A stretch of DNA of 61,617 bases, the filler included. It is 7 parts of 7 records of this genome, joined end to end, with 100 filler letters (N's around TTAATTAATTAA, not from the genome) between each part and the next. Parts side by side here need not be neighbours in the genome. Positions count along the whole stretch, not along the records: positions 21,161 to 30,140 come from SRR31156797_29335; 6 more parts are not named here. One strand, written 5' to 3'. Every line of letters begins with the position of its first letter. Position 1 is the first letter of the stretch. Made by a program: the position numbers and the translations under genes. Positions 1 to 61,617 of this stretch are shown piece by piece. Below the pieces are notes generated by a model. That model did no database searches and was not told the DNA's origin. It saw only the letters and a program-made list of their open reading frames with translations.

Positions 1-435
1 CTTCTTGGAGAGGTTGTAAGGATTGTTTCTCCTATTGCATTCAAGAAAGATATAGATCTGACATATGATGTCGACCCGCAATTAAAATTTATTAAAGCTG
101 ACAGAAAAAAGATCAAACAGATCCTTTTAAACCTCCTGAGCAACGCCATCAAATTTACAGATCATGCAGGTAAGGTGCATATAGAAGCAAGCAAATCCGG
201 AGAGAATATCAGGTTCATGGTAAAAGATTCAGGAATTGGTATTTCCAGGGAAGTCCAAAGCATTATGTTCGATGATTTTACGCAGATAGATTCATCTCAT
301 AGTCGTAAATATGAGGGAACCGGTCTGGGCCTTGCCCTTGTAAAGAAATTTGTGAAAATGCATGGTGGAACGGTCTGGGTTGAGAGTGAACTTTACAAAG
401 GTTCCTCATTCTACTTTGAAACCCCTGTAAATTAA
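1..435 (+). CDS. Sensor histidine kinase, C-terminal HATPase domain (5'-truncated)
   Basis: Frame open from base 1. N-box QILLNLLSNAIKFT, G1 DSGIGI, F-box IMFDDFTQ, G2 GTGLGLAL. Confidence 0.93.
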   Translation, partial: LLGEVVRIVSPIAFKKDIDLTYDVDPQLKFIKADRKKIKQILLNLLSNAIKFTDHAGKVHIEASKSGENIRFMVKDSGIGISREVQSIMFDDFTQIDSSHSRKYEGTGLGLALVKKFVKMHGGTVWVESELYKGSSFYFETPVN

Positions 436-448
436 AAATAAAAAAAGC

Positions 449-994
449 CTAATGGCATTTAGGCTGCTTTTCTTCTGGATTATCGAGTACAATCTCAAGA
501 TATGATGTCCTGATAGACTCATCTTCGCTGATTCCGAGTTTTTCCAGGAAAGAAAAGATAGTCTTTCGGTGGGTTTCGATATCTGATTCAGCAGTGATTT
601 CCACTTCAATGAATTCCCCGAAAGTTCCTACTTTATCAAGGCAAATCGTCATATCCTCATACTTGTAGATCTCCCTTTTCTTCCGGACAACACCGGATTC
701 AAAAAAACCCATGGCAAGAAGAATACTTCTTGCATTGGAACCGTCAACTTCGGTTTCGAATTCCTCGCGTGTCTTGGACACAGAATCAAGCTTCTTTCCC
801 TTATAGGTCATGACAGACCTGCCATCAACAGATCGTATCCTCAGGGCTTCGTCTGTGCATGCAAAATCCCTGTGAGGGGCATTAAAATAGGTGTCACAAT
901 GCTTTTGGACACCTACCTGGTCTGCACCCATGTCCAGGAGCAGTTCTTTTACCTGCTCATGGTTAGCACGGGCTTTAACTTCAATTTCTAACAT
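449..994 (-). CDS. cyaB: CYTH-family protein (class IV adenylate cyclase / triphosphate tunnel metalloenzyme)
   Basis: N-terminal EIEVK (ExExK) motif, DTYF, ALRIR, REEFE, KKREIY, FIEVE, SYLE. Confidence 0.9.
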   Translation of the reverse strand: MLEIEVKARANHEQVKELLLDMGADQVGVQKHCDTYFNAPHRDFACTDEALRIRSVDGRSVMTYKGKKLDSVSKTREEFETEVDGSNARSILLAMGFFESGVVRKKREIYKYEDMTICLDKVGTFGEFIEVEITAESDIETHRKTIFSFLEKLGISEDESIRTSYLEIVLDNPEEKQPKCH

Positions 995-1383
995 TGCTCT
1001 GGAACAAATTTAGTACCGTAGTAGATCATACCGCGCTCTCCGCCTTCTCCGAGCTTCCTGAACACAGGTTTAACCTTCATACCAATTTCTATGTTTTTAG
1101 GATCACATATAATCTGGCTTGTGAGGCTTGGTCCTTCCACCAGTTTAATGATTGCAAGAACATAGGGGGTCTGGCCTTCAAAACCTTCAGCAGCAGTGTG
1201 TATCGTAGTAAATGTCACGACCTCACCTTTTCCACTGAATTTGTAATCCTCAATCTCTCCCTCACGCCTGCATTCAGGACACATATTACGTGGTGGATAG
1301 AAATATTCTCCGCATTTCTTACAGTGTGTACCTACAAGGTTGTATCTTGCTATCTGTTTTCTCCAAAATCGTGGTACTGACAT
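988..1383 (-). CDS. DUF35 Zn-ribbon/OB-fold scaffold of the archaeal thiolase/HMG-CoA synthase complex
   Basis: CKKCG...CPEC Zn ribbon followed by OB fold; directly downstream of thiolase; start placed at MSVPRFWR. Confidence 0.9.
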   Translation of the reverse strand: MSVPRFWRKQIARYNLVGTHCKKCGEYFYPPRNMCPECRREGEIEDYKFSGKGEVVTFTTIHTAAEGFEGQTPYVLAIIKLVEGPSLTSQIICDPKNIEIGMKVKPVFRKLGEGGERGMIYYGTKFVPEQC

Positions 1384-1388
1384 GATGA

Positions 1389-2570
1389 TCACCTGTTCCT
1401 CGAGAAAATGTGTACAACAGCAGTCGCACCGGAACCGCCCACATTGTGGGTCATTCCAACCTCTGCTCCGTCTACCTGTCTGCCACCTGCCTCTCCGCGA
1501 AGCTGCTCGACGATCTCAACGGCCTGTTTCACTCCGGTAGCACCTACGGGGTGTCCGCAGGACTTGAGTCCTCCTGAAGTGTTCACAGGTATCCTGGCGC
1601 CAATTGCTGTCTCACCGTTCTGTGTGACAGCTCCGCCCTCGCCTTTCTTTGCAAAGCCAAGATCCTCAATAGCGCATATCTCGGCAATGGTGAAACAGTC
1701 ATGGACCTCTACAAGGTCGATGTTTTCCGGTCCCATCTTTGCCATTTCGTAAGCCCTCTTTCCTGCTGCCACACTTGCATCAAGGGTTGTAATGTCCCTG
1801 CGGTCGTGCAGTGCAATGGTATCTGAGGCCTGTGCCGTTGCCTTCACATAGATAGGTGTGTCAGTATATTCATGGGCAACATCTGCAGGCGCAAGCACCA
1901 CAGCAGATGCACCGTCTGTGATAGGTGAACAGTCAAATATGTGAAGTGGGTCTGCAACCATAATTGATCTCAATACTGAATCAACAGTAATCGGAGTCTT
2001 GTACTGGGCTATAGGATTATGCTGTCCGTTGCGGTGGTTCTTCACAGCAACCTCTGCAAGCTGTTCGCTTGTGGTTCCGTACTTATGCATGTGAAGCCTT
2101 GCTATCATTGAATAGAGTCCCGGGAACGTTGCACCCATGATCCCTTCCCATTCCCTGTCAGCTGCTGCTGCAAGGGCAGATGATGCTTTAGGAGAAGGTA
2201 CATCTGTCATCTTCTCTGCACCTGCTGCAATTACGATATCGTCCATTCCGGATGCTACGGCGTATATTCCCTGTCTGAGTGCAAGTCCACCTGAAGCACA
2301 GGCAGCCTCAACACGTGTTGAAGGTACGTGTATATCCTTTGCAAGTCCTGAATAATCAGCAATTAGGGCACCGATGTGCTCCTGTTCAACGAACTGCCCC
2401 CCACTCATGTTACCGACAAACATCGAATCTATCTTCTCTCCGACAACACCGGCATCACTGACAGCACCCACGCCGGCTTCAACTACCACATCTCTGAAAG
2501 AGCGGTCCCACAATTCACCAAATTCTGTGTTCTTAACACCTATGATCGCTACATCTCTCATTTTTGCCAC
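1389..2570 (-). CDS. Acetoacetyl-CoA thiolase (archaeal type)
   Basis: EAACASGG catalytic Cys, [21 protein letters not shown] motifs. Confidence 0.95.
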
Positions 2571-2571
2571 C

Positions 2572-3621
2572 TCATGCTACCTTTATCTTTCCTTTATGCT
2601 TGGCATACTGGGCGTAATCCATATAGATCGGATCTGCAAGGAGCTCTTCAACAGTTGCTGCATTGTTGCGTATTTCTTCTATCCTGTCAGTCACAGTAAT
2701 ACTGAATGCATCTCCACCGGCACCGGAACCGAATGCTGTTGCAAATATGCGGTCTCCGGGCTTTGCCTGGTCAAGTGTTGCTGCAATTCCCATCATACAT
2801 GAACCTGAGTATGTGTTACCGAGCCTTGGGACCACAAGTCCTGGTTTGATTTGTTCCTTGCTGAATCCCAGCATCTTGGCCACACGGCTTGGGAACTTCC
2901 CATTTGGCTGGTGGAACACTGCATAATCGTAATCTTCTGGCTTTGTTTCAATTTTATCCATGAGTCCTTTTGCAGCATTAGTGACATGTTTGAAGTAACC
3001 TGGTTCTCCGGTGAACCTTCCTCCGTGTTCCGGATATGGCATTCCCTCACGTCTCCAGAAGTCAGGAGTGTCGGTGGTGAATGAATATGTGTCTTCGATG
3101 ATTGCTGCAAGTTCTGATTCCTTGTTACCTATCACATAGGCAACCCCGCCGGCTGCTGCAGTGTATTCAAGGGCATCTCCCGGAGCTCCCTGGGCAACAT
3201 CTGCACCAATTGCCAGTCCAAGGTCTATCATTCCTGATGACACAAGACCCATACAAGCCTGCACTGCAGCAGTACCTGCCTTACATGCGAATTCAAAATC
3301 AGCTGCAGTGAGTACTGGAGTTGCTCCGGTTGCCTCTGCCACTATGGTACTGGTAGGCTTTACAGCATAAGGATGGCTTTCTGAACCTGTATATACGGCA
3401 CCTATTCGCTGCGCATCTAAATCTGATCTGGTAACTGCGGCTCTTGCAGCTTCCACTGCAATCGTAGCTGCATCTTCATCAACATCAGGGACTGCCTTTT
3501 CGTTAACCATCAGTCCTGCTCTGAGTATGTCTGCATCGTCACCCCATACTCGGGCGATGTCTTCTATTTTTATTCTATATTTTGGTACATATGCACCATA
3601 TGAGACTATCCCTACACTCAT
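2572..3621 (-). CDS. Hydroxymethylglutaryl-CoA synthase (archaeal)
   Basis: [19 protein letters not shown] catalytic Cys, FHQPN, GNTYSG. Start placed at MSVGIVSYG (ATG 3621), not the ORF-track 3669. Confidence 0.95.
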
Positions 3622-3655
3622 TTTAGCACCGTTTAAATGTGTATTTAATGCAATA

Positions 3656-4396
3656 TTACTCGATAACATGGTGTTCGCTGTACGTCTTCAGCGCTTCTAC
3701 CATCTCGTCAATGTCCATTGTCGTTGCAAGAAGGGGTATTCTGTCAATCTCAGCCATTTTTCTTGCCATTAAATGAACTTCACTTCCACGCAGTCCATGC
3801 ATCACAACGGCTCCGGGTTTTAGATTTGTAACCCTTATGGCAACCATTGGTGATTTGCCGGTTGTGACCTTGGTAAATATCATTGCACGTTCTGTACTCC
3901 ATCCATAGAGTTTCTGGAACTCATGGGATGAAAGTTCAAGAATTGCTTTTTTGCTGTCAACAACAGTAAAACCGTAAAGTGGTTTTTCAACACCCTTGTT
4001 GATTATATCAGCCTGAATGATATTGGCAAGTTTGGCAACCTGCATGGGAAATGTGTATTCGTAAGTGGCATATATGGCCTTTGATTTCTTATCTGCGAAA
4101 AGTATCCCCTCGTAAGCATGAATTTTCTGTCCTCCCCTCTGTGCATCAATTTCGAGGAGTGCATCAACGATCCTGCTGACAATGAGCGTGCCCGGAGATT
4201 TCCTCCTTCCACTTTCATAGTCGCTGATGACCGAAGGAGAGACGCTCAGGTAACCTGAAAGGTCTGTCTGTGCGATCTCGAAGTTCAATCGCCATTTCTT
4301 CAGGGCCTCGCCAGGTTTTTCTGATAGTGTAATCTCGCCTGCCATCTTTTCTGCTAGACGCTGGCGAACCATTCCATGCGATTCGTCTTCACTCAT
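3656..4396 (-). CDS. XRE-family HTH transcriptional regulator with C-terminal DRTGG-like domain (COG1709-like)
   Basis: [31 protein letters not shown]-terminal [16 protein letters not shown]; first gene of the HMGS operon. Confidence 0.82.
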
Positions 4397-4519
4397 GCTT
4401 TATATTCCTAAGGATAGATTAACATATATATTTAACGAATACGGATTCGTTTATTGTCGATACAACTCGATTCAAATGTTCTGTTTATTTATAGTATGGT
4501 ATATATCTACTATTAAAAT

Positions 4520-5338
4520 ATGTTTCGTAATAAGTCAAAAATACAACTTTCGGTTTCCGAATTATCAACTTATTTTTCCTGTGCCAGAAGACTATATTAC
4601 TCATGCAGAGGGGACGATCCGTTTTCTTCCTATTCTCTTTCTTATATAGAACACATTATATTAAAAGAGATGGCAATGTCATATCCTCGGATGTTGAAGC
4701 CAACTTCGGCAAAAGACGATATCAGTGTCAAAGATATGGAATTATTGCTTTCTAATGCGCTGGAAACAATTAGTTTGATATATCCTGATGAAATGAAGGA
4801 TGTTGCGGCAGAAGATCTCAATGAGATCTCTATGAATCTCAGGGCACATTTTTCTGAAATACAAGAAAATCTGAATGGACAGTCGCAAAACACTGATGTT
4901 CTGCTCCTTGCTGAAAAACTCTCAATAATTGATGACGATCCTGTTCTTCACTCTGAAAAACTAAACATAACAGGCATTCCATACAGGATAGTTGAAAATG
5001 CAGGTTCCTTTGAACCCGTAATTATCAAGACAACCCGTGCCCCTGAAAATGGGGTGTGGATGAATGACAGATTGAAGATAACATCTTATGCAATGCTTTC
5101 TGAGGAAATGTACGGTAATCCTGTAAAATCAGGCCATATCCTGTACGCAAGATCAGGGCTTTTCAGGAATATTACTATCCGTTCAATTGACCGCAGACAG
5201 GTTTTACTGGCCACAGGACGGGCAAGAAAAATAAAGGATGGTACAATGCCTGACAAAAATGAAGGTCCACTGTGCAAGACCTGCAGTTACTCTGAAAAGT
5301 GCAATGTTCAAGCATCTCTGGCATCTAAATTCCTTTGA
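4520..5338 (+). CDS. Solo Cas4-like / PD-(D/E)XK-fold protein with 4-Cys Fe-S staple; catalytic motif looks degenerate
   Basis: N-terminal SELSTYFSCARRLYY and C-terminal CKTCSYSEKC; GVW..DR..ITSYAML motif; no other cas genes or array in the contig. Confidence 0.78.
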   Translation: MFRNKSKIQLSVSELSTYFSCARRLYYSCRGDDPFSSYSLSYIEHIILKEMAMSYPRMLKPTSAKDDISVKDMELLLSNALETISLIYPDEMKDVAAEDLNEISMNLRAHFSEIQENLNGQSQNTDVLLLAEKLSIIDDDPVLHSEKLNITGIPYRIVENAGSFEPVIIKTTRAPENGVWMNDRLKITSYAMLSEEMYGNPVKSGHILYARSGLFRNITIRSIDRRQVLLATGRARKIKDGTMPDKNEGPLCKTCSYSEKCNVQASLASKFL

Positions 5339-5388
5339 TTATTTTATTTGCCAAAAAGCATTTAATGCTTAAAATCCAGGTTGACAGA

Positions 5389-6538
5389 ATGTCCAAACCT
5401 CTTTATCTTGGTGAACTGCTCCTTTACTGGTGCCCTTCATGTAATGTTCCTGTTCTTGGGAAAGAATGTTCCTGTGGTACTGCCACCAATCAGGTTACAA
5501 TAACTCCTCCGGGAGATATCCGTCCGGCTTTTGCATATGAGATAGACCTTATCAACAATTTGTCAATTGAACAGTTCAATGCACCACTGATTACAGACGA
5601 TCGTGTGGTGGTCCTGAACAAATCCCCGTATGATGATCGTATGGATGAGATTATTATTGACGGTGAAGTCGTAGGTATCATTCGCTTTGAGCTTGAGAAG
5701 CTCAAATGGGTCCTTCTTCTGAGACTTAACGGTGCACGCCGCATATTCGACAATGCAGATTACAGGGACCTTAAGAGCTGGGTCTCCATAGACGCAGGTG
5801 CCGAGAAGTTCATACTTGGCGGTGCAAGCGTACTTGCCCCTGGCATAAAGGATGCAGACCCTTCTATCAATGCACTGGATGAGGTAGTGGTCCTGACCCA
5901 TGATGGCAGGGTACTTGGTACCGGACGCTCCCGTATGACCGGGGAAAAGATGCGTGAGAAGGGCAAGGGTGTCGGTGTCAAGGTACGCTTCAAGGAAGAA
6001 CCCCGTGAGATCACAGTACCCGAAGGTGGTCAGACATGGGATGATGTAGTAAAGGCCAACGAGAACTACATGAACGACTTTGTCGAGCGTTCCCACAAGT
6101 TCATCAAAAATGTCTCCTCATCGGTGGACAGGCCTGCTACAGTGTCCTATTCAGGAGGAAAGGACAGTCTTGCAGTGCTTCACCTTGTAAGCCAATGCCT
6201 TGATGACTATGAACTTCTTTTTGCGGATACTGGCATCGAGTTCCCGGAGACGGTCCAGAATGTCCATGATGTGGTCAAACTCTATGGAAAACCCCTCAAT
6301 ATGATAAGCTCAGGAGATGCCTTCTGGGAGTCCGTGGATAACTTCGGTCCTCCGAGTGTCGAGGTACGCTGGTGCTGCAAGGTCTGTAAGCTCGGTCCTA
6401 TCACGCAGATAATCGATGATAATTATGAGAACGGATGTCTCACTTTCATAGGCCAGAGAAAGTATGAGTCCAGTACAAGGGCAAAGAGCGAACGTGTCTG
6501 GAAGAATCCCTGGGTAGGGAATCAGGTAGCTGCCGCCC
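5389..6538 (+). CDS. PAPS-reductase-family protein with N-terminal Zn ribbon and PUA domain (3'-truncated)
   Basis: WCPSCNVP...CSCG, PUA-like GASVLAPGI, PP-loop SYSGGKDS, DTGIEFPET, RWCCKVCK; runs into the spacer. Confidence 0.87.
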
Positions 6539-6638
6539 NNNNNNNNNNNNNNNNNNNNNNNNNNNNNNNNNNNNNNNNNNNNTTAATTAATTAANNNNNN
6601 NNNNNNNNNNNNNNNNNNNNNNNNNNNNNNNNNNNNNN
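6539..6638. other. Artificial contig spacer
   Basis: N44-TTAATTAATTAA-N44, which has stops in all six frames. Confidence 0.98.
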
Positions 6639-6654
6639 TTGAAAGGATAATATC

Positions 6655-7674
6655 ATGGCAAAAGACGACAAATTGAAAGCCTTAGAAGTAGCCATTGCAC
6701 AGATAGACAGACAATTTGGCAAAGGTTCGGTAATGTATATGGGTGATGACTCACAACCTCTACCAATTGAAGCAATTTCAACCGGTTCTCTTTCGCTGGA
6801 TGCCGCACTGGGTATTGGCGGTATTCCCCGGGGACGAATTACCGAAATTTACGGTCCTGAATCTTCAGGTAAGACCACTCTGGCTTTGCATTGTATTGCC
6901 GAAGCTCAAAAAGCCGGTGGAAATGCAGCATTTATCGATGCGGAACATGCATTAGACCTCGGTTATGCCAAGAATTTGGGTATTGACACCAACCGCTTGC
7001 TGGTATCACAACCTGATTTCGGTGAACAGGCTCTTGAGATCACCGAAACATTGGTACGTTCAAATGCCTTGGATATTATCGTAATCGATTCGGTTGCCGC
7101 TTTGGTGCCTAAAGCTGAGATCGAAGGCGATATGGGAGATTCTCATATGGGACTTCAGGCTCGTTTGATGAGTCAGGCCTTGAGAAAATTGACAGGTCTT
7201 GTCAGTAAATCTCATGTTTCAGTTGTCTTTATCAACCAGATCCGCGAAAAGATCGGTGTAATGTTCGGCAATCCGGAAACGACCACCGGTGGCCGTGCAT
7301 TAAAATTCTATACCTCGGTCAGAATGGAAGTCCGTCGTGCAACCGCTATTAAAGACGGTACCGATTTCACGGGAAACAGAACGACCGTCAAAGTCGTCAA
7401 GAACAAAGTAGCTCCTCCTTTCAAGAAAACCGAATTCGATATTATGTATGGAAAAGGCATTTCCTTTATCGGTGACGTTCTGGATCTGGCAGTAGTCTAC
7501 AATATCGTGGAAAAATCAGGTTCCTGGTATTCTTACAACAAGGAAAAGATCGGTCAGGGAAGAGAGAACAGCAAAACCTTCCTTGAAGAGAATGATAAAG
7601 TTCTCGATGAGATTGTAATTGAAGTTAAGAACGCCCTGGGTATCGGAGAGCAAAAGGTCGAAGAAAGCGCATAA
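6655..7674 (+). CDS. recA: Recombinase RecA
   Basis: GPESSGKTT Walker [39 protein letters not shown]. Confidence 0.99.
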
Positions 7675-7677
7675 CAT

Positions 7678-8298
7678 ATGCCGGCTGTTTTACGACTGAC
7701 ACAGCAAAAGAACCACTCAAATCGTTATAATCTATTTCTTGATAATGATGAGCGCATCTCTATCACGGATGATCTTATCTTTAAATTTGATATTTCATCG
7801 GGAAAAGAACTGTCCGAAGATGACATGAAAGAGCTTAAAAGTGCCGCCGACCTCGCATTTACGCGGGAAAAGGCCCTGGAGCTACTCTCATTGCGCGAAC
7901 ATGGGTCAGGGGAACTCCGCACCAAGCTTTTACAGAAAGGCTATCAGAAAGCCGCTATCGCGGAAGTAATAGACTATCTCAAAGAAAAGAATTATCTCAA
8001 CGATGAACGTTTTGCCGAATTATTTTCACAGGAATTGATCCTGAGAAAGCAATTGGGTCCAATGCAAGTTAAAGAGAAGCTATTTCAGCGCGGAATTCAA
8101 AGCGATATCATTCAAACGTTCTTGCTGAATTACGATCATGAAACTCAAGTTGAGAATTGCCGCTATCATTTCGAGAAGAAATTCAAATCGCATACGACAT
8201 TCGAAACCCGGGAACAAAAGGCCAAGGTAATACGATTCTTACAGGGTAAAGGCTTTAATTGGGACGTTATAAATTCCGTGATCGGTGAACGGGAATAA
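7678..8298 (+). CDS. recX: RecX regulatory protein
   Basis: Immediately after recA; ALELLSLREHG.ELRTKL, YLNDERFA, FLQGKGF. Confidence 0.92.
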   Translation: MPAVLRLTQQKNHSNRYNLFLDNDERISITDDLIFKFDISSGKELSEDDMKELKSAADLAFTREKALELLSLREHGSGELRTKLLQKGYQKAAIAEVIDYLKEKNYLNDERFAELFSQELILRKQLGPMQVKEKLFQRGIQSDIIQTFLLNYDHETQVENCRYHFEKKFKSHTTFETREQKAKVIRFLQGKGFNWDVINSVIGERE

Positions 8299-8307
8299 AC
8301 AAGTAAG

Positions 8308-8327
8308 GGGACAGATAGATCTGTCCC
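8308..8327. repeat. Short inverted repeat (REP-like or terminator)
   Basis: GGGACAGAT-AG-ATCTGTCCC between recX and the EEP gene. Confidence 0.55.
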
Positions 8328-8349
8328 TAAATCGTATTAAAAGGAAACA

Positions 8350-9195
8350 ATGAAAACCAAACTTCTAATTCTATTCCTAATATCAATCATATTTATTAGC
8401 TGTAATCTCGATAATCCTACTCACGGTGATGATTACGAATTTAGCGTTATGTCTTTCAATATCAGATATGATACAGTCGAAGACGGTGAAAACCAGTGGT
8501 CTAATCGCAAAGAAGCATGTGTAGAGATGCTTGAAGAATTATCCCCCTACGTTTTTGGTATTCAAGAAGGTTTGGAACATCAGGTAAGCTATCTGCAAGA
8601 TACTTTGTCACAGTATGCTCATGTTGGCATTGGCAGGGATAACGGATACTGGGATAAAGGTGAATATTGTGCCGTTTATTATCTTAAAGATCGATTTGAA
8701 TTGATCTCGGACAGCACTTTTTGGCTGAGTGAAACACCGACAGAAGCTTCTTATGGTTGGGATGCCGTTTGCAGACGTATTGTAACCTGGGTCCATTTGT
8801 TGGATACACTTCAGGATCAAAATGTTTACATCTTCAATACGCATTTTGACCATAAAGGCAAAGAAGCCCGTAAAAATTCGGCTACTTTATTGATGGACAA
8901 GATCAATGAGATCACGGAGGAAGACATCCCTGTCTTTATTACAGGAGACTTCAATGCTTTGATCTCAAATACCTTATTCGATACCATACTTGTGGATTTT
9001 GAAAATACCCGAAGAGCTGCACCTTCAACAGACTATCAGGGAACATGTAATTATTGGGGAAAATTCATAGAGATACAAATTGATCATATTTTCCATAAAC
9101 ATGCAGAAGCTTTGACCTTTAAAACAATTAAAGATGATTACGGTGTACCCTATATTTCGGATCATTATCCGATATTTGCGACGTATAAGTATTAA
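8350..9195 (+). CDS. Endonuclease/exonuclease/phosphatase-family lipoprotein
   Basis: Lipobox ISC; MSFNIR, GIQE, FNTHFD, GDFNA, IDHIF, SDHYPI motifs. Confidence 0.9.
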   Translation: MKTKLLILFLISIIFISCNLDNPTHGDDYEFSVMSFNIRYDTVEDGENQWSNRKEACVEMLEELSPYVFGIQEGLEHQVSYLQDTLSQYAHVGIGRDNGYWDKGEYCAVYYLKDRFELISDSTFWLSETPTEASYGWDAVCRRIVTWVHLLDTLQDQNVYIFNTHFDHKGKEARKNSATLLMDKINEITEEDIPVFITGDFNALISNTLFDTILVDFENTRRAAPSTDYQGTCNYWGKFIEIQIDHIFHKHAEALTFKTIKDDYGVPYISDHYPIFATYKY

Positions 9196-9206
9196 TAAAT
9201 TGCAGT

Positions 9207-9241
9207 AAAAAACAAAAACCGACTTTTGTCGGTTTTGTTTT
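9207..9241. terminator. Bidirectional intrinsic terminator between the EEP gene and tRNA-Pro
   Basis: AAAACCGAC-TTTT-GTCGGTTTT hairpin with A-rich and T-rich flanks. Confidence 0.75.
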
Positions 9242-9245
9242 GAGG

Positions 9246-9319
9246 TCGGGATGAAAGGATTTGAACCTTCGGCCTCTTCGTCCCGAACGAAGCGCGCTAC
9301 CGAGCTGCGCCACATCCCG
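9246..9319 (-). tRNA. tRNA-Pro (anticodon CGG), 3' CCA not encoded
   Basis: Reverse complement CGGGATGTGGCGCAGCTCGGTAGCGCGCTTCGTTCGGGACGAAGAGGCCGAAGGTTCAAATCCTTTCATCCCGA forms a cloverleaf with anticodon loop TTCGGGA; followed by CCT. Confidence 0.95.
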
Positions 9320-9401
9320 TGCTTTAAATCAAAAGCGAGGAAATATTAGTAAAAACAAAGCGTATTAACAAGTTGTTTTTGTTTCATTCAAGAAAAATAC
9401 C

Positions 9402-9444
9402 ATAATAAGAAAAGACGGAGCAACGCTCCGTCTTTTCTTATTAT
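9402..9444. terminator. Perfect 20-bp stem hairpin, probable terminator of the HU/HU-LysM operon
   Basis: ATAATAAGAAAAGACGGAGC-AAC-GCTCCGTCTTTTCTTATTAT. Confidence 0.75.
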
Positions 9445-9450
9445 CATTTG

Positions 9451-9476
9451 TATGGAACAGGCATGCCTGTTCCATA
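9451..9476. repeat. Perfect 26-bp palindrome (REP-like)
   Basis: TATGGAACAGGCA|TGCCTGTTCCATA, preceded by G. Confidence 0.7.
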
Positions 9477-9484
9477 TTTTATAT

Positions 9485-10726
9485 TTAATATTCTACGGTC
9501 GTTGAAAACTTCTTAGCTACATCCAAATAGCCTTCAGCTTTTTCCTCGTCATACTTCTTATAAGCACGGTAGGCAAGGTAATAACCTTGTGCGATCCTGG
9601 CTGAATCGATCTTGCTTAGATCATAAGAATTACCATGTAGCTCCGGAATAAGAAGTTCTCTTCCTTCGATCAAAAGATCGGGTGTACGAAGTGTTTCAAC
9701 ATTTTTACGATAAATATTCGGCCAAAGGGCAGTACGTTTGTAGTAATGTTTTGATAAACCCCAAAGCGTATTGCCGGGTTTGATAATATGGATCAGAGTT
9801 TGTTCGTCTTCCAGTACTGCCGGCTTTTCATGTTCAGCTTCAGGTTCAGGTTCATCAACATGTTCTTTTTTCTCAAGGATTGGTTCAACATGTTTTTCTT
9901 CGATGGGTTCCTTAACCTGTTCTACAGCACCTTCAGGTAGAGGCGCTTTTACAAATACTTCTTCAGCTGTCACTTCAGATTTGACGACCTCTTCAGTTGT
10001 AACTTCAGTTACAGTCTCTATCTGTAATTTTACATCTGCTTTGATCTCTGTATCAACTACAGTCGTTTCTACGATCGTCGGGTGATCCGGAATACTGTCT
10101 TTCCCCCAGTTCCAGTTTTTCCAAAATGCCAGATCTTCCATGGAATCGAATTTGGTCGGCACAATGTACAAGATCACAAATAGCAGAATGATCAATAGGA
10201 GGGGCAAGAACCAACGCCAGGCAGATTTTTTCTTTTTTTCTTCAATAACAAAGGTCGGCATGATCTTTTTATCATCATCCTCGGGTGGAGGAGTTGTCTT
10301 TTTCGGTGCCGGGGGTGGAGGAGGTGGTGCAGGTTCTCCAAAGGTCATCGGTTCCTTTTCAACAGGCTTCTCAATAATCACGGGTGCCGGTTTGGGAGCT
10401 TCTTTCTTTTTGACCTTTTTCGTCTTTAATTTTTCATACTTAGCATTGACTTTCTCACGAAGGATCTTTTCCGGTTTAAAAACGACTTTTTTATGAGCTT
10501 CGATAAGAGTTGCTTTACCTGTCTTGGGATTAACGGTTTCTCTTTCGGCAACATCCTGGAGTTTAAAAATACCCAGTCCTTTGATGTTGACATTTTCATC
10601 CCGCCTGAGCCCCTCTTGTACGGTCGTAAAAACGTCTTTGATGAATTCCTTCGTAAAGGCTTTCGTTCTGCCTGTGGTTGCGGCAAATTCGTCAACCAAC
10701 TGTTGAAATGTGATTTTTACGGACAT
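9485..10726 (-). CDS. HU/IHF-domain membrane protein with C-terminal LysM domain
   Basis: N-terminal HU fold (VNIKGLGIF...NPKTG...VVFKP), Pro/Lys linker, TM helix WRWFLPLLLIILLFVILYIV, acidic stalk, LysM HIIKPGNTLWGLSKHYY...WPNIY..N...PDLLIEGRELLIP. Confidence 0.88.
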   Translation of the reverse strand: MSVKITFQQLVDEFAATTGRTKAFTKEFIKDVFTTVQEGLRRDENVNIKGLGIFKLQDVAERETVNPKTGKATLIEAHKKVVFKPEKILREKVNAKYEKLKTKKVKKKEAPKPAPVIIEKPVEKEPMTFGEPAPPPPPPAPKKTTPPPEDDDKKIMPTFVIEEKKKKSAWRWFLPLLLIILLFVILYIVPTKFDSMEDLAFWKNWNWGKDSIPDHPTIVETTVVDTEIKADVKLQIETVTEVTTEEVVKSEVTAEEVFVKAPLPEGAVEQVKEPIEEKHVEPILEKKEHVDEPEPEAEHEKPAVLEDEQTLIHIIKPGNTLWGLSKHYYKRTALWPNIYRKNVETLRTPDLLIEGRELLIPELHGNSYDLSKIDSARIAQGYYLAYRAYKKYDEEKAEGYLDVAKKFSTTVEY

Positions 10727-10737
10727 AGATCTGATCC

Positions 10738-11010
10738 TTATCTAAGGTCTTCTTTTAATTGAGATGCGGGGACAAAGGTCAATAAAAGCTTCTTAGGCAG
10801 TAATACGTATTCTTTGGAAGCGGGATTGAACGATTGCCGGGCGTTTTTCTCTTTGATATTAAAGGTACCGAATTGCGGAACCACAACACCGGTCTCGCCT
10901 GTGAAGTGCTTTTCCATGATCGAGGTGAGCGTTTCATAAAGATCTTTACATTCTGCTTTGGAAATCTCGGATTTTTCAGATACGCTCTGGATCAACTCTG
11001 AAGTGTTCAT
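10738..11010 (-). CDS. HU/IHF-family DNA-binding protein
   Basis: 90 aa; MNTSELIQSVSEK, VPQFGTF, SFNPAS, FVPASQLKE. Confidence 0.9.
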   Translation of the reverse strand: MNTSELIQSVSEKSEISKAECKDLYETLTSIMEKHFTGETGVVVPQFGTFNIKEKNARQSFNPASKEYVLLPKKLLLTFVPASQLKEDLR

Positions 11011-11271
11011 AAAGTCTCCTTAATGGATTACTTTCAAAAATATCGGATTAGCTATTAAAATGCAAGAAAAACGATAGAAAATACTTATAAACAAGTATTT
11101 GTATATAGAGCGACTTAAACGATACGAATAGCGAATAAAGAAATTATTAAAATTCAAGAGTTCAATGTACTTGATAATAACGATATGCAATCTCGAAAAT
11201 CTTGTATTTTGTATCTGATATCTCATTTCTTTTTACTTGTTTGTTAAAAATTTTATTTAAAGATTACCTTC

Positions 11272-12300
11272 ATGCAAAGTATGATCAAAAATCTCGATTA
11301 TGAAGAAATGCAGGATTGGGCTGTTACGAACGGTCTTAAGCCATATGTAGGTAGACAAATATTCGAATGGGTCTATCAAAAAGGTGTTCATTCTACATCC
11401 GATATGCACAATGTATCAAAAAAAGTTCGTGACTTGATCGATAAAGAAGGTTCCTTGGTCATTCTTGAACTTGAACGTCATGAGATCTCCGAGGACGATA
11501 GCTCGGAAAAATTTCTCTTTAGATGTTCTGATGGAGAGGGTATAGAAACCGTCCTTCTCCAATCGGGAAGTCATTATACGCTTTGCATCAGTTCAGAGAT
11601 CGGCTGTGCAATGGGATGCAGATTCTGCAGGACCGGCGATATGGGACTGAAAAGAAAGCTAAGTTCCGGCGAGATCGTTGAACAGGTCATCCAATCCGGG
11701 AAGATCTCTGATAAAAAGATTAGCAATATTGTTTTCATGGGTATGGGTGAACCATTTAATAACTATACTGAAGTGATCAAGGCTGCTAGAATTATCAATC
11801 ATGAAAAAGGATTGAATATCGGTGCACGCCATATCACTTTATCAACATCCGGTGTTGTACCGCGTATCCGGGAGTTTGCACATTTGCCCTATCAGTTCAA
11901 GCTTGCAATATCACTGAATGCTGTGAATAATGTGAAACGAAATGAACTGATGCCGGTAAACAGAAGATATCCTCTGGATGATTTGCTTTCGGCAGCAAAA
12001 TATTACACAGTTGTTACAAATAAATTACTCACATTTGAATATGTTTTGTTAAAAGGGGTGAATGACTCAGCCAGAGATGCTCACGGATTGATCGATAAAT
12101 TAAGTACAATTCCATGTAAATTGAATATTATACCCTATAATGAAACTGATGGTAGATATGAACGACCTGATGAAAAAGATATTCATCGTTTTGTATCTTA
12201 TCTTCAGAATGTTCCTTTTACGGTCACCCTACGTTATAGTGGTGGGCGGGGGATCAAAGCCGCTTGCGGACAATTGTATCACGAGGCCAATAAATCATGA
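11272..12300 (+). CDS. rlmN: 23S rRNA m2A2503 / tRNA methyltransferase RlmN
   Basis: CISSEIGCAMGCRFC radical-SAM motif, VFMGMGEP, FEYVL, AACGQL. Confidence 0.96.
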   Translation: MQSMIKNLDYEEMQDWAVTNGLKPYVGRQIFEWVYQKGVHSTSDMHNVSKKVRDLIDKEGSLVILELERHEISEDDSSEKFLFRCSDGEGIETVLLQSGSHYTLCISSEIGCAMGCRFCRTGDMGLKRKLSSGEIVEQVIQSGKISDKKISNIVFMGMGEPFNNYTEVIKAARIINHEKGLNIGARHITLSTSGVVPRIREFAHLPYQFKLAISLNAVNNVKRNELMPVNRRYPLDDLLSAAKYYTVVTNKLLTFEYVLLKGVNDSARDAHGLIDKLSTIPCKLNIIPYNETDGRYERPDEKDIHRFVSYLQNVPFTVTLRYSGGRGIKAACGQLYHEANKS

Positions 12301-12923
12301 TCATTGATCATAAAGAACAAAAAGCCATTACAGCGTCATTATCGGCTCTAAAAGCCGAAAATGTATTTATTTATCCTACGGACACCCTTTATGGATTTGG
12401 CGGCGATGCGCGGTCGGAGCATGTGCTGAACAAGCTTTATGAACTGAAGGCAAGACCCGAGCATATGCCCGTCAGCATGTTGGTTAGAGATATTAATATG
12501 TTAAGTGATTACGCATATATTTCTCCATCGGCCCGGAAGTTGATAGAAGAGTACTTGCCGGGGGCTTTAACACTTGTTTTACCTGCCAAAGATGTAAAAC
12601 TACCTTCAAAATTATTCAGTATGGATGGCTATTTGGGATTTAGAATTCCCGACCATGACTTTTGTCAAAAGATAACTGAAGAATTTAATGCACCAATTAT
12701 TACTAGCTCAGTTAATAAATCAGGATGTCCTGCATTGAATGATATAAAAAGCATTGATGAGCAATTTGGTGATGAGGTGGAATTGATGATATCCGATAAA
12801 ACATTGGATAAAACTCAAAATGCACCCGGTAGCTCGGTGGTAATGATACAAAAAGATGATAGATTCAAGATATTAAGGGAAGGGAAGATCTCAAGATCCT
12901 TAATTACTGGGATCCTTCAATAA
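12297..12923 (+). CDS. tsaC: L-threonylcarbamoyladenylate synthase (TsaC/Sua5 family)
   Basis: YPTDTLYG, LKARP, PGALTLVL, FRIPDH, SSVNKSG, ILREG; ATGA overlap with rlmN. Confidence 0.92.
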   Translation: MIIDHKEQKAITASLSALKAENVFIYPTDTLYGFGGDARSEHVLNKLYELKARPEHMPVSMLVRDINMLSDYAYISPSARKLIEEYLPGALTLVLPAKDVKLPSKLFSMDGYLGFRIPDHDFCQKITEEFNAPIITSSVNKSGCPALNDIKSIDEQFGDEVELMISDKTLDKTQNAPGSSVVMIQKDDRFKILREGKISRSLITGILQ

Positions 12924-13746
12924 AACTTTCCACGATCGTATTAAAGTATTTTTGATTTTCAGGTGATATTTTTCTGAATAATGGCAATAAAGACGTATCC
13001 TGATAAACATTTATAAAGTAATCACTATCCTGAAAATGCTTTTCAATAAAGAAATCCAAATATTTATTCTGTGAATCCAGGTAATAAGAATCATATAAGT
13101 AATTTAAAGCTTCCTCCAGGAAATACCATCCGGCTGTTCCATTACCATCGTCTATTGCCCATAAAGCTTGATTGTAGTTGTATCTTGCTTTACGCAGTCT
13201 GAAATCACCCGTTAATCTATCAAAATCTTCTTTTCTACTGCTCCATCCGCTTGACCATTGCGATGAGCTTCCTTTAGAATAGACCTCGTTTGCCAGATCG
13301 AATAGAGAGTTCCCGCCCATATCTTCAATGCCATCCATTTCTGTTGCCATGATGAGATAACCGTAATAATCGATCATATCCCTGAGCGGATGATACATCA
13401 TTTCGCGATAAAGGGCTTCTCCCTCCGAGAATTCAAAAACCCAGGCATTATCAATGTATCGTTGATCATACTCATTGGAAAAGAAAGCATTAGCGGCAAT
13501 GGTCATTTTAGAACCGCTTTGCGTGATCTGTGTGACTAGAATATTGATCCTGAAAGGAATGTATAATTCATATTGTTCATTGCTGAAACTGTTTGAAGCA
13601 ATATATTGCTCAATGGTATTTCTAAGTTCATCCATGATGCGTTCTTCCTGAGCATTCATGTTTTTGCCTTCTACACTGATATTAGGTATGAATGTTTGGG
13701 CGAAGACCGCTGATGTGATAAGAAAGAGTATGATAATTCGTTTCAT
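12904..13746 (-). CDS. DUF4835-family exported protein (PorD-like)
   Basis: Signal peptide; DNAWVFEF, LRDMIDYYGYLIMA.EMD, GW, RKARYNY pattern. Family assignment from memory of the motif. Confidence 0.6.
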   Translation of the reverse strand: MKRIIILFLITSAVFAQTFIPNISVEGKNMNAQEERIMDELRNTIEQYIASNSFSNEQYELYIPFRINILVTQITQSGSKMTIAANAFFSNEYDQRYIDNAWVFEFSEGEALYREMMYHPLRDMIDYYGYLIMATEMDGIEDMGGNSLFDLANEVYSKGSSSQWSSGWSSRKEDFDRLTGDFRLRKARYNYNQALWAIDDGNGTAGWYFLEEALNYLYDSYYLDSQNKYLDFFIEKHFQDSDYFINVYQDTSLLPLFRKISPENQKYFNTIVESFIEGSQ

Positions 13747-13865
13747 TGAGCTTCCTGTAATTTTAGCGTAATCTATTGATTATTATTAAATAATTCAAGG
13801 CTTTACATTTTAAGTATTTCATAGTACTTTCAGCGCAATATATGAACTAATTGGAGACACTATAA

Positions 13866-16800
13866 ATGAAAAAGTCCTTCGCAATATTTTTACTGGTACT
13901 AATGCTTTCCACGGCTGTTTTATTTTCTGCGCAAAGTATTGTTCCCGTTGATGGCGGTTATTATTATACGGATTCCCTTTATTCAACGATTTATTTTTCG
14001 AATGGGAAGCAAAGTACTGAACTTTTATCCGCACCGGGTGCAGGACGGTTTTTTACGATATCTCCGGATGAAAAAATGATCGGATTCAAATATAGGGAGA
14101 TTCCGGGTGGGACAGAAGCTCCGGCCATATATTATATTGATGAAAATAAAGTTGAATTATTGCATGAACCCGTTTATTTGGCAGGTCAGGTATCCTTTTC
14201 GGATGATGGTAAGATAGCCTATACGATCAATAAAGAACTTTATATTAAGGACGGATCAGAACAACACACATTTGATCTGGATGCTTATGTTAATTTAGCT
14301 CCAATATCTCCCAATGGTAAAAAGGTTGTTTTCAATGATGAACATGATCAATTATGGCTGTTTGACCTAGCTACAGGATCTAAAAAAGAGATCACCAGCA
14401 ATGAATATGGCAATGTTTTTCCCGCTTGGTCATATGACAGTCGCTTTATTTCTTATTCTTCTCTTGACGGTACGGTAAAGATATTTGATGATCAGGAAGA
14501 CCTGACAATGAATATTGGACATGCCGCAAACTTTAAATGGGCTTCAGGATCAGATGAGTATGTTTATACTGAAATCAAATTAAATGATACTCAAAGTGAT
14601 TTTTCCAGTGATATTGTATTGGCTAATACTGATAGGATAGTGATAAAAAGAACTAATACTACAAAAGTAAATGAATCTCTCCCGTTCTTTTTGCAAGATG
14701 GTTCAGTTGCCGCATACGATGATAATTCAAAGATTTCAGTGATCAAAAGCATGTCATTGAAGAAAAATGCCGCAATTGACCTGGATTTTCCAATTACTCC
14801 AAAAACCTTTTCCATTCTGGCTCCATCGACAGATACATACCTTGATGTCCCATATGTTCATCAGGTATATGATACTCCGGGAACCTATGGATATAGTTCA
14901 TGTGCGCCAACAACTGCAGCGATGGTAATGGCTTACTATGGCCTGCTGCCAAAGTGGCCTTATGTCTCCGGTGCGGGAAATACGAATAATTATGGTGCAT
15001 ACGTACATGAACGTTATTATTACAATGATAACTATTTCAACCTGTCCTATTCGGGAAGCAATTATACCTGTTACGGTGGTATGGGATATATGTGGAATGG
15101 TGGTTCACCCAATTCAAAGATGGCAGGTTATTATAGAAAACACGATGTATCTGCAAGTCAAACATGGAACACCGATTGGACAAAAGTTAAAACCGAAATA
15201 GATAAAAAGCAGCCATATTCGATCTGTAATTTCCTATCCAGCGGTGGCCACTTGATCGTTGGACTGGGTAGGGCATCCAATGGACAGAGAACAGTGATCG
15301 CCAATGATCCATACGGAAACAGAAATCTTTCTTCCTGGCCTAACTATAGCGGTGCTGTCGTTCGTTACGATTGGCCCGGTTATAATCATGGTCATGCTAG
15401 CTTGAATTATGCAAATTCAGGATATACGACCATGCCTTGGTGTATTGCTACATCTTATAACGCAACTGCTTCGGTCGATTCAATAGTTGATGATAAACAG
15501 TTCAATCATGGATTTTATTTAAAGGCTCAAGGTACGACAATACCTATGAGATACTACTATAGTACAAAGTCCGGTTATAAAAATCATCATTGGTGGACAT
15601 ATTCTGAGCAGGATCAAACAGATGTATGCTATGCAAAATGGACACCTCAGGTAGAAAGCGGCTACTACGAAATTAAGGCCTATATCCCTGCTAATGCAAC
15701 AGCTTCTTCAGCTGTATATAAGATACATCATATTGGGGGTACAGAGTCGGTTTTGATCGATCAGTCAGTTTATTCGGACACTTTGGTTTCACTGGGCCAA
15801 TATATTATGCTCAATGATGGTTCAAACTTTGTTTATCTGGGCGATTCAACCGGTGTATCGGGGGAAAAGTTAGCTTTTGACGCGATGGTATGGCAAGATG
15901 CAGAATCTGATTTTCTTGACTTTACGACCGATGATTCGTTGACCTATCCCGGCTATGAATTGAATTTTTATGCAACATCTACTTTACCGAAAGGGAATTA
16001 TGATTATTTATGGGATTTCGGTGATGGTACAACAGCTATGGGTGATAGTGTTGTCCATGTTTTTACCAATACTGGAATTTATGATATAAGCTTGACCCTT
16101 GAAGTGGGTGATACTATGATTTCGAAAGTCAAAGAAGATCATATCTATGTTGAACAGAACATTGATGCAGGTATAGAATTAGTATATCCTGACAGCATGG
16201 AGATAGTAAGTGATGCAAGGCCTCAATTATTATGGAAGGAACCTGATTTAGCAAGCGGTGAGATTGTATCTTATTACCTTTCCTATGGATTGACTCCAAC
16301 ATGCAATATTGACACCAATAATATTCTCGGGAATATGTTCAGATTCCCTATAGATCTACCTGAAAATAAAACGATCTACTGGAAGGTCTATGCCAATACT
16401 TCCGGTACACCTCTCGGTGAAACATATTATTCTAAAACGGGGGCTTTTAAGGTCAATGCAGAAAATACATTACCTATGAGTTTTGATCTGCTCACACCGA
16501 ATGATGGATTCATCAGTGATACGCTTCGCCCGGACTTCTCATGGGAAGAAACTATTGATAAAGATCCCGGTGATGCGATCACATATAAATTATATATCGG
16601 CACTCACAAAGATAGCATGGAATGCCTTTACAACGGACTGGAGACTTCATTTCAATTAAGCAGTGACCTAATAGAAAACGGTCATTACTTTTGGTATGCG
16701 GAAGCTGTAGACCGATCTAATGGAAGCACTAGATCTAAAGAGAACATGCGAGAACTTTATGTAAATGCTGAAAATGAAGCACCTTTAGCAGCTGTACAGA

Positions 16801-17357
16801 TAGCTCCCAATCATAACTCATATCAGACCACCCGCTATCCTCATCTGGAATGGACGGCTGCACAAGATCCCGATCCGGGTGATGAAGTTAGATATAAGGT
16901 TTATTATAGAAAATCTACAAGCAGTTCATATAATTACATTAGCACAAGCTCCACTTCTTATGATTCCAGGAGATTCAGTGATATGTCAGAGTATGTGTGG
17001 CATGTTATTGCTATGGACGAACATGATGCAATCTCCAGCAGTGATACCATGGTATTTTATACTAATACTGAACTGGATATTGTAGATATTCCGGTTTCAT
17101 TCGCTTTGAATTCGAATTATCCCAATCCGTTTAATCCGGTCACAAGCATATCTTACGATCTACCAGAGGCTGTTAATGCTAAATTAAGTATTTTTGATAT
17201 GAATGGCCGTTGTGTTGCTACATTGATCAATGATTTTCATAATGCCGGAAAATACAGTGTGCAATTCAACGCATCGGGTGTTCCCAGTGGTATCTACATT
17301 TATAAAATTGAAGCAGGAAATTTTATAGATAGTAAGAAAATGATCTTATTGAAATAG
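13866..17357 (+). CDS. Secreted multidomain protein: TolB-like propeller, C39-like cysteine peptidase, golvesin-like beta domain, PKD, Fn3-like repeats, T9SS/FlgD-type C-terminal sorting domain
   Basis: Signal peptide; SPDE/SDDG/SPNG/WSYD propeller repeats; VPYVHQ..SCAPTTAAMVMAYY..GHLIV..NDPYG; WDFGDG; C-terminal NYPNPFNP...SGIYIY...KKMILLK. Confidence 0.85.
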   Translation: MKKSFAIFLLVLMLSTAVLFSAQSIVPVDGGYYYTDSLYSTIYFSNGKQSTELLSAPGAGRFFTISPDEKMIGFKYREIPGGTEAPAIYYIDENKVELLHEPVYLAGQVSFSDDGKIAYTINKELYIKDGSEQHTFDLDAYVNLAPISPNGKKVVFNDEHDQLWLFDLATGSKKEITSNEYGNVFPAWSYDSRFISYSSLDGTVKIFDDQEDLTMNIGHAANFKWASGSDEYVYTEIKLNDTQSDFSSDIVLANTDRIVIKRTNTTKVNESLPFFLQDGSVAAYDDNSKISVIKSMSLKKNAAIDLDFPITPKTFSILAPSTDTYLDVPYVHQVYDTPGTYGYSSCAPTTAAMVMAYYGLLPKWPYVSGAGNTNNYGAYVHERYYYNDNYFNLSYSGSNYTCYGGMGYMWNGGSPNSKMAGYYRKHDVSASQTWNTDWTKVKTEIDKKQPYSICNFLSSGGHLIVGLGRASNGQRTVIANDPYGNRNLSSWPNYSGAVVRYDWPGYNHGHASLNYANSGYTTMPWCIATSYNATASVDSIVDDKQFNHGFYLKAQGTTIPMRYYYSTKSGYKNHHWWTYSEQDQTDVCYAKWTPQVESGYYEIKAYIPANATASSAVYKIHHIGGTESVLIDQSVYSDTLVSLGQYIMLNDGSNFVYLGDSTGVSGEKLAFDAMVWQDAESDFLDFTTDDSLTYPGYELNFYATSTLPKGNYDYLWDFGDGTTAMGDSVVHVFTNTGIYDISLTLEVGDTMISKVKEDHIYVEQNIDAGIELVYPDSMEIVSDARPQLLWKEPDLASGEIVSYYLSYGLTPTCNIDTNNILGNMFRFPIDLPENKTIYWKVYANTSGTPLGETYYSKTGAFKVNAENTLPMSFDLLTPNDGFISDTLRPDFSWEETIDKDPGDAITYKLYIGTHKDSMECLYNGLETSFQLSSDLIENGHYFWYAEAVDRSNGSTRSKENMRELYVNAENEAPLAAVQIAPNHNSYQTTRYPHLEWTAAQDPDPGDEVRYKVYYRKSTSSSYNYISTSSTSYDSRRFSDMSEYVWHVIAMDEHDAISSSDTMVFYTNTELDIVDIPVSFALNSNYPNPFNPVTSISYDLPEAVNAKLSIFDMNGRCVATLINDFHNAGKYSVQFNASGVPSGIYIYKIEAGNFIDSKKMILLK

Positions 17358-17364
17358 ACGGCTG

Positions 17365-17850
17365 CTATTTGGAAAAAGTAAAAGTAATGCCGGCATAGGG
17401 TTCCAGACTGCTTGCCCAGTTATTGCTTTCACATCCGACCATCAGGACCATTCCACCCTGTGCACCAATACCAATTTGATCAGTTAAATTGTAGCTTACT
17501 TGCATGGTTATGCCCGGACTGATAACGAAGTACTTTTCTCCTGTAGTCCAATTATCATCAAAGACACCCTGAATGATACCACCATTTACGGCAACCCGTA
17601 TTTTATCATAAGACATAGAACGATAAGAAGCATATAAACTGTAGCTTTTTTGTGTCGGGAATAATGCATTAACTCCAAAACTACTAACAAGATCAAGCTT
17701 GTCGCTTAATTCGTATTTTATACCCATTTTATATCCAAGATACATATCGAGTTCAGCATAGATATTCCAGGGTGAATCTTCATTGTCTTCTGCTATTAGG
17801 GGAAGTGTCAGAATAATTAAACTGATTAATAGTGCTAAAAGTCGTTTCAT
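17365..17850 (-). CDS. Exported hypothetical protein, possible small beta-barrel outer-membrane protein
   Basis: Signal peptide MKRLLALLISL; alternating Gly/aromatic strands; ends GITFTFSK. Confidence 0.55.
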   Translation of the reverse strand: MKRLLALLISLIILTLPLIAEDNEDSPWNIYAELDMYLGYKMGIKYELSDKLDLVSSFGVNALFPTQKSYSLYASYRSMSYDKIRVAVNGGIIQGVFDDNWTTGEKYFVISPGITMQVSYNLTDQIGIGAQGGMVLMVGCESNNWASSLEPYAGITFTFSK

Positions 17851-17860
17851 TATATACCTC

Positions 17861-18268
17861 TTATTTGTCTTCAATTACTTTTACATATACTTTTCTTGAT
17901 CGTGGCCCGTCGAATTCGCAAAAATATACGGCTTGCCATATTCCCAGAAGGATCTTTCCATTTTCATAAATTAAGGATAGGGAGGGAGAAAAAAGGGATG
18001 ATTTCATATGACTGTCGCTATTTCCTTCCATATGTCGATAGGGTGCTTCATCCTTTGGGATCATATCGTTAAGCTTGTATTTCAGGTCGTGTTGTACATC
18101 AGGATCCGCGTTCTCATTGATGGTGATAGCAGCAGTCGTATGAGTTGTAAAAACGGTCATGATGCCGCTTTTACAACCATTATTCGTTAAATGTTTCTGC
18201 AATTCGTGAGTAATGTCAACGAATTCGTTTCGTGAGGTTGTTTTGATGTTGAGTGTGTTTGTTTTCAT
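17861..18268 (-). CDS. yjbQ: YjbQ/UPF0047-family protein
   Basis: HTTAAITINENADPDV, HMEGNSDSHMK, LGIWQAVYFCEFDGPR. Confidence 0.93.
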   Translation of the reverse strand: MKTNTLNIKTTSRNEFVDITHELQKHLTNNGCKSGIMTVFTTHTTAAITINENADPDVQHDLKYKLNDMIPKDEAPYRHMEGNSDSHMKSSLFSPSLSLIYENGKILLGIWQAVYFCEFDGPRSRKVYVKVIEDK

Positions 18269-18370
18269 AATCATTCCATTCGTTGCCTGTAAAATAAAGA
18301 AACATAAATTAATATAAAAGTTAAATGATTTATTAGGATTATCACAAAGCCGACTTGAATAAAATAATTT

Positions 18371-18408
18371 TCATTGAGTCAATGATTGACTCAATCATTG
18401 ACTCAAAT
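18371..18408. promoter_or_regulatory. Triple tandem palindromic 12-mer ATTGA(G/C)TCAAT, candidate operator
   Basis: ATTGAGTCAATG-ATTGACTCAATC-ATTGACTCAAAT; 18374-18406 is a perfect 33-bp inverted repeat around C18390. Confidence 0.55.
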
Positions 18409-18420
18409 CAAAGACAAATA

Positions 18421-18450
18421 AAAAAAGCCCTCCGTTTGGAGGGCTTTTTT
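18421..18450. terminator. Intrinsic terminator of the membrane-protein operon
   Basis: AAAAAAGCCCTCC-GTTT-GGAGGGCTTTTTT, 15 nt past the stop at 18466. Confidence 0.85.
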
Positions 18451-18465
18451 CTATGTCAAGATCGT

Positions 18466-19308
18466 CTAGACTTCTTCAATCTCAGACTTTTCCTTACGAG
18501 TTGTAAGGATCAGCACAACGATCATGATAACAAGAATGATTGGCGTTGCAAACCCGTATTGTTTACCGGAGTAAAGAATAAGGTCATTAAAACGACCGAT
18601 CAATAATGAAATACGTCCCATTACGGCAAAACCGAATGATGCACCGAAGTAGATCATCAAAAAGTAAATGCCGATACGGGAAACGACTTTCAATGCACCT
18701 TTATGTTCTACAGAGAAGAAAAAGTAGAACAAACCGGTAAGTACACCAACAATGATGATGATATTATTGATACTTGAACCCAAATTACCTGTCCATAAAG
18801 GAAGCATGGTAGCGTGGATCTGGCCGATAACGTCTGAACTCATATAACCGTAAAGACGAAGACCGGCAGCCATACCGATAACATATGAAAGTGACCAACG
18901 GCTAAGCCATCCGATCTTAGGGATAAGACGGAATAGCATGAACACACCAAGAATGAACGCGAACAAATAGCTCAAGTTCTGTGGCTGGTCGCCAATACCG
19001 CGGTATAGAACGCCATTGATTGTTTGCTCAGGGAATACCTTGCCGAATATGACATGCAATCCGTGATAGATGCCATACCAGAATTTCTGGAAACCACCAA
19101 GTGAGGCGATCTCAACCTGAGGCCATAAACGACCGAAGAGGTTGGGCTGTACTTGGTTCCAGAAGGCAATAGTTGCCCAGTGAGCGGCAGAAACACCAAC
19201 AAAGATATGTTCAGCCAGTTTGTAGAACACATTGTCTTTGTAGAGATAACTCAAGATGGATAATGTCAAAAAGACGGCGATCCATGCACCTAATACACCT
19301 ATATACAT
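18466..19308 (-). CDS. Conserved hypothetical polytopic membrane protein
   Basis: About 7-8 hydrophobic helices; SYLYKDN..YKLAEHIFVG, FLMIYFGASFG..VMGRISLLIGR; GGAGG RBS. Confidence 0.8.
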   Translation of the reverse strand: MYIGVLGAWIAVFLTLSILSYLYKDNVFYKLAEHIFVGVSAAHWATIAFWNQVQPNLFGRLWPQVEIASLGGFQKFWYGIYHGLHVIFGKVFPEQTINGVLYRGIGDQPQNLSYLFAFILGVFMLFRLIPKIGWLSRWSLSYVIGMAAGLRLYGYMSSDVIGQIHATMLPLWTGNLGSSINNIIIIVGVLTGLFYFFFSVEHKGALKVVSRIGIYFLMIYFGASFGFAVMGRISLLIGRFNDLILYSGKQYGFATPIILVIMIVVLILTTRKEKSEIEEV

Positions 19309-19318
19309 GAACTACCTC

Positions 19319-20233
19319 CTAATATTTTCTTTGTTTTCTGCGTTTAACGAAGTAAGAAATGTTACCCAGAATGATGAAAAGTACGATCACAAGGTGAGCA
19401 ATTGATTGCGCATCCATGAATTTTGTAGCATTTCGTCTTTCTTTGAAATTCGGTAACAGTTCACGAGCTTCATCTTTAATTACGCCGATATTGTCTTCGA
19501 TCTTACGGATAACCATGGTTTCGTACTCGGCTGCACCCGGCATACCGGCAACGATACCCTTCATCTGTCCAGATTTTACATAGGGCAGAAGTTGGTTGAC
19601 CTGGATCGATGTATTTCCACTTGATACGGGGACTTGCAGAGGATCTCCAGCATAAAGCACCCACTCGATAGCTCCCGGATAACCGGCAGATAGTGAGAAT
19701 ATAAAATCAACGTCTTTTGCTGTCTGTACATCATGCATGATCGGGATATCTGTAATAGTTGTACCTCTCGAATCGATCGAGAAGTTAGCTTTAAAGCTTT
19801 TAGTGATACCCTTGATGATCGCTTCATTACCCGGGCGATAGCCGAGGTTTACGTAGTCTACACCATACTCAAGATCAAATTCATCGTGGGCTACAAGATC
19901 CAGCGCTTCATTTGCCATAAAAAGACCGTCAGGCCATAGGCACATGATGATCACTTTATTGCCCTTGCTGAACAAGTGACGCAGAACAGAGATAGCCATA
20001 GGGTGGATCTCAGGTTTTGTTGAGGGTCCATATTCAAAAGATAACAAGACTTTTGAATCTACGGGAAGTTCATCCAAAGCGTAGAATGCATCCTCAGTCA
20101 ACTGGGTTGTCTCAATGGGAAGGCCCAGAGGAACCAGAAGAGGGAATAGTACGACCAAACCGATGATAAGAAAGATGATCCGGCGGTCGAGACTGTCTAG
20201 TTTTTCAAGAAAACTTACTTTAGACTTAGCCAT
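19319..20233 (-). CDS. Conserved hypothetical membrane-anchored protein (N- and C-terminal TMs around an alpha/beta domain)
   Basis: DRRIIFL TM, SFEYGPST.PEIHP, YGVDYVNLGY.PG, PY..SGQ..G...G..GAAEYE, MDAQS.AH TM; GGAGGTG RBS before MAKS. Confidence 0.8.
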   Translation of the reverse strand: MAKSKVSFLEKLDSLDRRIIFLIIGLVVLFPLLVPLGLPIETTQLTEDAFYALDELPVDSKVLLSFEYGPSTKPEIHPMAISVLRHLFSKGNKVIIMCLWPDGLFMANEALDLVAHDEFDLEYGVDYVNLGYRPGNEAIIKGITKSFKANFSIDSRGTTITDIPIMHDVQTAKDVDFIFSLSAGYPGAIEWVLYAGDPLQVPVSSGNTSIQVNQLLPYVKSGQMKGIVAGMPGAAEYETMVIRKIEDNIGVIKDEARELLPNFKERRNATKFMDAQSIAHLVIVLFIILGNISYFVKRRKQRKY

Positions 20234-20234
20234 A

Positions 20235-21060
20235 TTAATCACCTCCCATAAATGATTTTTCAATACCGAGGATCACTCGCAGGGATGTGCCGACGATACC
20301 AAGACCGATACCGATCATAATGGCACGGGCACCTGCGGCATTGGGGTATTGATATAACCATTCCTGGATGGTCGGTAAATGGAACCACGACAGCCAGGAA
20401 ATATTTTGTGTCCAAGCGGTTAAATAAGCACCCAGAGGGACACGACCAAGCATGATCAAAATACCTGAAACCAGAAGTACGGTTGCCTCTGCGTTACGGA
20501 TCTTGAATGCACGATAGGAAGCCGATGCTACAAAGAATGCAAGCAGAGCGAACATGGTTGCCGATAGGGGAGTGAAAAAGGAATAAAAGACCCATCTGTA
20601 ATAAGTTCTTTGTCCTTGAACATGTGACCCCCAGTTCAGCTCACCAAGAGTAACGGTGGCACCCAATTCTTCCAAGTCATCAACAACCTTTTGAGCAGCT
20701 TTCTTGGATACAACCGCTTTATGCAAGTTGATCTGTTCACCGCTCGGACCGGGATTGCCATACACAATGCCGATCTCGGTCAATTCTTCTGCTGTTATGT
20801 TATTATCGGTATCAGTCACCATTGCGATCTTTTCAAAGACAGCTTCGGGATTGTCACCGACATCTACCAAGTTAGGATAGTATCCGCCCTTGATAAAGAA
20901 ACCGAAAGTTAAGGTCATAAAGAATGCCAGAACTGCTGCCAAAGAATAAGGCCAGCCTTTCTGACGTTTAGCTACTTTGGTACCTTGCAACCTCAATAGG
21001 TTCAAAGCACCCAGGATCATCGCGAAACTTGCGATGATATCGTACCACTGTGTCGCATGG
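20235..21060 (-). CDS. Conserved hypothetical polytopic membrane protein (5'-truncated) with a soluble insert
   Basis: Frame open to the contig edge; PLSATMFALLAFFVASASYRAF, MLGRVPLG, PNAAGARAI.IG..LG...SLR.ILGIEK. Confidence 0.8.
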
Positions 21061-21160
21061 NNNNNNNNNNNNNNNNNNNNNNNNNNNNNNNNNNNNNNNN
21101 NNNNTTAATTAATTAANNNNNNNNNNNNNNNNNNNNNNNNNNNNNNNNNNNNNNNNNNNN
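21061..21160. other. Artificial contig spacer
   Basis: N44-TTAATTAATTAA-N44. Confidence 0.98.
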
Positions 21161-21471
21161 GTATATTCTACCCTATGGTCTCACTTGGAATGCTCTCATC
21201 ATCTCTTTTCCAGGGTGTTGGAAAAGGTATGAATGCTCTTTTCGCAACCATTCTGCGTGCTTTGATATTTGTCCCTATCTTCGCAATGTTCTTTGCTTTC
21301 AGTATGGATATGGGGTTGGTCGGTATCTGGTGGGGAATTGTCATAGGTAATGCCATGGGTTCACTGTTCATCTTTGTCTGGGCAAGGGTTTATGTTGGCA
21401 GATTGCTAAGGTCAAAAGAACCTGTTGATAGTCCCCATAAATTGATCGAGCATGAGGAGCTAAGAGTATAA
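21161..21471 (+). CDS. MATE-family efflux transporter, C-terminal fragment
   Basis: FQGVGKG..AL..TILR...GLVGIWWG is a typical MATE C-terminus. Confidence 0.82.
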
Positions 21472-21627
21472 CCTGAGTATAGTTAGTCCAAGCATTTTCA
21501 TTCACTTTGAATTCAAAAGATATTTAATGCACACCGGGATATATTCCTTAATGATTTTCCTGTCCTGCATCTCTCCTTAGTATATATGTCAGGGCATGAG
21601 TACTAATATCCGCGAGTTGAGGTTTCC

Positions 21628-22821
21628 ATGGCAGATATATCCCGCAAAGCAGAAGTTCAGGACGAATCGAAGTCACAGAAGGGGACTTCTGATGAGAAGG
21701 GCATCCTCCTTTTTGAGACTACAGGTAAGGAGAAGGTTTACCGGCACAAGGATTCGATAGTTGTCAGCCTTCCCCCGAGAAGAAAGACACTCACAACTTC
21801 CTGGTTAAACGGTGGTCACAGGGACGATATCAGGACGATCTTCAACCACAGGGTGCCAAAGGGCAAGCATGCTCCAAAGGACCTGGATGGTGGAAGCATT
21901 CCTGCCTATCTTTCAATTATTGCAAAAAGACTTGGTGCTGATCCGGATACTTCTTCAGGACTGCTGACTGCTGCTAATATGGAGAATGTGGCGATAGTGA
22001 CAAGGTCTTTCCGTGGTGTGGAGGTGACTGCTGTCATGACTGCCGGTATTGAGGTGAACGGTGGCCGTGCCGGAGATCCTGCTTCATACTATCAGGAAGA
22101 TGGTTCGCATCAGTTCATCCAGGGAACCATAAACACTATATTACTCATAGGTGCAGACCTTCCTGCTTATGCAATGACAAGAGCTATCATCACCGCTACT
22201 GAAGCCAAAACTGCTGCTTTGCAACAACTGATGGCTCCCAGTCGGTATTCCAGTGGAATAGCCACAGGCTCGGGTACCGATATGATCGCTATGGTTGCAG
22301 ATGGCACAAGCTCTCTTTTGTTAACTGATGCAGGGCATCATTCAAAGCTTGGGGAACTGATAGGGGATGTCGTAATTGAATGCACCTTAAAGGCTCTTGA
22401 GAAACAATCTGATCTGACAGTACTTTCACAGAGGGATATGCTGGTGAGACTTGAACGTTTTGGAGTAGATGAGAGCAACTTCTGGAAAACAGCTTCACAT
22501 ATGAACGGTGATAACCGAAAGGCCGCTTTCTTAAAAACACTGCGTGAGATGTCAAAGAGTCCTGTGATGGTGGGCGCCACTGGTTCAATACTGCATATAG
22601 TTGATGAGATATCATGGGGGCTTGTACCGGAAACTGCAGGCAGGAGAGTGGCAGTTTCTGTGATGGAGAACTTGCCGGAAATGCTTGGTTTAAAGGTGGA
22701 TTTGCCTTTTGATGAGCTTACTGATGAAAAAGACAGCATCATCGAGAATTGGATTCGTGTAACATCATGGATTGCAAAAAACTGTAATATGGAAGGGTTT
22801 TGTGGTCTGGAAGGTCACTAA
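21628..22821 (+). CDS. cbiZ: Adenosylcobinamide amidohydrolase CbiZ (corrinoid salvage)
   Basis: TSWLNGG, GLLTAANM, TAGIEVNGGRAGDPA, GTIN, TATEAKTAALQ, ATGSGTD, GHHSKLGELIG. Confidence 0.92.
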   Translation: MADISRKAEVQDESKSQKGTSDEKGILLFETTGKEKVYRHKDSIVVSLPPRRKTLTTSWLNGGHRDDIRTIFNHRVPKGKHAPKDLDGGSIPAYLSIIAKRLGADPDTSSGLLTAANMENVAIVTRSFRGVEVTAVMTAGIEVNGGRAGDPASYYQEDGSHQFIQGTINTILLIGADLPAYAMTRAIITATEAKTAALQQLMAPSRYSSGIATGSGTDMIAMVADGTSSLLLTDAGHHSKLGELIGDVVIECTLKALEKQSDLTVLSQRDMLVRLERFGVDESNFWKTASHMNGDNRKAAFLKTLREMSKSPVMVGATGSILHIVDEISWGLVPETAGRRVAVSVMENLPEMLGLKVDLPFDELTDEKDSIIENWIRVTSWIAKNCNMEGFCGLEGH

Positions 22822-22830
22822 GGTGTAATA

Positions 22831-23811
22831 ATGAAAGAACTGATGAATCTCTCTCTTTATGAAGACGATATGAAGATGTTCAATTTTGACTGGGGGATGA
22901 TACGTAATTTTCTTGTCAGGCACGACCTCGATGGTCTGGAGCTATTTGTTGATTCTTCTCCTCTTCCGGAGCTGCCCCATGATCTTATAGAGGGTGTGCA
23001 TCTTCCATACTGGATGGGAAGGCACAGGGCATGGGCTGATCCGTCAGCATTCTCCCAGGAGATGGAAGAGTTTGAGCAGGTTTATGTTTTCGGTGGAGGG
23101 AACAAGGAGGAAGTTATAGATAATTTCAGGGCTTCCCTTGAGAATGCAGCAAAACTAGATGCTTCTTATGGTGTTTTTCATGTTTCTTATGCTGAGCTTG
23201 AGCAGGTTTTTACCCGCTGTTTTGATTGTACGGACTATGATGTGCTTGCAACGACAGCTGATTTTCTGAACGAAGCCGTTTCTGTGTATCCCAGAGGGGA
23301 GCCGCCGGTAAGATTATTTTTTGAGAATCTGTGGTGGCCAGGTCTTACTTTTCTTGAACCAATGAACGTCGAACACTTTTCAGGCATGCTTGATTTTGAT
23401 AACTGGGCATTTGTGCTTGATACCGGACACATGATGAATGCAACTATGAGATGTGATGATGAGGAATGCGCAATAGATCTCATATTGAGTTTGCTTTCAA
23501 CCCATTCAGAGGAGTTCATTGAAAGGATCGAAGGGATGCACTTCCATTGCAGCCTTTCAGGTGAGTATATGCGTCAATCCGGGGGAATGGAAGTTCCTGT
23601 GGGCTTTGATGACCTTCCTTTTCTTGAAAGGCTTATGTCTGTGATGAAGATACTTGAGCAGATGGATCATCACATGCCTTTTACCATTGCAAGATGTTCT
23701 GAGATTGTAGATTTTGTTTGTCCTGAGTTTCTTACGCATGAGTTTGTGTCGCCTGATTTGCATTCGCTTGATGAGAAATTATTGACTCAGAGACGTGCGC
23801 TTCATTTATGA
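22831..23811 (+). CDS. Xylose-isomerase-like / AP-endonuclease-2 TIM-barrel protein
   Basis: GVHLPYW, YGVFHVS, FENLWWPGL, LDTGH, GMHFH, DHH, THE metal-binding residues. Confidence 0.8.
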   Translation: MKELMNLSLYEDDMKMFNFDWGMIRNFLVRHDLDGLELFVDSSPLPELPHDLIEGVHLPYWMGRHRAWADPSAFSQEMEEFEQVYVFGGGNKEEVIDNFRASLENAAKLDASYGVFHVSYAELEQVFTRCFDCTDYDVLATTADFLNEAVSVYPRGEPPVRLFFENLWWPGLTFLEPMNVEHFSGMLDFDNWAFVLDTGHMMNATMRCDDEECAIDLILSLLSTHSEEFIERIEGMHFHCSLSGEYMRQSGGMEVPVGFDDLPFLERLMSVMKILEQMDHHMPFTIARCSEIVDFVCPEFLTHEFVSPDLHSLDEKLLTQRRALHL

Positions 23812-23942
23812 CATGGATACATGTCTTTTGTTTTTATCTTTGCTATTTTTAGTATTATACTTATATTATTTTGAAACATGGTCTATTTAATGCACCGTTT
23901 CTGTGGAAAACTATATATTCAACTCACGAATTACTTCTAATT

Positions 23943-24497
23943 ATGAGTACTACTGATAACAATGATCTTAGTGGCCCGGAACACAATGACCGCTTGAAAC
24001 TTTTCAGCGCTCTTGGAAGTGAAACAAGACTCAGGATGTTGCAAAGACTTACTGAGGGCGAGATGCACATCTCCGAACTTGCAAGGGAATTGAGTATTTC
24101 CGTTCCTGTGGCTGCAAAGCATGCTAATATCCTGGAAGATGCTGAACTTATCCTGCGTAAAGTTTATGGCAAAACCCATGTACTGCAGTTGAATAACAAG
24201 AACATTTTCAATGCCCTTGATATATTTGCACCTTCAAGAACCGTTGAAGTAGAAAAAGGTGCTACACTTCTTGAAACACTTAAAAAAGCTGCAGTGGTTG
24301 AAGTTAAGAATGTTCATGGTCAGGACAACATTGTATCCACAAACGGTGAAGAAGGTTTCTTTGTCTATGAAGTCAATGGTGTTTTCTCAGATCAGAATGT
24401 TAATGAGTTTACGTTTGACAGTGATTCAACTGTTATGTGGAAAAAACTTGAACCTATCAGCATATTGAAAGTGAAAGTAAAAATCAAGGAAGATTAA
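23943..24497 (+). CDS. ArsR-family regulator with C-terminal transcobalamin-like (DUF4430-like) domain
   Basis: FSALGSETRLRML...ISELARELSISVPVAAKHANILE wHTH; C-terminal VEVEKGATLLETLKK...IVSTNG...FVYEVNG...NEFTF...VMW. Start placed at ATG 23943 behind a TATA-like AAAACTATATAT. Confidence 0.8.
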   Translation: MSTTDNNDLSGPEHNDRLKLFSALGSETRLRMLQRLTEGEMHISELARELSISVPVAAKHANILEDAELILRKVYGKTHVLQLNNKNIFNALDIFAPSRTVEVEKGATLLETLKKAAVVEVKNVHGQDNIVSTNGEEGFFVYEVNGVFSDQNVNEFTFDSDSTVMWKKLEPISILKVKVKIKED

Positions 24498-24667
24498 GCT
24501 TTTTTTCTTCTGCACAACTGGTTTCTGACAACTGGTTGTCGATAACTTTTTTCCTATTATCCTCTCTTTTCTTTTATTTTTCCTGGCGTCTGCTTTGTAT
24601 TATTTTACATATGAATACTTTCACCCTGCTTGCCGGTTATTTATATCCGTAAATTGCGTATTATTCT

Positions 24668-25813
24668 TTGATGACGCATAGAAATCCTGTTAATGAGCAC
24701 CATATGACGCTTATGGAAAGGATGAGAGTATTATCCGAAGGCACAAAATATGACAGCTGCAACCAGAGTTCAGTCTGCCATGCTTTTGGTCCGGATGGCC
24801 GCTGCATACAACTTTATAAAACGCTTATGACCAATGCGTGTTCCGGGGAGTGCACGTATTGTCCTAACAGATGCGGCAGGGATTCTATGCGGGCGTCACT
24901 TACTCCTGAAGAGATTGCAAAGATAACTTTGTCATTTTACAGAAGGAATGCCATCGAGGGTTTGTTTTTGTCTTCTGGTGTAATGGGGGATGCTGAAAGG
25001 ACAGCTGAAAAACAACTGGAGGTTGCAAATCTTTTGCGTGGCCAGGGATTTACAGGATATATCAATATTCGCGTAATGCCCGGTACTCCGAAATATTTGC
25101 TTGAGGAAATTGCAGATTGTGCGAACAAGTTCGGTGTTAATGCTGAAACTACTAATTCACTGAACTATTCTGAGATTTGTCCCAATTTTGATTACAAAAA
25201 CGATGTTCTTCAGCGCCTGCAATGGACTCGTGATCTTATTAAGAAGAAGAGGAGTGAGGAAGGTTTCGGGGGTAGAATAATCGGTGCCAACGACACGCAA
25301 TTTGTTGTGGGTGCTTTGCAGGAGCCAGACAGGGAAATTATCGGAACCGTTGAGAAATTTATGGACCGGTATGAACTCAGGAGGCCATATTTCATGAGTT
25401 TTGATCCTGTTCCGTCCACACCTCTTGAGAATAATGAACCTTCGCCTCTGTGGAGGGAGGTGCGCCTGTACCAGACATCCTACCTGTTGAAAGATTATGG
25501 GCTGACTGCCAGGGATCTGGATAGTGTTCTTGACGAGAATGGTTTCCTTCTTGATCATGATCCGAAGATGCTGCTTGCTTCATGCAGTCCTGATATGTTC
25601 CCGGTGAACATCAACACTGCAAGCAGGGATGACCTTCTCAGGGTGCCGGGAATTGGTCCGGTAGGAGCTAACCGGATTCTCCAGTCAAGACCCATAAGCT
25701 CGGAAAAAGAGCTTGCACGTATGGGTGTTGTGCTGACCCGTGCACGTCCTTTCATTGAAATAAATGGTAAAAGGCAGACAAACCTTTTTTCATTTGCAGG
25801 GGTTGGAGCATGA
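24668..25813 (+). CDS. Putative DNA modification/repair radical SAM protein with C-terminal HhH (TIGR03916-like)
   Basis: KYDSC, CHAFGPDGRCIQLYKTLMTNACSGECTYC, IEGLFLSSG, TQFVVGA, RE.RLYQ.SYL..YG, VNINTASRDDLLRVPGIG. Confidence 0.88.
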   Translation: MMTHRNPVNEHHMTLMERMRVLSEGTKYDSCNQSSVCHAFGPDGRCIQLYKTLMTNACSGECTYCPNRCGRDSMRASLTPEEIAKITLSFYRRNAIEGLFLSSGVMGDAERTAEKQLEVANLLRGQGFTGYINIRVMPGTPKYLLEEIADCANKFGVNAETTNSLNYSEICPNFDYKNDVLQRLQWTRDLIKKKRSEEGFGGRIIGANDTQFVVGALQEPDREIIGTVEKFMDRYELRRPYFMSFDPVPSTPLENNEPSPLWREVRLYQTSYLLKDYGLTARDLDSVLDENGFLLDHDPKMLLASCSPDMFPVNINTASRDDLLRVPGIGPVGANRILQSRPISSEKELARMGVVLTRARPFIEINGKRQTNLFSFAGVGA

Positions 25814-26655
25814 TAGTAGCTTTCAAGGAAAATGTTGAAGGTGTCCTTCTTGCCTGTTCCGAGCTCATGGATAATCCTGAATGTGAACTCATGTCTGCAA
25901 AGAGCAGGGATGATCTCAGTCAGAAAATTGAGTTCACAGGAATTGATGGTGTAAAGACATTGGGTTTCAGAGCTGCTACGGATACCTTCAAACTGGTTAA
26001 CTATATTTTTGGAAAAAAGAGACAAAGGATGTTTCAGAGGGATCCGGATGTCGAAGGCTACATATCCCTGGTTCTCAGGCATCACAATTCAAAGCCAGTG
26101 GAACTTGTCAGGTTTTTACACTCATGTAATGGCAATTCCGAACTGCTTTACTCCGGGAAGACTCTTGTTGGTAAGAGATACTATAATTACATGCGTGATG
26201 TGAGTCGTTCATATAATCGTTTGTGTATGTTTGCGCGCCCCTATTTTGTTAATGGTGTGTTATCTGTAAAAGTGGAGTCTCCTCATCAAATCGGAGATAT
26301 GTTTTGTCGATGGCTTTCCAGAAAGAATCCGGATCTTCCTGTATCGGTAATTGAAGGTGAAGTTGCATGGATCGGCAATGGTAGCCATGTAGGGCTGGAG
26401 CATTACACACAGGTTGCTTCCTCGCTTGCAGGAAGCCTGGAATTTGCCGGTGCATGTGATGAGATTGATGATCTATGGGACACATATTATGATTCTCAGT
26501 TTATCCCTAAAAGAAGAAACAAAGGTCATGCAAGAAGCCTGCAGCCAAAGGCTTCTGCATCAATGAGCAAGATGGCAAAGAGGGACAGTTACAAAGTTGA
26601 AAGAGGGATTGCAAACTGCACACTGGATAGTTTTGCGTCCCATTCGGAGGTATGA
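25810..26655 (+). CDS. DUF4130-family protein (TIGR03915-like partner of the rSAM enzyme)
   Basis: ATGA overlap with the rSAM stop; R.CMFARP, H.IGD, DDLWDTYYDSQFIPKRRN. Confidence 0.72.
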   Translation: MIVAFKENVEGVLLACSELMDNPECELMSAKSRDDLSQKIEFTGIDGVKTLGFRAATDTFKLVNYIFGKKRQRMFQRDPDVEGYISLVLRHHNSKPVELVRFLHSCNGNSELLYSGKTLVGKRYYNYMRDVSRSYNRLCMFARPYFVNGVLSVKVESPHQIGDMFCRWLSRKNPDLPVSVIEGEVAWIGNGSHVGLEHYTQVASSLAGSLEFAGACDEIDDLWDTYYDSQFIPKRRNKGHARSLQPKASASMSKMAKRDSYKVERGIANCTLDSFASHSEV

Positions 26656-28766
26656 TGTTAGCTGAGGTCAGGACACTACAGGATATTCCTCGTATAGGGG
26701 ACAAGATGTCGAAGCGCTTTGTTGAACATTTCGGAACAGAGGGGCAGGCACTTGATGCTATACTTGCCGGTGATATTGCAAGTATTTCTGAGGTGGAAGG
26801 TATAGGACAACGTTATGCCATCTCTCTGATACAGGATGTAGCTTCCAGAGTGGAAGGTGTGAATGTGACCGATTTCCTGAGGACAAGGGAGTCCATGGAC
26901 GTCTATGAAAAACTTCTGGATCTTATCAAGGAGTTCGCACACACTCGTTACTCAAAGGATAAATTACATGTGTTCTTCCCATATCCTGCTACCAAATCTG
27001 AAAAGATAATGGAGATACGTAATTCTGTATCCTACTATATGGAAACGGCCGCCGTCCTTGAAGGTAATGGATCGGTTGCAGAGTTGCTTCCAAAGGTGTC
27101 ACAGCTTAATTTCAAACATCAGTATCCAAAGGTGCGGGACAGGGTAATTATCACATCCGATCAGGATGATTATGAGTATGCAAGAAATCGTTTTACAGGT
27201 CTTATTGATGTTCATTTCACCCGTTCCCTTTCAGAGTTTATCGATGTTTCCCGGGGATTCTCACAGGTAATTGCTGTAGGTGATGACTATCTGGCATTCG
27301 ATTTCCCTGAGGATGTAGAACCTGAATTCATTGCCGACCTCAACGACCTTGAGGATTTCAAGGTTGTACCGGAAAAGGAGATATTTGCATTCTCCCAAAA
27401 CCTCAGATCGCTGGAATCATCTATAAAGGTCGTCAAGTTGCTGCGCTCCAGAGGTATCTGTTTCTTTGACAGGATGGATGATGATACCCTTGAACTGCTT
27501 GCTTCTACATTGTCTCTTATCGATGAAGATGGGGATATTGTTCACGGAACTGACGAAGAGCTGGATAGGATCACCAATGCTATTGAAAGGCTTCAATCCA
27601 CGGTTTCAGAATCAGTGTCCTTTGTCAATGACGAACTGAATTCGTGTCTTGAAAAGAGTCAGATGACGTTAAGTGGCCAGGATATGTTGAAGGTCATGAA
27701 CGGGTCTATTGAACTTAAGGAGATGCTTGGTAAGACACTTCACAAAAGCTATCATTCCATAATCAAACAGGGAGTGGAGAAGATATGCAATGACCTTCAA
27801 CTGGAGAAAAAAGAAAGGCTGATGGTCGATTCTCTTTTCCCGGAAGATATCACACATCCTGCAGAAGCAGATGTCGATAATCTCACTGCTTTGAAGCAGT
27901 ATCTGAATAAAAAGGCCCAGAAAAGGAAATTCGACCATAAGCGTGAAGTTTCCCGTATACTGTCTTCTTACAGGGAGTTATCAAGGGAACTAGCACGTGA
28001 GGTGCTTGATTTCGACGTGGGTTTTGCCATTGGTTCTTTTGCACTAAAATATGGCCTTGTTATGCCTGATATAACAGACAGTACAGGAGTTGGTTTTAAA
28101 GGTGGAAGGAACCTTTTCCTGCTCTCCAGACATGGTGATGTAATTCCTATAGATTATTCTGTGGGTGAGAACAAGTTCAGTCCAAAAGACGAGATTAGCA
28201 AGGTCGTGTTGTTGAGTGGCGTTAACTCAGGAGGTAAGACATCACTCCTGGAACTTCTGGCACAGGGAATCATTCTTGCACACATGGGGTTCCCCGTTCC
28301 TGCTGAGGCTATGGAACTATCTCTCACGGAGTCGATGTACTACTTTGCCAAGTCAAAAGGCACTCTTGATGCAGGGGCATTTGAGACAACACTCACTGAG
28401 TTCTCCGTGGTTGCCGATAAATCTGAAAAATTCGTACTGGCAGACGAACTGGAATCAATAACCGAACCTGGTGCATCTGCAAAAATCATGGCAGGTATTT
28501 TGGAGGTGCTCAGTGAGAACGATAGTACAATGTCTATATTCGTATCTCACCTTTCAGAGCAGATTATGGAGAACACGGCGTGTGATATAAGGGTAGATGG
28601 AATCGAGGCAAGTGGACTGGACTCGGAACTGAACCTCATTGTCGACAGGAGTCCACGTTACAATTATGTCGCAAAGAGCACTCCAGAGTTGATCGTGGAG
28701 CGTCTCTCCAAAAAGACAAAAGGAAAAGAACAGGCTTTCTATGATAAATTAAGAAGCAAGTTTTAA
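26652..28766 (+). CDS. Archaeal MutS-family ATPase (MutS2/MutS5-like) with N-terminal HhH and no mismatch-binding domain
   Basis: IPRIGDK and VEGIGQR HhH motifs; Walker A GVNSGGKT, LAHMGFPVPA, AGAFETTL, Walker B VLADELE, VSHL. Confidence 0.88.
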   Translation: MMLAEVRTLQDIPRIGDKMSKRFVEHFGTEGQALDAILAGDIASISEVEGIGQRYAISLIQDVASRVEGVNVTDFLRTRESMDVYEKLLDLIKEFAHTRYSKDKLHVFFPYPATKSEKIMEIRNSVSYYMETAAVLEGNGSVAELLPKVSQLNFKHQYPKVRDRVIITSDQDDYEYARNRFTGLIDVHFTRSLSEFIDVSRGFSQVIAVGDDYLAFDFPEDVEPEFIADLNDLEDFKVVPEKEIFAFSQNLRSLESSIKVVKLLRSRGICFFDRMDDDTLELLASTLSLIDEDGDIVHGTDEELDRITNAIERLQSTVSESVSFVNDELNSCLEKSQMTLSGQDMLKVMNGSIELKEMLGKTLHKSYHSIIKQGVEKICNDLQLEKKERLMVDSLFPEDITHPAEADVDNLTALKQYLNKKAQKRKFDHKREVSRILSSYRELSRELAREVLDFDVGFAIGSFALKYGLVMPDITDSTGVGFKGGRNLFLLSRHGDVIPIDYSVGENKFSPKDEISKVVLLSGVNSGGKTSLLELLAQGIILAHMGFPVPAEAMELSLTESMYYFAKSKGTLDAGAFETTLTEFSVVADKSEKFVLADELESITEPGASAKIMAGILEVLSENDSTMSIFVSHLSEQIMENTACDIRVDGIEASGLDSELNLIVDRSPRYNYVAKSTPELIVERLSKKTKGKEQAFYDKLRSKF

Positions 28767-28788
28767 TAAGGGTAATAAATTGAAATAA

Positions 28789-29364
28789 TTAAAGCACACC
28801 TTTTGTGCTTTTAATTTCTTCTCCCTCCACGACTACGGCTCTTCTGAGAGCATAAGCAAATGCCTTGAAAAGAGCTTCTATCTTGTGGTGGTCATTGTCT
28901 CCATATACATGAGCGTGCATGTTCATCTTTGAATTTTGAGCCACGGCTTCAAAGAAGTGGTCAACCATCTGTGTACTGAACTCACCTACCTTCGGTGCCT
29001 TGAACTCTGCATCGATTACCAGGTAGCTGCGTCCTCCGAGGTCAAGAGCTACACTTGCAAGTGCTTCATCCATTGGTATGCGTGCTTCGCCAAATCTTGC
29101 AATACCTGCTTTATTACCGAGTGCTTCTGCAAGTGCCTGACCAAGAACAATCCCGGTATCTTCTATGAGGTGGTGATCATCAACTACAAGGTCACCTGTA
29201 GCTTTGACAGTGAGGTTGAAGTTCCCATGTTTTGTGAATGCAGTAAGCATATGATCAAAAAAACCAATTCCAGTGCTTACGTCTGCAATACCTTTTCCAT
29301 CAAGTTCCAGCTCAAGATTAATGTCTGTTTCACTGGTTTTGCGTGATATGTTAGATTTTCTCAT
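28789..29364 (-). CDS. hisB: Imidazoleglycerol-phosphate dehydratase
   Basis: [46 protein letters not shown]. Confidence 0.97.
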
Positions 29365-29398
29365 GGGTGCACCCGGGTATTATGTTCTTTTATAATTC

Positions 29399-30130
29399 TT
29401 AGCTGATAATATTTATTGCTTCTGGAAGTGTAAACTTTCCGGTGTACAGTGCACTTCCAACGACAACTGCTTTTGCACCTGTCTTTTTCAGGGATACAAG
29501 ATCATCAAGGTTTGTAACTCCGCCTGATGCTATTACAGGAATGTTCACTGATCTTACCAGTTCTTCAGTAGGTTTTGTGTTAACACCTTGAAGAAGCCCT
29601 TCATTGTCAATATTGGTAAAAAGGATACTTCCTGCTCCCAGCTCTTCGAATTTAATTCCCATTTCAACAGCTGTGAATTCGGATTGTTTCTTCCACCCTT
29701 CAATGGAAACCTTTCCCTCCTTGGAGTCAAGTGCAACGTTGATGTGCTCGCTGCCATATGCATCGGCAAGTTCCTTCACAAGTGGAGGATTGTTTATTGC
29801 GGCTGTGCTGAGTATGACCCTGTCGACGCCTAGTTCCAATAATTCTGCTGCATTCTCAAAAGAACGGATTCCGCCACCAACCTGTATTTCCATGCCAAGT
29901 GGCTTGCACTCTTTGACGATCCTCTCGATAATTGGTGCATTCTTACGTTTCCCATCTATAGCACCATCAAGATCAATGAGGTGCAGGGTCTTTGCGCCTT
30001 GTGCTACCCAGTCCTTTGCCACTGCTACGGGGTCATCCAGTGAGATCATCTCACTTCCCGGAACTCCCTGGACAAGCTGGACGCATTTGCCGTTTCTCAT
30101 GTCAACGGCAGGAATAACTTCAAAACTCAT
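29399..30130 (-). CDS. hisA: ProFAR isomerase
   Basis: IPAVDMRNGKCVQLVQG, HLIDLDGA, QVGGGIRS, IASGGV, VGSALY. Confidence 0.96.
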   Translation of the reverse strand: MSFEVIPAVDMRNGKCVQLVQGVPGSEMISLDDPVAVAKDWVAQGAKTLHLIDLDGAIDGKRKNAPIIERIVKECKPLGMEIQVGGGIRSFENAAELLELGVDRVILSTAAINNPPLVKELADAYGSEHINVALDSKEGKVSIEGWKKQSEFTAVEMGIKFEELGAGSILFTNIDNEGLLQGVNTKPTEELVRSVNIPVIASGGVTNLDDLVSLKKTGAKAVVVGSALYTGKFTLPEAINIIS

Positions 30131-30140
30131 GGTACCTCAA

Positions 30141-30240
30141 NNNNNNNNNNNNNNNNNNNNNNNNNNNNNNNNNNNNNNNNNNNNTTAATTAATTAANNNN
30201 NNNNNNNNNNNNNNNNNNNNNNNNNNNNNNNNNNNNNNNN
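30141..30240. other. Artificial contig spacer
   Basis: N44-TTAATTAATTAA-N44. Confidence 0.98.
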
Positions 30241-31721
30241 CCCAGGTTTTCGGCGGCCTCTTTTATATTGCCTGAGGACCGCTTCAGTTCCTCTATAACC
30301 AGTTCGTATTCAAGGATATCCATATGCTTCTGGAGCCTGCCCGTCTCCTCCGAAGCGATGCTGCTGATCTTCTGGAGAGAAGGAGGGAGATGATAACCGT
30401 GAACAACCTCTTCATCAGCCAGTATGACCGCCCTTTCGATACAGTTCTCGAGTTCCCTGACATTTCCCGGCCAGTGATAGGACATAAGCATATCGATCGC
30501 CGGCGTCGAGATCCTTTTTACCGTATTATTGGTAATGGCCGAATACTTTTCTATAAACATATCCACCAGAAGGGGGATATCTGTTTTCCTTTCCCTCAGG
30601 GGCGGGACGGTTATAGGGAAGACATTGAGCCGGTAGTACAGGTCAAGCCGGAATTCCCCCTCCTCCACAAGCTTCAGAAGATCCCTGTTTGTCGCGGCGA
30701 TCACCCTGACATCCACAGGGATGGTTTTGTTTACCCCTATCTTCTCAACCTCTCTTTCCTGAAGAACCCTTAGAAGCTTGGCCTGTGCCGCCAGGCTTAA
30801 CTCACCCACTTCATCCAGGAAGATAGTCCCTTTGTCAGCTATCTGGAATTTTCCGTCTTTTTCGGCAACGGCTCCCGTAAAAGCGCCCTTACCGTGACCG
30901 AAAAGTTCACTCTCGATAAGGGATTCGGGAAGTGCGGCGCAGTTGAAAGTGACAAAAGCTTCGGAGGCTCTGATCCCCGAGTAATGGATGGCCTGGGCCA
31001 CCAGTTCCTTGCCGGCGCCGCTTTCACCAAATATAAGAACGGTAGAGTTGGTTTTCGATATCTTTTCGATCAGGTTAAACATACTCTGCATAATGCCGGA
31101 ATTCCCTACGATATTTTCCGGATGGAACTTCTGTATCAGCCGTTCGTGCAGCCTCTCGTTCTCAGCGACCAGCGAAAGCTGCTCCTCGTGGATGGCCTGA
31201 TGGAGCCTGACGGCTCTAGAAATCATCGTCGTGATAATCGTAAGGATATTCAGATCATCCTCGATGTCGTTTGTATCTTCGTATGACTTATCCACACTGA
31301 GGGATCCGATCACTTCATTGGACGTTCTGACCGGGACGCATAAGAATGTGATATCCTTATTCTCCCGGACTCTGCCCGTTCGGTTCAGAAAACGCGGATC
31401 CTTATCGATATTGTCGATGACAATGGCTTTTCCCGTTTCCACGACCTTGCCGGTGATCCCCTCTCCCAGCTGATAGATCCCCCTGGACTCCTCTTGCTCG
31501 CTCATGCCGAAGGAGGCGGATATTTTAATCTCCGAGGTCTTTCTGTTCAGAATGGTAACCATCCCCCGTTCGATATTCATGTTTTTTCCAAGGGTATCCA
31601 TCAGAACGGGAATGAGCTCCTTAAGATCCTCTCCCGGGGTAATGCAGGAGGAGATTTTCAATAATAGGGAGAGATTTCTACTGTGTTTTTCCCTGCAGGT
31701 GCTTTTATCGCATAGACTCAT
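30241..31721 (-). CDS. nifA: NifA-type sigma54 activator (GAF-AAA+-HTH; 3'-truncated)
   Basis: N-terminal GAF, GESGAGKE, ESELFGH.KGAFTGA, FLDEVGEL, WPGNVREL; inside the nif cluster. Confidence 0.88.
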
Positions 31722-32860
31722 GGGTTCCCTGCCTGTTTTCTATAGATTTCAACAACTTCCTCTGTTGATAAAAAGTCTTTCTTCAATGCCGCTTTTTTTC
31801 TGAAGGTATCCATCATACGGGACAAATCCCCGCCCCTCTCCCTGATCCCCGCTTCCGACAGGACGCTGATCAGGTTAGACCGTCCCGAGTGGGAACCCAC
31901 AACCAGCGAGGACCGGGCCAGGCCCTTCTCTTCAGGCCTGAAAGGCTGGTAGGCCAGGGGATCCTTCATTAAGCCGTGACAGTGGATTCCCGATTCATGG
32001 GTGAATACGAGACCGCCGGTTATGGGCTTATCGACGGCGATGGACCGCCCTGAGTACTGAGCGGTCAGTTCACAGAGCGGCTTAATCCTGTTCAGGGAGA
32101 GGGAGGAACGGAAAACCGGATGCATGTCGAGGATAAAGGCCAGCTCCTCCAGCGAGGCATTCCCGGCTCTCTCTCCGATTCCGTTGACCGTAACGTTAAC
32201 GGAATCGGCTCCCCCGTCCAACGCCGCAAGGGAGTTGGCGGCGGCCAGCCCCAGATCGTTGTGCCCGTGAAAGTCGATCTTTCCGGAGAACTCCTTCCTG
32301 TGTATGCGGATCAGCTCTTTTACCTTATCCGGAAAGGCGCTCCCCACCGTATCGGAAAAACGGATTCTGTACAGATGATGATCTTCGGCGATAGAGCAGA
32401 GCTCGGCCAGACGGGAGCTCTTCGATCTGAAGCTGTCCTGGAATCCGAGGGAGATGCGGGGAAAATGATCTCCGGCGACCCTGAGACAGGCATCGAGACG
32501 GGAGAGGACGTTTTTCCAGGTTCCCATTTGATGATCAATATGATAATCAGAGACCGGAACGGAGATATGAATGATATCCGATCCGGTTTCTGCCGCAGCG
32601 GCAATATCCCCGGTCTTCAGCCTGGCCCAGGATGAGATAAGGCAGGAGGAGCTATCACGGGAGAGCCGGCTTATAAAGTCCCTGCTTTCCGCGCCCATTA
32701 CGGGAATTCCCGCTTCGATTTCATCAATCCCCAGCTCCATCAGCCTCAGGGCGATCGAGACCTTTTCCTCCAGGGAAAAAGAGACTCCCGGAGCCTGCTC
32801 GCCGTCACGCAAGGTCGTATCGATCAGTTCTTTCACTACTTCCGTTGTATGCATCTCCAC
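31718..32860 (-). CDS. nifV: Homocitrate synthase
   Basis: DTTLRDGEQAPG, HGHNDLGLA, GIGERAGN, FTHESGIH; nif context. Confidence 0.9.
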   Translation of the reverse strand: MEMHTTEVVKELIDTTLRDGEQAPGVSFSLEEKVSIALRLMELGIDEIEAGIPVMGAESRDFISRLSRDSSSCLISSWARLKTGDIAAAAETGSDIIHISVPVSDYHIDHQMGTWKNVLSRLDACLRVAGDHFPRISLGFQDSFRSKSSRLAELCSIAEDHHLYRIRFSDTVGSAFPDKVKELIRIHRKEFSGKIDFHGHNDLGLAAANSLAALDGGADSVNVTVNGIGERAGNASLEELAFILDMHPVFRSSLSLNRIKPLCELTAQYSGRSIAVDKPITGGLVFTHESGIHCHGLMKDPLAYQPFRPEEKGLARSSLVVGSHSGRSNLISVLSEAGIRERGGDLSRMMDTFRKKAALKKDFLSTEEVVEIYRKQAGNP

Positions 32861-32961
32861 GTTCTCTTCTTATACCTTTGCGACAGCAGATCCCTCGGAG
32901 GGACAAGCCATCTGTCACAGAGATAGTTGATCTGAGAATCCAGGGTATAAGGCTCGGTCCA

Positions 32962-33243
32962 TTAACCGCAGGAACTGCATTGTGCGCAGGATGCGGGAGA
33001 ACAGGGCAGAAGCATCTGCCACCAGATCAGCAATTCATCAAGCATAACGGCATCTTCCTCTGTCGCACATCTCGTTTTCAGGTTATTGATCGTATCTTCA
33101 AACTCATGATGCCTGAAACAATATCCGGCCTCTCTGAGAGCTTCTTTTATCTCCTCCGTGCCCTCCAGCGTATAGAAAGACCTCCTGAGATCGTGATTCC
33201 TTGCGATCTCCCGTATAAACTTTTCAGCATTTGACTCAACCAT
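32962..33243 (-). CDS. Nif11-like leader-domain small protein with Cys-rich tail
   Basis: NAEKFI.EI..NHDLR...EEI..A.REAGY.F..EF Nif11 pattern; tail CSPASCAQCSSCG; GGAG RBS. Confidence 0.75.
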   Translation of the reverse strand: MVESNAEKFIREIARNHDLRRSFYTLEGTEEIKEALREAGYCFRHHEFEDTINNLKTRCATEEDAVMLDELLIWWQMLLPCSPASCAQCSSCG

Positions 33244-33299
33244 GGAATTCTCCTGAAGCCTTGAAAAACGATTCCCCGCTGATTCTCTGCTTATCTATT

Positions 33300-33316
33300 T
33301 GCAAGAATAATGCCAA
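33300..33316 (-). promoter_or_regulatory. sigma54 (-24/-12) promoter
   Basis: Minus strand TTGGCATTATTCTTGCA: GG-N10-GC with TTGCA, about 57 nt upstream of the nif11-like start. Confidence 0.8.
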
Positions 33317-33398
33317 CAGCCCTTATTCAGCTCAGAAGGGGAACAAACCACTTTAAACAGATACAAGCCAGTTATTTCATACCGGATTGTAGTGCCTT

Positions 33399-33432
33399 GC
33401 CGCCGATACTACATCATTGTGGTATCGGCGGC
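33399..33432. terminator. Hairpin downstream of the ferredoxin gene, overlapping a near-consensus NifA UAS (TGC-N10-ACA, 33398-33413)
   Basis: GCCGCCGATAC...GTATCGGCGGC inverted repeat; no strong U-tract. Confidence 0.5.
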
Positions 33433-33440
33433 GATGAAGC

Positions 33441-33749
33441 TTAACCGATAAGGTACTCTTCATTCACTTCACCCTCTTCCATGGAATCAAGAATAGCATC
33501 GATATCATCTTCGCTTTCGATCCCTCCGTACCAGGTATTGTCAGGGTAGACGACCATGGCAGGGCCTCTGTCGCAGACATTCAGACAGCTGGTTGTCGAG
33601 ACCGTAACATCTGCCATGCCCCTGTCGGCCAACTCCTCCTGCAGGTACTGAACCAGTGCGGCCCCACCCTTTTTGTGGCAGATGCCCCGGGATTCGCCAT
33701 TGGCTCTGAAACTGCCGCATAAAAACATGTGTGTCGAAGGTTTTTCCAT
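33441..33749 (-). CDS. Thioredoxin-like [2Fe-2S] ferredoxin (nif-associated)
   Basis: C10, C23, C55xxxC59 spacing; GPAMVVYPDNTWY. Confidence 0.9.
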   Translation of the reverse strand: MEKPSTHMFLCGSFRANGESRGICHKKGGAALVQYLQEELADRGMADVTVSTTSCLNVCDRGPAMVVYPDNTWYGGIESEDDIDAILDSMEEGEVNEEYLIG

Positions 33750-33796
33750 AATGATTCTCCTGATTATTAATATTTTTCAGACCCTGGTTCTTCCAC

Positions 33797-35065
33797 TCAA
33801 CCGCACCCGACTCCTTTTCCGGAACAGGAGCCGCATCCCTCGGCCCGACAACTCATAGAGTCTAGGGACTGTCCTTCGAACAACCGGGATACCGCATCAT
33901 CCAAAAACCCTTCGATCCGATGGACTTTCAAGCCCTTGCTTTCCAGAATCCGCCGAGGTCTCTCTCCCGAACCGTTGACCAGAACCGCTTTGCAGTCAGA
34001 GAAACTGTCGGCCAGAACGGACCATCTGGAGTCACCGCTTCCCGGAGCCGGAGTTATCCGTTTTTCCACCAGTTCAATCCGTCCGTCCTCTCCCTTGGCA
34101 TAGACCCCCAGAACATCGGCCTCTCCCAGATGCTGATTCACCAGGTATCCTTCCCGTGAGGCCGCGGCGATATAGGGACGGTGTTCATCGGGAAAAAGAG
34201 ATTTTCGACCGGCTTCCCGCATCAGGCCCTGCCAGCTGTTCCCTTTGTCGGCGAGGAGCCCCACGGCATCGGCCCTGCAACGCTGGCAGTGCTTCATCTG
34301 GGGCAGAGATTCTCCCGCCTCTTCCTTGATTTTCCACATAAGATCATGATCCGGCTCCTCAAGATTTTCGAAGACCGCACCGGGTACGGGAAGCATGGGA
34401 ATGCAGTTAAACAGATCGACCCCCCTTTTTTTCATCTCTTTCGCAATCCCAGCGATGTGGAAGTCGTTCACACCCGGAATCACGATGGAGTTCACCTTTA
34501 CGGTAATGCCGTGGGCCTTCAGGGACGCGATGGCGGCCAGCTGGTTTTCCAGCAGCAGAGTCGCTCCCTCCTCCCCTCTGAAGACCTTTTTTCCGACCCT
34601 GATCCATTGATAGATTTTGGCGCCGATATCGGCTCTTATGGCATTTACGGTCACCGTGACATGACTCACCTCCAGCCTGGCCAGTTCCTTTACGGACGGC
34701 AGAAGATTAAGACCGTTACTGGACACGCAGAGGATGGCATCGGGATTGGATTTCCGGATAAGTCTAAATGTTTCCAGGGTGACTTCGGGCTCGGCAAAGG
34801 GATCTCCGGGACCGGCAATCCCCGCAACGGAGACGGGCACTTCGGCTGAAACCTTGTTGAAGAACCACTCGGCCTGTCCCGGAGACAGGATAGTGCTGCA
34901 GACCCCCGGTCTGGACTCGTTGACACAGTCATAATCCCTGTTACAGAAATTACACTGGACATTGCATGCGGGAGCCACGGGCAGATGAACCCTCCCGTAT
35001 GACTTGGCCGCTGATTTATTGAAGCATGGATGCAGTGCAGTATCGATCATAATAACTCTCCTCAC
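33797..35065 (-). CDS. nifB: FeMo-cofactor biosynthesis radical SAM protein NifB (with NifX-like domain)
   Basis: HPCF, HLPVAPACNVQCNFC, CVNESRPG, GIAGPGDP, HCQRCRADAVG, VNQHLGEA. Confidence 0.96.
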   Translation of the reverse strand: MRRVIMIDTALHPCFNKSAAKSYGRVHLPVAPACNVQCNFCNRDYDCVNESRPGVCSTILSPGQAEWFFNKVSAEVPVSVAGIAGPGDPFAEPEVTLETFRLIRKSNPDAILCVSSNGLNLLPSVKELARLEVSHVTVTVNAIRADIGAKIYQWIRVGKKVFRGEEGATLLLENQLAAIASLKAHGITVKVNSIVIPGVNDFHIAGIAKEMKKRGVDLFNCIPMLPVPGAVFENLEEPDHDLMWKIKEEAGESLPQMKHCQRCRADAVGLLADKGNSWQGLMREAGRKSLFPDEHRPYIAAASREGYLVNQHLGEADVLGVYAKGEDGRIELVEKRITPAPGSGDSRWSVLADSFSDCKAVLVNGSGERPRRILESKGLKVHRIEGFLDDAVSRLFEGQSLDSMSCRAEGCGSCSGKGVGCG

Positions 35066-35068
35066 TCT

Positions 35069-36409
35069 CTATAAATAGGAATACCCCACAGCCGACTCTT
35101 CCTGTTTTCGCGTCAGCAGAGTATTCACTATGTTGTCCAGCAGATTTATGGCTCCCTCATAACCCACATGAAGGAGGCGGGGCCCCCCCACTCTGTCATG
35201 GATGGGAAAACCGCAGCGAATCAATGGAATACGTTTCTTCCGGGCAAGGTGGTAACCTTTGCTGTTCCCAATCATAAAGTCGAAGTCCTGCCCCTCCATC
35301 ATCCCCTCCAGGCTCTTAAAGTCGATATTGTCTTCGATGATCAGGGGCGCTGTGTTTTCCAGGCAGCTGCCCACATACTCTTTGAAATGCAGGAAAGGAG
35401 AGCCGCTGACGCACAGAAGCGGTTCAACCCCGATCTCATCAAGGAAGGAAGCGATCCCCGCGACGAAGTCCGCATCACCGTAAACAACGGCTTTTTTACC
35501 GAAGAGGTATTTATGGCAGTCAGCGAGTGCATCGATAAGCCTGGCCCTCTGACTGAGAAAAGACTCGGGAATAGCACGGCCGCTTTTCTCTTCCAGCAGA
35601 GCGAGCAGGGAATCCGTCCCCCGGATTCCTACGGGAGGCTTCAGGGCATAGTGTTTTACCTGATGTCCCTCTTCCAGATAGGCCGGAGCGGAGATCTCAT
35701 CCCGCAGAAAAGGGCTGAAACTGACGGAGAAGTCAGCCAGATGGGCGGCGGCGATCTCCTCCATGGTCGTGCCTCCGGGCGCAATGGGCAGGTATTCTCC
35801 CCAGATCTCGCCATCAAGGGTGCTCGAATAATCGGGCAGGATCATAGCCTCGTCGAAAAAGGCCTCCGTTATGGTTCTCAGGTGACGCAGGTCAGCGGGT
35901 GAAACCATTGAAGGAAAAAGATTGATGTCCTGACAAGGCCCCTTGGATCTGACTTTTTCCTTTATGACACTGCATACGGCGGCATGGAATCCGTCGAGAT
36001 GAGCCCCCGTATAGGAAGGCATCGTTATATTGATCAGCTCGGCGGAACTGGACTCGACGCATTCCAGGCAGTAGCTTCTGATATCGTCTCCGATTGTCTC
36101 GGAGAGACAGGTCGGGGCGACCGCAATCAGACAGGGCTCGTATTTGAGATTCACATTCTCTATGGCGGCTTTCAGGTTTTTCTTGCCGCCGAAGATAGCC
36201 GAAGCCTCGTCAAAGCTCGAAGAAGCTATATCCAGGGGCTCTTTGAAGTGGCTGATCATATACCGTCTGATATATGTGGCGCAGCCCTGGGAGCCGTGCA
36301 TAATGGACATGGCCCTGCTGATTCCCTTGACAGCCAGACTCACTCCGAGGGGACTGCAGATCTTACAGGGATTTGTCGTCGCGACATAATCAGGATAGCG
36401 CTTTTTCAT
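35069..36409 (-). CDS. nifN: Nitrogenase FeMo-cofactor scaffold subunit NifN
   Basis: NPCKICSPLG, HGSQGCATYIRRY, HFKEP.DIASS, GFPIHDR; follows nifE. Confidence 0.92.
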   Translation of the reverse strand: MKKRYPDYVATTNPCKICSPLGVSLAVKGISRAMSIMHGSQGCATYIRRYMISHFKEPLDIASSSFDEASAIFGGKKNLKAAIENVNLKYEPCLIAVAPTCLSETIGDDIRSYCLECVESSSAELINITMPSYTGAHLDGFHAAVCSVIKEKVRSKGPCQDINLFPSMVSPADLRHLRTITEAFFDEAMILPDYSSTLDGEIWGEYLPIAPGGTTMEEIAAAHLADFSVSFSPFLRDEISAPAYLEEGHQVKHYALKPPVGIRGTDSLLALLEEKSGRAIPESFLSQRARLIDALADCHKYLFGKKAVVYGDADFVAGIASFLDEIGVEPLLCVSGSPFLHFKEYVGSCLENTAPLIIEDNIDFKSLEGMMEGQDFDFMIGNSKGYHLARKKRIPLIRCGFPIHDRVGGPRLLHVGYEGAINLLDNIVNTLLTRKQEESAVGYSYL

Positions 36410-37748
36410 GATATTTCCTTGCGAATTTCCATACAGGACTCATAACGGAGGAGTGAACCTCTTTCAGGAAGTTCACCATCCCCTCGTATCCGGCAAGACC
36501 GACTTTCCTCTCATGGTTGTGATCACAGAAGCCGATGCCCAGCTTGAAGGCGATGGGCCTCTCTTTCACGCCGCCGATGAAGAGATCGGCGCCTTTTTCG
36601 ATAACATACTTAGAGAGCTCCAGGGGATTCGAATCATCCAGGATAACCGTCCCCGGATCGGTAAGCTGCTTCAGCTGTTCGTAGTCCTGCTCATTCCCCG
36701 TCTGGGAACCTGCGATAACGACGGACATGCCCACAAGCCTTAACGCTTTGATCAGGGAGAAAGCTTTGAAGGCCCCTCCCACATAGATGGCGGCCCTCTT
36801 CCCTTCCAGCGCCCTTCTGTAATGCTTGATAGAAGGCATTATGGAAGCGATCTCTTCACTGACGACTTTCTCTGCGTTTTCCCGAATCTCCGGAGCGGAT
36901 GAGAAGAAATCGGCCACATCGTAGAGGGCTTTGGACTGGTCCTCGATTCCGAAGTAGGAAACCCTGATATAGGGGATGCCGTATGTCTCCTTCATATGCT
37001 CGGCCAGATAGGTCAATGATCCGGAACACTGGACGACATTCAAAGAGGCGCCGTGAGCTCTGGCGATCTTTCCGATCCTGCCGTCGCCCGTCATCACGGA
37101 GACGACTTCAACGCCCATCTTCTTGTAGTAGTCCTCAATCATCCAGGCTTCGCCGGCCAGATTGAATTCCCCCAGGATATTGATGCTCACAGGGGAGACA
37201 GAGCGGGTATCGCCGGTCCCGACGATCCGTGAAAGGGCTTCGCAGGCCGCTTTGTATCCGTCTTTTTTCGTTCCCTTGAATCCCTCCGAATGCACGGACA
37301 GAACGGGGATCCCAAGAGATTTGGACGCCTTTTTACATACGGAATCGATATCGTCTCCTATGATTCCGGTAATACAGGTGGCGTAAACGAAAACGGCCTT
37401 CGGCTTGTGCTCCCCAGCCAATCCGGAGATGGCTCTTTCCAGCTTCTTCTCACCGCCGTAAATGATGTCCCGCTCCTGAAGGTCGGTGGAAAAACTCAGG
37501 CGGTGCAGCTCCGGACCGGAACTGAGGCTCCCTCTGATATCCCAGGTGAATGAAGCGCAGCCTATGGGGCCGTGAACGATATGGATAGCATCGGCTATGG
37601 GATAGAGCACAACCCGCGAACCGCAGAACACACAGGCTCTCTGACTGACAGCTCCGGCCAGACTCGTCTTCTCACAGGAGATCGTTCCCTTTGTTTCCGC
37701 TTTTATCCATATCTGATCTTTTCTTTCTTCCAGAACTGATGTTGACAT
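36390..37748 (-). CDS. nifE: Nitrogenase FeMo-cofactor scaffold subunit NifE
   Basis: SQRACVFCGSRVVL, HGPIGCA, IYVGGAFKA, DHNHER. Confidence 0.94.
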   Translation of the reverse strand: MSTSVLEERKDQIWIKAETKGTISCEKTSLAGAVSQRACVFCGSRVVLYPIADAIHIVHGPIGCASFTWDIRGSLSSGPELHRLSFSTDLQERDIIYGGEKKLERAISGLAGEHKPKAVFVYATCITGIIGDDIDSVCKKASKSLGIPVLSVHSEGFKGTKKDGYKAACEALSRIVGTGDTRSVSPVSINILGEFNLAGEAWMIEDYYKKMGVEVVSVMTGDGRIGKIARAHGASLNVVQCSGSLTYLAEHMKETYGIPYIRVSYFGIEDQSKALYDVADFFSSAPEIRENAEKVVSEEIASIMPSIKHYRRALEGKRAAIYVGGAFKAFSLIKALRLVGMSVVIAGSQTGNEQDYEQLKQLTDPGTVILDDSNPLELSKYVIEKGADLFIGGVKERPIAFKLGIGFCDHNHERKVGLAGYEGMVNFLKEVHSSVMSPVWKFARKYHEKALS

Positions 37749-37790
37749 TGATTCAAACCTCTTATGGTCTTTCCGAAAACTGAAACACCT

Positions 37791-37822
37791 TCGCTCTCTG
37801 CAGACACGCAGGCAGAGAGCGA
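37791..37822. terminator. Stem-loop between nifK and nifE
   Basis: TCGCTCTCTGC-N10-GCAGAGAGCGA. Confidence 0.5.
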
Positions 37823-37876
37823 TTGATTATCGCCCCCGCCCGCATGGCTCCGGGCAGCATGCAGTGAAGCAAAACC

Positions 37877-39259
37877 TTACATAACCAGTTCAAACTTCTC
37901 TTCCGGCGCATCCCGGTCGATCTTGTCCATGATTGCCGAAAGCATCTTCTCCAGAATCCTCATGGCTCCGGCATACCCGGTAACGGGAAAGTAACTGTGC
38001 CCGACTCTGTCCAGGATGGGAAAACCCATTCGTACAAAGGGAATATCCTCATCCCTTGCGATGTACTTTCCGTATGTATTCCCCATGATCAGGTCCACCG
38101 GCTCCTCCTTGATCCACTGATGCATAAGGAACATATCCGCCTGGGCGCCGTTTTTGAATTTCGCTTCCGCTACGGTATCGCCCAGGATCTCCTCCATCCT
38201 TTCGGAAAAATACTTTCCGGGGGTACCGCTGACGACGTAAACGGGTTTCATATCCAGGCCCACCAGGAACTCGGCCAGAGGGATGAGCATGTCGGGGTCA
38301 CCGTAAAGGGCGACTCTTTTTCCATGAAGGTACTGCTGCATGTCGGTAACGATATCGACGACGCGGCCCCGCTCATCCGCAATGGATTCGGGGACAGGGC
38401 AGCCGGTGGTTTCACTGACCTTCATCAGGAATCTGTCGGTGGCCAGGATTCCCAGGGGAACGTCCATGACCTCGAAGGGGATGTCGCATTTTTTCTTCAG
38501 CTCCACTCCCCCTGCCTCAGATGAAAACTTACCAAGGGCGAAGGTGAAGTTGGCGGCGCCGGACCTCTTCAGATCGGGGATGGAGGTCCCCCCTTTGGGG
38601 TACATCTGGTGAGAACCGGTCTGGGGAGAATCCAAGACCCCCGAGGTGTCGGGAAACATGACGAAGGGGACATTCATTTCTCTCATCAGTCTTTTGATCT
38701 CCCGCATATCAGAGGGTTCCACCCATCCGGGAAGGATGTTCACGAGATCGGGGTGGATATCCTGCTTCTCCGCAAAATATTTGGCGATGGAGGCGCACAT
38801 ATTGGAGAAGCCGGTCACATGGGAGCCTACGTAGCTGGGAGTGCTCGCGTGGATCACATGCTTTCCCTCGGGGACCTTCCCCTCAGAAATGGCTTTCTGG
38901 GTGATCTGAGCGACATCGTCACCGATCGTTTCGGAGAGACAGGTGGTATGAACGGCCACGATATCGGGATCATAGATGCTGAAGATATTATTGAATGACT
39001 GAAGAAGGTTGCTCTGACCGCCGAAAACGGAGGCCCCTTCGGTAAAGGATGAGGTTCCCGCCATGACCGGCTCTTTGTAGTGCCTGGTCAGGGTGGATCT
39101 GTGGTAGGAACAGCAGCCCTGAGATCCATGGCTATGGGGAAGACATCCGTGTATGCCGAGGGAGGCGTACATGGCTCCGATGGGCTGGCAGGTCTTTGCC
39201 GGATTAACAGTCAAAGCCTTTCTTTCTTTAACTTCTTCGGTCGTGTGACGCAATAACAT
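37877..39259 (-). CDS. nifK: Mo-nitrogenase beta subunit (short group II type)
   Basis: NPAKTCQPIGA, HGSQGCCSYHR, TTCLSETIGDD; start placed at MLLRHT (39259) behind AAGGA. Confidence 0.96.
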   Translation of the reverse strand: MLLRHTTEEVKERKALTVNPAKTCQPIGAMYASLGIHGCLPHSHGSQGCCSYHRSTLTRHYKEPVMAGTSSFTEGASVFGGQSNLLQSFNNIFSIYDPDIVAVHTTCLSETIGDDVAQITQKAISEGKVPEGKHVIHASTPSYVGSHVTGFSNMCASIAKYFAEKQDIHPDLVNILPGWVEPSDMREIKRLMREMNVPFVMFPDTSGVLDSPQTGSHQMYPKGGTSIPDLKRSGAANFTFALGKFSSEAGGVELKKKCDIPFEVMDVPLGILATDRFLMKVSETTGCPVPESIADERGRVVDIVTDMQQYLHGKRVALYGDPDMLIPLAEFLVGLDMKPVYVVSGTPGKYFSERMEEILGDTVAEAKFKNGAQADMFLMHQWIKEEPVDLIMGNTYGKYIARDEDIPFVRMGFPILDRVGHSYFPVTGYAGAMRILEKMLSAIMDKIDRDAPEEKFELVM

Positions 39260-39280
39260 AATTGTAATTCCTTTTATCCT

Positions 39281-39305
39281 CCCGAGGCTCCACAGGAGCC
39301 TCGGG
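39281..39305. other. GC-rich hairpin in the nifD-nifK spacer
   Basis: CCCGAGGCTCC-ACA-GGAGCCTCGGG. Confidence 0.6.
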
Positions 39306-39332
39306 GTTTCTTTCGATGAGGCCTGAGGGCCT

Positions 39333-40013
39333 TTACACAGCCTTGACAAATGAAGCGGTCATGGATTTCTGCTTGTCCCATGGGGCTTCGATAAAGTCCC
39401 ATATCCTTGTGTTCGTCATCCTGTCGATATCCTTGTAAAAGTTGATCGCCCCCGCGAAACCGGCATAGGGGCCGCCGTAGTCGTAGCTGTGGAGCTGCTT
39501 CAGGGGGATGCCCATTTTCTGAACGACATACTTCTCTTTGATTCCCGCGCAGAACACTGAAGGCTTGTACATCTCGATCAGTTTCTCCATTTCATAATGG
39601 CTCAGGTCGTCGATGACGAGGGTACCGTCCTGCATATCCGCCATCATTCCGTCGTAGTTACTGAACTCCTGCCCCTTTTCCACCAGAGCAGCTTTTTTAT
39701 CTGCCAGTGCCTGGGAAAAACGTTCGGGATCCTTTTCGATGTGAAGCTCTTCGATGTTTCTGCTGTCCGCGTCAATCTTGATGGAGGGCAGAACCCGTCT
39801 TCCCTCGTAGTCGTCCCGGTGTCCGAACTCATAGCCCGTGGCGATGCTGGCCATACCCAGCTCATTGAACAGCTCCTGGTAGTGGTGGGCTCTGGAGCCG
39901 CCCACGAACATCATGGCGGTCTTGCCTTCCGTATTGGGTCTGATCTCGCTGACCGCCGCATCGATCTTGGCCTGTTCTTCGGCGATGACCTCTTCGATTC
40001 TGGCGCTCAGTTC
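39333..40013 (-). CDS. nifD: Mo-nitrogenase alpha subunit, C-terminal part (5'-truncated)
   Basis: VGGSRAHH, YEFGHRDDYEG, group II insertion (DADSRNIEEL...), GIKEK, QLHSYDYGGPY. Confidence 0.96.
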   Translation of the reverse strand, partial: ELSARIEEVIAEEQAKIDAAVSEIRPNTEGKTAMMFVGGSRAHHYQELFNELGMASIATGYEFGHRDDYEGRRVLPSIKIDADSRNIEELHIEKDPERFSQALADKKAALVEKGQEFSNYDGMMADMQDGTLVIDDLSHYEMEKLIEMYKPSVFCAGIKEKYVVQKMGIPLKQLHSYDYGGPYAGFAGAINFYKDIDRMTNTRIWDFIEAPWDKQKSMTASFVKAV

Positions 40014-40113
40014 NNNNNNNNNNNNNNNNNNNNNNNNNNNNNNNNNNNNNNNNNNNNTTAATTAATTAANNNNNNNNNNNNNNNNNNNNNNNNNNNNNNN
40101 NNNNNNNNNNNNN
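40014..40113. other. Artificial contig spacer
   Basis: N44-TTAATTAATTAA-N44. Confidence 0.98.
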
Positions 40114-40290
40114 ATCAGCATAAAGTTTTTTCCTGCATTCATCGCTGTAATTTCTTATAACTAAAGGATTTCCTAATCTTTTCTCATTATTCGGGAAAAT
40201 AATTATCATTTCCACTTTACAGTAAAATCTTCCGCGTATAACATTATAACGAATCAAAACCTAGGTACCAAAAAATAAGGAGAAATTATT

Positions 40291-41469
40291 ATGCTTAACA
40301 TGAAAAAAGCAGGACTGCTGGCACTCATCGTCCTTCTGGCCGTGTCTGCCGCCCCCCTCTTTTCCGGAGGACAGCAGGATTCAAAGGTTGTAAAAGTCGG
40401 TTTCATCGGCCCTCTGACCGGTCCCAATGCAGCCCAGGGCGTCGGTGCCCGAAACTCTTTCGAACTGGCTGTCACACAGGCCAACGAATCGGGAGATTTC
40501 GATTACACCATTGAAATGGTCGCCATGGACGACGCTTCCAATCCGGGAACCGGCGCATCCGCCGCTATGAGTCTGACCGCCGATTCCGATATGGTTATCG
40601 CCGCGGGTCACTGGAACAGCCCCGTTGCCCGGGCCACTATCCCCATCTTCAAGGACAATGAAATACCCCTGGTAATCTGGGGCGCCATCGGAAGCGATCT
40701 GACCTCCCCGGAGAACTACCCCATTATCACCCGGGTCTGCCCCACGGAAGTTCAGGAAAACGTTCCTCTGGCCAAGTTCATGATGGACGATATGGGCATC
40801 AAGAAATGGGCCATCATCTCCGATACCAGCTCCTACGGCAAGGGAAACACCGCAGCCTGGGAGAACGAAGCCGCCTCCCGGTCCGGTGTTGAGATTATCT
40901 CTGTAGACGAAGTCCAGGTCGGCCAGACCGACTTCAAAGCGATCCTCTCCAAGGTTAAGAATATGAACCCCGATGCCGTTTACTTCGGCGGTGTTGTTAT
41001 GGAAGGCGCCCTGATCCGCCGACAGATGAACGATGTCGGCATGGGAGACACCCTCATGGCCGCGATCTCCGGTATGTGGGATGATAAGTTCATCGAAGTC
41101 GCCACCCCGGCTCTTGCCGAAGGCGTTGTTGTAACCAAACCCGGAATCGCCCTTTCCAAAGCCCCCATGGGTCAGGATTTCGTCGCAGCTTATGAAGCCG
41201 CCGGATTCTCCGAACCCTTCGGTGCTTACGGCCCCTACGCCTATGATGCCGCCCAGGTTATCCTGGACGCCCTTACAGAAGTCGGCCCCGACTCCGCCGC
41301 TCTTATTGACGCGGTTGCCGGAATTGAGTCCGATGGTCTCTTCGGTAAGACAACTTTCAACAGCTTCGGCCAGACCGAAAACGTTGCGGTTACCGTTTAT
41401 GTTGTTGACGACGGCGAATGGGCAGACTACGACAGCTCGGCCTACAAAAGCGGAGCAAAATCCTTCTAA
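40291..41469 (+). CDS. livK: Branched-chain amino acid (HAAT) ABC transporter substrate-binding protein
   Basis: Signal ending LFSGGQQD (spirochaete style), KVGFIGPLTG, GHWNS, YGKG, YAYDAA. Confidence 0.88.
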   Translation: MLNMKKAGLLALIVLLAVSAAPLFSGGQQDSKVVKVGFIGPLTGPNAAQGVGARNSFELAVTQANESGDFDYTIEMVAMDDASNPGTGASAAMSLTADSDMVIAAGHWNSPVARATIPIFKDNEIPLVIWGAIGSDLTSPENYPIITRVCPTEVQENVPLAKFMMDDMGIKKWAIISDTSSYGKGNTAAWENEAASRSGVEIISVDEVQVGQTDFKAILSKVKNMNPDAVYFGGVVMEGALIRRQMNDVGMGDTLMAAISGMWDDKFIEVATPALAEGVVVTKPGIALSKAPMGQDFVAAYEAAGFSEPFGAYGPYAYDAAQVILDALTEVGPDSAALIDAVAGIESDGLFGKTTFNSFGQTENVAVTVYVVDDGEWADYDSSAYKSGAKSF

Positions 41470-41565
41470 CCAGTCTTTTTCTAACCAAAACGGTGAATAT
41501 TCACCTGAATCACACGGCCGGTCCCTCCGGGGGCCGGTCTGTTTTTACAATAGGAGGTTTCTTTA

Positions 41566-42486
41566 ATGGGACTTTTTCTGGAACAGCTGCTGAACGCCGT
41601 ACTTCTGGGATGCGCCTACACCCTTGTGGCCCTGGGCTTTTCCCTGTTTTTCGGCGTGGTTAACGTCGTTGTTTTCTGCGGCGGTGATATCGCGGCTTTT
41701 GGAGCCTTTGCGGTTCTTCTCTTTTATACCATCTTCGGGGCTTCGACAGTATTAAGTGCACTGCCCCCCTGGATCTTTGTGATTCTGATTGTCGTCTGCG
41801 GTGCGGCCCTCGGGTCCTTGTTCGGCAAGGTGGCCTACACGGTTTCGATCCGGCCGTACGAAAAAAAATCGGAACTGATGCCCCTGCTGAGCACCATCGC
41901 TCTGGGTATCCTGGTCAGAGAACTCATCGGCCTTCTCTATCCCCAGGGACGAAATCCCCAAATATTCCCTTCTCTCCTGCCGGGAGGGACTCTTATTGAG
42001 GGCAGCGCCCTGACGGTCAGCAACCTGCTGATCATCGTCATTACCCTGTCAATCCTGGGAGTCCTTTTCTTCCTTATCAATAAAACAAAGCTCGGCTGGG
42101 CCATGCAGACCCTTTCGCAGGATAAGGAAACGGCGAGTATGATCGGCATCAATATCAAGAAGACCATCAACTTCACCTTCTTTCTCGGCGGTGCCATCCT
42201 CGGAATTGGCGGTTTTTTAATCGGGTCCTACTACGGGATTGTCCGTTTTGATATGGGAGCCTCCTACGGGTTGATCGGATATTCCGCTGCGGTCGTCGGG
42301 GGTCTGGGAAATATCTACGGAGCCATAGTCGGAGGGATGCTCCTGTCTTTTGTGGAGGTCTTTATAAGCGGCTACATCCCAGGTGGAACGGCCTATGCCC
42401 GGATTGCCTCGTTTATTATTGTCGTCCTCTTCATGATCTTCCGGCCCGAAGGAATTCTCGGTCAGAAGACCGTGGAAAAGGTATAG
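41566..42486 (+). CDS. livH: HAAT ABC transporter permease
   Basis: QLLN...Y.LVALGFSL.FG, TKLG.AM, A..IGIN, AAVVGGLG..GA.VGG, RPEGILG. Confidence 0.9.
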   Translation: MGLFLEQLLNAVLLGCAYTLVALGFSLFFGVVNVVVFCGGDIAAFGAFAVLLFYTIFGASTVLSALPPWIFVILIVVCGAALGSLFGKVAYTVSIRPYEKKSELMPLLSTIALGILVRELIGLLYPQGRNPQIFPSLLPGGTLIEGSALTVSNLLIIVITLSILGVLFFLINKTKLGWAMQTLSQDKETASMIGINIKKTINFTFFLGGAILGIGGFLIGSYYGIVRFDMGASYGLIGYSAAVVGGLGNIYGAIVGGMLLSFVEVFISGYIPGGTAYARIASFIIVVLFMIFRPEGILGQKTVEKV

Positions 42487-42495
42487 GGGGTCCGT

Positions 42496-43737
42496 ATGAA
42501 AACACTCGACAGACTCTTTGCCAACCCGGCAGGCCCGATCCTCCTGAACCTGGTGATCTTCGGATTCATCATCCTGATCATCATAACTCCTTTTGCGGTC
42601 AGCATGGTTCTTGTTGTCCTGGTCTTCCTGGCCCTGCTTATGGCGGATCGAAAAAAGATAATGAAAACTGTTTTCGACAAATGTCACGAACACAAGAAGG
42701 CCTGGTTTATCTCTTTTCTGGTATTTGCGGTTATTCTTCCGCTCATCCTGCACAAGAACTCCTATCACATTCATATCCTGGTCATGTGCGGCATATACGC
42801 CATGCTCGCCCTGGGGCTTAACTTTCAGATGGGAAGCGCCAATATGGTCAACTTTGCCATGGCTGTTTTCTTCGGGACAGGAGCCTACAGCTCGGCCCTT
42901 CTGGCGGTGAACTTCGGATTGAATCCCTGGATCTCCAGTATGGTGGGAGTTGTTCTGGCCCTGGCCATCGGTTATCTCATCGGTATACCCACCCTGAAGA
43001 CAAAGGGGTACTACCTTTCGCTGATCACCCTGGCCATGCAGACGATCTTCAACCAGATTATCATCAATACCGATGCCTTCGGAGGCCCCAACGGAGTAGC
43101 AGGAATCCCGGCTTTTTCCCTTTTCGGCCACTCCTTCCGGAAAGCCCTGAAAATTTTCGGAACGAAACTCCCCTACGGTATCCACTACTACTATCTGGCC
43201 CTGATTCTTGTTCTTATTATGACACTTATCGCCGTCCGGTTGAAAAGCAGCCCTCTGGGTCTTTCATGGAACGCCGTTGGAGAGGATGAATCCTCAGCCA
43301 TCTGTCAGGGGATCAACATTCCCCGGGTCAAGCTCCTTTCGTTCTGCACCGGTGCCGCCTTTGCCGGCGCGGCAGGTGCCGTCTACGGCCATTACATCAG
43401 TTTTATCGGACCTCAGGATTTTGACTTTATGAAGTCCCTTATTATCATCTGTATGGTGATTCTGGGCGGTATGGACAGCGTTCCGGGGGTCATAACAGGC
43501 GCCGTCTTTCTAACGCTTATCGACGAAAAGCTTAGAACCTTTTCGGACGTCAGGATGGTTCTCTATGCGGCCATCCTCCTTATCACCCTCCTGACCCGGC
43601 CGGAAGGGATGATACCGAAAAGCGTACGCGATTATAAGTTCGCCTTCGCCGATTCCAGGATTGTAGCAAAAATCCGATCCCTGCAGAAAGGCAGCGGGAC
43701 CACGGTGGAAACGGCTGCCGGGGAGGAGAAGGCATGA
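42496..43737 (+). CDS. livM: HAAT ABC transporter permease
   Basis: IYAMLALGLN, LKTKGYYLSLITL, GGPNG..GIP, MVILGG, RPEG. Confidence 0.9.
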   Translation: MKTLDRLFANPAGPILLNLVIFGFIILIIITPFAVSMVLVVLVFLALLMADRKKIMKTVFDKCHEHKKAWFISFLVFAVILPLILHKNSYHIHILVMCGIYAMLALGLNFQMGSANMVNFAMAVFFGTGAYSSALLAVNFGLNPWISSMVGVVLALAIGYLIGIPTLKTKGYYLSLITLAMQTIFNQIIINTDAFGGPNGVAGIPAFSLFGHSFRKALKIFGTKLPYGIHYYYLALILVLIMTLIAVRLKSSPLGLSWNAVGEDESSAICQGINIPRVKLLSFCTGAAFAGAAGAVYGHYISFIGPQDFDFMKSLIIICMVILGGMDSVPGVITGAVFLTLIDEKLRTFSDVRMVLYAAILLITLLTRPEGMIPKSVRDYKFAFADSRIVAKIRSLQKGSGTTVETAAGEEKA

Positions 43738-44507
43738 GCGTACTCAAAACCGAAGGAATAGGAATCAATTTCGGTGAACTCTGGGCTGTGAAAAACGTCA
43801 GCCTCGAGGTCAAGGAAAAAGAAATCTGGGGTCTTATCGGGCCCAATGGTTCGGGGAAAACAACTTTCTTCAATCTGATAAGCGGCATGTATACCCCCTC
43901 GGAGGGAAACGTCTCCGTCAATGGGAAGAATGTGACAAAACTACTGCCCAACCAGATTAAGGAGAGGGGCCTGGCCCGCACTTTTCAAAGTTCCCGGCTC
44001 TGCTGGGAGCAGAGTGTTCTGGATAACGTCCTGGAGGGGCTCCAGTCCTCCTGGAAATCCGGCTGGTTCACATCTGTCCTGAAACCCTCCCGCTCCCGGG
44101 AGGAGCTGACCCTGGGAATCGAAAAGGCCCTGGAACTCCTCTACTACTTCAATCCGGAACTGGTGGAGAAGCGGTTCGAACAGGTCAAAAACATCCCCCA
44201 TATTGATCGAAGGCGGATTGAAATCTGCCGGGGTCTGATCGCCGAACCGGATCTCCTCCTGCTGGATGAACCCTCAGCAGGACTGAATAACAAGGAAACC
44301 TCGGAGATGATGGAGCACATAGGCCACATCCGCAAAAAGATGGATAAGATATCGGTCATAATCATTGAACACGATATGTCGGTTATCGCCGATGTTACCG
44401 ACAAGGTCCTGGTTTTCAACGCAGGACAGGAGATCTGCCGGGGAAAGTTTTCCGAGGTTTCGGCCAATCCGGAAGTCCGGAAAGCCTATCTGGGAGGGTG
44501 TGAATAA
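43734..44507 (+). CDS. livG: HAAT ABC transporter ATPase (degenerate signature motif)
   Basis: GPNGSGKTT, ARTFQ, LLLDEPSAG, IEHDM, V.KAYLG. Confidence 0.9.
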   Translation: MSVLKTEGIGINFGELWAVKNVSLEVKEKEIWGLIGPNGSGKTTFFNLISGMYTPSEGNVSVNGKNVTKLLPNQIKERGLARTFQSSRLCWEQSVLDNVLEGLQSSWKSGWFTSVLKPSRSREELTLGIEKALELLYYFNPELVEKRFEQVKNIPHIDRRRIEICRGLIAEPDLLLLDEPSAGLNNKETSEMMEHIGHIRKKMDKISVIIIEHDMSVIADVTDKVLVFNAGQEICRGKFSEVSANPEVRKAYLGGCE

Positions 44508-45217
44508 TGCTAACGTTCAGTCATGTTAATACAGTCTACGGACGGATCCCCATGCTGCAGGATGTCAGTTTCGAGATAAACGCAGGGGAGATTGTCACAA
44601 TACTAGGAGCCAACGGAGGGGGTAAATCAACAACCCTGAAAACTCTCCTGGGTCTTGTGACGCCCACCGCCGGAGAAATACATTTTGAAGGCAAGCCGAT
44701 TCACAAGTGTTCTTCCGATGAAATTGTGAAATCGGGGATATCAGTCGTTCCACAGGGGGGCGGAGTCTTCCCGAGAATGACCGTGGAACGGAACCTTATC
44801 CTGGGAGCCTTTTTTGAAAAGGACAAAAAGGTTGTTCAATCCAGGCTGGAGGAGATGTACACCCTCTTCCCCCGACTCAAGGAACGGGCGGCTCAGAAAA
44901 GCGGAACCCTAAGCGGCGGCGAAAGGACCATGCTGGCGATTGCCCGGGCACTTATCGGCGCCCCCAAGCTCCTCCTGATGGATGAGCCCTCCCTGGGACT
45001 GGCACCTGTGCTGGTTGACGAAATCTTCAATTATATAATCGATATCAACAAAAGCAGAAAGGTGACAATCCTTCTGATTGAGCAGAATGCCAACAAGGCC
45101 CTGACGGTCGCTCACAGGGGATACATCATGCAGAAAGGGTCCATTATTTTCGGCGGTTCAAGGGATGAGCTGGAGGCCAATGAAATAATTGCCGGCTCCT
45201 ATCTCTGTTCCGAATAG
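44507..45217 (+). CDS. livF: HAAT ABC transporter ATPase
   Basis: GANGGGKST, FPRLKER, LSGGE, DEPSLGLAP, EQNA. Confidence 0.92.
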   Translation: MLTFSHVNTVYGRIPMLQDVSFEINAGEIVTILGANGGGKSTTLKTLLGLVTPTAGEIHFEGKPIHKCSSDEIVKSGISVVPQGGGVFPRMTVERNLILGAFFEKDKKVVQSRLEEMYTLFPRLKERAAQKSGTLSGGERTMLAIARALIGAPKLLLMDEPSLGLAPVLVDEIFNYIIDINKSRKVTILLIEQNANKALTVAHRGYIMQKGSIIFGGSRDELEANEIIAGSYLCSE

Positions 45218-45554
45218 AAGGTTTAACCAAAACCTCCAAAACAGTAAATACTATTGTTCAGAAACACGAGTTCGATTCGTCGGGCTCGTGTTTTTATTTT
45301 TTAGGAGTATGTTCCCACATATCAATAACAATTCTTTTTTTATCGATAAATTTTTCATTTTCTAAATTTATACTGTTTTATCAAATTCAACTATACTTTT
45401 TTGATAGATACCGCTTATTATTGTAAAATCATCAAGGTTTTCCTAAATTGTATGTTATTCTATCAAAACAAGAGTTTACATTTTGGTAAAATACATTTTT
45501 CTTGACGATAGAAATATCGAGTCTTAAAATAAGTTGAACAGGTAAACAAGGTAT

Positions 45555-45760
45555 ATGGGAAGAAATAGTAAATCAGAAGAACGAAAAAAAGAAATTCTAC
45601 AGGGCTGCTACGATGTCATCAACAGAGAGGGTCTTGAGAATGCGACCCTCCGGCGAATCGGCGAAGAGCGAAAAATAGCGCCCAGCCTGGTGTCCCACTA
45701 CTTCAAGCGGAAAGAGGATCTTCTGGCAGAACTGGTGGATTTCACTTTCGAAAAGGAACA
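45555..45760 (+). CDS. TetR-family regulator (3'-truncated)
   Basis: RKKEIL...EGLENATLRRIG....PSLVSHYFKRKEDL. Confidence 0.85.
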
Positions 45761-45860
45761 NNNNNNNNNNNNNNNNNNNNNNNNNNNNNNNNNNNNNNNN
45801 NNNNTTAATTAATTAANNNNNNNNNNNNNNNNNNNNNNNNNNNNNNNNNNNNNNNNNNNN
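45761..45860. other. Artificial contig spacer
   Basis: N44-TTAATTAATTAA-N44. Confidence 0.98.
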
Positions 45861-45962
45861 TTTTGGCCATTTGATCATTGTTCTCGACCTGCTGTATAAA
45901 AATGGACGATCATTCTGGTAATTACTACCACTCTCTGGTTATCGGCAGGTATCCCAAAAAGA

Positions 45963-47132
45963 TTAGAACACAGTTGAACCAATGACTTCGTTATAAATGG
46001 CACCCAGTTTTCTGTAATAGGTCTTCTCGCCATATTGGCCGGCCGCCTTTAATCGTCCTTTCTTTCCCATGATCCGGCACTGTTCGGGCGATTCCCACAA
46101 CCCTTGGACCTTGGACTTCAGGTTCTTGATGGACCCTGGTTTAAAAAGATAGCCAGTCTGGCCATGCGTGACCAACTCAGGAATGCCACCGATATCCGAT
46201 GCGACCACCGGAAGGCCGCGGCTCATGGCTTCGGAAATAACCAACGGACACATCTCGTAACATTCACTGGGAAGTACAAGTAGACGGGCATCGGAATAGA
46301 ATTGCCGCATCTCATTCTCACCGAGCTGGCCGACAAATCGGGCGTTTGGTGGAGCATTTCTCTTCAGTGTCGAAAGCATCGGACCACCTCCGGCCAAGCG
46401 GAATGGTATGCCAGGCAGCCGTCGTGCAGCCTCCAGCAAGGTGTTGATTCCCTTTTCATAACTCATGCGTCCGGCAAAGGCGACATAGGTACCGGAAGCG
46501 GGGTCCGTAGCAGGAGCGCTGAGATCAACCATATTGGGCAATACCCGTATGCGCGATGGTTCAATTCCTGTGGCAATTAATTTCCTTTTTGCAAACCGGG
46601 TCAGAGAAACAAAAAGGTCCGTGTTTTTTTTGTATATTTCCATCTGCCTCTCAAAAAAAGAACGACTCGCATAGGCGACGCTTTCGAATACATTTTGGCG
46701 GCAATTGTTTAAAATACATTGAATTTCGTGACCGCCGGTACAGCGTTCACAAATTTTGCCAAGATGGAGATGGCTGGTATTGGGACAGCTCAAGGTGAAG
46801 TTGTGAAAGCTGACCACAACCGGAATACCAGAACGGCGGCAAGCGATCAGTGCCGACGGGGAGAAAAGCGGGTACAGATTATGGGCATGGATGACATCAG
46901 GCTTGTAGCTGGCGATAACCTGGGAAACTTCGCGAATAGCACTGAAATTATAGAATCCTGAGAAAAAGGCCTGTATCTTCAGGCGAAAAGATTTATCCAA
47001 TCCTTGACTGCTGCGAAGTAACAGTCGACTCTGACCGCCATTCTTTTCTACCAGCGAGGCGATCATTTGAACGACTTTGGTTTCACCGCCGAAAAGACTG
47101 CGGTAATCGTTGTAAAGCTGTAAAAGTTTCAT
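45963..47132 (-). CDS. Glycosyltransferase family 4
   Basis: GGE, PDVIHAHN, FAGRMSYEKG, E.CPLVISEAM.RG.PVVAS..GGIPE. Confidence 0.93.
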   Translation of the reverse strand: MKLLQLYNDYRSLFGGETKVVQMIASLVEKNGGQSRLLLRSSQGLDKSFRLKIQAFFSGFYNFSAIREVSQVIASYKPDVIHAHNLYPLFSPSALIACRRSGIPVVVSFHNFTLSCPNTSHLHLGKICERCTGGHEIQCILNNCRQNVFESVAYASRSFFERQMEIYKKNTDLFVSLTRFAKRKLIATGIEPSRIRVLPNMVDLSAPATDPASGTYVAFAGRMSYEKGINTLLEAARRLPGIPFRLAGGGPMLSTLKRNAPPNARFVGQLGENEMRQFYSDARLLVLPSECYEMCPLVISEAMSRGLPVVASDIGGIPELVTHGQTGYLFKPGSIKNLKSKVQGLWESPEQCRIMGKKGRLKAAGQYGEKTYYRKLGAIYNEVIGSTVF

Positions 47133-49249
47133 CTCATCGACTGTTTTGGGTTGAGCAATCCAATGGTACGTCCTTTTCTGAAATCGAACGTATCGAAAAA
47201 AGCATTTTGTCTAAAAAGTTTCGGGAACACTATCGCCAATGTTGCTCGTGCATACCCTTCGGTGCGCCAGATTCGAACCTTTAGATCGAGAATGTCGCGC
47301 TTTTGTTTTTTAACGGCGTGAACTGTCAAAAGCGGGACCTGCAGCATCATCGTTTGAAGTATTCTGGCGGATCCTAACAGCACCAGACCCCACGTTCCCT
47401 TGTACTTATGGTCAAAGTCTTTGGCCTGGCCAATCCCGCCTGAGAGCGCCTCCCAACGAAAATACTGATTTGTCAATCGGTTCTCTTTGAAACGGTGATG
47501 GATCATTGCGAACGGCGTGTACCACATCGGAAATCCAGATCTTCGAGCCCGGATGAAAAGGTCATGATCGGAACCACCATCGCGCATATCTTCCTTAAAG
47601 GGCCCCAATCGGTTGAAGACTTCCCGTGATACCATGGCGTTGCAAGTTCCGGGCAAGCGGTGTTCGGTATAAGGATGAAAATCGGAATGGTAATTGACTT
47701 CGCGCAGCAGCTCACGGCAGTTTTTTCCAAACGTCGATTGTTTCTCCAATGGCAAATCCAAAACGACCTTTCCACCGACGATCGATGCATCTAACGTTTT
47801 CGCTGCGCACCACAATTCGTATAACCAATTGGCGTCCGCCAACTGGTCGTCGTCGAAAAAAGCAATCCATTTCCCTTTTGACTGTTTTATGCCGTGGTTT
47901 CTGGCTGGTGCATCACCTTTTACGTCATGGTACAAATAACGAACGGGAATCCCTGCATCTTCCGTGTAGCGGTTTACCACCTCCGCAGTATTGTCTGTTG
48001 AAGCATTATCAACGATAATAATTTCAACCTCAAAATGATCCCCCCTTTTTTGTTTGGTCAGGCTTTCAATCGCATCTTTTAGCCAGCTGGCTCTGTTGTA
48101 AGAGGGTACAATAACACTGATTAGATCCTTTTCACGTGTAGATGCTCGGGCAGCGTCGTACAAACATGGATCATCAAGTGTTTTCGGTCCTTCGAACCTT
48201 TCGGAATCTACCGGGGGGGATGAACTGGCCGGCGGTCTCAAAGTTTTATCCGTACCGGATAGAGAGGAGGACGGCCGGTGTGTTCGAAACAAACCCTGCC
48301 ATAGACGTGGAGCCCAGCTATACCAACCGTTTAGCTTGGCTTCGAGTGTGGCGGCAGTATCCCAGGGAAAAACGTTGAATCGTCCCCAGCCAAAGGGATC
48401 CAATTCTGGACCATTGGCATGACTTCCTGTGTTGAGGGCGCAGGTCACCCTGCACTTTTTGGCTGCATCCACAAGGTCGGGGGCTGCGAATCCAAGATTC
48501 GGGATTCCATAGGGAAAGGCGAACGGAAAATCCTTTGTATTGAAAATTTTTTCCAGTCGCTGGATCGAGGTCTCTAAATCGCGGATCAGGGCCTGTGGCC
48601 GATTTCGGAAATCTTCGTGGGAGTGCGTGTGAGAACCGAATTCCACCAAGCCGGTTGCCGCCATTTCAAGGCATTGTTGTTCCGTTAGTGAACGGTATGC
48701 CGTAAAGGGAACCTTTTTTTTATAGGCTACGCCCCAATCGTCAAAGGGCATTGGGCCGGAACGATCAAGATAGGCAGTATTTAAAAAAACGGTTGCCGGC
48801 AGATTGAATTCACGTAAAACAGGCCAAGCATGATGATAGACGCCGGCAAACCCATCATCGAAGGTAATGGTACTAACATAGGGGGGGATCGGAATTTTTT
48901 TGTTTTGCCAGTCAATCAATTTTCGTAGCGGCCAAAATACAAAACCACGTTGCAGAAGCCCAAAAAGTTGACGGCGAAATTGATCGGCAGAAACATTCAT
49001 GGTCGGGACGGGCACATTTTTAACCGGGGCACAAACCCGATGATACATCAAAATGCCAAAACCGGAGTCGGATTGAACTCCGTAGGTTTTGTTCAACGCA
49101 ACACTGATGTTCGCCGTGCCAATCAATGCGACTTGTTTACATTTTGCTTGAATCGACAACTCGGAGAACCCGGGGCCGAATTTTTGATTTTGCTCGGTAC
49201 AACTCGAATCGCAGGTTCGTTTCGCTGGGGATGTCAACAATGCAGTCAT
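47129..49249 (-). CDS. Polysaccharide deacetylase (NodB/CE4)-glycosyltransferase family 2 fusion
   Basis: ILMYHRV, TFDDG, GSHTHSH, FAFPYG; Ser/Pro linker; ISVIVPSYNR, VDNASTD, ARNHGI, FFDDD. Confidence 0.85.
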   Translation of the reverse strand: MTALLTSPAKRTCDSSCTEQNQKFGPGFSELSIQAKCKQVALIGTANISVALNKTYGVQSDSGFGILMYHRVCAPVKNVPVPTMNVSADQFRRQLFGLLQRGFVFWPLRKLIDWQNKKIPIPPYVSTITFDDGFAGVYHHAWPVLREFNLPATVFLNTAYLDRSGPMPFDDWGVAYKKKVPFTAYRSLTEQQCLEMAATGLVEFGSHTHSHEDFRNRPQALIRDLETSIQRLEKIFNTKDFPFAFPYGIPNLGFAAPDLVDAAKKCRVTCALNTGSHANGPELDPFGWGRFNVFPWDTAATLEAKLNGWYSWAPRLWQGLFRTHRPSSSLSGTDKTLRPPASSSPPVDSERFEGPKTLDDPCLYDAARASTREKDLISVIVPSYNRASWLKDAIESLTKQKRGDHFEVEIIIVDNASTDNTAEVVNRYTEDAGIPVRYLYHDVKGDAPARNHGIKQSKGKWIAFFDDDQLADANWLYELWCAAKTLDASIVGGKVVLDLPLEKQSTFGKNCRELLREVNYHSDFHPYTEHRLPGTCNAMVSREVFNRLGPFKEDMRDGGSDHDLFIRARRSGFPMWYTPFAMIHHRFKENRLTNQYFRWEALSGGIGQAKDFDHKYKGTWGLVLLGSARILQTMMLQVPLLTVHAVKKQKRDILDLKVRIWRTEGYARATLAIVFPKLFRQNAFFDTFDFRKGRTIGLLNPKQSMR

Positions 49250-50577
49250 GAAGGTACCTTTTTTGAAAAATCCTTCGGTTGGTTTTGAATCAGGGCTTGA
49301 ATCAATAGCGTATACGATAGAAAGGGAACGAAATCCGTCGGATCTGCAAATCCTGATTCGAAGAGCGCACCCACCAGTGCTATCATTGTTATGCCGATAG
49401 CAAAATTCGTCTCCGGCCTATCGATATCCATACATCGGCTCGTCAACGTAAGAACGGATAGGAACATGGCTGACAGATAGAAAACGGCACCGATCAAGCC
49501 GACATTGAGTATCAAATCAATGACCACCGAATGCGCATTGGGGATCATCCATTGAAAATCATGATAAAAATCGAAAATTCTGTTCGCCGTCCAAAACCCA
49601 TGATAACCGTAACCTAACCAGGGAGCCTCATAAATATAGGAGCCCAAGGTCTTCCATAACGGCAAGCGCCCATTGAAGGAGATCATTTCCGTCGATGCGA
49701 TGTCACGGCCCAGGTAGAGAGCCGTCTCGATGGGGTTTGAGGTGTTCAGCTGAAACAGCTGGGGCAGCAGCAAAGAAAGTCCCAAGAGCGTTGGTAGGGT
49801 GAAAAGCAGAAGCATCTTACCATTGAAAGAGCTTCTCAATACCAAAATTACCAACAAGGCCAGGCAGCAACTGAAAAATGCTGACCGGGATTTGGTCAGA
49901 AAAAGGAGCGACAGGCCAGCCGCCATCAGGATCCAAAACAGAATGTGCCGCTTGCCACCGTCTCGGGCCATGCAAAAGGACGCCATCACCAGTGCAGAAC
50001 AAACGGATCCCATGCTATTGGGGTGGAAGGTCCCGGCAAAGCGATAGTCTGAACCAAAGGGATTAAACGACTGGTAGACGATTTCAACCAGTATGCCTAC
50101 GCCGATGTGTACCAGACTGACGACCAGGGTAACATATAAGAGTTCCTCGAGTGACAGATGACGCAAAACTCCGATTATCGCGAGTACGCAAAAGAAAAAG
50201 ATGATCAGCCTGCGGACAGTTAACTCGGGTGCCTGGGACCAGAGCACGCTGGACGCGCACACCAGCATATAGGCGCAAAACAAGAAGATCGCCACATGGT
50301 GGTAGTTGTTGTCTGTCGAGCGAGAGATAAATATCAAGCAAATGCCCATCAATCCGATCGTCCCGTACGCAACTTTGCGGCCCATGGAGCCAGATCCAAC
50401 GTTTTCGACAACCTGGTCGGCGGAAATCATCCCTCCGTCGCTGAAGGAAAAATTCCAATTGCTGAGAAAAAAGGCCCAGGCGATGATGATTGATACGATG
50501 AGAATGACGGCCGTTTTTTCACCAGCGCTTTTTATTGGAATGGTTTGTGTTTGGTCTAAAGTTCCCAATGTCAACAC
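49246..50577 (-). CDS. O-antigen ligase / Wzy (ExoQ-like) polysaccharide polymerase
   Basis: Polytopic; RFAGTFHPN, LTKSRS, GRLPLW, PWLGYGY.GFW, PNAHS. Confidence 0.85.
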   Translation of the reverse strand: MLTLGTLDQTQTIPIKSAGEKTAVILIVSIIIAWAFFLSNWNFSFSDGGMISADQVVENVGSGSMGRKVAYGTIGLMGICLIFISRSTDNNYHHVAIFLFCAYMLVCASSVLWSQAPELTVRRLIIFFFCVLAIIGVLRHLSLEELLYVTLVVSLVHIGVGILVEIVYQSFNPFGSDYRFAGTFHPNSMGSVCSALVMASFCMARDGGKRHILFWILMAAGLSLLFLTKSRSAFFSCCLALLVILVLRSSFNGKMLLLFTLPTLLGLSLLLPQLFQLNTSNPIETALYLGRDIASTEMISFNGRLPLWKTLGSYIYEAPWLGYGYHGFWTANRIFDFYHDFQWMIPNAHSVVIDLILNVGLIGAVFYLSAMFLSVLTLTSRCMDIDRPETNFAIGITMIALVGALFESGFADPTDFVPFLSYTLLIQALIQNQPKDFSKKVPS

Positions 50578-50578
50578 T

Positions 50579-51955
50579 CTATCGCTTGATTTGTGAGGCC
50601 GGTTGCCGGTTTTTCGTCAATTTTATCCATACATGGATAACAATGGCCCATCTGGCCAGAGCATTCGAACCAAAGCCGATCAGACGCGCCAAAGAAGCAC
50701 CAAGAACGCCATATTCCGGAATCATGACCAGCGCCATGCCCAGTGTGACCACCGCTGTAATCACATCGGCAGGTAAATTCAATCGTGGTCTGTCGATGGC
50801 CAGAAGTGCCTTGCCGGCAACAATGGCGAAGCTAATGGCCAGCATACCAGCGGCCTCGATTGTGCAGATCAAGCCCATATCGGTAAAGTTTTCCCCATAG
50901 ATCAAGACGCCAAGCCAATCACCGAAGAAGAATACGCCGATACAAAAAGTTCCCAGAATAAGGGTAAACAAAAAAAGGGTTTTCCGGCAGACGCGGCGCA
51001 GCCCCACGAGCCCTTCTTTGGCAAAGACGTCCGCCATCTTTGGGGTCATCACGTTGGTAATGGCCGTTGTAAACATCATCGACAGGCCGATCAGGGATAC
51101 ACATGCGGATAATTTTCCGGCGTCGGCTTCGGTTCTCAACCAGGCAATAATCCAGATGGAATAAAATGGCGTTGTGCTACAGATGATATGGGATATCAAA
51201 ACCCAGCGGCTGAAATTCCAATTTTTTTTCCAATCAAGAAGAACCTGCTGCCATTGGATTTTAACGCGGGGTTTTGCAGCAACCCACCATATGCTTACAC
51301 CACATAGGCTCGCAAAACCAATTACGGTGAAGGTATGCGAAAGTTCCAACCCAATTGTGTGGGCAATCCAGTAAAAACCGAGAAGTTGAATGGTCATCAC
51401 CGCCAAATCGGCCATGGTGATCGCGCTGAAAAGGATTTGCGAAAAGGCCAACTGCCGGCTGAATTCGCGCGCCAGAACAAAAGGGATAATTCCTGCCAGG
51501 ATCGGCATCACGGATTGCAATGACGGAGGAAGATAGGTTTTGATAGGCGTAAAACCAACAAAACCGACAAGGATGGTAAACCCCACCAGGCAGGCCGCCT
51601 GATGGATCAGAATGCTTCCGGTATAACGGTCTAATTGTTCGTTACTCATCCGAAATCGATAAATCGTATACGGTGCAGTTACCAGTTCACCTTGAAGACC
51701 GTGTAGAAGGACAATGATGGACATGCCCAGATGATAAGCACCCAGTTCGGAGAGTTGGCAATAACGGGCCACGAGAACAGTTGATAAGAACCCTGTGGCG
51801 CTGACGCTGACTTGATCTATGATCGACAGTGCACTTTTGGCAACCATGCTATCCAGAAGGGTTGACCTGCCGTGAAACCACTTTGTCAACACGGGCGATG
51901 GTCCGGATTTGAAGCGATACAGATGACGGTATAATTTTTTGGATTGGCTAAGCAT
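50579..51955 (-). CDS. Wzx-type polysaccharide flippase
   Basis: About 12 TM; SIIDQ..VSATGF...LVAR, PEYGVLGA; polysaccharide operon context. Confidence 0.82.
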   Translation of the reverse strand: MLSQSKKLYRHLYRFKSGPSPVLTKWFHGRSTLLDSMVAKSALSIIDQVSVSATGFLSTVLVARYCQLSELGAYHLGMSIIVLLHGLQGELVTAPYTIYRFRMSNEQLDRYTGSILIHQAACLVGFTILVGFVGFTPIKTYLPPSLQSVMPILAGIIPFVLAREFSRQLAFSQILFSAITMADLAVMTIQLLGFYWIAHTIGLELSHTFTVIGFASLCGVSIWWVAAKPRVKIQWQQVLLDWKKNWNFSRWVLISHIICSTTPFYSIWIIAWLRTEADAGKLSACVSLIGLSMMFTTAITNVMTPKMADVFAKEGLVGLRRVCRKTLFLFTLILGTFCIGVFFFGDWLGVLIYGENFTDMGLICTIEAAGMLAISFAIVAGKALLAIDRPRLNLPADVITAVVTLGMALVMIPEYGVLGASLARLIGFGSNALARWAIVIHVWIKLTKNRQPASQIKR

Positions 51956-53216
51956 TTAAATCATTACTTTTATGTGTATGGTGCCGGGACGATCCAATTT
52001 AAAATTTCTGCCATTCGTACCGGCTCGCAAGGTATAGTCGCCCAAAAAGCCTTTGAATTGGATAGATCCGGTTTCATCGGTGGTCAGCCGTTGGGTTGGT
52101 GTCCACCACTTTTGTTTAATCAAGCGTTTCAGTGCATGGTAAGCAGGCTTAGGCGTCATATCTTTTCTTAACAGTCCCGCCGGGGCAGCCTGCCAGGCCC
52201 CATTGTCAGACAGATCCCACCATGAGATCGCGGTAACTGCAGGATGGGAAAATAAGGTCCGATATAACTCAACCACTTGCAGCGCCTGTCGCTTTTCTCC
52301 CTCCCGGGTCGTTTTCCAGCCATCTACTTCGTTTACATGATCCCAGGTTTTTAACCGACCTGACACGATGGTTGTTTCGGTCCAATGGAGGGCTTTCTTG
52401 AACTTTTTGAAATCTTCGCAGACCTTCCATGTCTTTTTTTTGCCCCAATAACCTGCATGCATATGGGCTTGAATACCAATCGCATCGATGGGGACATTTT
52501 TCCCAAGAGAGCTGGAGATCAGGTGTCGGTAGCGGCGGTCCAGTTGGTAATCATTCAGGACCAGGGTCGCATCGGGATTGGCCTCGTGGGCAAGTTTGAA
52601 CGCCGTCGCTATAAACGTCTCGATTCCGATTCGGGCACTGAGGCGCCCGATCGGTTCCGGGCGATCAGGCATGGTCACAGCCTCGTTGACGACATCCCAA
52701 AAGTCGATCAGGTTTTTGAAGGTGTCGACTTCTCTGGTAATTCGGATCCGCTGCCGTTGGAACAGCGCTTCAGGGTCTATGGATGCCTGCCACGGGGAAA
52801 CGGCCTCATGCCAAACCAGTGGGTGCCCTTTGGCTTGGATCCCCTGGGCTCGGCACCACATTGCCATCTCCATTAATCGGCCGACTTGGGGTTCATCTTG
52901 TGCGTATTCGTAGTGTCCCCAATAAAAAGGTAGTGTTGCCAGATTGAACAAGTCGATGAATCGCTGCCGGTATTGTTGTTCGCGATCCGAGTTTTGCAAT
53001 TCGTTGAATCGGTAAAGATTACATCCGAATAAAAATTGATGCTGCTTCATTTTGATGACAACGTCGGTATCAACCATCGGCCGCCCCGAAGAATCGCAAA
53101 TTGTAATCGCAGCCTCCGCAGTCCGATGTGTTTCGATTCTTTGTTCAATGGTATGGGACTGTGACGCCAGACCCACGTGAGGCCTCAAAATACCACTGGA
53201 AAAGATGGCAAATAGT
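51956..53216 (-). CDS. Glycoside hydrolase family 10 (5'-truncated, signal peptide at the contig edge)
   Basis: KGHPLVWH, WDVVNE (acid/base), GIQAHMH, HWTE (nucleophile), PKPAY; frame open upstream (LFAIFSSGIL). Confidence 0.88.
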
Positions 53217-53316
53217 NNNNNNNNNNNNNNNNNNNNNNNNNNNNNNNNNNNNNNNNNNNNTTAATTAATTAANNNNNNNNNNNNNNNNNNNNNNNNNNNN
53301 NNNNNNNNNNNNNNNN
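53217..53316. other. Artificial contig spacer
   Basis: N44-TTAATTAATTAA-N44. Confidence 0.98.
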
Positions 53317-53381
53317 GCTCGAAAAATTATAAAAATCAGAGATTTTATATTTTTCGGCATGTGAATATTTAATAAAATAAA

Positions 53382-56300
53382 TTAAGCAACAGTATCCGTT
53401 TTTCTGCGTTTTTCCATCCAGTTGTAAATAGTTGGCAACACAAACAACGTTAACAATGTTGACGTAACCAAACCGCCAATTACCACAGTTGCCAATGGTC
53501 GTTGCACTTCTGACCCCGGGCCGGTATTGAATGCCATTGGTATAAATCCTAAACTGGCAACCAGTGCTGTCATTAATACTGGGCGCAATCTATCTACTGA
53601 ACCTTCAATTACAGCTTTATTTAAAGACCACCCTTCTTTGCGCATCTGATTAATATGGTCTACCAATACAATTCCATTTAAAACAGCAACACCAAAAAGA
53701 GCTACAAAACCAATACTGGCCGATACTGATAGATACATGTCACGAATCCACAAAAAGAACACACCTCCCGAAAGAGCAAATGGCAGGTTAAGTAAAATGA
53801 GCAATGCAAAACGCATATGTCCAAAGTTTAAATAAAGCAGACCAAGAATGATAAATAATGATAATGGTACAACTAAAAGTAAATGATTCATAGCTCTTTG
53901 CTGATTTTCAAAAGTACCGCCGTACTCCAAAAAGTATCCTGGAGGTACTGCAGCCTGTTCATCGATAGCTTTTTGAAGATTATCCACATAAGTTCCCATA
54001 TCGATTTCCTCAATATTGATACCTACTATAAGTCGTCGCCAACCATTTTCGCGCTGTATTTCACGGGGACCTTCTTGTGCTTGAATTTTTGTAACTCGCT
54101 TAATTGGAATGAAGTCTCCATTAGGTAACTGAATAGGAATCTCCATTATTTTTTCAAATTTATCGCGCAACTGCTCCGGGTAGCGCACCATGATATCAAA
54201 ACGGCGTTGTCCCTCAAAAACCTGTCCGGCTGATTGCCCACCAATTCCAGCTTCAATTACTTTTTGTACAGTATTTACATTTAGACCAAAAGAAGCAATG
54301 GCTTCACGGTCAGCTACAAGATTCAAATATGGTTGCCCAATGGGTTCTTCCACATAAAAATTATCTGTCCCTTCAAGGCTGCGAATAATATCAGAAAGGT
54401 TATTTCCAACATCACTAAGCACCTGTAAATCCTCACCATATACCTTTATGGCTAAATCAGATTTCACACCACTTGTTAGCTCATCAACACGCATGGCAAT
54501 AGGTTGCGTAAAATTATAGGCTAAACCAGGCTCGGTTTGAAGAAATGGTTCTATCTCTTCCGCAATTTTTTGCTTGGTCATTCCACTACGCCATTCACTT
54601 TCAGGCTTTAGCAATACCCATACATCTGTTTGATGCACACCCATCCAGTCATTGGCAAGGTCAGAGCGTCCTGTTTTAGGCACAACAGTCTCTATTTCAG
54701 GAATATTAGCCATGAGCTGTCCGGCAAACCAATCGGCATTTTCCATAGATTCTTCAAGCGTAACCGAAGGCATTCGTATTTGCTCTACCAAAATACTTCC
54801 CTCATCCAATTCAGGTAAAAATTCGCTTCCAAGGCGAAACATAATAACCATAGAAAAAGCAAAAATCACAAGGGCCGTTGAAATAACAATTAGCTTACGT
54901 TCAAGGTATTTTTCAAGGAAATATTGATATTTTGGTCTTAGCCAGGCAATGATTCTGTTTTTTCTGCTTTTCACACCTTTTCTGAACACAATAGCTGAAA
55001 TAGCCGGCACATATACTAAAGCCAAAAGTAGTGAACCAAATACGGCTGCAGCTACTGTTATTGCCATTGGACGATATAATACGCCTTCCATACCCTCAAA
55101 CGTCATAATGGGTACATATACCATCAAAATAATTAGTACGCCAAAAAAGATCGGTCTAACTACCTGCTTGGCGGCTTTTTCTACTGTGTCGTTTATATCT
55201 TTATCTTCTTCAGGCCTTTTTTGCCTCCTATTTACAATATTTTCAACCATAACGACTGATCCATCTACCACCATCCCAAAGTCAATGGCTCCCAAACTCA
55301 TAAGGTTGGCAGCCAAACCAAAATATTGCATACCTATGAATGCAAAAAGCATAGATAATGGAATAACCAAAGCCACAATGAGTGCTCCGGTAATTTCACC
55401 CAACAAAAGCAACAAAATTACGACTACTAAAAATCCACCCTCCACCAGATTAGTTGAGATAGTTCCTGTTGTTCGGTCAATGAGATCTGATTGGTCGTAG
55501 AACTTCTCAATTTCTACACCTTCTGGCAGGCTTTTATTGACCATAGCAATTTTCTCTTCGATATTACCAATAACCTTTCGACCATTTCCGCCACGCAACA
55601 TCATCACAATTCCTGTTACAACTTCACCTTTTCCGTCTCTGGTAACACCACCCTGCCGTATTTGTCTTCCCAACTCAACATCTGCCACATCTCGAATATA
55701 AATCGGTTTATTATTTATGCGGGATACAATAATGTTCTTAATATCATCGGCTTTACTAATTTGACCAAAACCCCGAACAATATACTGTTCACGATTATGT
55801 TCCAGATAATTTCCACCTGACACACTATTGTTTTGTTCAATCGCTTCCGTAACGTCCATTAAACCAATTCCATAGTTACGGAGCTTTCCAGGCTGAATAA
55901 TTACGTCATACTGTTTTACATAACCTCCGAATGAATTTATTTCGGTAACTCCTTTTATGGTTTTAAGCTGGGGCGCAATAAGCCAATCCTGTATTTCGCG
56001 CAACTCCGTCAAACTATGTTTTTCGCTCTTAACCACATATTGATATATTTCACCGAGCGCAGTCGAGATAGGACCCAACTGTGGTGTTGAAACTCCCTGT
56101 GGCAACTCATCCTGAACAGTTTGCAAACGCTGACTTACCATTTGACGTGCAAAATATATATCTGTTCCCTCTTCAAATTCAACCGTTACAGCTGATAATC
56201 CAAACTGCGAAATAGAACGCACCTCTTTTATATCAGGTAGCCCATTCATGGTTGTTTCAATGGGGTAACTTACCAGCTTCTCTACATCATAGGGAGAATA

Positions 56301-56465
56301 ACGTCCTGCTTTAGTAATAACCAATACTTGAACAGGAGTTACATCAGGTAATGAATTGATTGGTATTTTTAAAAGTGCTGATACACCTCCCACAGCCATA
56401 AGTACCACAAGAGATAATGCAACAAATTTTTGACGAACACTAAAATGAATGATTCTATCGAACAT
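53382..56465 (-). CDS. CzcA/CusA-family heavy-metal RND efflux transporter
   Basis: PDVTPVQV, ANLMSLGAIDFGMVVDG, GSEFLPELDEG, GVAVLNG, RLRPVLMTA, GSEVQRPLATVVIGG. Confidence 0.95.
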   Translation of the reverse strand: MFDRIIHFSVRQKFVALSLVVLMAVGGVSALLKIPINSLPDVTPVQVLVITKAGRYSPYDVEKLVSYPIETTMNGLPDIKEVRSISQFGLSAVTVEFEEGTDIYFARQMVSQRLQTVQDELPQGVSTPQLGPISTALGEIYQYVVKSEKHSLTELREIQDWLIAPQLKTIKGVTEINSFGGYVKQYDVIIQPGKLRNYGIGLMDVTEAIEQNNSVSGGNYLEHNREQYIVRGFGQISKADDIKNIIVSRINNKPIYIRDVADVELGRQIRQGGVTRDGKGEVVTGIVMMLRGGNGRKVIGNIEEKIAMVNKSLPEGVEIEKFYDQSDLIDRTTGTISTNLVEGGFLVVVILLLLLGEITGALIVALVIPLSMLFAFIGMQYFGLAANLMSLGAIDFGMVVDGSVVMVENIVNRRQKRPEEDKDINDTVEKAAKQVVRPIFFGVLIILMVYVPIMTFEGMEGVLYRPMAITVAAAVFGSLLLALVYVPAISAIVFRKGVKSRKNRIIAWLRPKYQYFLEKYLERKLIVISTALVIFAFSMVIMFRLGSEFLPELDEGSILVEQIRMPSVTLEESMENADWFAGQLMANIPEIETVVPKTGRSDLANDWMGVHQTDVWVLLKPESEWRSGMTKQKIAEEIEPFLQTEPGLAYNFTQPIAMRVDELTSGVKSDLAIKVYGEDLQVLSDVGNNLSDIIRSLEGTDNFYVEEPIGQPYLNLVADREAIASFGLNVNTVQKVIEAGIGGQSAGQVFEGQRRFDIMVRYPEQLRDKFEKIMEIPIQLPNGDFIPIKRVTKIQAQEGPREIQRENGWRRLIVGINIEEIDMGTYVDNLQKAIDEQAAVPPGYFLEYGGTFENQQRAMNHLLLVVPLSLFIILGLLYLNFGHMRFALLILLNLPFALSGGVFFLWIRDMYLSVSASIGFVALFGVAVLNGIVLVDHINQMRKEGWSLNKAVIEGSVDRLRPVLMTALVASLGFIPMAFNTGPGSEVQRPLATVVIGGLVTSTLLTLFVLPTIYNWMEKRRKTDTVA

Positions 56466-56497
56466 ATCTTTTGAATTAGGATCTTATAATGAATGAA

Positions 56498-57676
56498 TTA
56501 CTCTGCAAACTTCTCATAACGAGACAGTGCCTTTAATGTAAAAATCTGTGTCACTGCCACTTGCTCTCCTGTTTTGAGCCCTTGCTGCACAATGGCATAT
56601 TTTGCTTTTAACTCACTTAGTTCCAATACTCGTTTTTCGTATTTACTTTCACTGTGCTTGACAAAAACAACAGGTTTTTCTCCATCATAGGTTACTGCCG
56701 ACATTGGCACCATAATTACCGGAACAGGAGTTTTGGTTTCAATTTCAACACGAGCGCTTGACCCTGGGAACGGCCATGATCCATCAACTTTCAAAGGGAT
56801 ATTTGCCACAACAGATCGGTTTGTTTCGTCCAACCCTGGATTGATGCTAGAAATTTTTCCGAGAATTTGCATGTTTTCTCTATCACGACGCATAATTGTT
56901 GCCTTATCACCGTTTTGCACAAACTGTCCATCTTCTGGTGAAAGATAAGCCCTCACAATAACATGCTTTGGATTAATAATTCGAGACAACATTTCATAGG
57001 CATTCACCGCTTCTCCTTTTTCAACTTTACGTTGATCAATTCGTCCACTAATGGATGCATAAATATTAAGTAGTGGTGTGATTTTCTGATCCGGTTGCAT
57101 TTTTTCAATATCATTATCCGCCACACCAATTGCCTTCAGCTTGGAATATGCAGCATTCACTGAAGCAGTGGCTCTTTGATAATCAGCACGAGATTTTTCT
57201 AAATCACTGGCTGAATTAATATTCTTTTCAACCAACTTCTCCATTCGCTCCAGACGACTTGCCTGATACTTTTCTTCTGATTTTGCCTGCACATATTCAG
57301 CAACCAAAGTTCCATAAGTTAAACTTTCCATCTGAAATATAATCTGCCCTCTTTTAACAAAATCTCCTTCGAAAGCCAGAATATTAGCAACCCTACCCTC
57401 TATTGGGGCACTTATTATACTTGAATATTGCGGATGTGGTTGAACCATTCCCGGAGCAACAATTTTGAAATTTGAAATTTCACTTTCAACCGTCTCAAAT
57501 TCAATATGTAGCTCTTTAATTTCTTTATCTGACAATTGTATGAAATTAGCTGAAACATCTTCCTTTTGAAGAGATGGAGGCGTGCCTACTTCAGGATTAT
57601 TAGCATTGTCTTTTTCAGATTGACATCCGGTCAATACTAAAATCAGCGTAATGATTAAGGGTAAATATTTTTGCAT
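56498..57676 (-). CDS. RND periplasmic adaptor (MFP) lipoprotein
   Basis: Lipobox LTGC; APIEGRV...EGD.VKRGQ, helical hairpin, GLKTGEQV. Confidence 0.92.
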   Translation of the reverse strand: MQKYLPLIITLILVLTGCQSEKDNANNPEVGTPPSLQKEDVSANFIQLSDKEIKELHIEFETVESEISNFKIVAPGMVQPHPQYSSIISAPIEGRVANILAFEGDFVKRGQIIFQMESLTYGTLVAEYVQAKSEEKYQASRLERMEKLVEKNINSASDLEKSRADYQRATASVNAAYSKLKAIGVADNDIEKMQPDQKITPLLNIYASISGRIDQRKVEKGEAVNAYEMLSRIINPKHVIVRAYLSPEDGQFVQNGDKATIMRRDRENMQILGKISSINPGLDETNRSVVANIPLKVDGSWPFPGSSARVEIETKTPVPVIMVPMSAVTYDGEKPVVFVKHSESKYEKRVLELSELKAKYAIVQQGLKTGEQVAVTQIFTLKALSRYEKFAE

Positions 57677-57693
57677 AATGTGAGCATTTCTGA

Positions 57694-58944
57694 TTAATAA
57701 ACAATTTCCGTATTCATGTATTTCTCAAGCTTAATTAGCTGTAAATAATAATCGCGTAACACACCAAGAAAACTTTTTCTGGTATCAAGGTAAATTTGCT
57801 GGGAATTTAAAAGATTAAGTAAGTCAATTTCTCCCAATTGATAGGCTTCAAAAGTTAAGGTCTTTAGTTGGGATGATTTTGAACTGATAATTTCTTTAAA
57901 TCTAAGCATGTTATTTCGACTCGCCTCATAATTATGCCAGGCATGCTCAATTTGCATTTTCATGTCCAAATTAACCTCTTTCTTCCTCCATTCAATGGCT
58001 TCTTTTTTATATTTTGCCTGTTGAATATTTGTATTTTGATTGAACATAAACCAGAGTGGTATACTTACACCCACTTCAAAGCCTGTATAATCAAATCCAT
58101 CACCATAATCCTGCGTATATAAACTAAAACTTAAATCAGGCAAAAACTGGCTTTTAGCTGCTTTTACACCAAAAGTTGCAGCCTCAGACTCTTTGACAAT
58201 TGACTCAAAATATGGATGATTTGTCACAAATTCTAATGCAGCGTGCTGATCTATAGCATCATTTTTAGTGCGAATAGTGTCGGCAAATTCGATGGAATAA
58301 CTTTGATCTTCTTCATCAAGTCCCATTGTATTAAAAAGCTCATAGCGAGCTTCATGGAGAATGCGCTCGGCATACTCTATATCGTTTTCAGCTTGAGCCA
58401 GTTGAATTTCCGTTTTAAGCTGATCCATCCCATTTCCAGCTCCTGCCTGAGCCTTTGTCTTAACAGCTTCTGCAAGATTATTAGCGAGTTCCCTTTGCTC
58501 TTCTGCCAGTTCTTTATAGTATATGGCATAAAGTAATTGAATATAATCATGCTTTACCTCCTCAACAGCTTCCCTTTTAAGTGCTTCATATCTTAATTGG
58601 AATGCTAAAGCTTCTCTTTTGCTTTGTTTAACCTTATAAACAGCTGTTAGTGGAAAATCTACCGACTGAGAAATGCCAATTCGTTGTTCGGCAAAAGCCG
58701 GGTCTGTATTACTTCCAATCCCTTCTTTCATTAAAATTAATTCCGGATCGTGAATCCCGGTAAGTCCTTTCCACTCAATAAGTTTTTGATTTAACTCTGC
58801 CTCCATTTGTTTTAAAATGGGATTTGAAGATAGTGTTTGATCAACAGCTTTCTTAAGTGTTAACTGCTCCGTTTGACCTAAAAGATAGAAGCTAGGAAAT
58901 AATAAAAATGTAGTGAGTAATAGAATTAAGTTTTTTAATTTCAT
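57694..58944 (-). CDS. TolC-family outer membrane efflux protein
   Basis: Signal peptide; LTLKKAV, PDLSF, GVSIPLW, AYQLGEIDLLNLL; CBA gene order. Confidence 0.92.
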   Translation of the reverse strand: MKLKNLILLLTTFLLFPSFYLLGQTEQLTLKKAVDQTLSSNPILKQMEAELNQKLIEWKGLTGIHDPELILMKEGIGSNTDPAFAEQRIGISQSVDFPLTAVYKVKQSKREALAFQLRYEALKREAVEEVKHDYIQLLYAIYYKELAEEQRELANNLAEAVKTKAQAGAGNGMDQLKTEIQLAQAENDIEYAERILHEARYELFNTMGLDEEDQSYSIEFADTIRTKNDAIDQHAALEFVTNHPYFESIVKESEAATFGVKAAKSQFLPDLSFSLYTQDYGDGFDYTGFEVGVSIPLWFMFNQNTNIQQAKYKKEAIEWRKKEVNLDMKMQIEHAWHNYEASRNNMLRFKEIISSKSSQLKTLTFEAYQLGEIDLLNLLNSQQIYLDTRKSFLGVLRDYYLQLIKLEKYMNTEIVY

Positions 58945-59130
58945 GATGTACGAATTTTCAACACTTCAACAATCTAAAAATGAATATGTTTAACAATGCA
59001 CTTTACCATATCGAAACATTTAACTAATTAGATGCTTAGATGGGACTAAAAAAAAAGGTTTAATAAATGTAAAGCTTTTTTCGATATTAATGAGATCTGT
59101 TTTTTAGTTCTTTTTCTATTCAAACTAACC

Positions 59131-59138
59131 TATATTTG
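59131..59138 (+). promoter_or_regulatory. Bacteroidota -7 promoter element (TAnnTTTG)
   Basis: TATATTTG 21 nt upstream of the pepP start. Confidence 0.6.
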
Positions 59139-59158
59139 TATAGTTAAAAAGTAAGGCC

Positions 59159-60421
59159 ATGCGTACTCAATTACTGAAATCAGACTTCTTTAAAAATAAC
59201 CGTCAAAAGTTAGCGCAAATACTTGAGAACGATACCCTGGTACTTGCCTTTTCAAATCCGGTGGCTATGCGGAATGGTGATCAGGAATATGTATACAGAC
59301 AGGATTCAGATATGTTTTATCTTACAGGTATTACACAGAAAGATACTGTTCTGGTTTTATATTTTGAAAGTGGGGTATGGAAAGAAATACTATTTATCAC
59401 TAAACCCGATCCCAAAACAGAAATTTGGGAAGGCAAACAGCTCACAAAGAAAGAAGCATCAAGCATATCGGGTATTACAGAAATTAGATTCAGCGAATCG
59501 TTAAAAATTACGCTTGAAGCGTTATCAAAAAAATACGAAACCTTATCAGTAAGTAAACCCCTTCATCATACAATTGCAGGTAAATGGACTGATTCTGTAC
59601 TTGAAATGAATGATAAACTCAACCTCACCGATCTTAAAACAAAAATTGCCAAACTGCGTGTTATCAAAACGCCTGAAGAGATTGATTGCATAAAGGCATC
59701 CATTAATATTACGCATGAAGCATTTAAAAACCTGGTTAAACTTGTTGCTCCCGGTAAAATAGAATATGAAATAGAAGCAGAAATGATGCGCACATTCCTG
59801 GCAAATGGTGCAGATGGTCACGCGTTTGATCCTATTGTGGCATCAGGAATTAACAGCTGTACGCTTCATTACATCGACAATACCAAAAAAATGAAGGATG
59901 GAGAGGTTTTGCTGTTGGATTTTGGTGCTGAAAAAAACGGCTATGCTGCTGATATGAGCCGCACACTGCCCGTAAACGGCACATTTACTAAACGGCAAGC
60001 TGACGTGTACAATGCAGTGCTTCGAATTCAAAATAAAACCATTGAAATCATTAAACCTGGAATTTCTGTAAAAGAAATAAATACACAGGTTCGCACCTGG
60101 ATGGAAAAAGAGTTGATTGAGCTTGGTTTACTTACGCAAAAAGCAATTGATAATCAAGATCCGGAAGAACCTGTTGTAAAAAAGTATTTTATGCATGGGA
60201 CTTGTCATTTTATGGGATTAGATGTACATGATGTAGGTGACCCTGAAAAACCCTTGGAGCCTGGCATGATAATAACCTGTGAGCCGGGCATTTACATTAA
60301 AGAAGAAGCTATTGGGGTACGTATTGAAAATGATATTCTGGTTACAAAAAACGGCAATGAAGATTTAATGGCTGGAATTCCGAGAGAAATTAAAGAAATT
60401 GAAGCACTAATGAAAAAGTAA
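59159..60421 (+). CDS. pepP: Xaa-Pro aminopeptidase (M24B)
   Basis: YRQDSDMFYLTG, LHY, LLDFG..YAADMSRT, HGTCHFMGLDVHD, TCEPGIY, GVRIENDI. Confidence 0.93.
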   Translation: MRTQLLKSDFFKNNRQKLAQILENDTLVLAFSNPVAMRNGDQEYVYRQDSDMFYLTGITQKDTVLVLYFESGVWKEILFITKPDPKTEIWEGKQLTKKEASSISGITEIRFSESLKITLEALSKKYETLSVSKPLHHTIAGKWTDSVLEMNDKLNLTDLKTKIAKLRVIKTPEEIDCIKASINITHEAFKNLVKLVAPGKIEYEIEAEMMRTFLANGADGHAFDPIVASGINSCTLHYIDNTKKMKDGEVLLLDFGAEKNGYAADMSRTLPVNGTFTKRQADVYNAVLRIQNKTIEIIKPGISVKEINTQVRTWMEKELIELGLLTQKAIDNQDPEEPVVKKYFMHGTCHFMGLDVHDVGDPEKPLEPGMIITCEPGIYIKEEAIGVRIENDILVTKNGNEDLMAGIPREIKEIEALMKK

Positions 60422-60856
60422 ATGAAAAAACAATTATACATTATTACAATTATTTTGCTTTCCATCATATTAATGAGCTGCACAGGAAACAGGAAACTCT
60501 CAAAAAATGAAGATTTTGATAGTTTTAGTAAGAAATTTTATTCCGACAGCCTCTTTCATTATAAACGCATACATTTTCCATTAGAAATTGTGGAGTATTT
60601 AGGAAACCTCAAGCGACTGTCTGAAGATGAATATCATTCAAATATCGAAACAAAACAATTTACCAGAAAAACACTACCCCGAATGATAAAGTCATTCAGT
60701 AAGTACCCCGAAATATATGAAAGAATGCTTGACACCACAGCCACAGGCATTGACGAAAAAATATATCTCCCTAACTCAGGCTACAGTGAAACAAGGTCAT
60801 TTATTCTGGATGGTAAAAAATGGTATTTAAGACATGTAAACATCATGAATTTATAA
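60422..60856 (+). CDS. Lipoprotein, DUF4348-like
   Basis: Lipobox LMSC; EDFDSF..KFYSDSLF...RIHFPL; F....KKWYL. Confidence 0.65.
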   Translation: MKKQLYIITIILLSIILMSCTGNRKLSKNEDFDSFSKKFYSDSLFHYKRIHFPLEIVEYLGNLKRLSEDEYHSNIETKQFTRKTLPRMIKSFSKYPEIYERMLDTTATGIDEKIYLPNSGYSETRSFILDGKKWYLRHVNIMNL

Positions 60857-60860
60857 AAAA

Positions 60861-60901
60861 ACCGCCAGTAGATACACATGATTATGTATATCTACTGCGG
60901 T
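60861..60901. terminator. Hairpin between convergent genes
   Basis: ACCGC-C-AGTAGATA-C-ACAT...ATGT-A-TATCTACT-GCGGT with an upstream A-run. Confidence 0.6.
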
Positions 60902-60950
60902 CTAAAGTCTATGAGAAAATTACTTTGTTTACTTTCGATCAAGAACTGCG

Positions 60951-61322
60951 CTAAATTCTAAAATCGAACTTTGCGATAAATGATTTGCCAATCAAACTAT
61001 AATCAGCGATGGTCACTTCTTCCAATTGCTTGCGCACATAATTTTTGAAATCAGGATGACCATTAATTTCTTTGATAACAAGACTTCCGTCTTCAGCTAC
61101 TTTTACTTCAGCTTTCACGATGCCACAAGCACCACATTTTTTGGCTTCCGTTGGGAAATCAATAATATCGTCTAGTTGGCTATGCAACATTTCCTTTTGA
61201 ACTTGTGCAAGAGCATTCTCAATACCTGGAGGATTTTTTGCAAAAGTTAATGTGGTAGAGAATAGAATAGCGGCGATAATCACCGTGAATCGGATTGGGT
61301 TTTTAAATTTTGTAGTTTTCAT
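60951..61322 (-). CDS. Small exported protein with a TonB-C-terminal-like domain
   Basis: Start at MKTTKF with signal peptide; IDFPTEAK...GIVKAEVKV..DGSL.I resembles TonB_C. Confidence 0.55.
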   Translation of the reverse strand: MKTTKFKNPIRFTVIIAAILFSTTLTFAKNPPGIENALAQVQKEMLHSQLDDIIDFPTEAKKCGACGIVKAEVKVAEDGSLVIKEINGHPDFKNYVRKQLEEVTIADYSLIGKSFIAKFDFRI

Positions 61323-61394
61323 AGTTACAGGCTTTAAGGGTTTGGGTTTATTATTATGACGACCGGGTTTAAGAGTCGTTGCACTCATATTAGT

Positions 61395-61411
61395 TGCCAA
61401 GACAATGCCAA
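61395..61411 (-). promoter_or_regulatory. Probable sigma54 promoter
   Basis: Minus strand TTGGCATTGTCTTGGCA, GG-N10-GC spacing, about 73 nt upstream of the start at 61322. Confidence 0.55.
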
Positions 61412-61617
61412 ACACACATAAAAGTCTGATTTATTGATTATTAACCCCAAATGTTAAAGTCGGCTTTAACTCTTTTTTCGTACAAAACCGTGCACATAAT
61501 CCGGAATTGTGTACACTATAAATAACTGTAGATCAAATATTTGTTAATGAAATGTAAATAACCAATACTAAGTGAAAAATAAAAAAATTAAACCATTAAG
61601 GTATTAAGATTAGTTAA

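Follow-up and report, generated by a model that had tools for sequence, protein, structure and literature searches.

An ArsR-type regulator with a transcobalamin-type SLBB domain beside cbiZ: a plausible corrinoid sensor in a Methanolobus-like genome

Genetic context of the regulator gene

The window analysed here, a stretch of 61,617 nucleotides, is composed of several contigs joined by N-linkers, and the contig of the regulator covers positions 21161-30140 only, so the genes placed to the left of 21061 are not its neighbours. On the plus strand of this contig, cbiZ (21628..22821) codes for an adenosylcobinamide amidohydrolase of 397 aa, about 145 of them in a C-terminal extension; residues 48-252 matched the Pfam CbiZ family (E 1e-57), and the match to NCBIfam CbiS remained at 68 bits, under the cut-off of 250. 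This gene is followed on the same strand by a xylose-isomerase-like TIM-barrel gene of the AP endonuclease 2 superfamily (22831..23811), whose product scored 30.7 bits against PF01261 (cut-off 31.1), and then by the regulator ORF (23943..24497), which runs from ATG to TAA, stop included, and codes for a 184-aa ArsR-SLBB protein presenting 90-91% identity with its orthologues in Methanolobus genomes. As the initial annotation had stated, the regulator gene lies behind the cbiZ operon, on the same strand and 131 nt after the TIM-barrel gene. Just downstream a trio of genes is found, a radical SAM / DUF4130 / MutS-like cluster.

The TIM-barrel gene belongs to a cluster that numbers 31 members in a set made up of the window and 80 loci, and its position was unchanged wherever it was drawn. 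The identification of this 326-aa protein as CbiR was considered and rejected for want of any tie: no NCBIfam family was assigned, the comparison with the short TIM barrel of sister genera gave an E value of 0.18 by BLASTP, and profile-profile alignment of the two reached 14% probability (E 0.0019, 78 columns). Crov588, the single PDB match of the TIM-barrel profile, was also discarded, no stretch of it passing.

It had also been claimed that no cobalamin riboswitch precedes cbiZ, and this was borne out: RF00174 had no match in the whole window at gathering scores, and none in 21161-24700 even at E values up to 10. The cbiZ leader folded no better than shuffled sequences (z 0.25). Since oligo-T ends archaeal transcription, the run of seven T placed directly after the regulator stop codon (24500..24506, plus strand) is a likely terminator, and further T-runs (23826-23850) follow the TIM-barrel gene. 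The regulator gene is probably monocistronic.

The winged-helix domain

Residues 12-94 (23976..24224, plus strand) constitute an ArsR/SmtB winged helix-turn-helix domain with helices 1-4, a two-strand wing and helix 5, the topology of the model being H12-24, H27-36, H43-49, H54-66, E70-75, E78-83 and H85-94. Residues 24-70 exceeded the Pfam cut-offs for HTH_20 (33.4 bits; cut-off 27) and HTH_5/ArsR (31.9 bits; cut-off 22), HTH_5 being matched in 28/28 relatives as well, and an NCBIfam metalloregulator subfamily scored 52.9 bits, slightly below its cut-off of 55. The regulator profile matched ArsR regulators of the PDB at 1e-9, and Foldseek aligned the model with the solved ArsR proteins SrnR, CzrA, SmtB, NolR and HlyU at E values of 5e-6 to 1e-4.

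Within the ArsR fold family, a metal site, which is either a Cys pair on helix 3 or Asp/His/His/Glu on helix 5, defines the metal-sensing subset and not the family as such. The whole 184-aa translation holds no Cys, in agreement with the earlier claim that the ArsR part has no Cys metal site, and helix 5 (residues 85-94 in the model) carries neither His nor an acidic cluster; hence, neither classical ArsR metal site is present. Three His residues, H42, H60 and H79, located in helix 3, the recognition helix and the wing, respectively, are invariant among the 28 relatives, and in the PDB alignment H42 and S44 occupy the positions of the C-x-C pair of a solved ArsR-type protein. These residues, together with the membership in the ArsR/SmtB family and the paralogues that adjoin cbiMNQO cobalt importers, would suit a cobalt sensor operating through the winged helix, with the SLBB domain as an accessory. 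We regard such a metal sensor as very unlikely, given the lack of Cys and of a helix 5 site and a His arrangement that, to our knowledge, corresponds to no known ArsR metal site; it would also leave the conserved additional ligand-binding domain unexplained.

The C-terminal domain

Residues 95-169 (24225..24449, plus strand) make up a transcobalamin-beta-type SLBB / DUF4430 domain, the presumed ligand sensor. The initial annotation had recognised the DUF4430/transcobalamin pattern in this region; in the regulator sequence alone it stays under the threshold, residues 106-167 aligning with profile positions 1-69 of the 72 in PF14478/DUF4430 at 16.6 bits (E 0.011; cut-off 23.8), and it proved real and significant through the relatives and the fold. 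PF14478 was matched at E<=0.01 in 23/28 regulator relatives (best 1.7e-8). Moreover, a profile of the C-terminal domain alone (alignment A2) matched single-domain DUF4430 proteins as well as proteins with 4 and 10 DUF4430 repeats (6.5e-20 and 7.5e-19), one of these two multi-repeat proteins also having an alpha/alpha toroid, like transcobalamin. Sequence-profile searches of the PDB with this domain gave no usable transcobalamin alignment, three chance matches being followed by 5no0 at E 0.8.

When the full-length model was the query, Foldseek found nothing but ArsR structures; the C-terminal domain was therefore folded separately for fold comparison (model pLDDT 88). The best 19 matches listed for this model all belonged to the transcobalamin-beta/DUF4430 group (E 0.05-0.5, probability 0.93-1.0). 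The VIA-align Z-scores were 10.5 for haptocorrin, 10.2 for bovine transcobalamin (TC), 10.2 for the human TC beta domain, 9.8 for intrinsic factor and 9.6 for 3u7z, the alignments covering 77-78 of 90 residues with an rmsd of 1.9-2.3 Å and a sequence identity of 10-17%, whereas other beta-grasp folds (RnfH, SAMP, MoaD, ThiS) did not exceed 6.1. The comparison with PF14478 and with solved folds, proposed at the outset, thus places the domain in the transcobalamin beta-domain/DUF4430 (SLBB) clade, clearly separate from ThiS/MoaD. The ORF, the Pfam HTH matches, the family and the fold all agree with an ArsR winged helix joined to a C-terminal transcobalamin-like domain near cbiZ.

Concerning the ligand, the lower base of cobalamin was described as stacking against a conserved residue, hydrophobic or aromatic, in the hairpin insert of SLBB domains (Burroughs 2007, PMC1796856), and the isolated human TC beta domain was reported to bind cyanocobalamin and cobinamide by itself (PMC5599065). 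In the regulator, the aromatic residues F139-F140 and the invariant Y142 are conserved in this insert and are candidates for the pocket-facing residue. In the ArsR-linked domains (alignment A3), F-F or F-Y stands in place of the Y-W pair found in bona fide DUF4430 proteins, a change that would also be consistent with a ligand other than a corrinoid, such as another tetrapyrrole (haem, F430, sirohaem or a precursor), a free lower base or nucleotide-loop fragment, or some other metabolite. In the same direction, the 2007 authors and a reviewer cautioned that SLBB domains fused to an HTH may have other ligands, and archaea with SLBB domains were noted often to make B12 themselves (PMC1796856); for haem in particular, transcobalamin-like alpha/beta proteins of a Lactobacillus sakei ECF operon were argued, from docking and physiology, to import it (preprint 10.1101/864751). 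Against this, B12 carriers account for four of the five closest solved folds, and the remaining one, 3u7z, is a DUF4430 protein deposited as putative metal-binding. On this evidence and that of the gene neighbourhoods given below, we hold a non-corrinoid ligand to be unlikely.

Predicted dimer and C-terminal tail

The last residues, 170-184 (24450..24494, plus strand), form a tail predicted to provide an extra strand for the SLBB domain of the partner. The homodimer prediction reached a score of 0.70, compared with 0.16 for the best of 3 controls, its runs sharing at least 92% of contacts and the partner pLDDT being at least 83; in the calibration, the mark for a homodimer was reached by 20/30 solved one-chain pairs and by 1/23 solved single chains. 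The predicted interface is largely composed of the C-terminal domain and tail, and the contacts of least error join residues 161-168 or 99-100 of one copy with residues 171-179 of the other. K167, L169 and P171 are invariant or almost so among regulator relatives. The interface also includes residues 14-39 and 83-95, and the regulator is predicted to homodimerise via these two segments, helices 1 and 5; the winged-helix part resembles solved ArsR dimers, so this portion of the prediction may reproduce what the predictor had learnt from them.

An interface formed mostly by the C-terminal domain and tail could also mean that the SLBB domain is a second dimerisation or partner module devoid of small-molecule sensing, in an ordinary ArsR regulator of neighbouring genes such as the radical-SAM / DUF4130 / MutS-like cluster, and beta-grasp domains often mediate protein contacts (PMC1949818). 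We consider this improbable. The fold is not the generic ubiquitin-like one but specifically that of the ligand-binding transcobalamin domains, and the regulator gene is provided with a promoter of its own and separated from the radical-SAM gene by a likely T-run terminator.

Distribution and neighbourhoods of the family

The ArsR-SLBB family was present in 112/401 sampled genomes of the phylum, from sources that include ANME-1/Methanophagales, and the suggestion that it is peculiar to methylotrophic methanogens had to be abandoned. Lack of linkage to corrinoid genes among the relatives had been envisaged as a possible refutation of corrinoid sensing; linkage was present in several separate lineages, since 48/113 loci contained CbiZ, CbiM/N/Q, FecCD/Peripla_BP_2 or external DUF4430 genes within 6 kb. 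The remaining 65/113 loci had none of these corrinoid/cobalt markers within that distance. Among them are all loci of the Methanococcoides/Methanohalophilus clade apart from L073, those of the Methanosarcina-type clade, and those of a deep clade in which the family gene is paired with an ADP-ribosylglycohydrolase gene. The marker arrangements themselves were diverse: cbiZ and the TIM-barrel gene (the window and L001-L032), cbiMNQO (L045, L047, L052, L064, L080, L113, L143, L148-L152) and a divergent btuFCD-like operon (L131, L146) were all found as neighbours, and the family gene lay between cbiMNQO and btuF/cbiZ in L115 and was divergent from a beta-propeller+DUF4430 / DUF4430+toroid / BtuF operon in L130. 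In the family tree, the corrinoid/cobalt-neighbour label required at least 12 changes on well-supported branches, which indicates that the corrinoid linkage is not a single inherited synteny. Similarly, in five complete genomes 7/12 family copies were located within 8 kb of a CbiZ, CbiM or FecCD gene, compared with about 0.7 expected, given that at most about 7% of each genome lies within that distance of such a gene.

Within Methanosarcinaceae, the downstream trio was the most constant neighbour of the regulator, the cluster members among 81 sources amounting to 53 for radical SAM, 51 for MutS-like and 48 for DUF4130, versus 28 for cbiZ. That the trio outnumbers cbiZ would suit a regulator of the trio with the SLBB domain as a dimerisation module; however, the trio synteny is one inherited arrangement in one family, lost in the Methanosarcina-type and deeper clades, whereas the corrinoid/cobalt link recurs independently. 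Other neighbours bear on the identity of the ligand. The Methanosarcina-type orthologues face a DUF2162-MotA/ExbB-DUF2149 operon, and MotA/ExbB and DUF2149 genes are also found in the haem-uptake hmu operon of Porphyromonas gingivalis, which could speak for haem, just as the ADP-ribosylglycohydrolase pairing of the deep clade could speak for some other non-corrinoid ligand. Nevertheless, the neighbours that recur across lineages (CbiZ, CbiMNQO and transcobalamin-like surface proteins) serve cobalt and corrinoids specifically, rather than haem or nickel. Three diverged paralogues are present in Methanolobus-type genomes, one behind cbiZ and the TIM-barrel gene, one beside cbiMNQO and one behind pilus genes.

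Promoter elements and candidate targets

A conserved 29-nt element composed of two tandem 12-nt units (23878..23906, plus strand) abuts the core promoter of the regulator gene and is a candidate for its own operator. It is the conserved block of 12 Methanolobus-type regulator promoters, in which the sequence farther upstream is T-rich and variable. The sole strong match of the corresponding model (R1) in the window was the regulator promoter (23.1 bits, E 4.5e-6), and in 3/4 related genomes its best genome-wide match fell at the promoter of the orthologue itself. The element was not found before cbiZ or at any other promoter in the 4 genomes and the window, the best additional match, in genome G001, lying inside an ORF. 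The adjacent segment, 23907..23919 (plus strand), placed about 24 nt before the ATG and leaving a short leader or none, is an invariant A/T block in alignment A4 and, judged by established promoter architecture, the putative BRE/TATA box of an archaeal core promoter.

Upstream of cbiZ, an alignment of 10 upstream regions delimited a promoter (21514..21553, plus strand) consisting of a BRE/TATA segment (21514-21528) and a conserved downstream block (21529-21553), with no match to model R1. An exact 12-mer, the longest word shared by the regulator and cbiZ upstream regions and found in the window only, was rejected as a common element, as it is not conserved in relatives and overlaps the cbiZ TATA box. 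A palindrome-constrained EM motif search in 69 upstream regions gave only patterns driven by start codons and TATA boxes.

Proposed function

The transcobalamin-type SLBB domain, the absence of a riboswitch and the recurrent corrinoid/cobalt neighbours make it plausible that the regulator is a corrinoid sensor, with ligand and targets that we infer. We incline somewhat towards a one-component factor whose SLBB domain reads a corrinoid and which controls its own promoter together with corrinoid salvage and remodelling genes. Two ArsR-type winged helices would pair via helices 1 and 5 and bind DNA; with the usual metal sites absent, the signal would be read by the C-terminal SLBB domain, whose most likely ligand would be a corrinoid, be it a complete cobamide or an incomplete form such as cobinamide. 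In the predicted dimer, the SLBB domains pair by C-terminal strand exchange directly beneath helix 5, so that ligand occupancy could shift the spacing of the recognition helices. The regulator is probably autoregulatory, acting at the tandem element (23878-23906) that abuts the BRE/TATA box, and the gene neighbourhood suggests cbiZ and the TIM-barrel gene as further targets. The control of cobalt import (cbiMNQO) and of corrinoid uptake (btuFCD-like genes and transcobalamin-like surface proteins) would fall to paralogues and distant relatives.

With regard to the sign of the response, our guess, leaning only slightly to one side and made by analogy with bacterial B12 riboswitches, is that the ligand-bound form represses. 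ArsR proteins usually release DNA upon ligand binding, a behaviour that suits induction better than feedback repression and counts against this guess.

A bolder and rather doubtful extension is that the three Methanolobus-type paralogues form a network separating corrinoid states, each wired to its own module, in which the strand-swapped SLBB dimer and the winged helix would hold the ligand between them, His42 perhaps serving as an axial ligand of the cobalt. The states to be separated would be complete cobamide, wrong or incomplete corrinoid, and cobalt shortage. If true, such a network would represent the first B12 sensing system built on protein and independent of light, an archaeal counterpart of the riboswitch.

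Methanogens make very large use of corrinoids, and we know of no settled answer as to how archaea control B12 synthesis, B12 uptake and cobalt supply. Consequently, if the regulator binds a corrinoid, it would represent a protein-based, light-independent B12 sensor usable as a biosensor part, and it would offer an entry point to the remodelling of corrinoids by methanogens and ANME archaea (cbiZ and the TIM-barrel enzyme).

Comparison with known systems

The idea of a B12-responsive ArsR-SLBB factor was already published in 2007, and the regulator is a member of the family then predicted. Burroughs, Balaji, Iyer and Aravind (Biol Direct 2007, 2:4, PMC1796856) reported ArsR-SLBB fusions from Methanosarcina and judged them likely to be B12-responsive factors. 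The two-domain architecture and the lineages are alike, their example coming from Methanosarcina and their species list including Methanococcoides burtonii, and the role proposed there is shared, namely that of an intracellular factor whose signal is B12, a B12 precursor or another soluble ligand. Measured against that description, the regulator shows no difference in kind, being an orthologue or paralogue in a Methanolobus-like genome. Our literature search found no experimental study of the family, this being the sole paper retrieved with both ArsR and transcobalamin. What is added here is the fold test against solved structures, the neighbourhood counts in 113 loci, the element at the regulator's own promoter and the predicted strand-swapped dimer.

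The fold of the C-terminal domain is common to the beta domains of TC, intrinsic factor and haptocorrin (5no0/5np4, 2bb6, 2pmv, 4kkj) and to the bacterial DUF4430 protein 3u7z. Unlike the B12 carriers, the regulator is intracellular, fused to a DNA-binding domain and devoid of an alpha/alpha-toroid partner, and half of the carrier-type binding pocket is therefore missing. In comparison with secreted DUF4430 proteins, the first strand seems to be absent, and the C-terminal tail of the partner may take its place.

CarH and LitR, which sense light, combine a MerR-type HTH with a Rossmann-like B12-binding domain. As proposed for the regulator, they are proteins in which cobalamin serves as the signal for DNA binding; in the regulator, no Rossmann-like B12-binding or MerR-type family appeared among the 16 Pfam families listed at E values up to 1. 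CarH was described as an adenosylcobalamin light sensor, and the bacterial cobalamin riboswitch as controlling B12 synthesis, uptake and cobalt supply (PMC7689651). The riboswitch (RF00174) is an RNA whereas the regulator is a protein, and the likeness between them lies in the proposed function only.

Genomic setting of the regulator

The window consists of seven contigs joined by linkers at 6539-6638, 21061-21160, 30141-30240, 40014-40113, 45761-45860 and 53217-53316, each formed by a short all-frame stop word between two runs of 44 N, and genes lying across a linker are therefore not genomic neighbours. The contig of interest spans 21161-30140 and begins inside a plus-strand MatE gene, of which only the end is present. 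Next come cbiZ (21628-22821, 397 aa), a gene for a 326-aa TIM-barrel protein belonging to the AP endonuclease 2 superfamily (22831-23811) and the regulator, an ORF running from ATG to TAA at 23943-24497 and encoding 184 residues. Radical-SAM/HhH, DUF4130 and MutS-domain-V/HhH genes lie downstream (24668-28766), all on the plus strand, and hisB and a hisA/F gene come after the MutS-like gene on the opposite strand. The CbiZ domain stops near residue 252, with about 145 residues beyond it, and the NCBIfam model of the bifunctional CbiS (CbiZ plus alpha-ribazole phosphatase) matched residues 44-334 of CbiZ with 68 bits, far under its cut-off. About 50 of 81 sources have this radical-SAM, DUF4130 and MutS-like trio behind the regulator (the clusters hold 53, 48 and 51 members, respectively); it is probably a DNA-repair or DNA-modification module without relation to corrinoids. 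In relatives, a MarR gene stands ahead of MatE-cbiZ, and a highly conserved palindromic repeat in front of it (L001:1415-1567, with counterparts at the corresponding position in loci L002-L022) is probably the MarR operator; this region is absent from the window owing to the contig edge.

An ArsR winged helix lacking the classical metal sites

Pfam analysis revealed an ArsR-type helix-turn-helix at residues 24-70 of the regulator, with 33.4 bits for HTH_20 (curated cut-off 27) and 31.9 bits for HTH_5 (curated cut-off 22). In a full-length AlphaFold model built with 28 relatives as input (mean pLDDT 81.5), residues 12-94 presented the complete ArsR/SmtB layout, with helices 1-4, a wing of two strands and helix 5, and a distinct beta-rich domain formed the C-terminal part. 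The translation holds no Cys, helix 5 carries no His, and the C-x-C pair of a solved ArsR-type protein was aligned to His42 and Ser44; therefore, the classical metal sites are missing, as the initial annotation had remarked. A 145-aa form occurs on many contigs (e.g., L029:6001-6411, a second copy in Methanolobus bombayensis; proteins P0024-P0026 and P0029), with 85% identity to residues 48-184 and without the first winged-helix helices, being either a truncated paralogue or the product of a mis-called start.

The prediction of two copies of the regulator scored 0.70 versus 0.16 for the best control, with three runs agreeing in at least 92% of contacts and a partner pLDDT of at least 83; among solved proteins, 20 of 30 one-chain pairs and 1 of 23 single chains attained this dimer mark. 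The predicted interface comprises the usual ArsR helices 1 and 5, a part whose prediction may echo solved dimers, and an exchange in which residues 171-179 of one copy would pair with 161-168 and 99-100 of the partner. This model suggests a route by which occupancy of the two sensor domains, paired below helix 5, could be passed on to the DNA-reading heads.

A transcobalamin-type C-terminal domain

The beta-grasp pattern of DUF4430 and transcobalamin domains proposed for the C-terminal part was weak in the window's sequence alone, but rose above chance by means of relatives, profile and fold. PF14478 (DUF4430) matched it with an E value of 0.011 and 16.6 bits (cut-off 23.8) over 69 of the 72 profile positions, and reached E ≤ 0.01 in 23 of 28 diverse relatives (best 1.7e-8). 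A profile of the C-terminal 90 residues (alignment A2, 43 rows), searched against 1.84 billion representatives, yielded 65 matches at E ≤ 1e-3, some of them low-complexity repeat proteins that are clearly spurious. Among the others were secreted single-domain DUF4430 proteins and proteins with 4 and 10 DUF4430 repeats according to Pfam (6.5e-20 and 7.5e-19), the latter also bearing a prenyltransferase-type alpha/alpha toroid and SLH domains and thus being a bacterial look-alike of whole transcobalamin. This SLBB subtype was also observed fused to a NUDIX domain, fused to a small 4Fe-4S ferredoxin motif and in a 413-aa ArsR protein, where about 190 residues without assignment precede the ArsR domain (proteins P0139, P0142 and P0123).

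Folded by itself (pLDDT 88.2, pTM 0.70), the domain best fitted haptocorrin (Z 10.5), bovine transcobalamin (10.2) and the isolated human transcobalamin beta domain (10.2), followed by intrinsic factor (9.8) and the Ruminococcus gnavus DUF4430 protein 3u7z (9.6), each of these alignments covering 77-78 residues at 1.9-2.3 Å. RnfH, SAMP1, MoaD and ThiS came next, at Z 6.1 or less. In Foldseek, a comparison named for this domain in the initial annotation, the transcobalamin/DUF4430 group filled the top 19 among the rows listed, with modest E values (0.05-0.5). The domain is therefore not of the ThiS/MoaD-like fold, which had been named as counter-evidence. PDB sequence-only profiles showed no convincing reach from the C-terminal domain to transcobalamin. 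The reading of 23943-24497 as an ArsR winged helix plus a DUF4430-type domain was confirmed, and the assignment of the C-terminal domain is now on firm ground.

Relatives and their neighbourhoods

A word-indexed protein search retrieved 151 relatives at E ≤ 1e-3, and the 120 of 151 listed included proteins of Methanolobus (about 90% identity), Methanomethylovorans, Methanococcoides, Methanohalophilus, Methanohalobium and ANME-1/Methanophagales. When the phylum was sampled evenly around one such genome, the C-terminal domain appeared at E ≤ 1e-5 in 112 of 401 genomes. A one-genome-per-species scan gave 245 encoding stretches; the 80 highest-ranking ones served as loci, and 40 further regions were picked from the phylum sample blind to content (20 distant matches having sufficient flanking sequence, the other 20 lying in complete or larger genomes). 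ORFs were called in all of them, and their products were clustered and named by Pfam; eight loci were dropped for want of a called focal ORF (L010, L015, L023, L041, L077, L127, L132 and L140).

A corrinoid or cobalt gene lay within 6 kb in 48 of 113 loci, window included (29 with CbiZ, 12 with CbiM/N/Q, 4 with FecCD/Peripla_BP_2 and 3 mixed). None of these markers was found within 6 kb in the other 65, several of which, within the cbiZ clade, are contigs ending short upstream. On a FastTree phylogeny of the 113 proteins, 18 changes were required to explain the marker label (shuffled labels: 36 on average), and well-supported branches held at least 12 of the 18; therefore, the label is clustered, yet is not one inherited synteny. 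Among the separate cases, the window's clade has cbiZ and the TIM barrel as neighbours, cbiMNQO adjoins 9 of 9 members of a Methanolobus paralogue clade, and a deep clade (L113, L143) is convergent with cbiM-PDGLE-cbiO-cbiQ. Moreover, one relative stands between cbiMNQO and btuF-like/cbiZ genes (L115), and others are divergent from btuFCD-like operons (L131, L146). In L130, the regulator is divergent from an operon (6537-12174) encoding a beta-propeller with two DUF4430 domains, a whole-transcobalamin-like protein (DUF4430 plus alpha/alpha toroid) and a BtuF-like binding protein, which together look like a sense-and-capture unit. In five complete genomes, CbiZ, CbiM or FecCD matches lay within 8 kb of 7 of 12 copies; with 4 to 13 such matches per genome, at most about 7% of the DNA is that close, so about 0.7 copies would be expected by our own arithmetic. 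Because close relatives make up three of these five genomes, the figure corresponds to about three independent successes among five types of location.

Other neighbourhoods speak against a corrinoid role. Methanococcoides and Methanohalophilus orthologues are without cbiZ, with no marker nearby except at L073, and retain the downstream radical-SAM/DUF4130/MutS synteny. In the Methanosarcina-type clade, the regulator faces fibrillarin/Nop genes and a DUF2162-MotA/ExbB-DUF2149 operon, the latter divergent in L133-L139, L141 and L142 (e.g., L133:3587-5279; genome sizes about 2.9-4.2 Mb); MotA/ExbB and DUF2149 genes are also part of the hmu operon for haem uptake in Porphyromonas gingivalis, where a CobN-like gene lies beside them. 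In another deep clade, a DraG-like ADP-ribosylglycohydrolase gene is the immediate, co-oriented upstream neighbour in at least six loci (L116:4735-5679, L119:6584-7528, L121:4738-5658, L125:4728-5651, L128:6510-7454 and L129:4801-5727), and some loci stand among ribosomal or F420 genes.

In Methanolobus and Methanomethylovorans, the 326-aa TIM barrel separates cbiZ from the regulator. In sister genera, a 241-aa TIM barrel takes the same place (L049:5170-5892 and other cluster-14 genes), and this short gene is directly upstream in most Methanococcoides/Methanohalophilus orthologues. Its best NCBIfam match was CbiR (E 5.4e-14, 52 bits, below the cut-off of 105), described in PMC7733943 as a cobamide-remodelling phosphodiesterase. 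The two barrels are weakly alike (hhalign 14%) and may be undescribed archaeal cobamide-remodelling enzymes.

Promoters and putative operator

An A/T-rich core promoter lies about 24 nt ahead of the regulator's ATG, and T-runs flank the gene on both sides (23826-23850 and 24500-24506), so that, judging from sequence, it is probably transcribed alone. A 29-nt block of two tandem 12-nt units (23878-23906), conserved in 12 Methanolobus-type sequences, unlike the DNA farther upstream, abuts its BRE/TATA box. A sequence-only model of this element (R1) hit the window at this position alone (23.1 bits, E 4.5e-6; runner-up 7.7 bits), and its best match was the orthologue's own promoter in three of four related genomes (21.3, 19.9 and 15.7 bits) and lay inside an ORF in the fourth (17.7 bits). 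The element would fit autoregulation and, with no other strong match in the window, gives no link to cbiZ. An exact 12-mer is common to the regulator and cbiZ promoters in the window, where four matches occurred with one mismatch allowed (0.38 expected; four reached in 0 of 100 shuffles); it was rejected as a common site, as it overlaps the cbiZ TATA box and the sharing does not extend to relatives. Directly downstream of the TATA box, the cbiZ promoters carry a conserved block of their own (21529-21553), a position where an archaeal repressor would sit, with no tie to the regulator protein. No cobalamin riboswitch was found, either in the whole window at gathering scores or in 21161-24700 at E up to 10, in agreement with its reported absence upstream of cbiZ, and the cbiZ leader had no more structure than shuffles.

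Comparison with known systems

The SLBB superfamily was defined in 2007 by Burroughs, Balaji, Iyer and Aravind (PMC1796856; PMC1949818), who presented ArsR-SLBB fusions in Methanosarcina as probable one-component factors answering to B12, its precursors or other ligands, a B12 claim that a reviewer wanted softened (PMC1796856). The beta domain of human transcobalamin, when isolated, binds both cyanocobalamin and cobinamide (PMC5599065). A preprint (10.1101/864751) argues that transcobalamin-like proteins encoded in a Lactobacillus ECF operon function in haem uptake, so that other tetrapyrroles remain candidate ligands. In a literature search with subscription journals largely outside it, 'ArsR' with 'transcobalamin' led to the 2007 paper alone, 'DUF4430' led to nothing on regulators, and no experimental work on the ArsR-SLBB family was found. 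On balance, the evidence leans slightly towards a dimeric transcription factor that responds to corrinoids, probably regulates its own gene and is linked to the salvage and uptake of corrinoids and to the import of cobalt; its ligand, targets and sign of response we infer. Its interest is that it offers an account of B12 sensing in archaea that is simple to test, and it belongs to a kind of regulator already predicted in print rather than to a new one.
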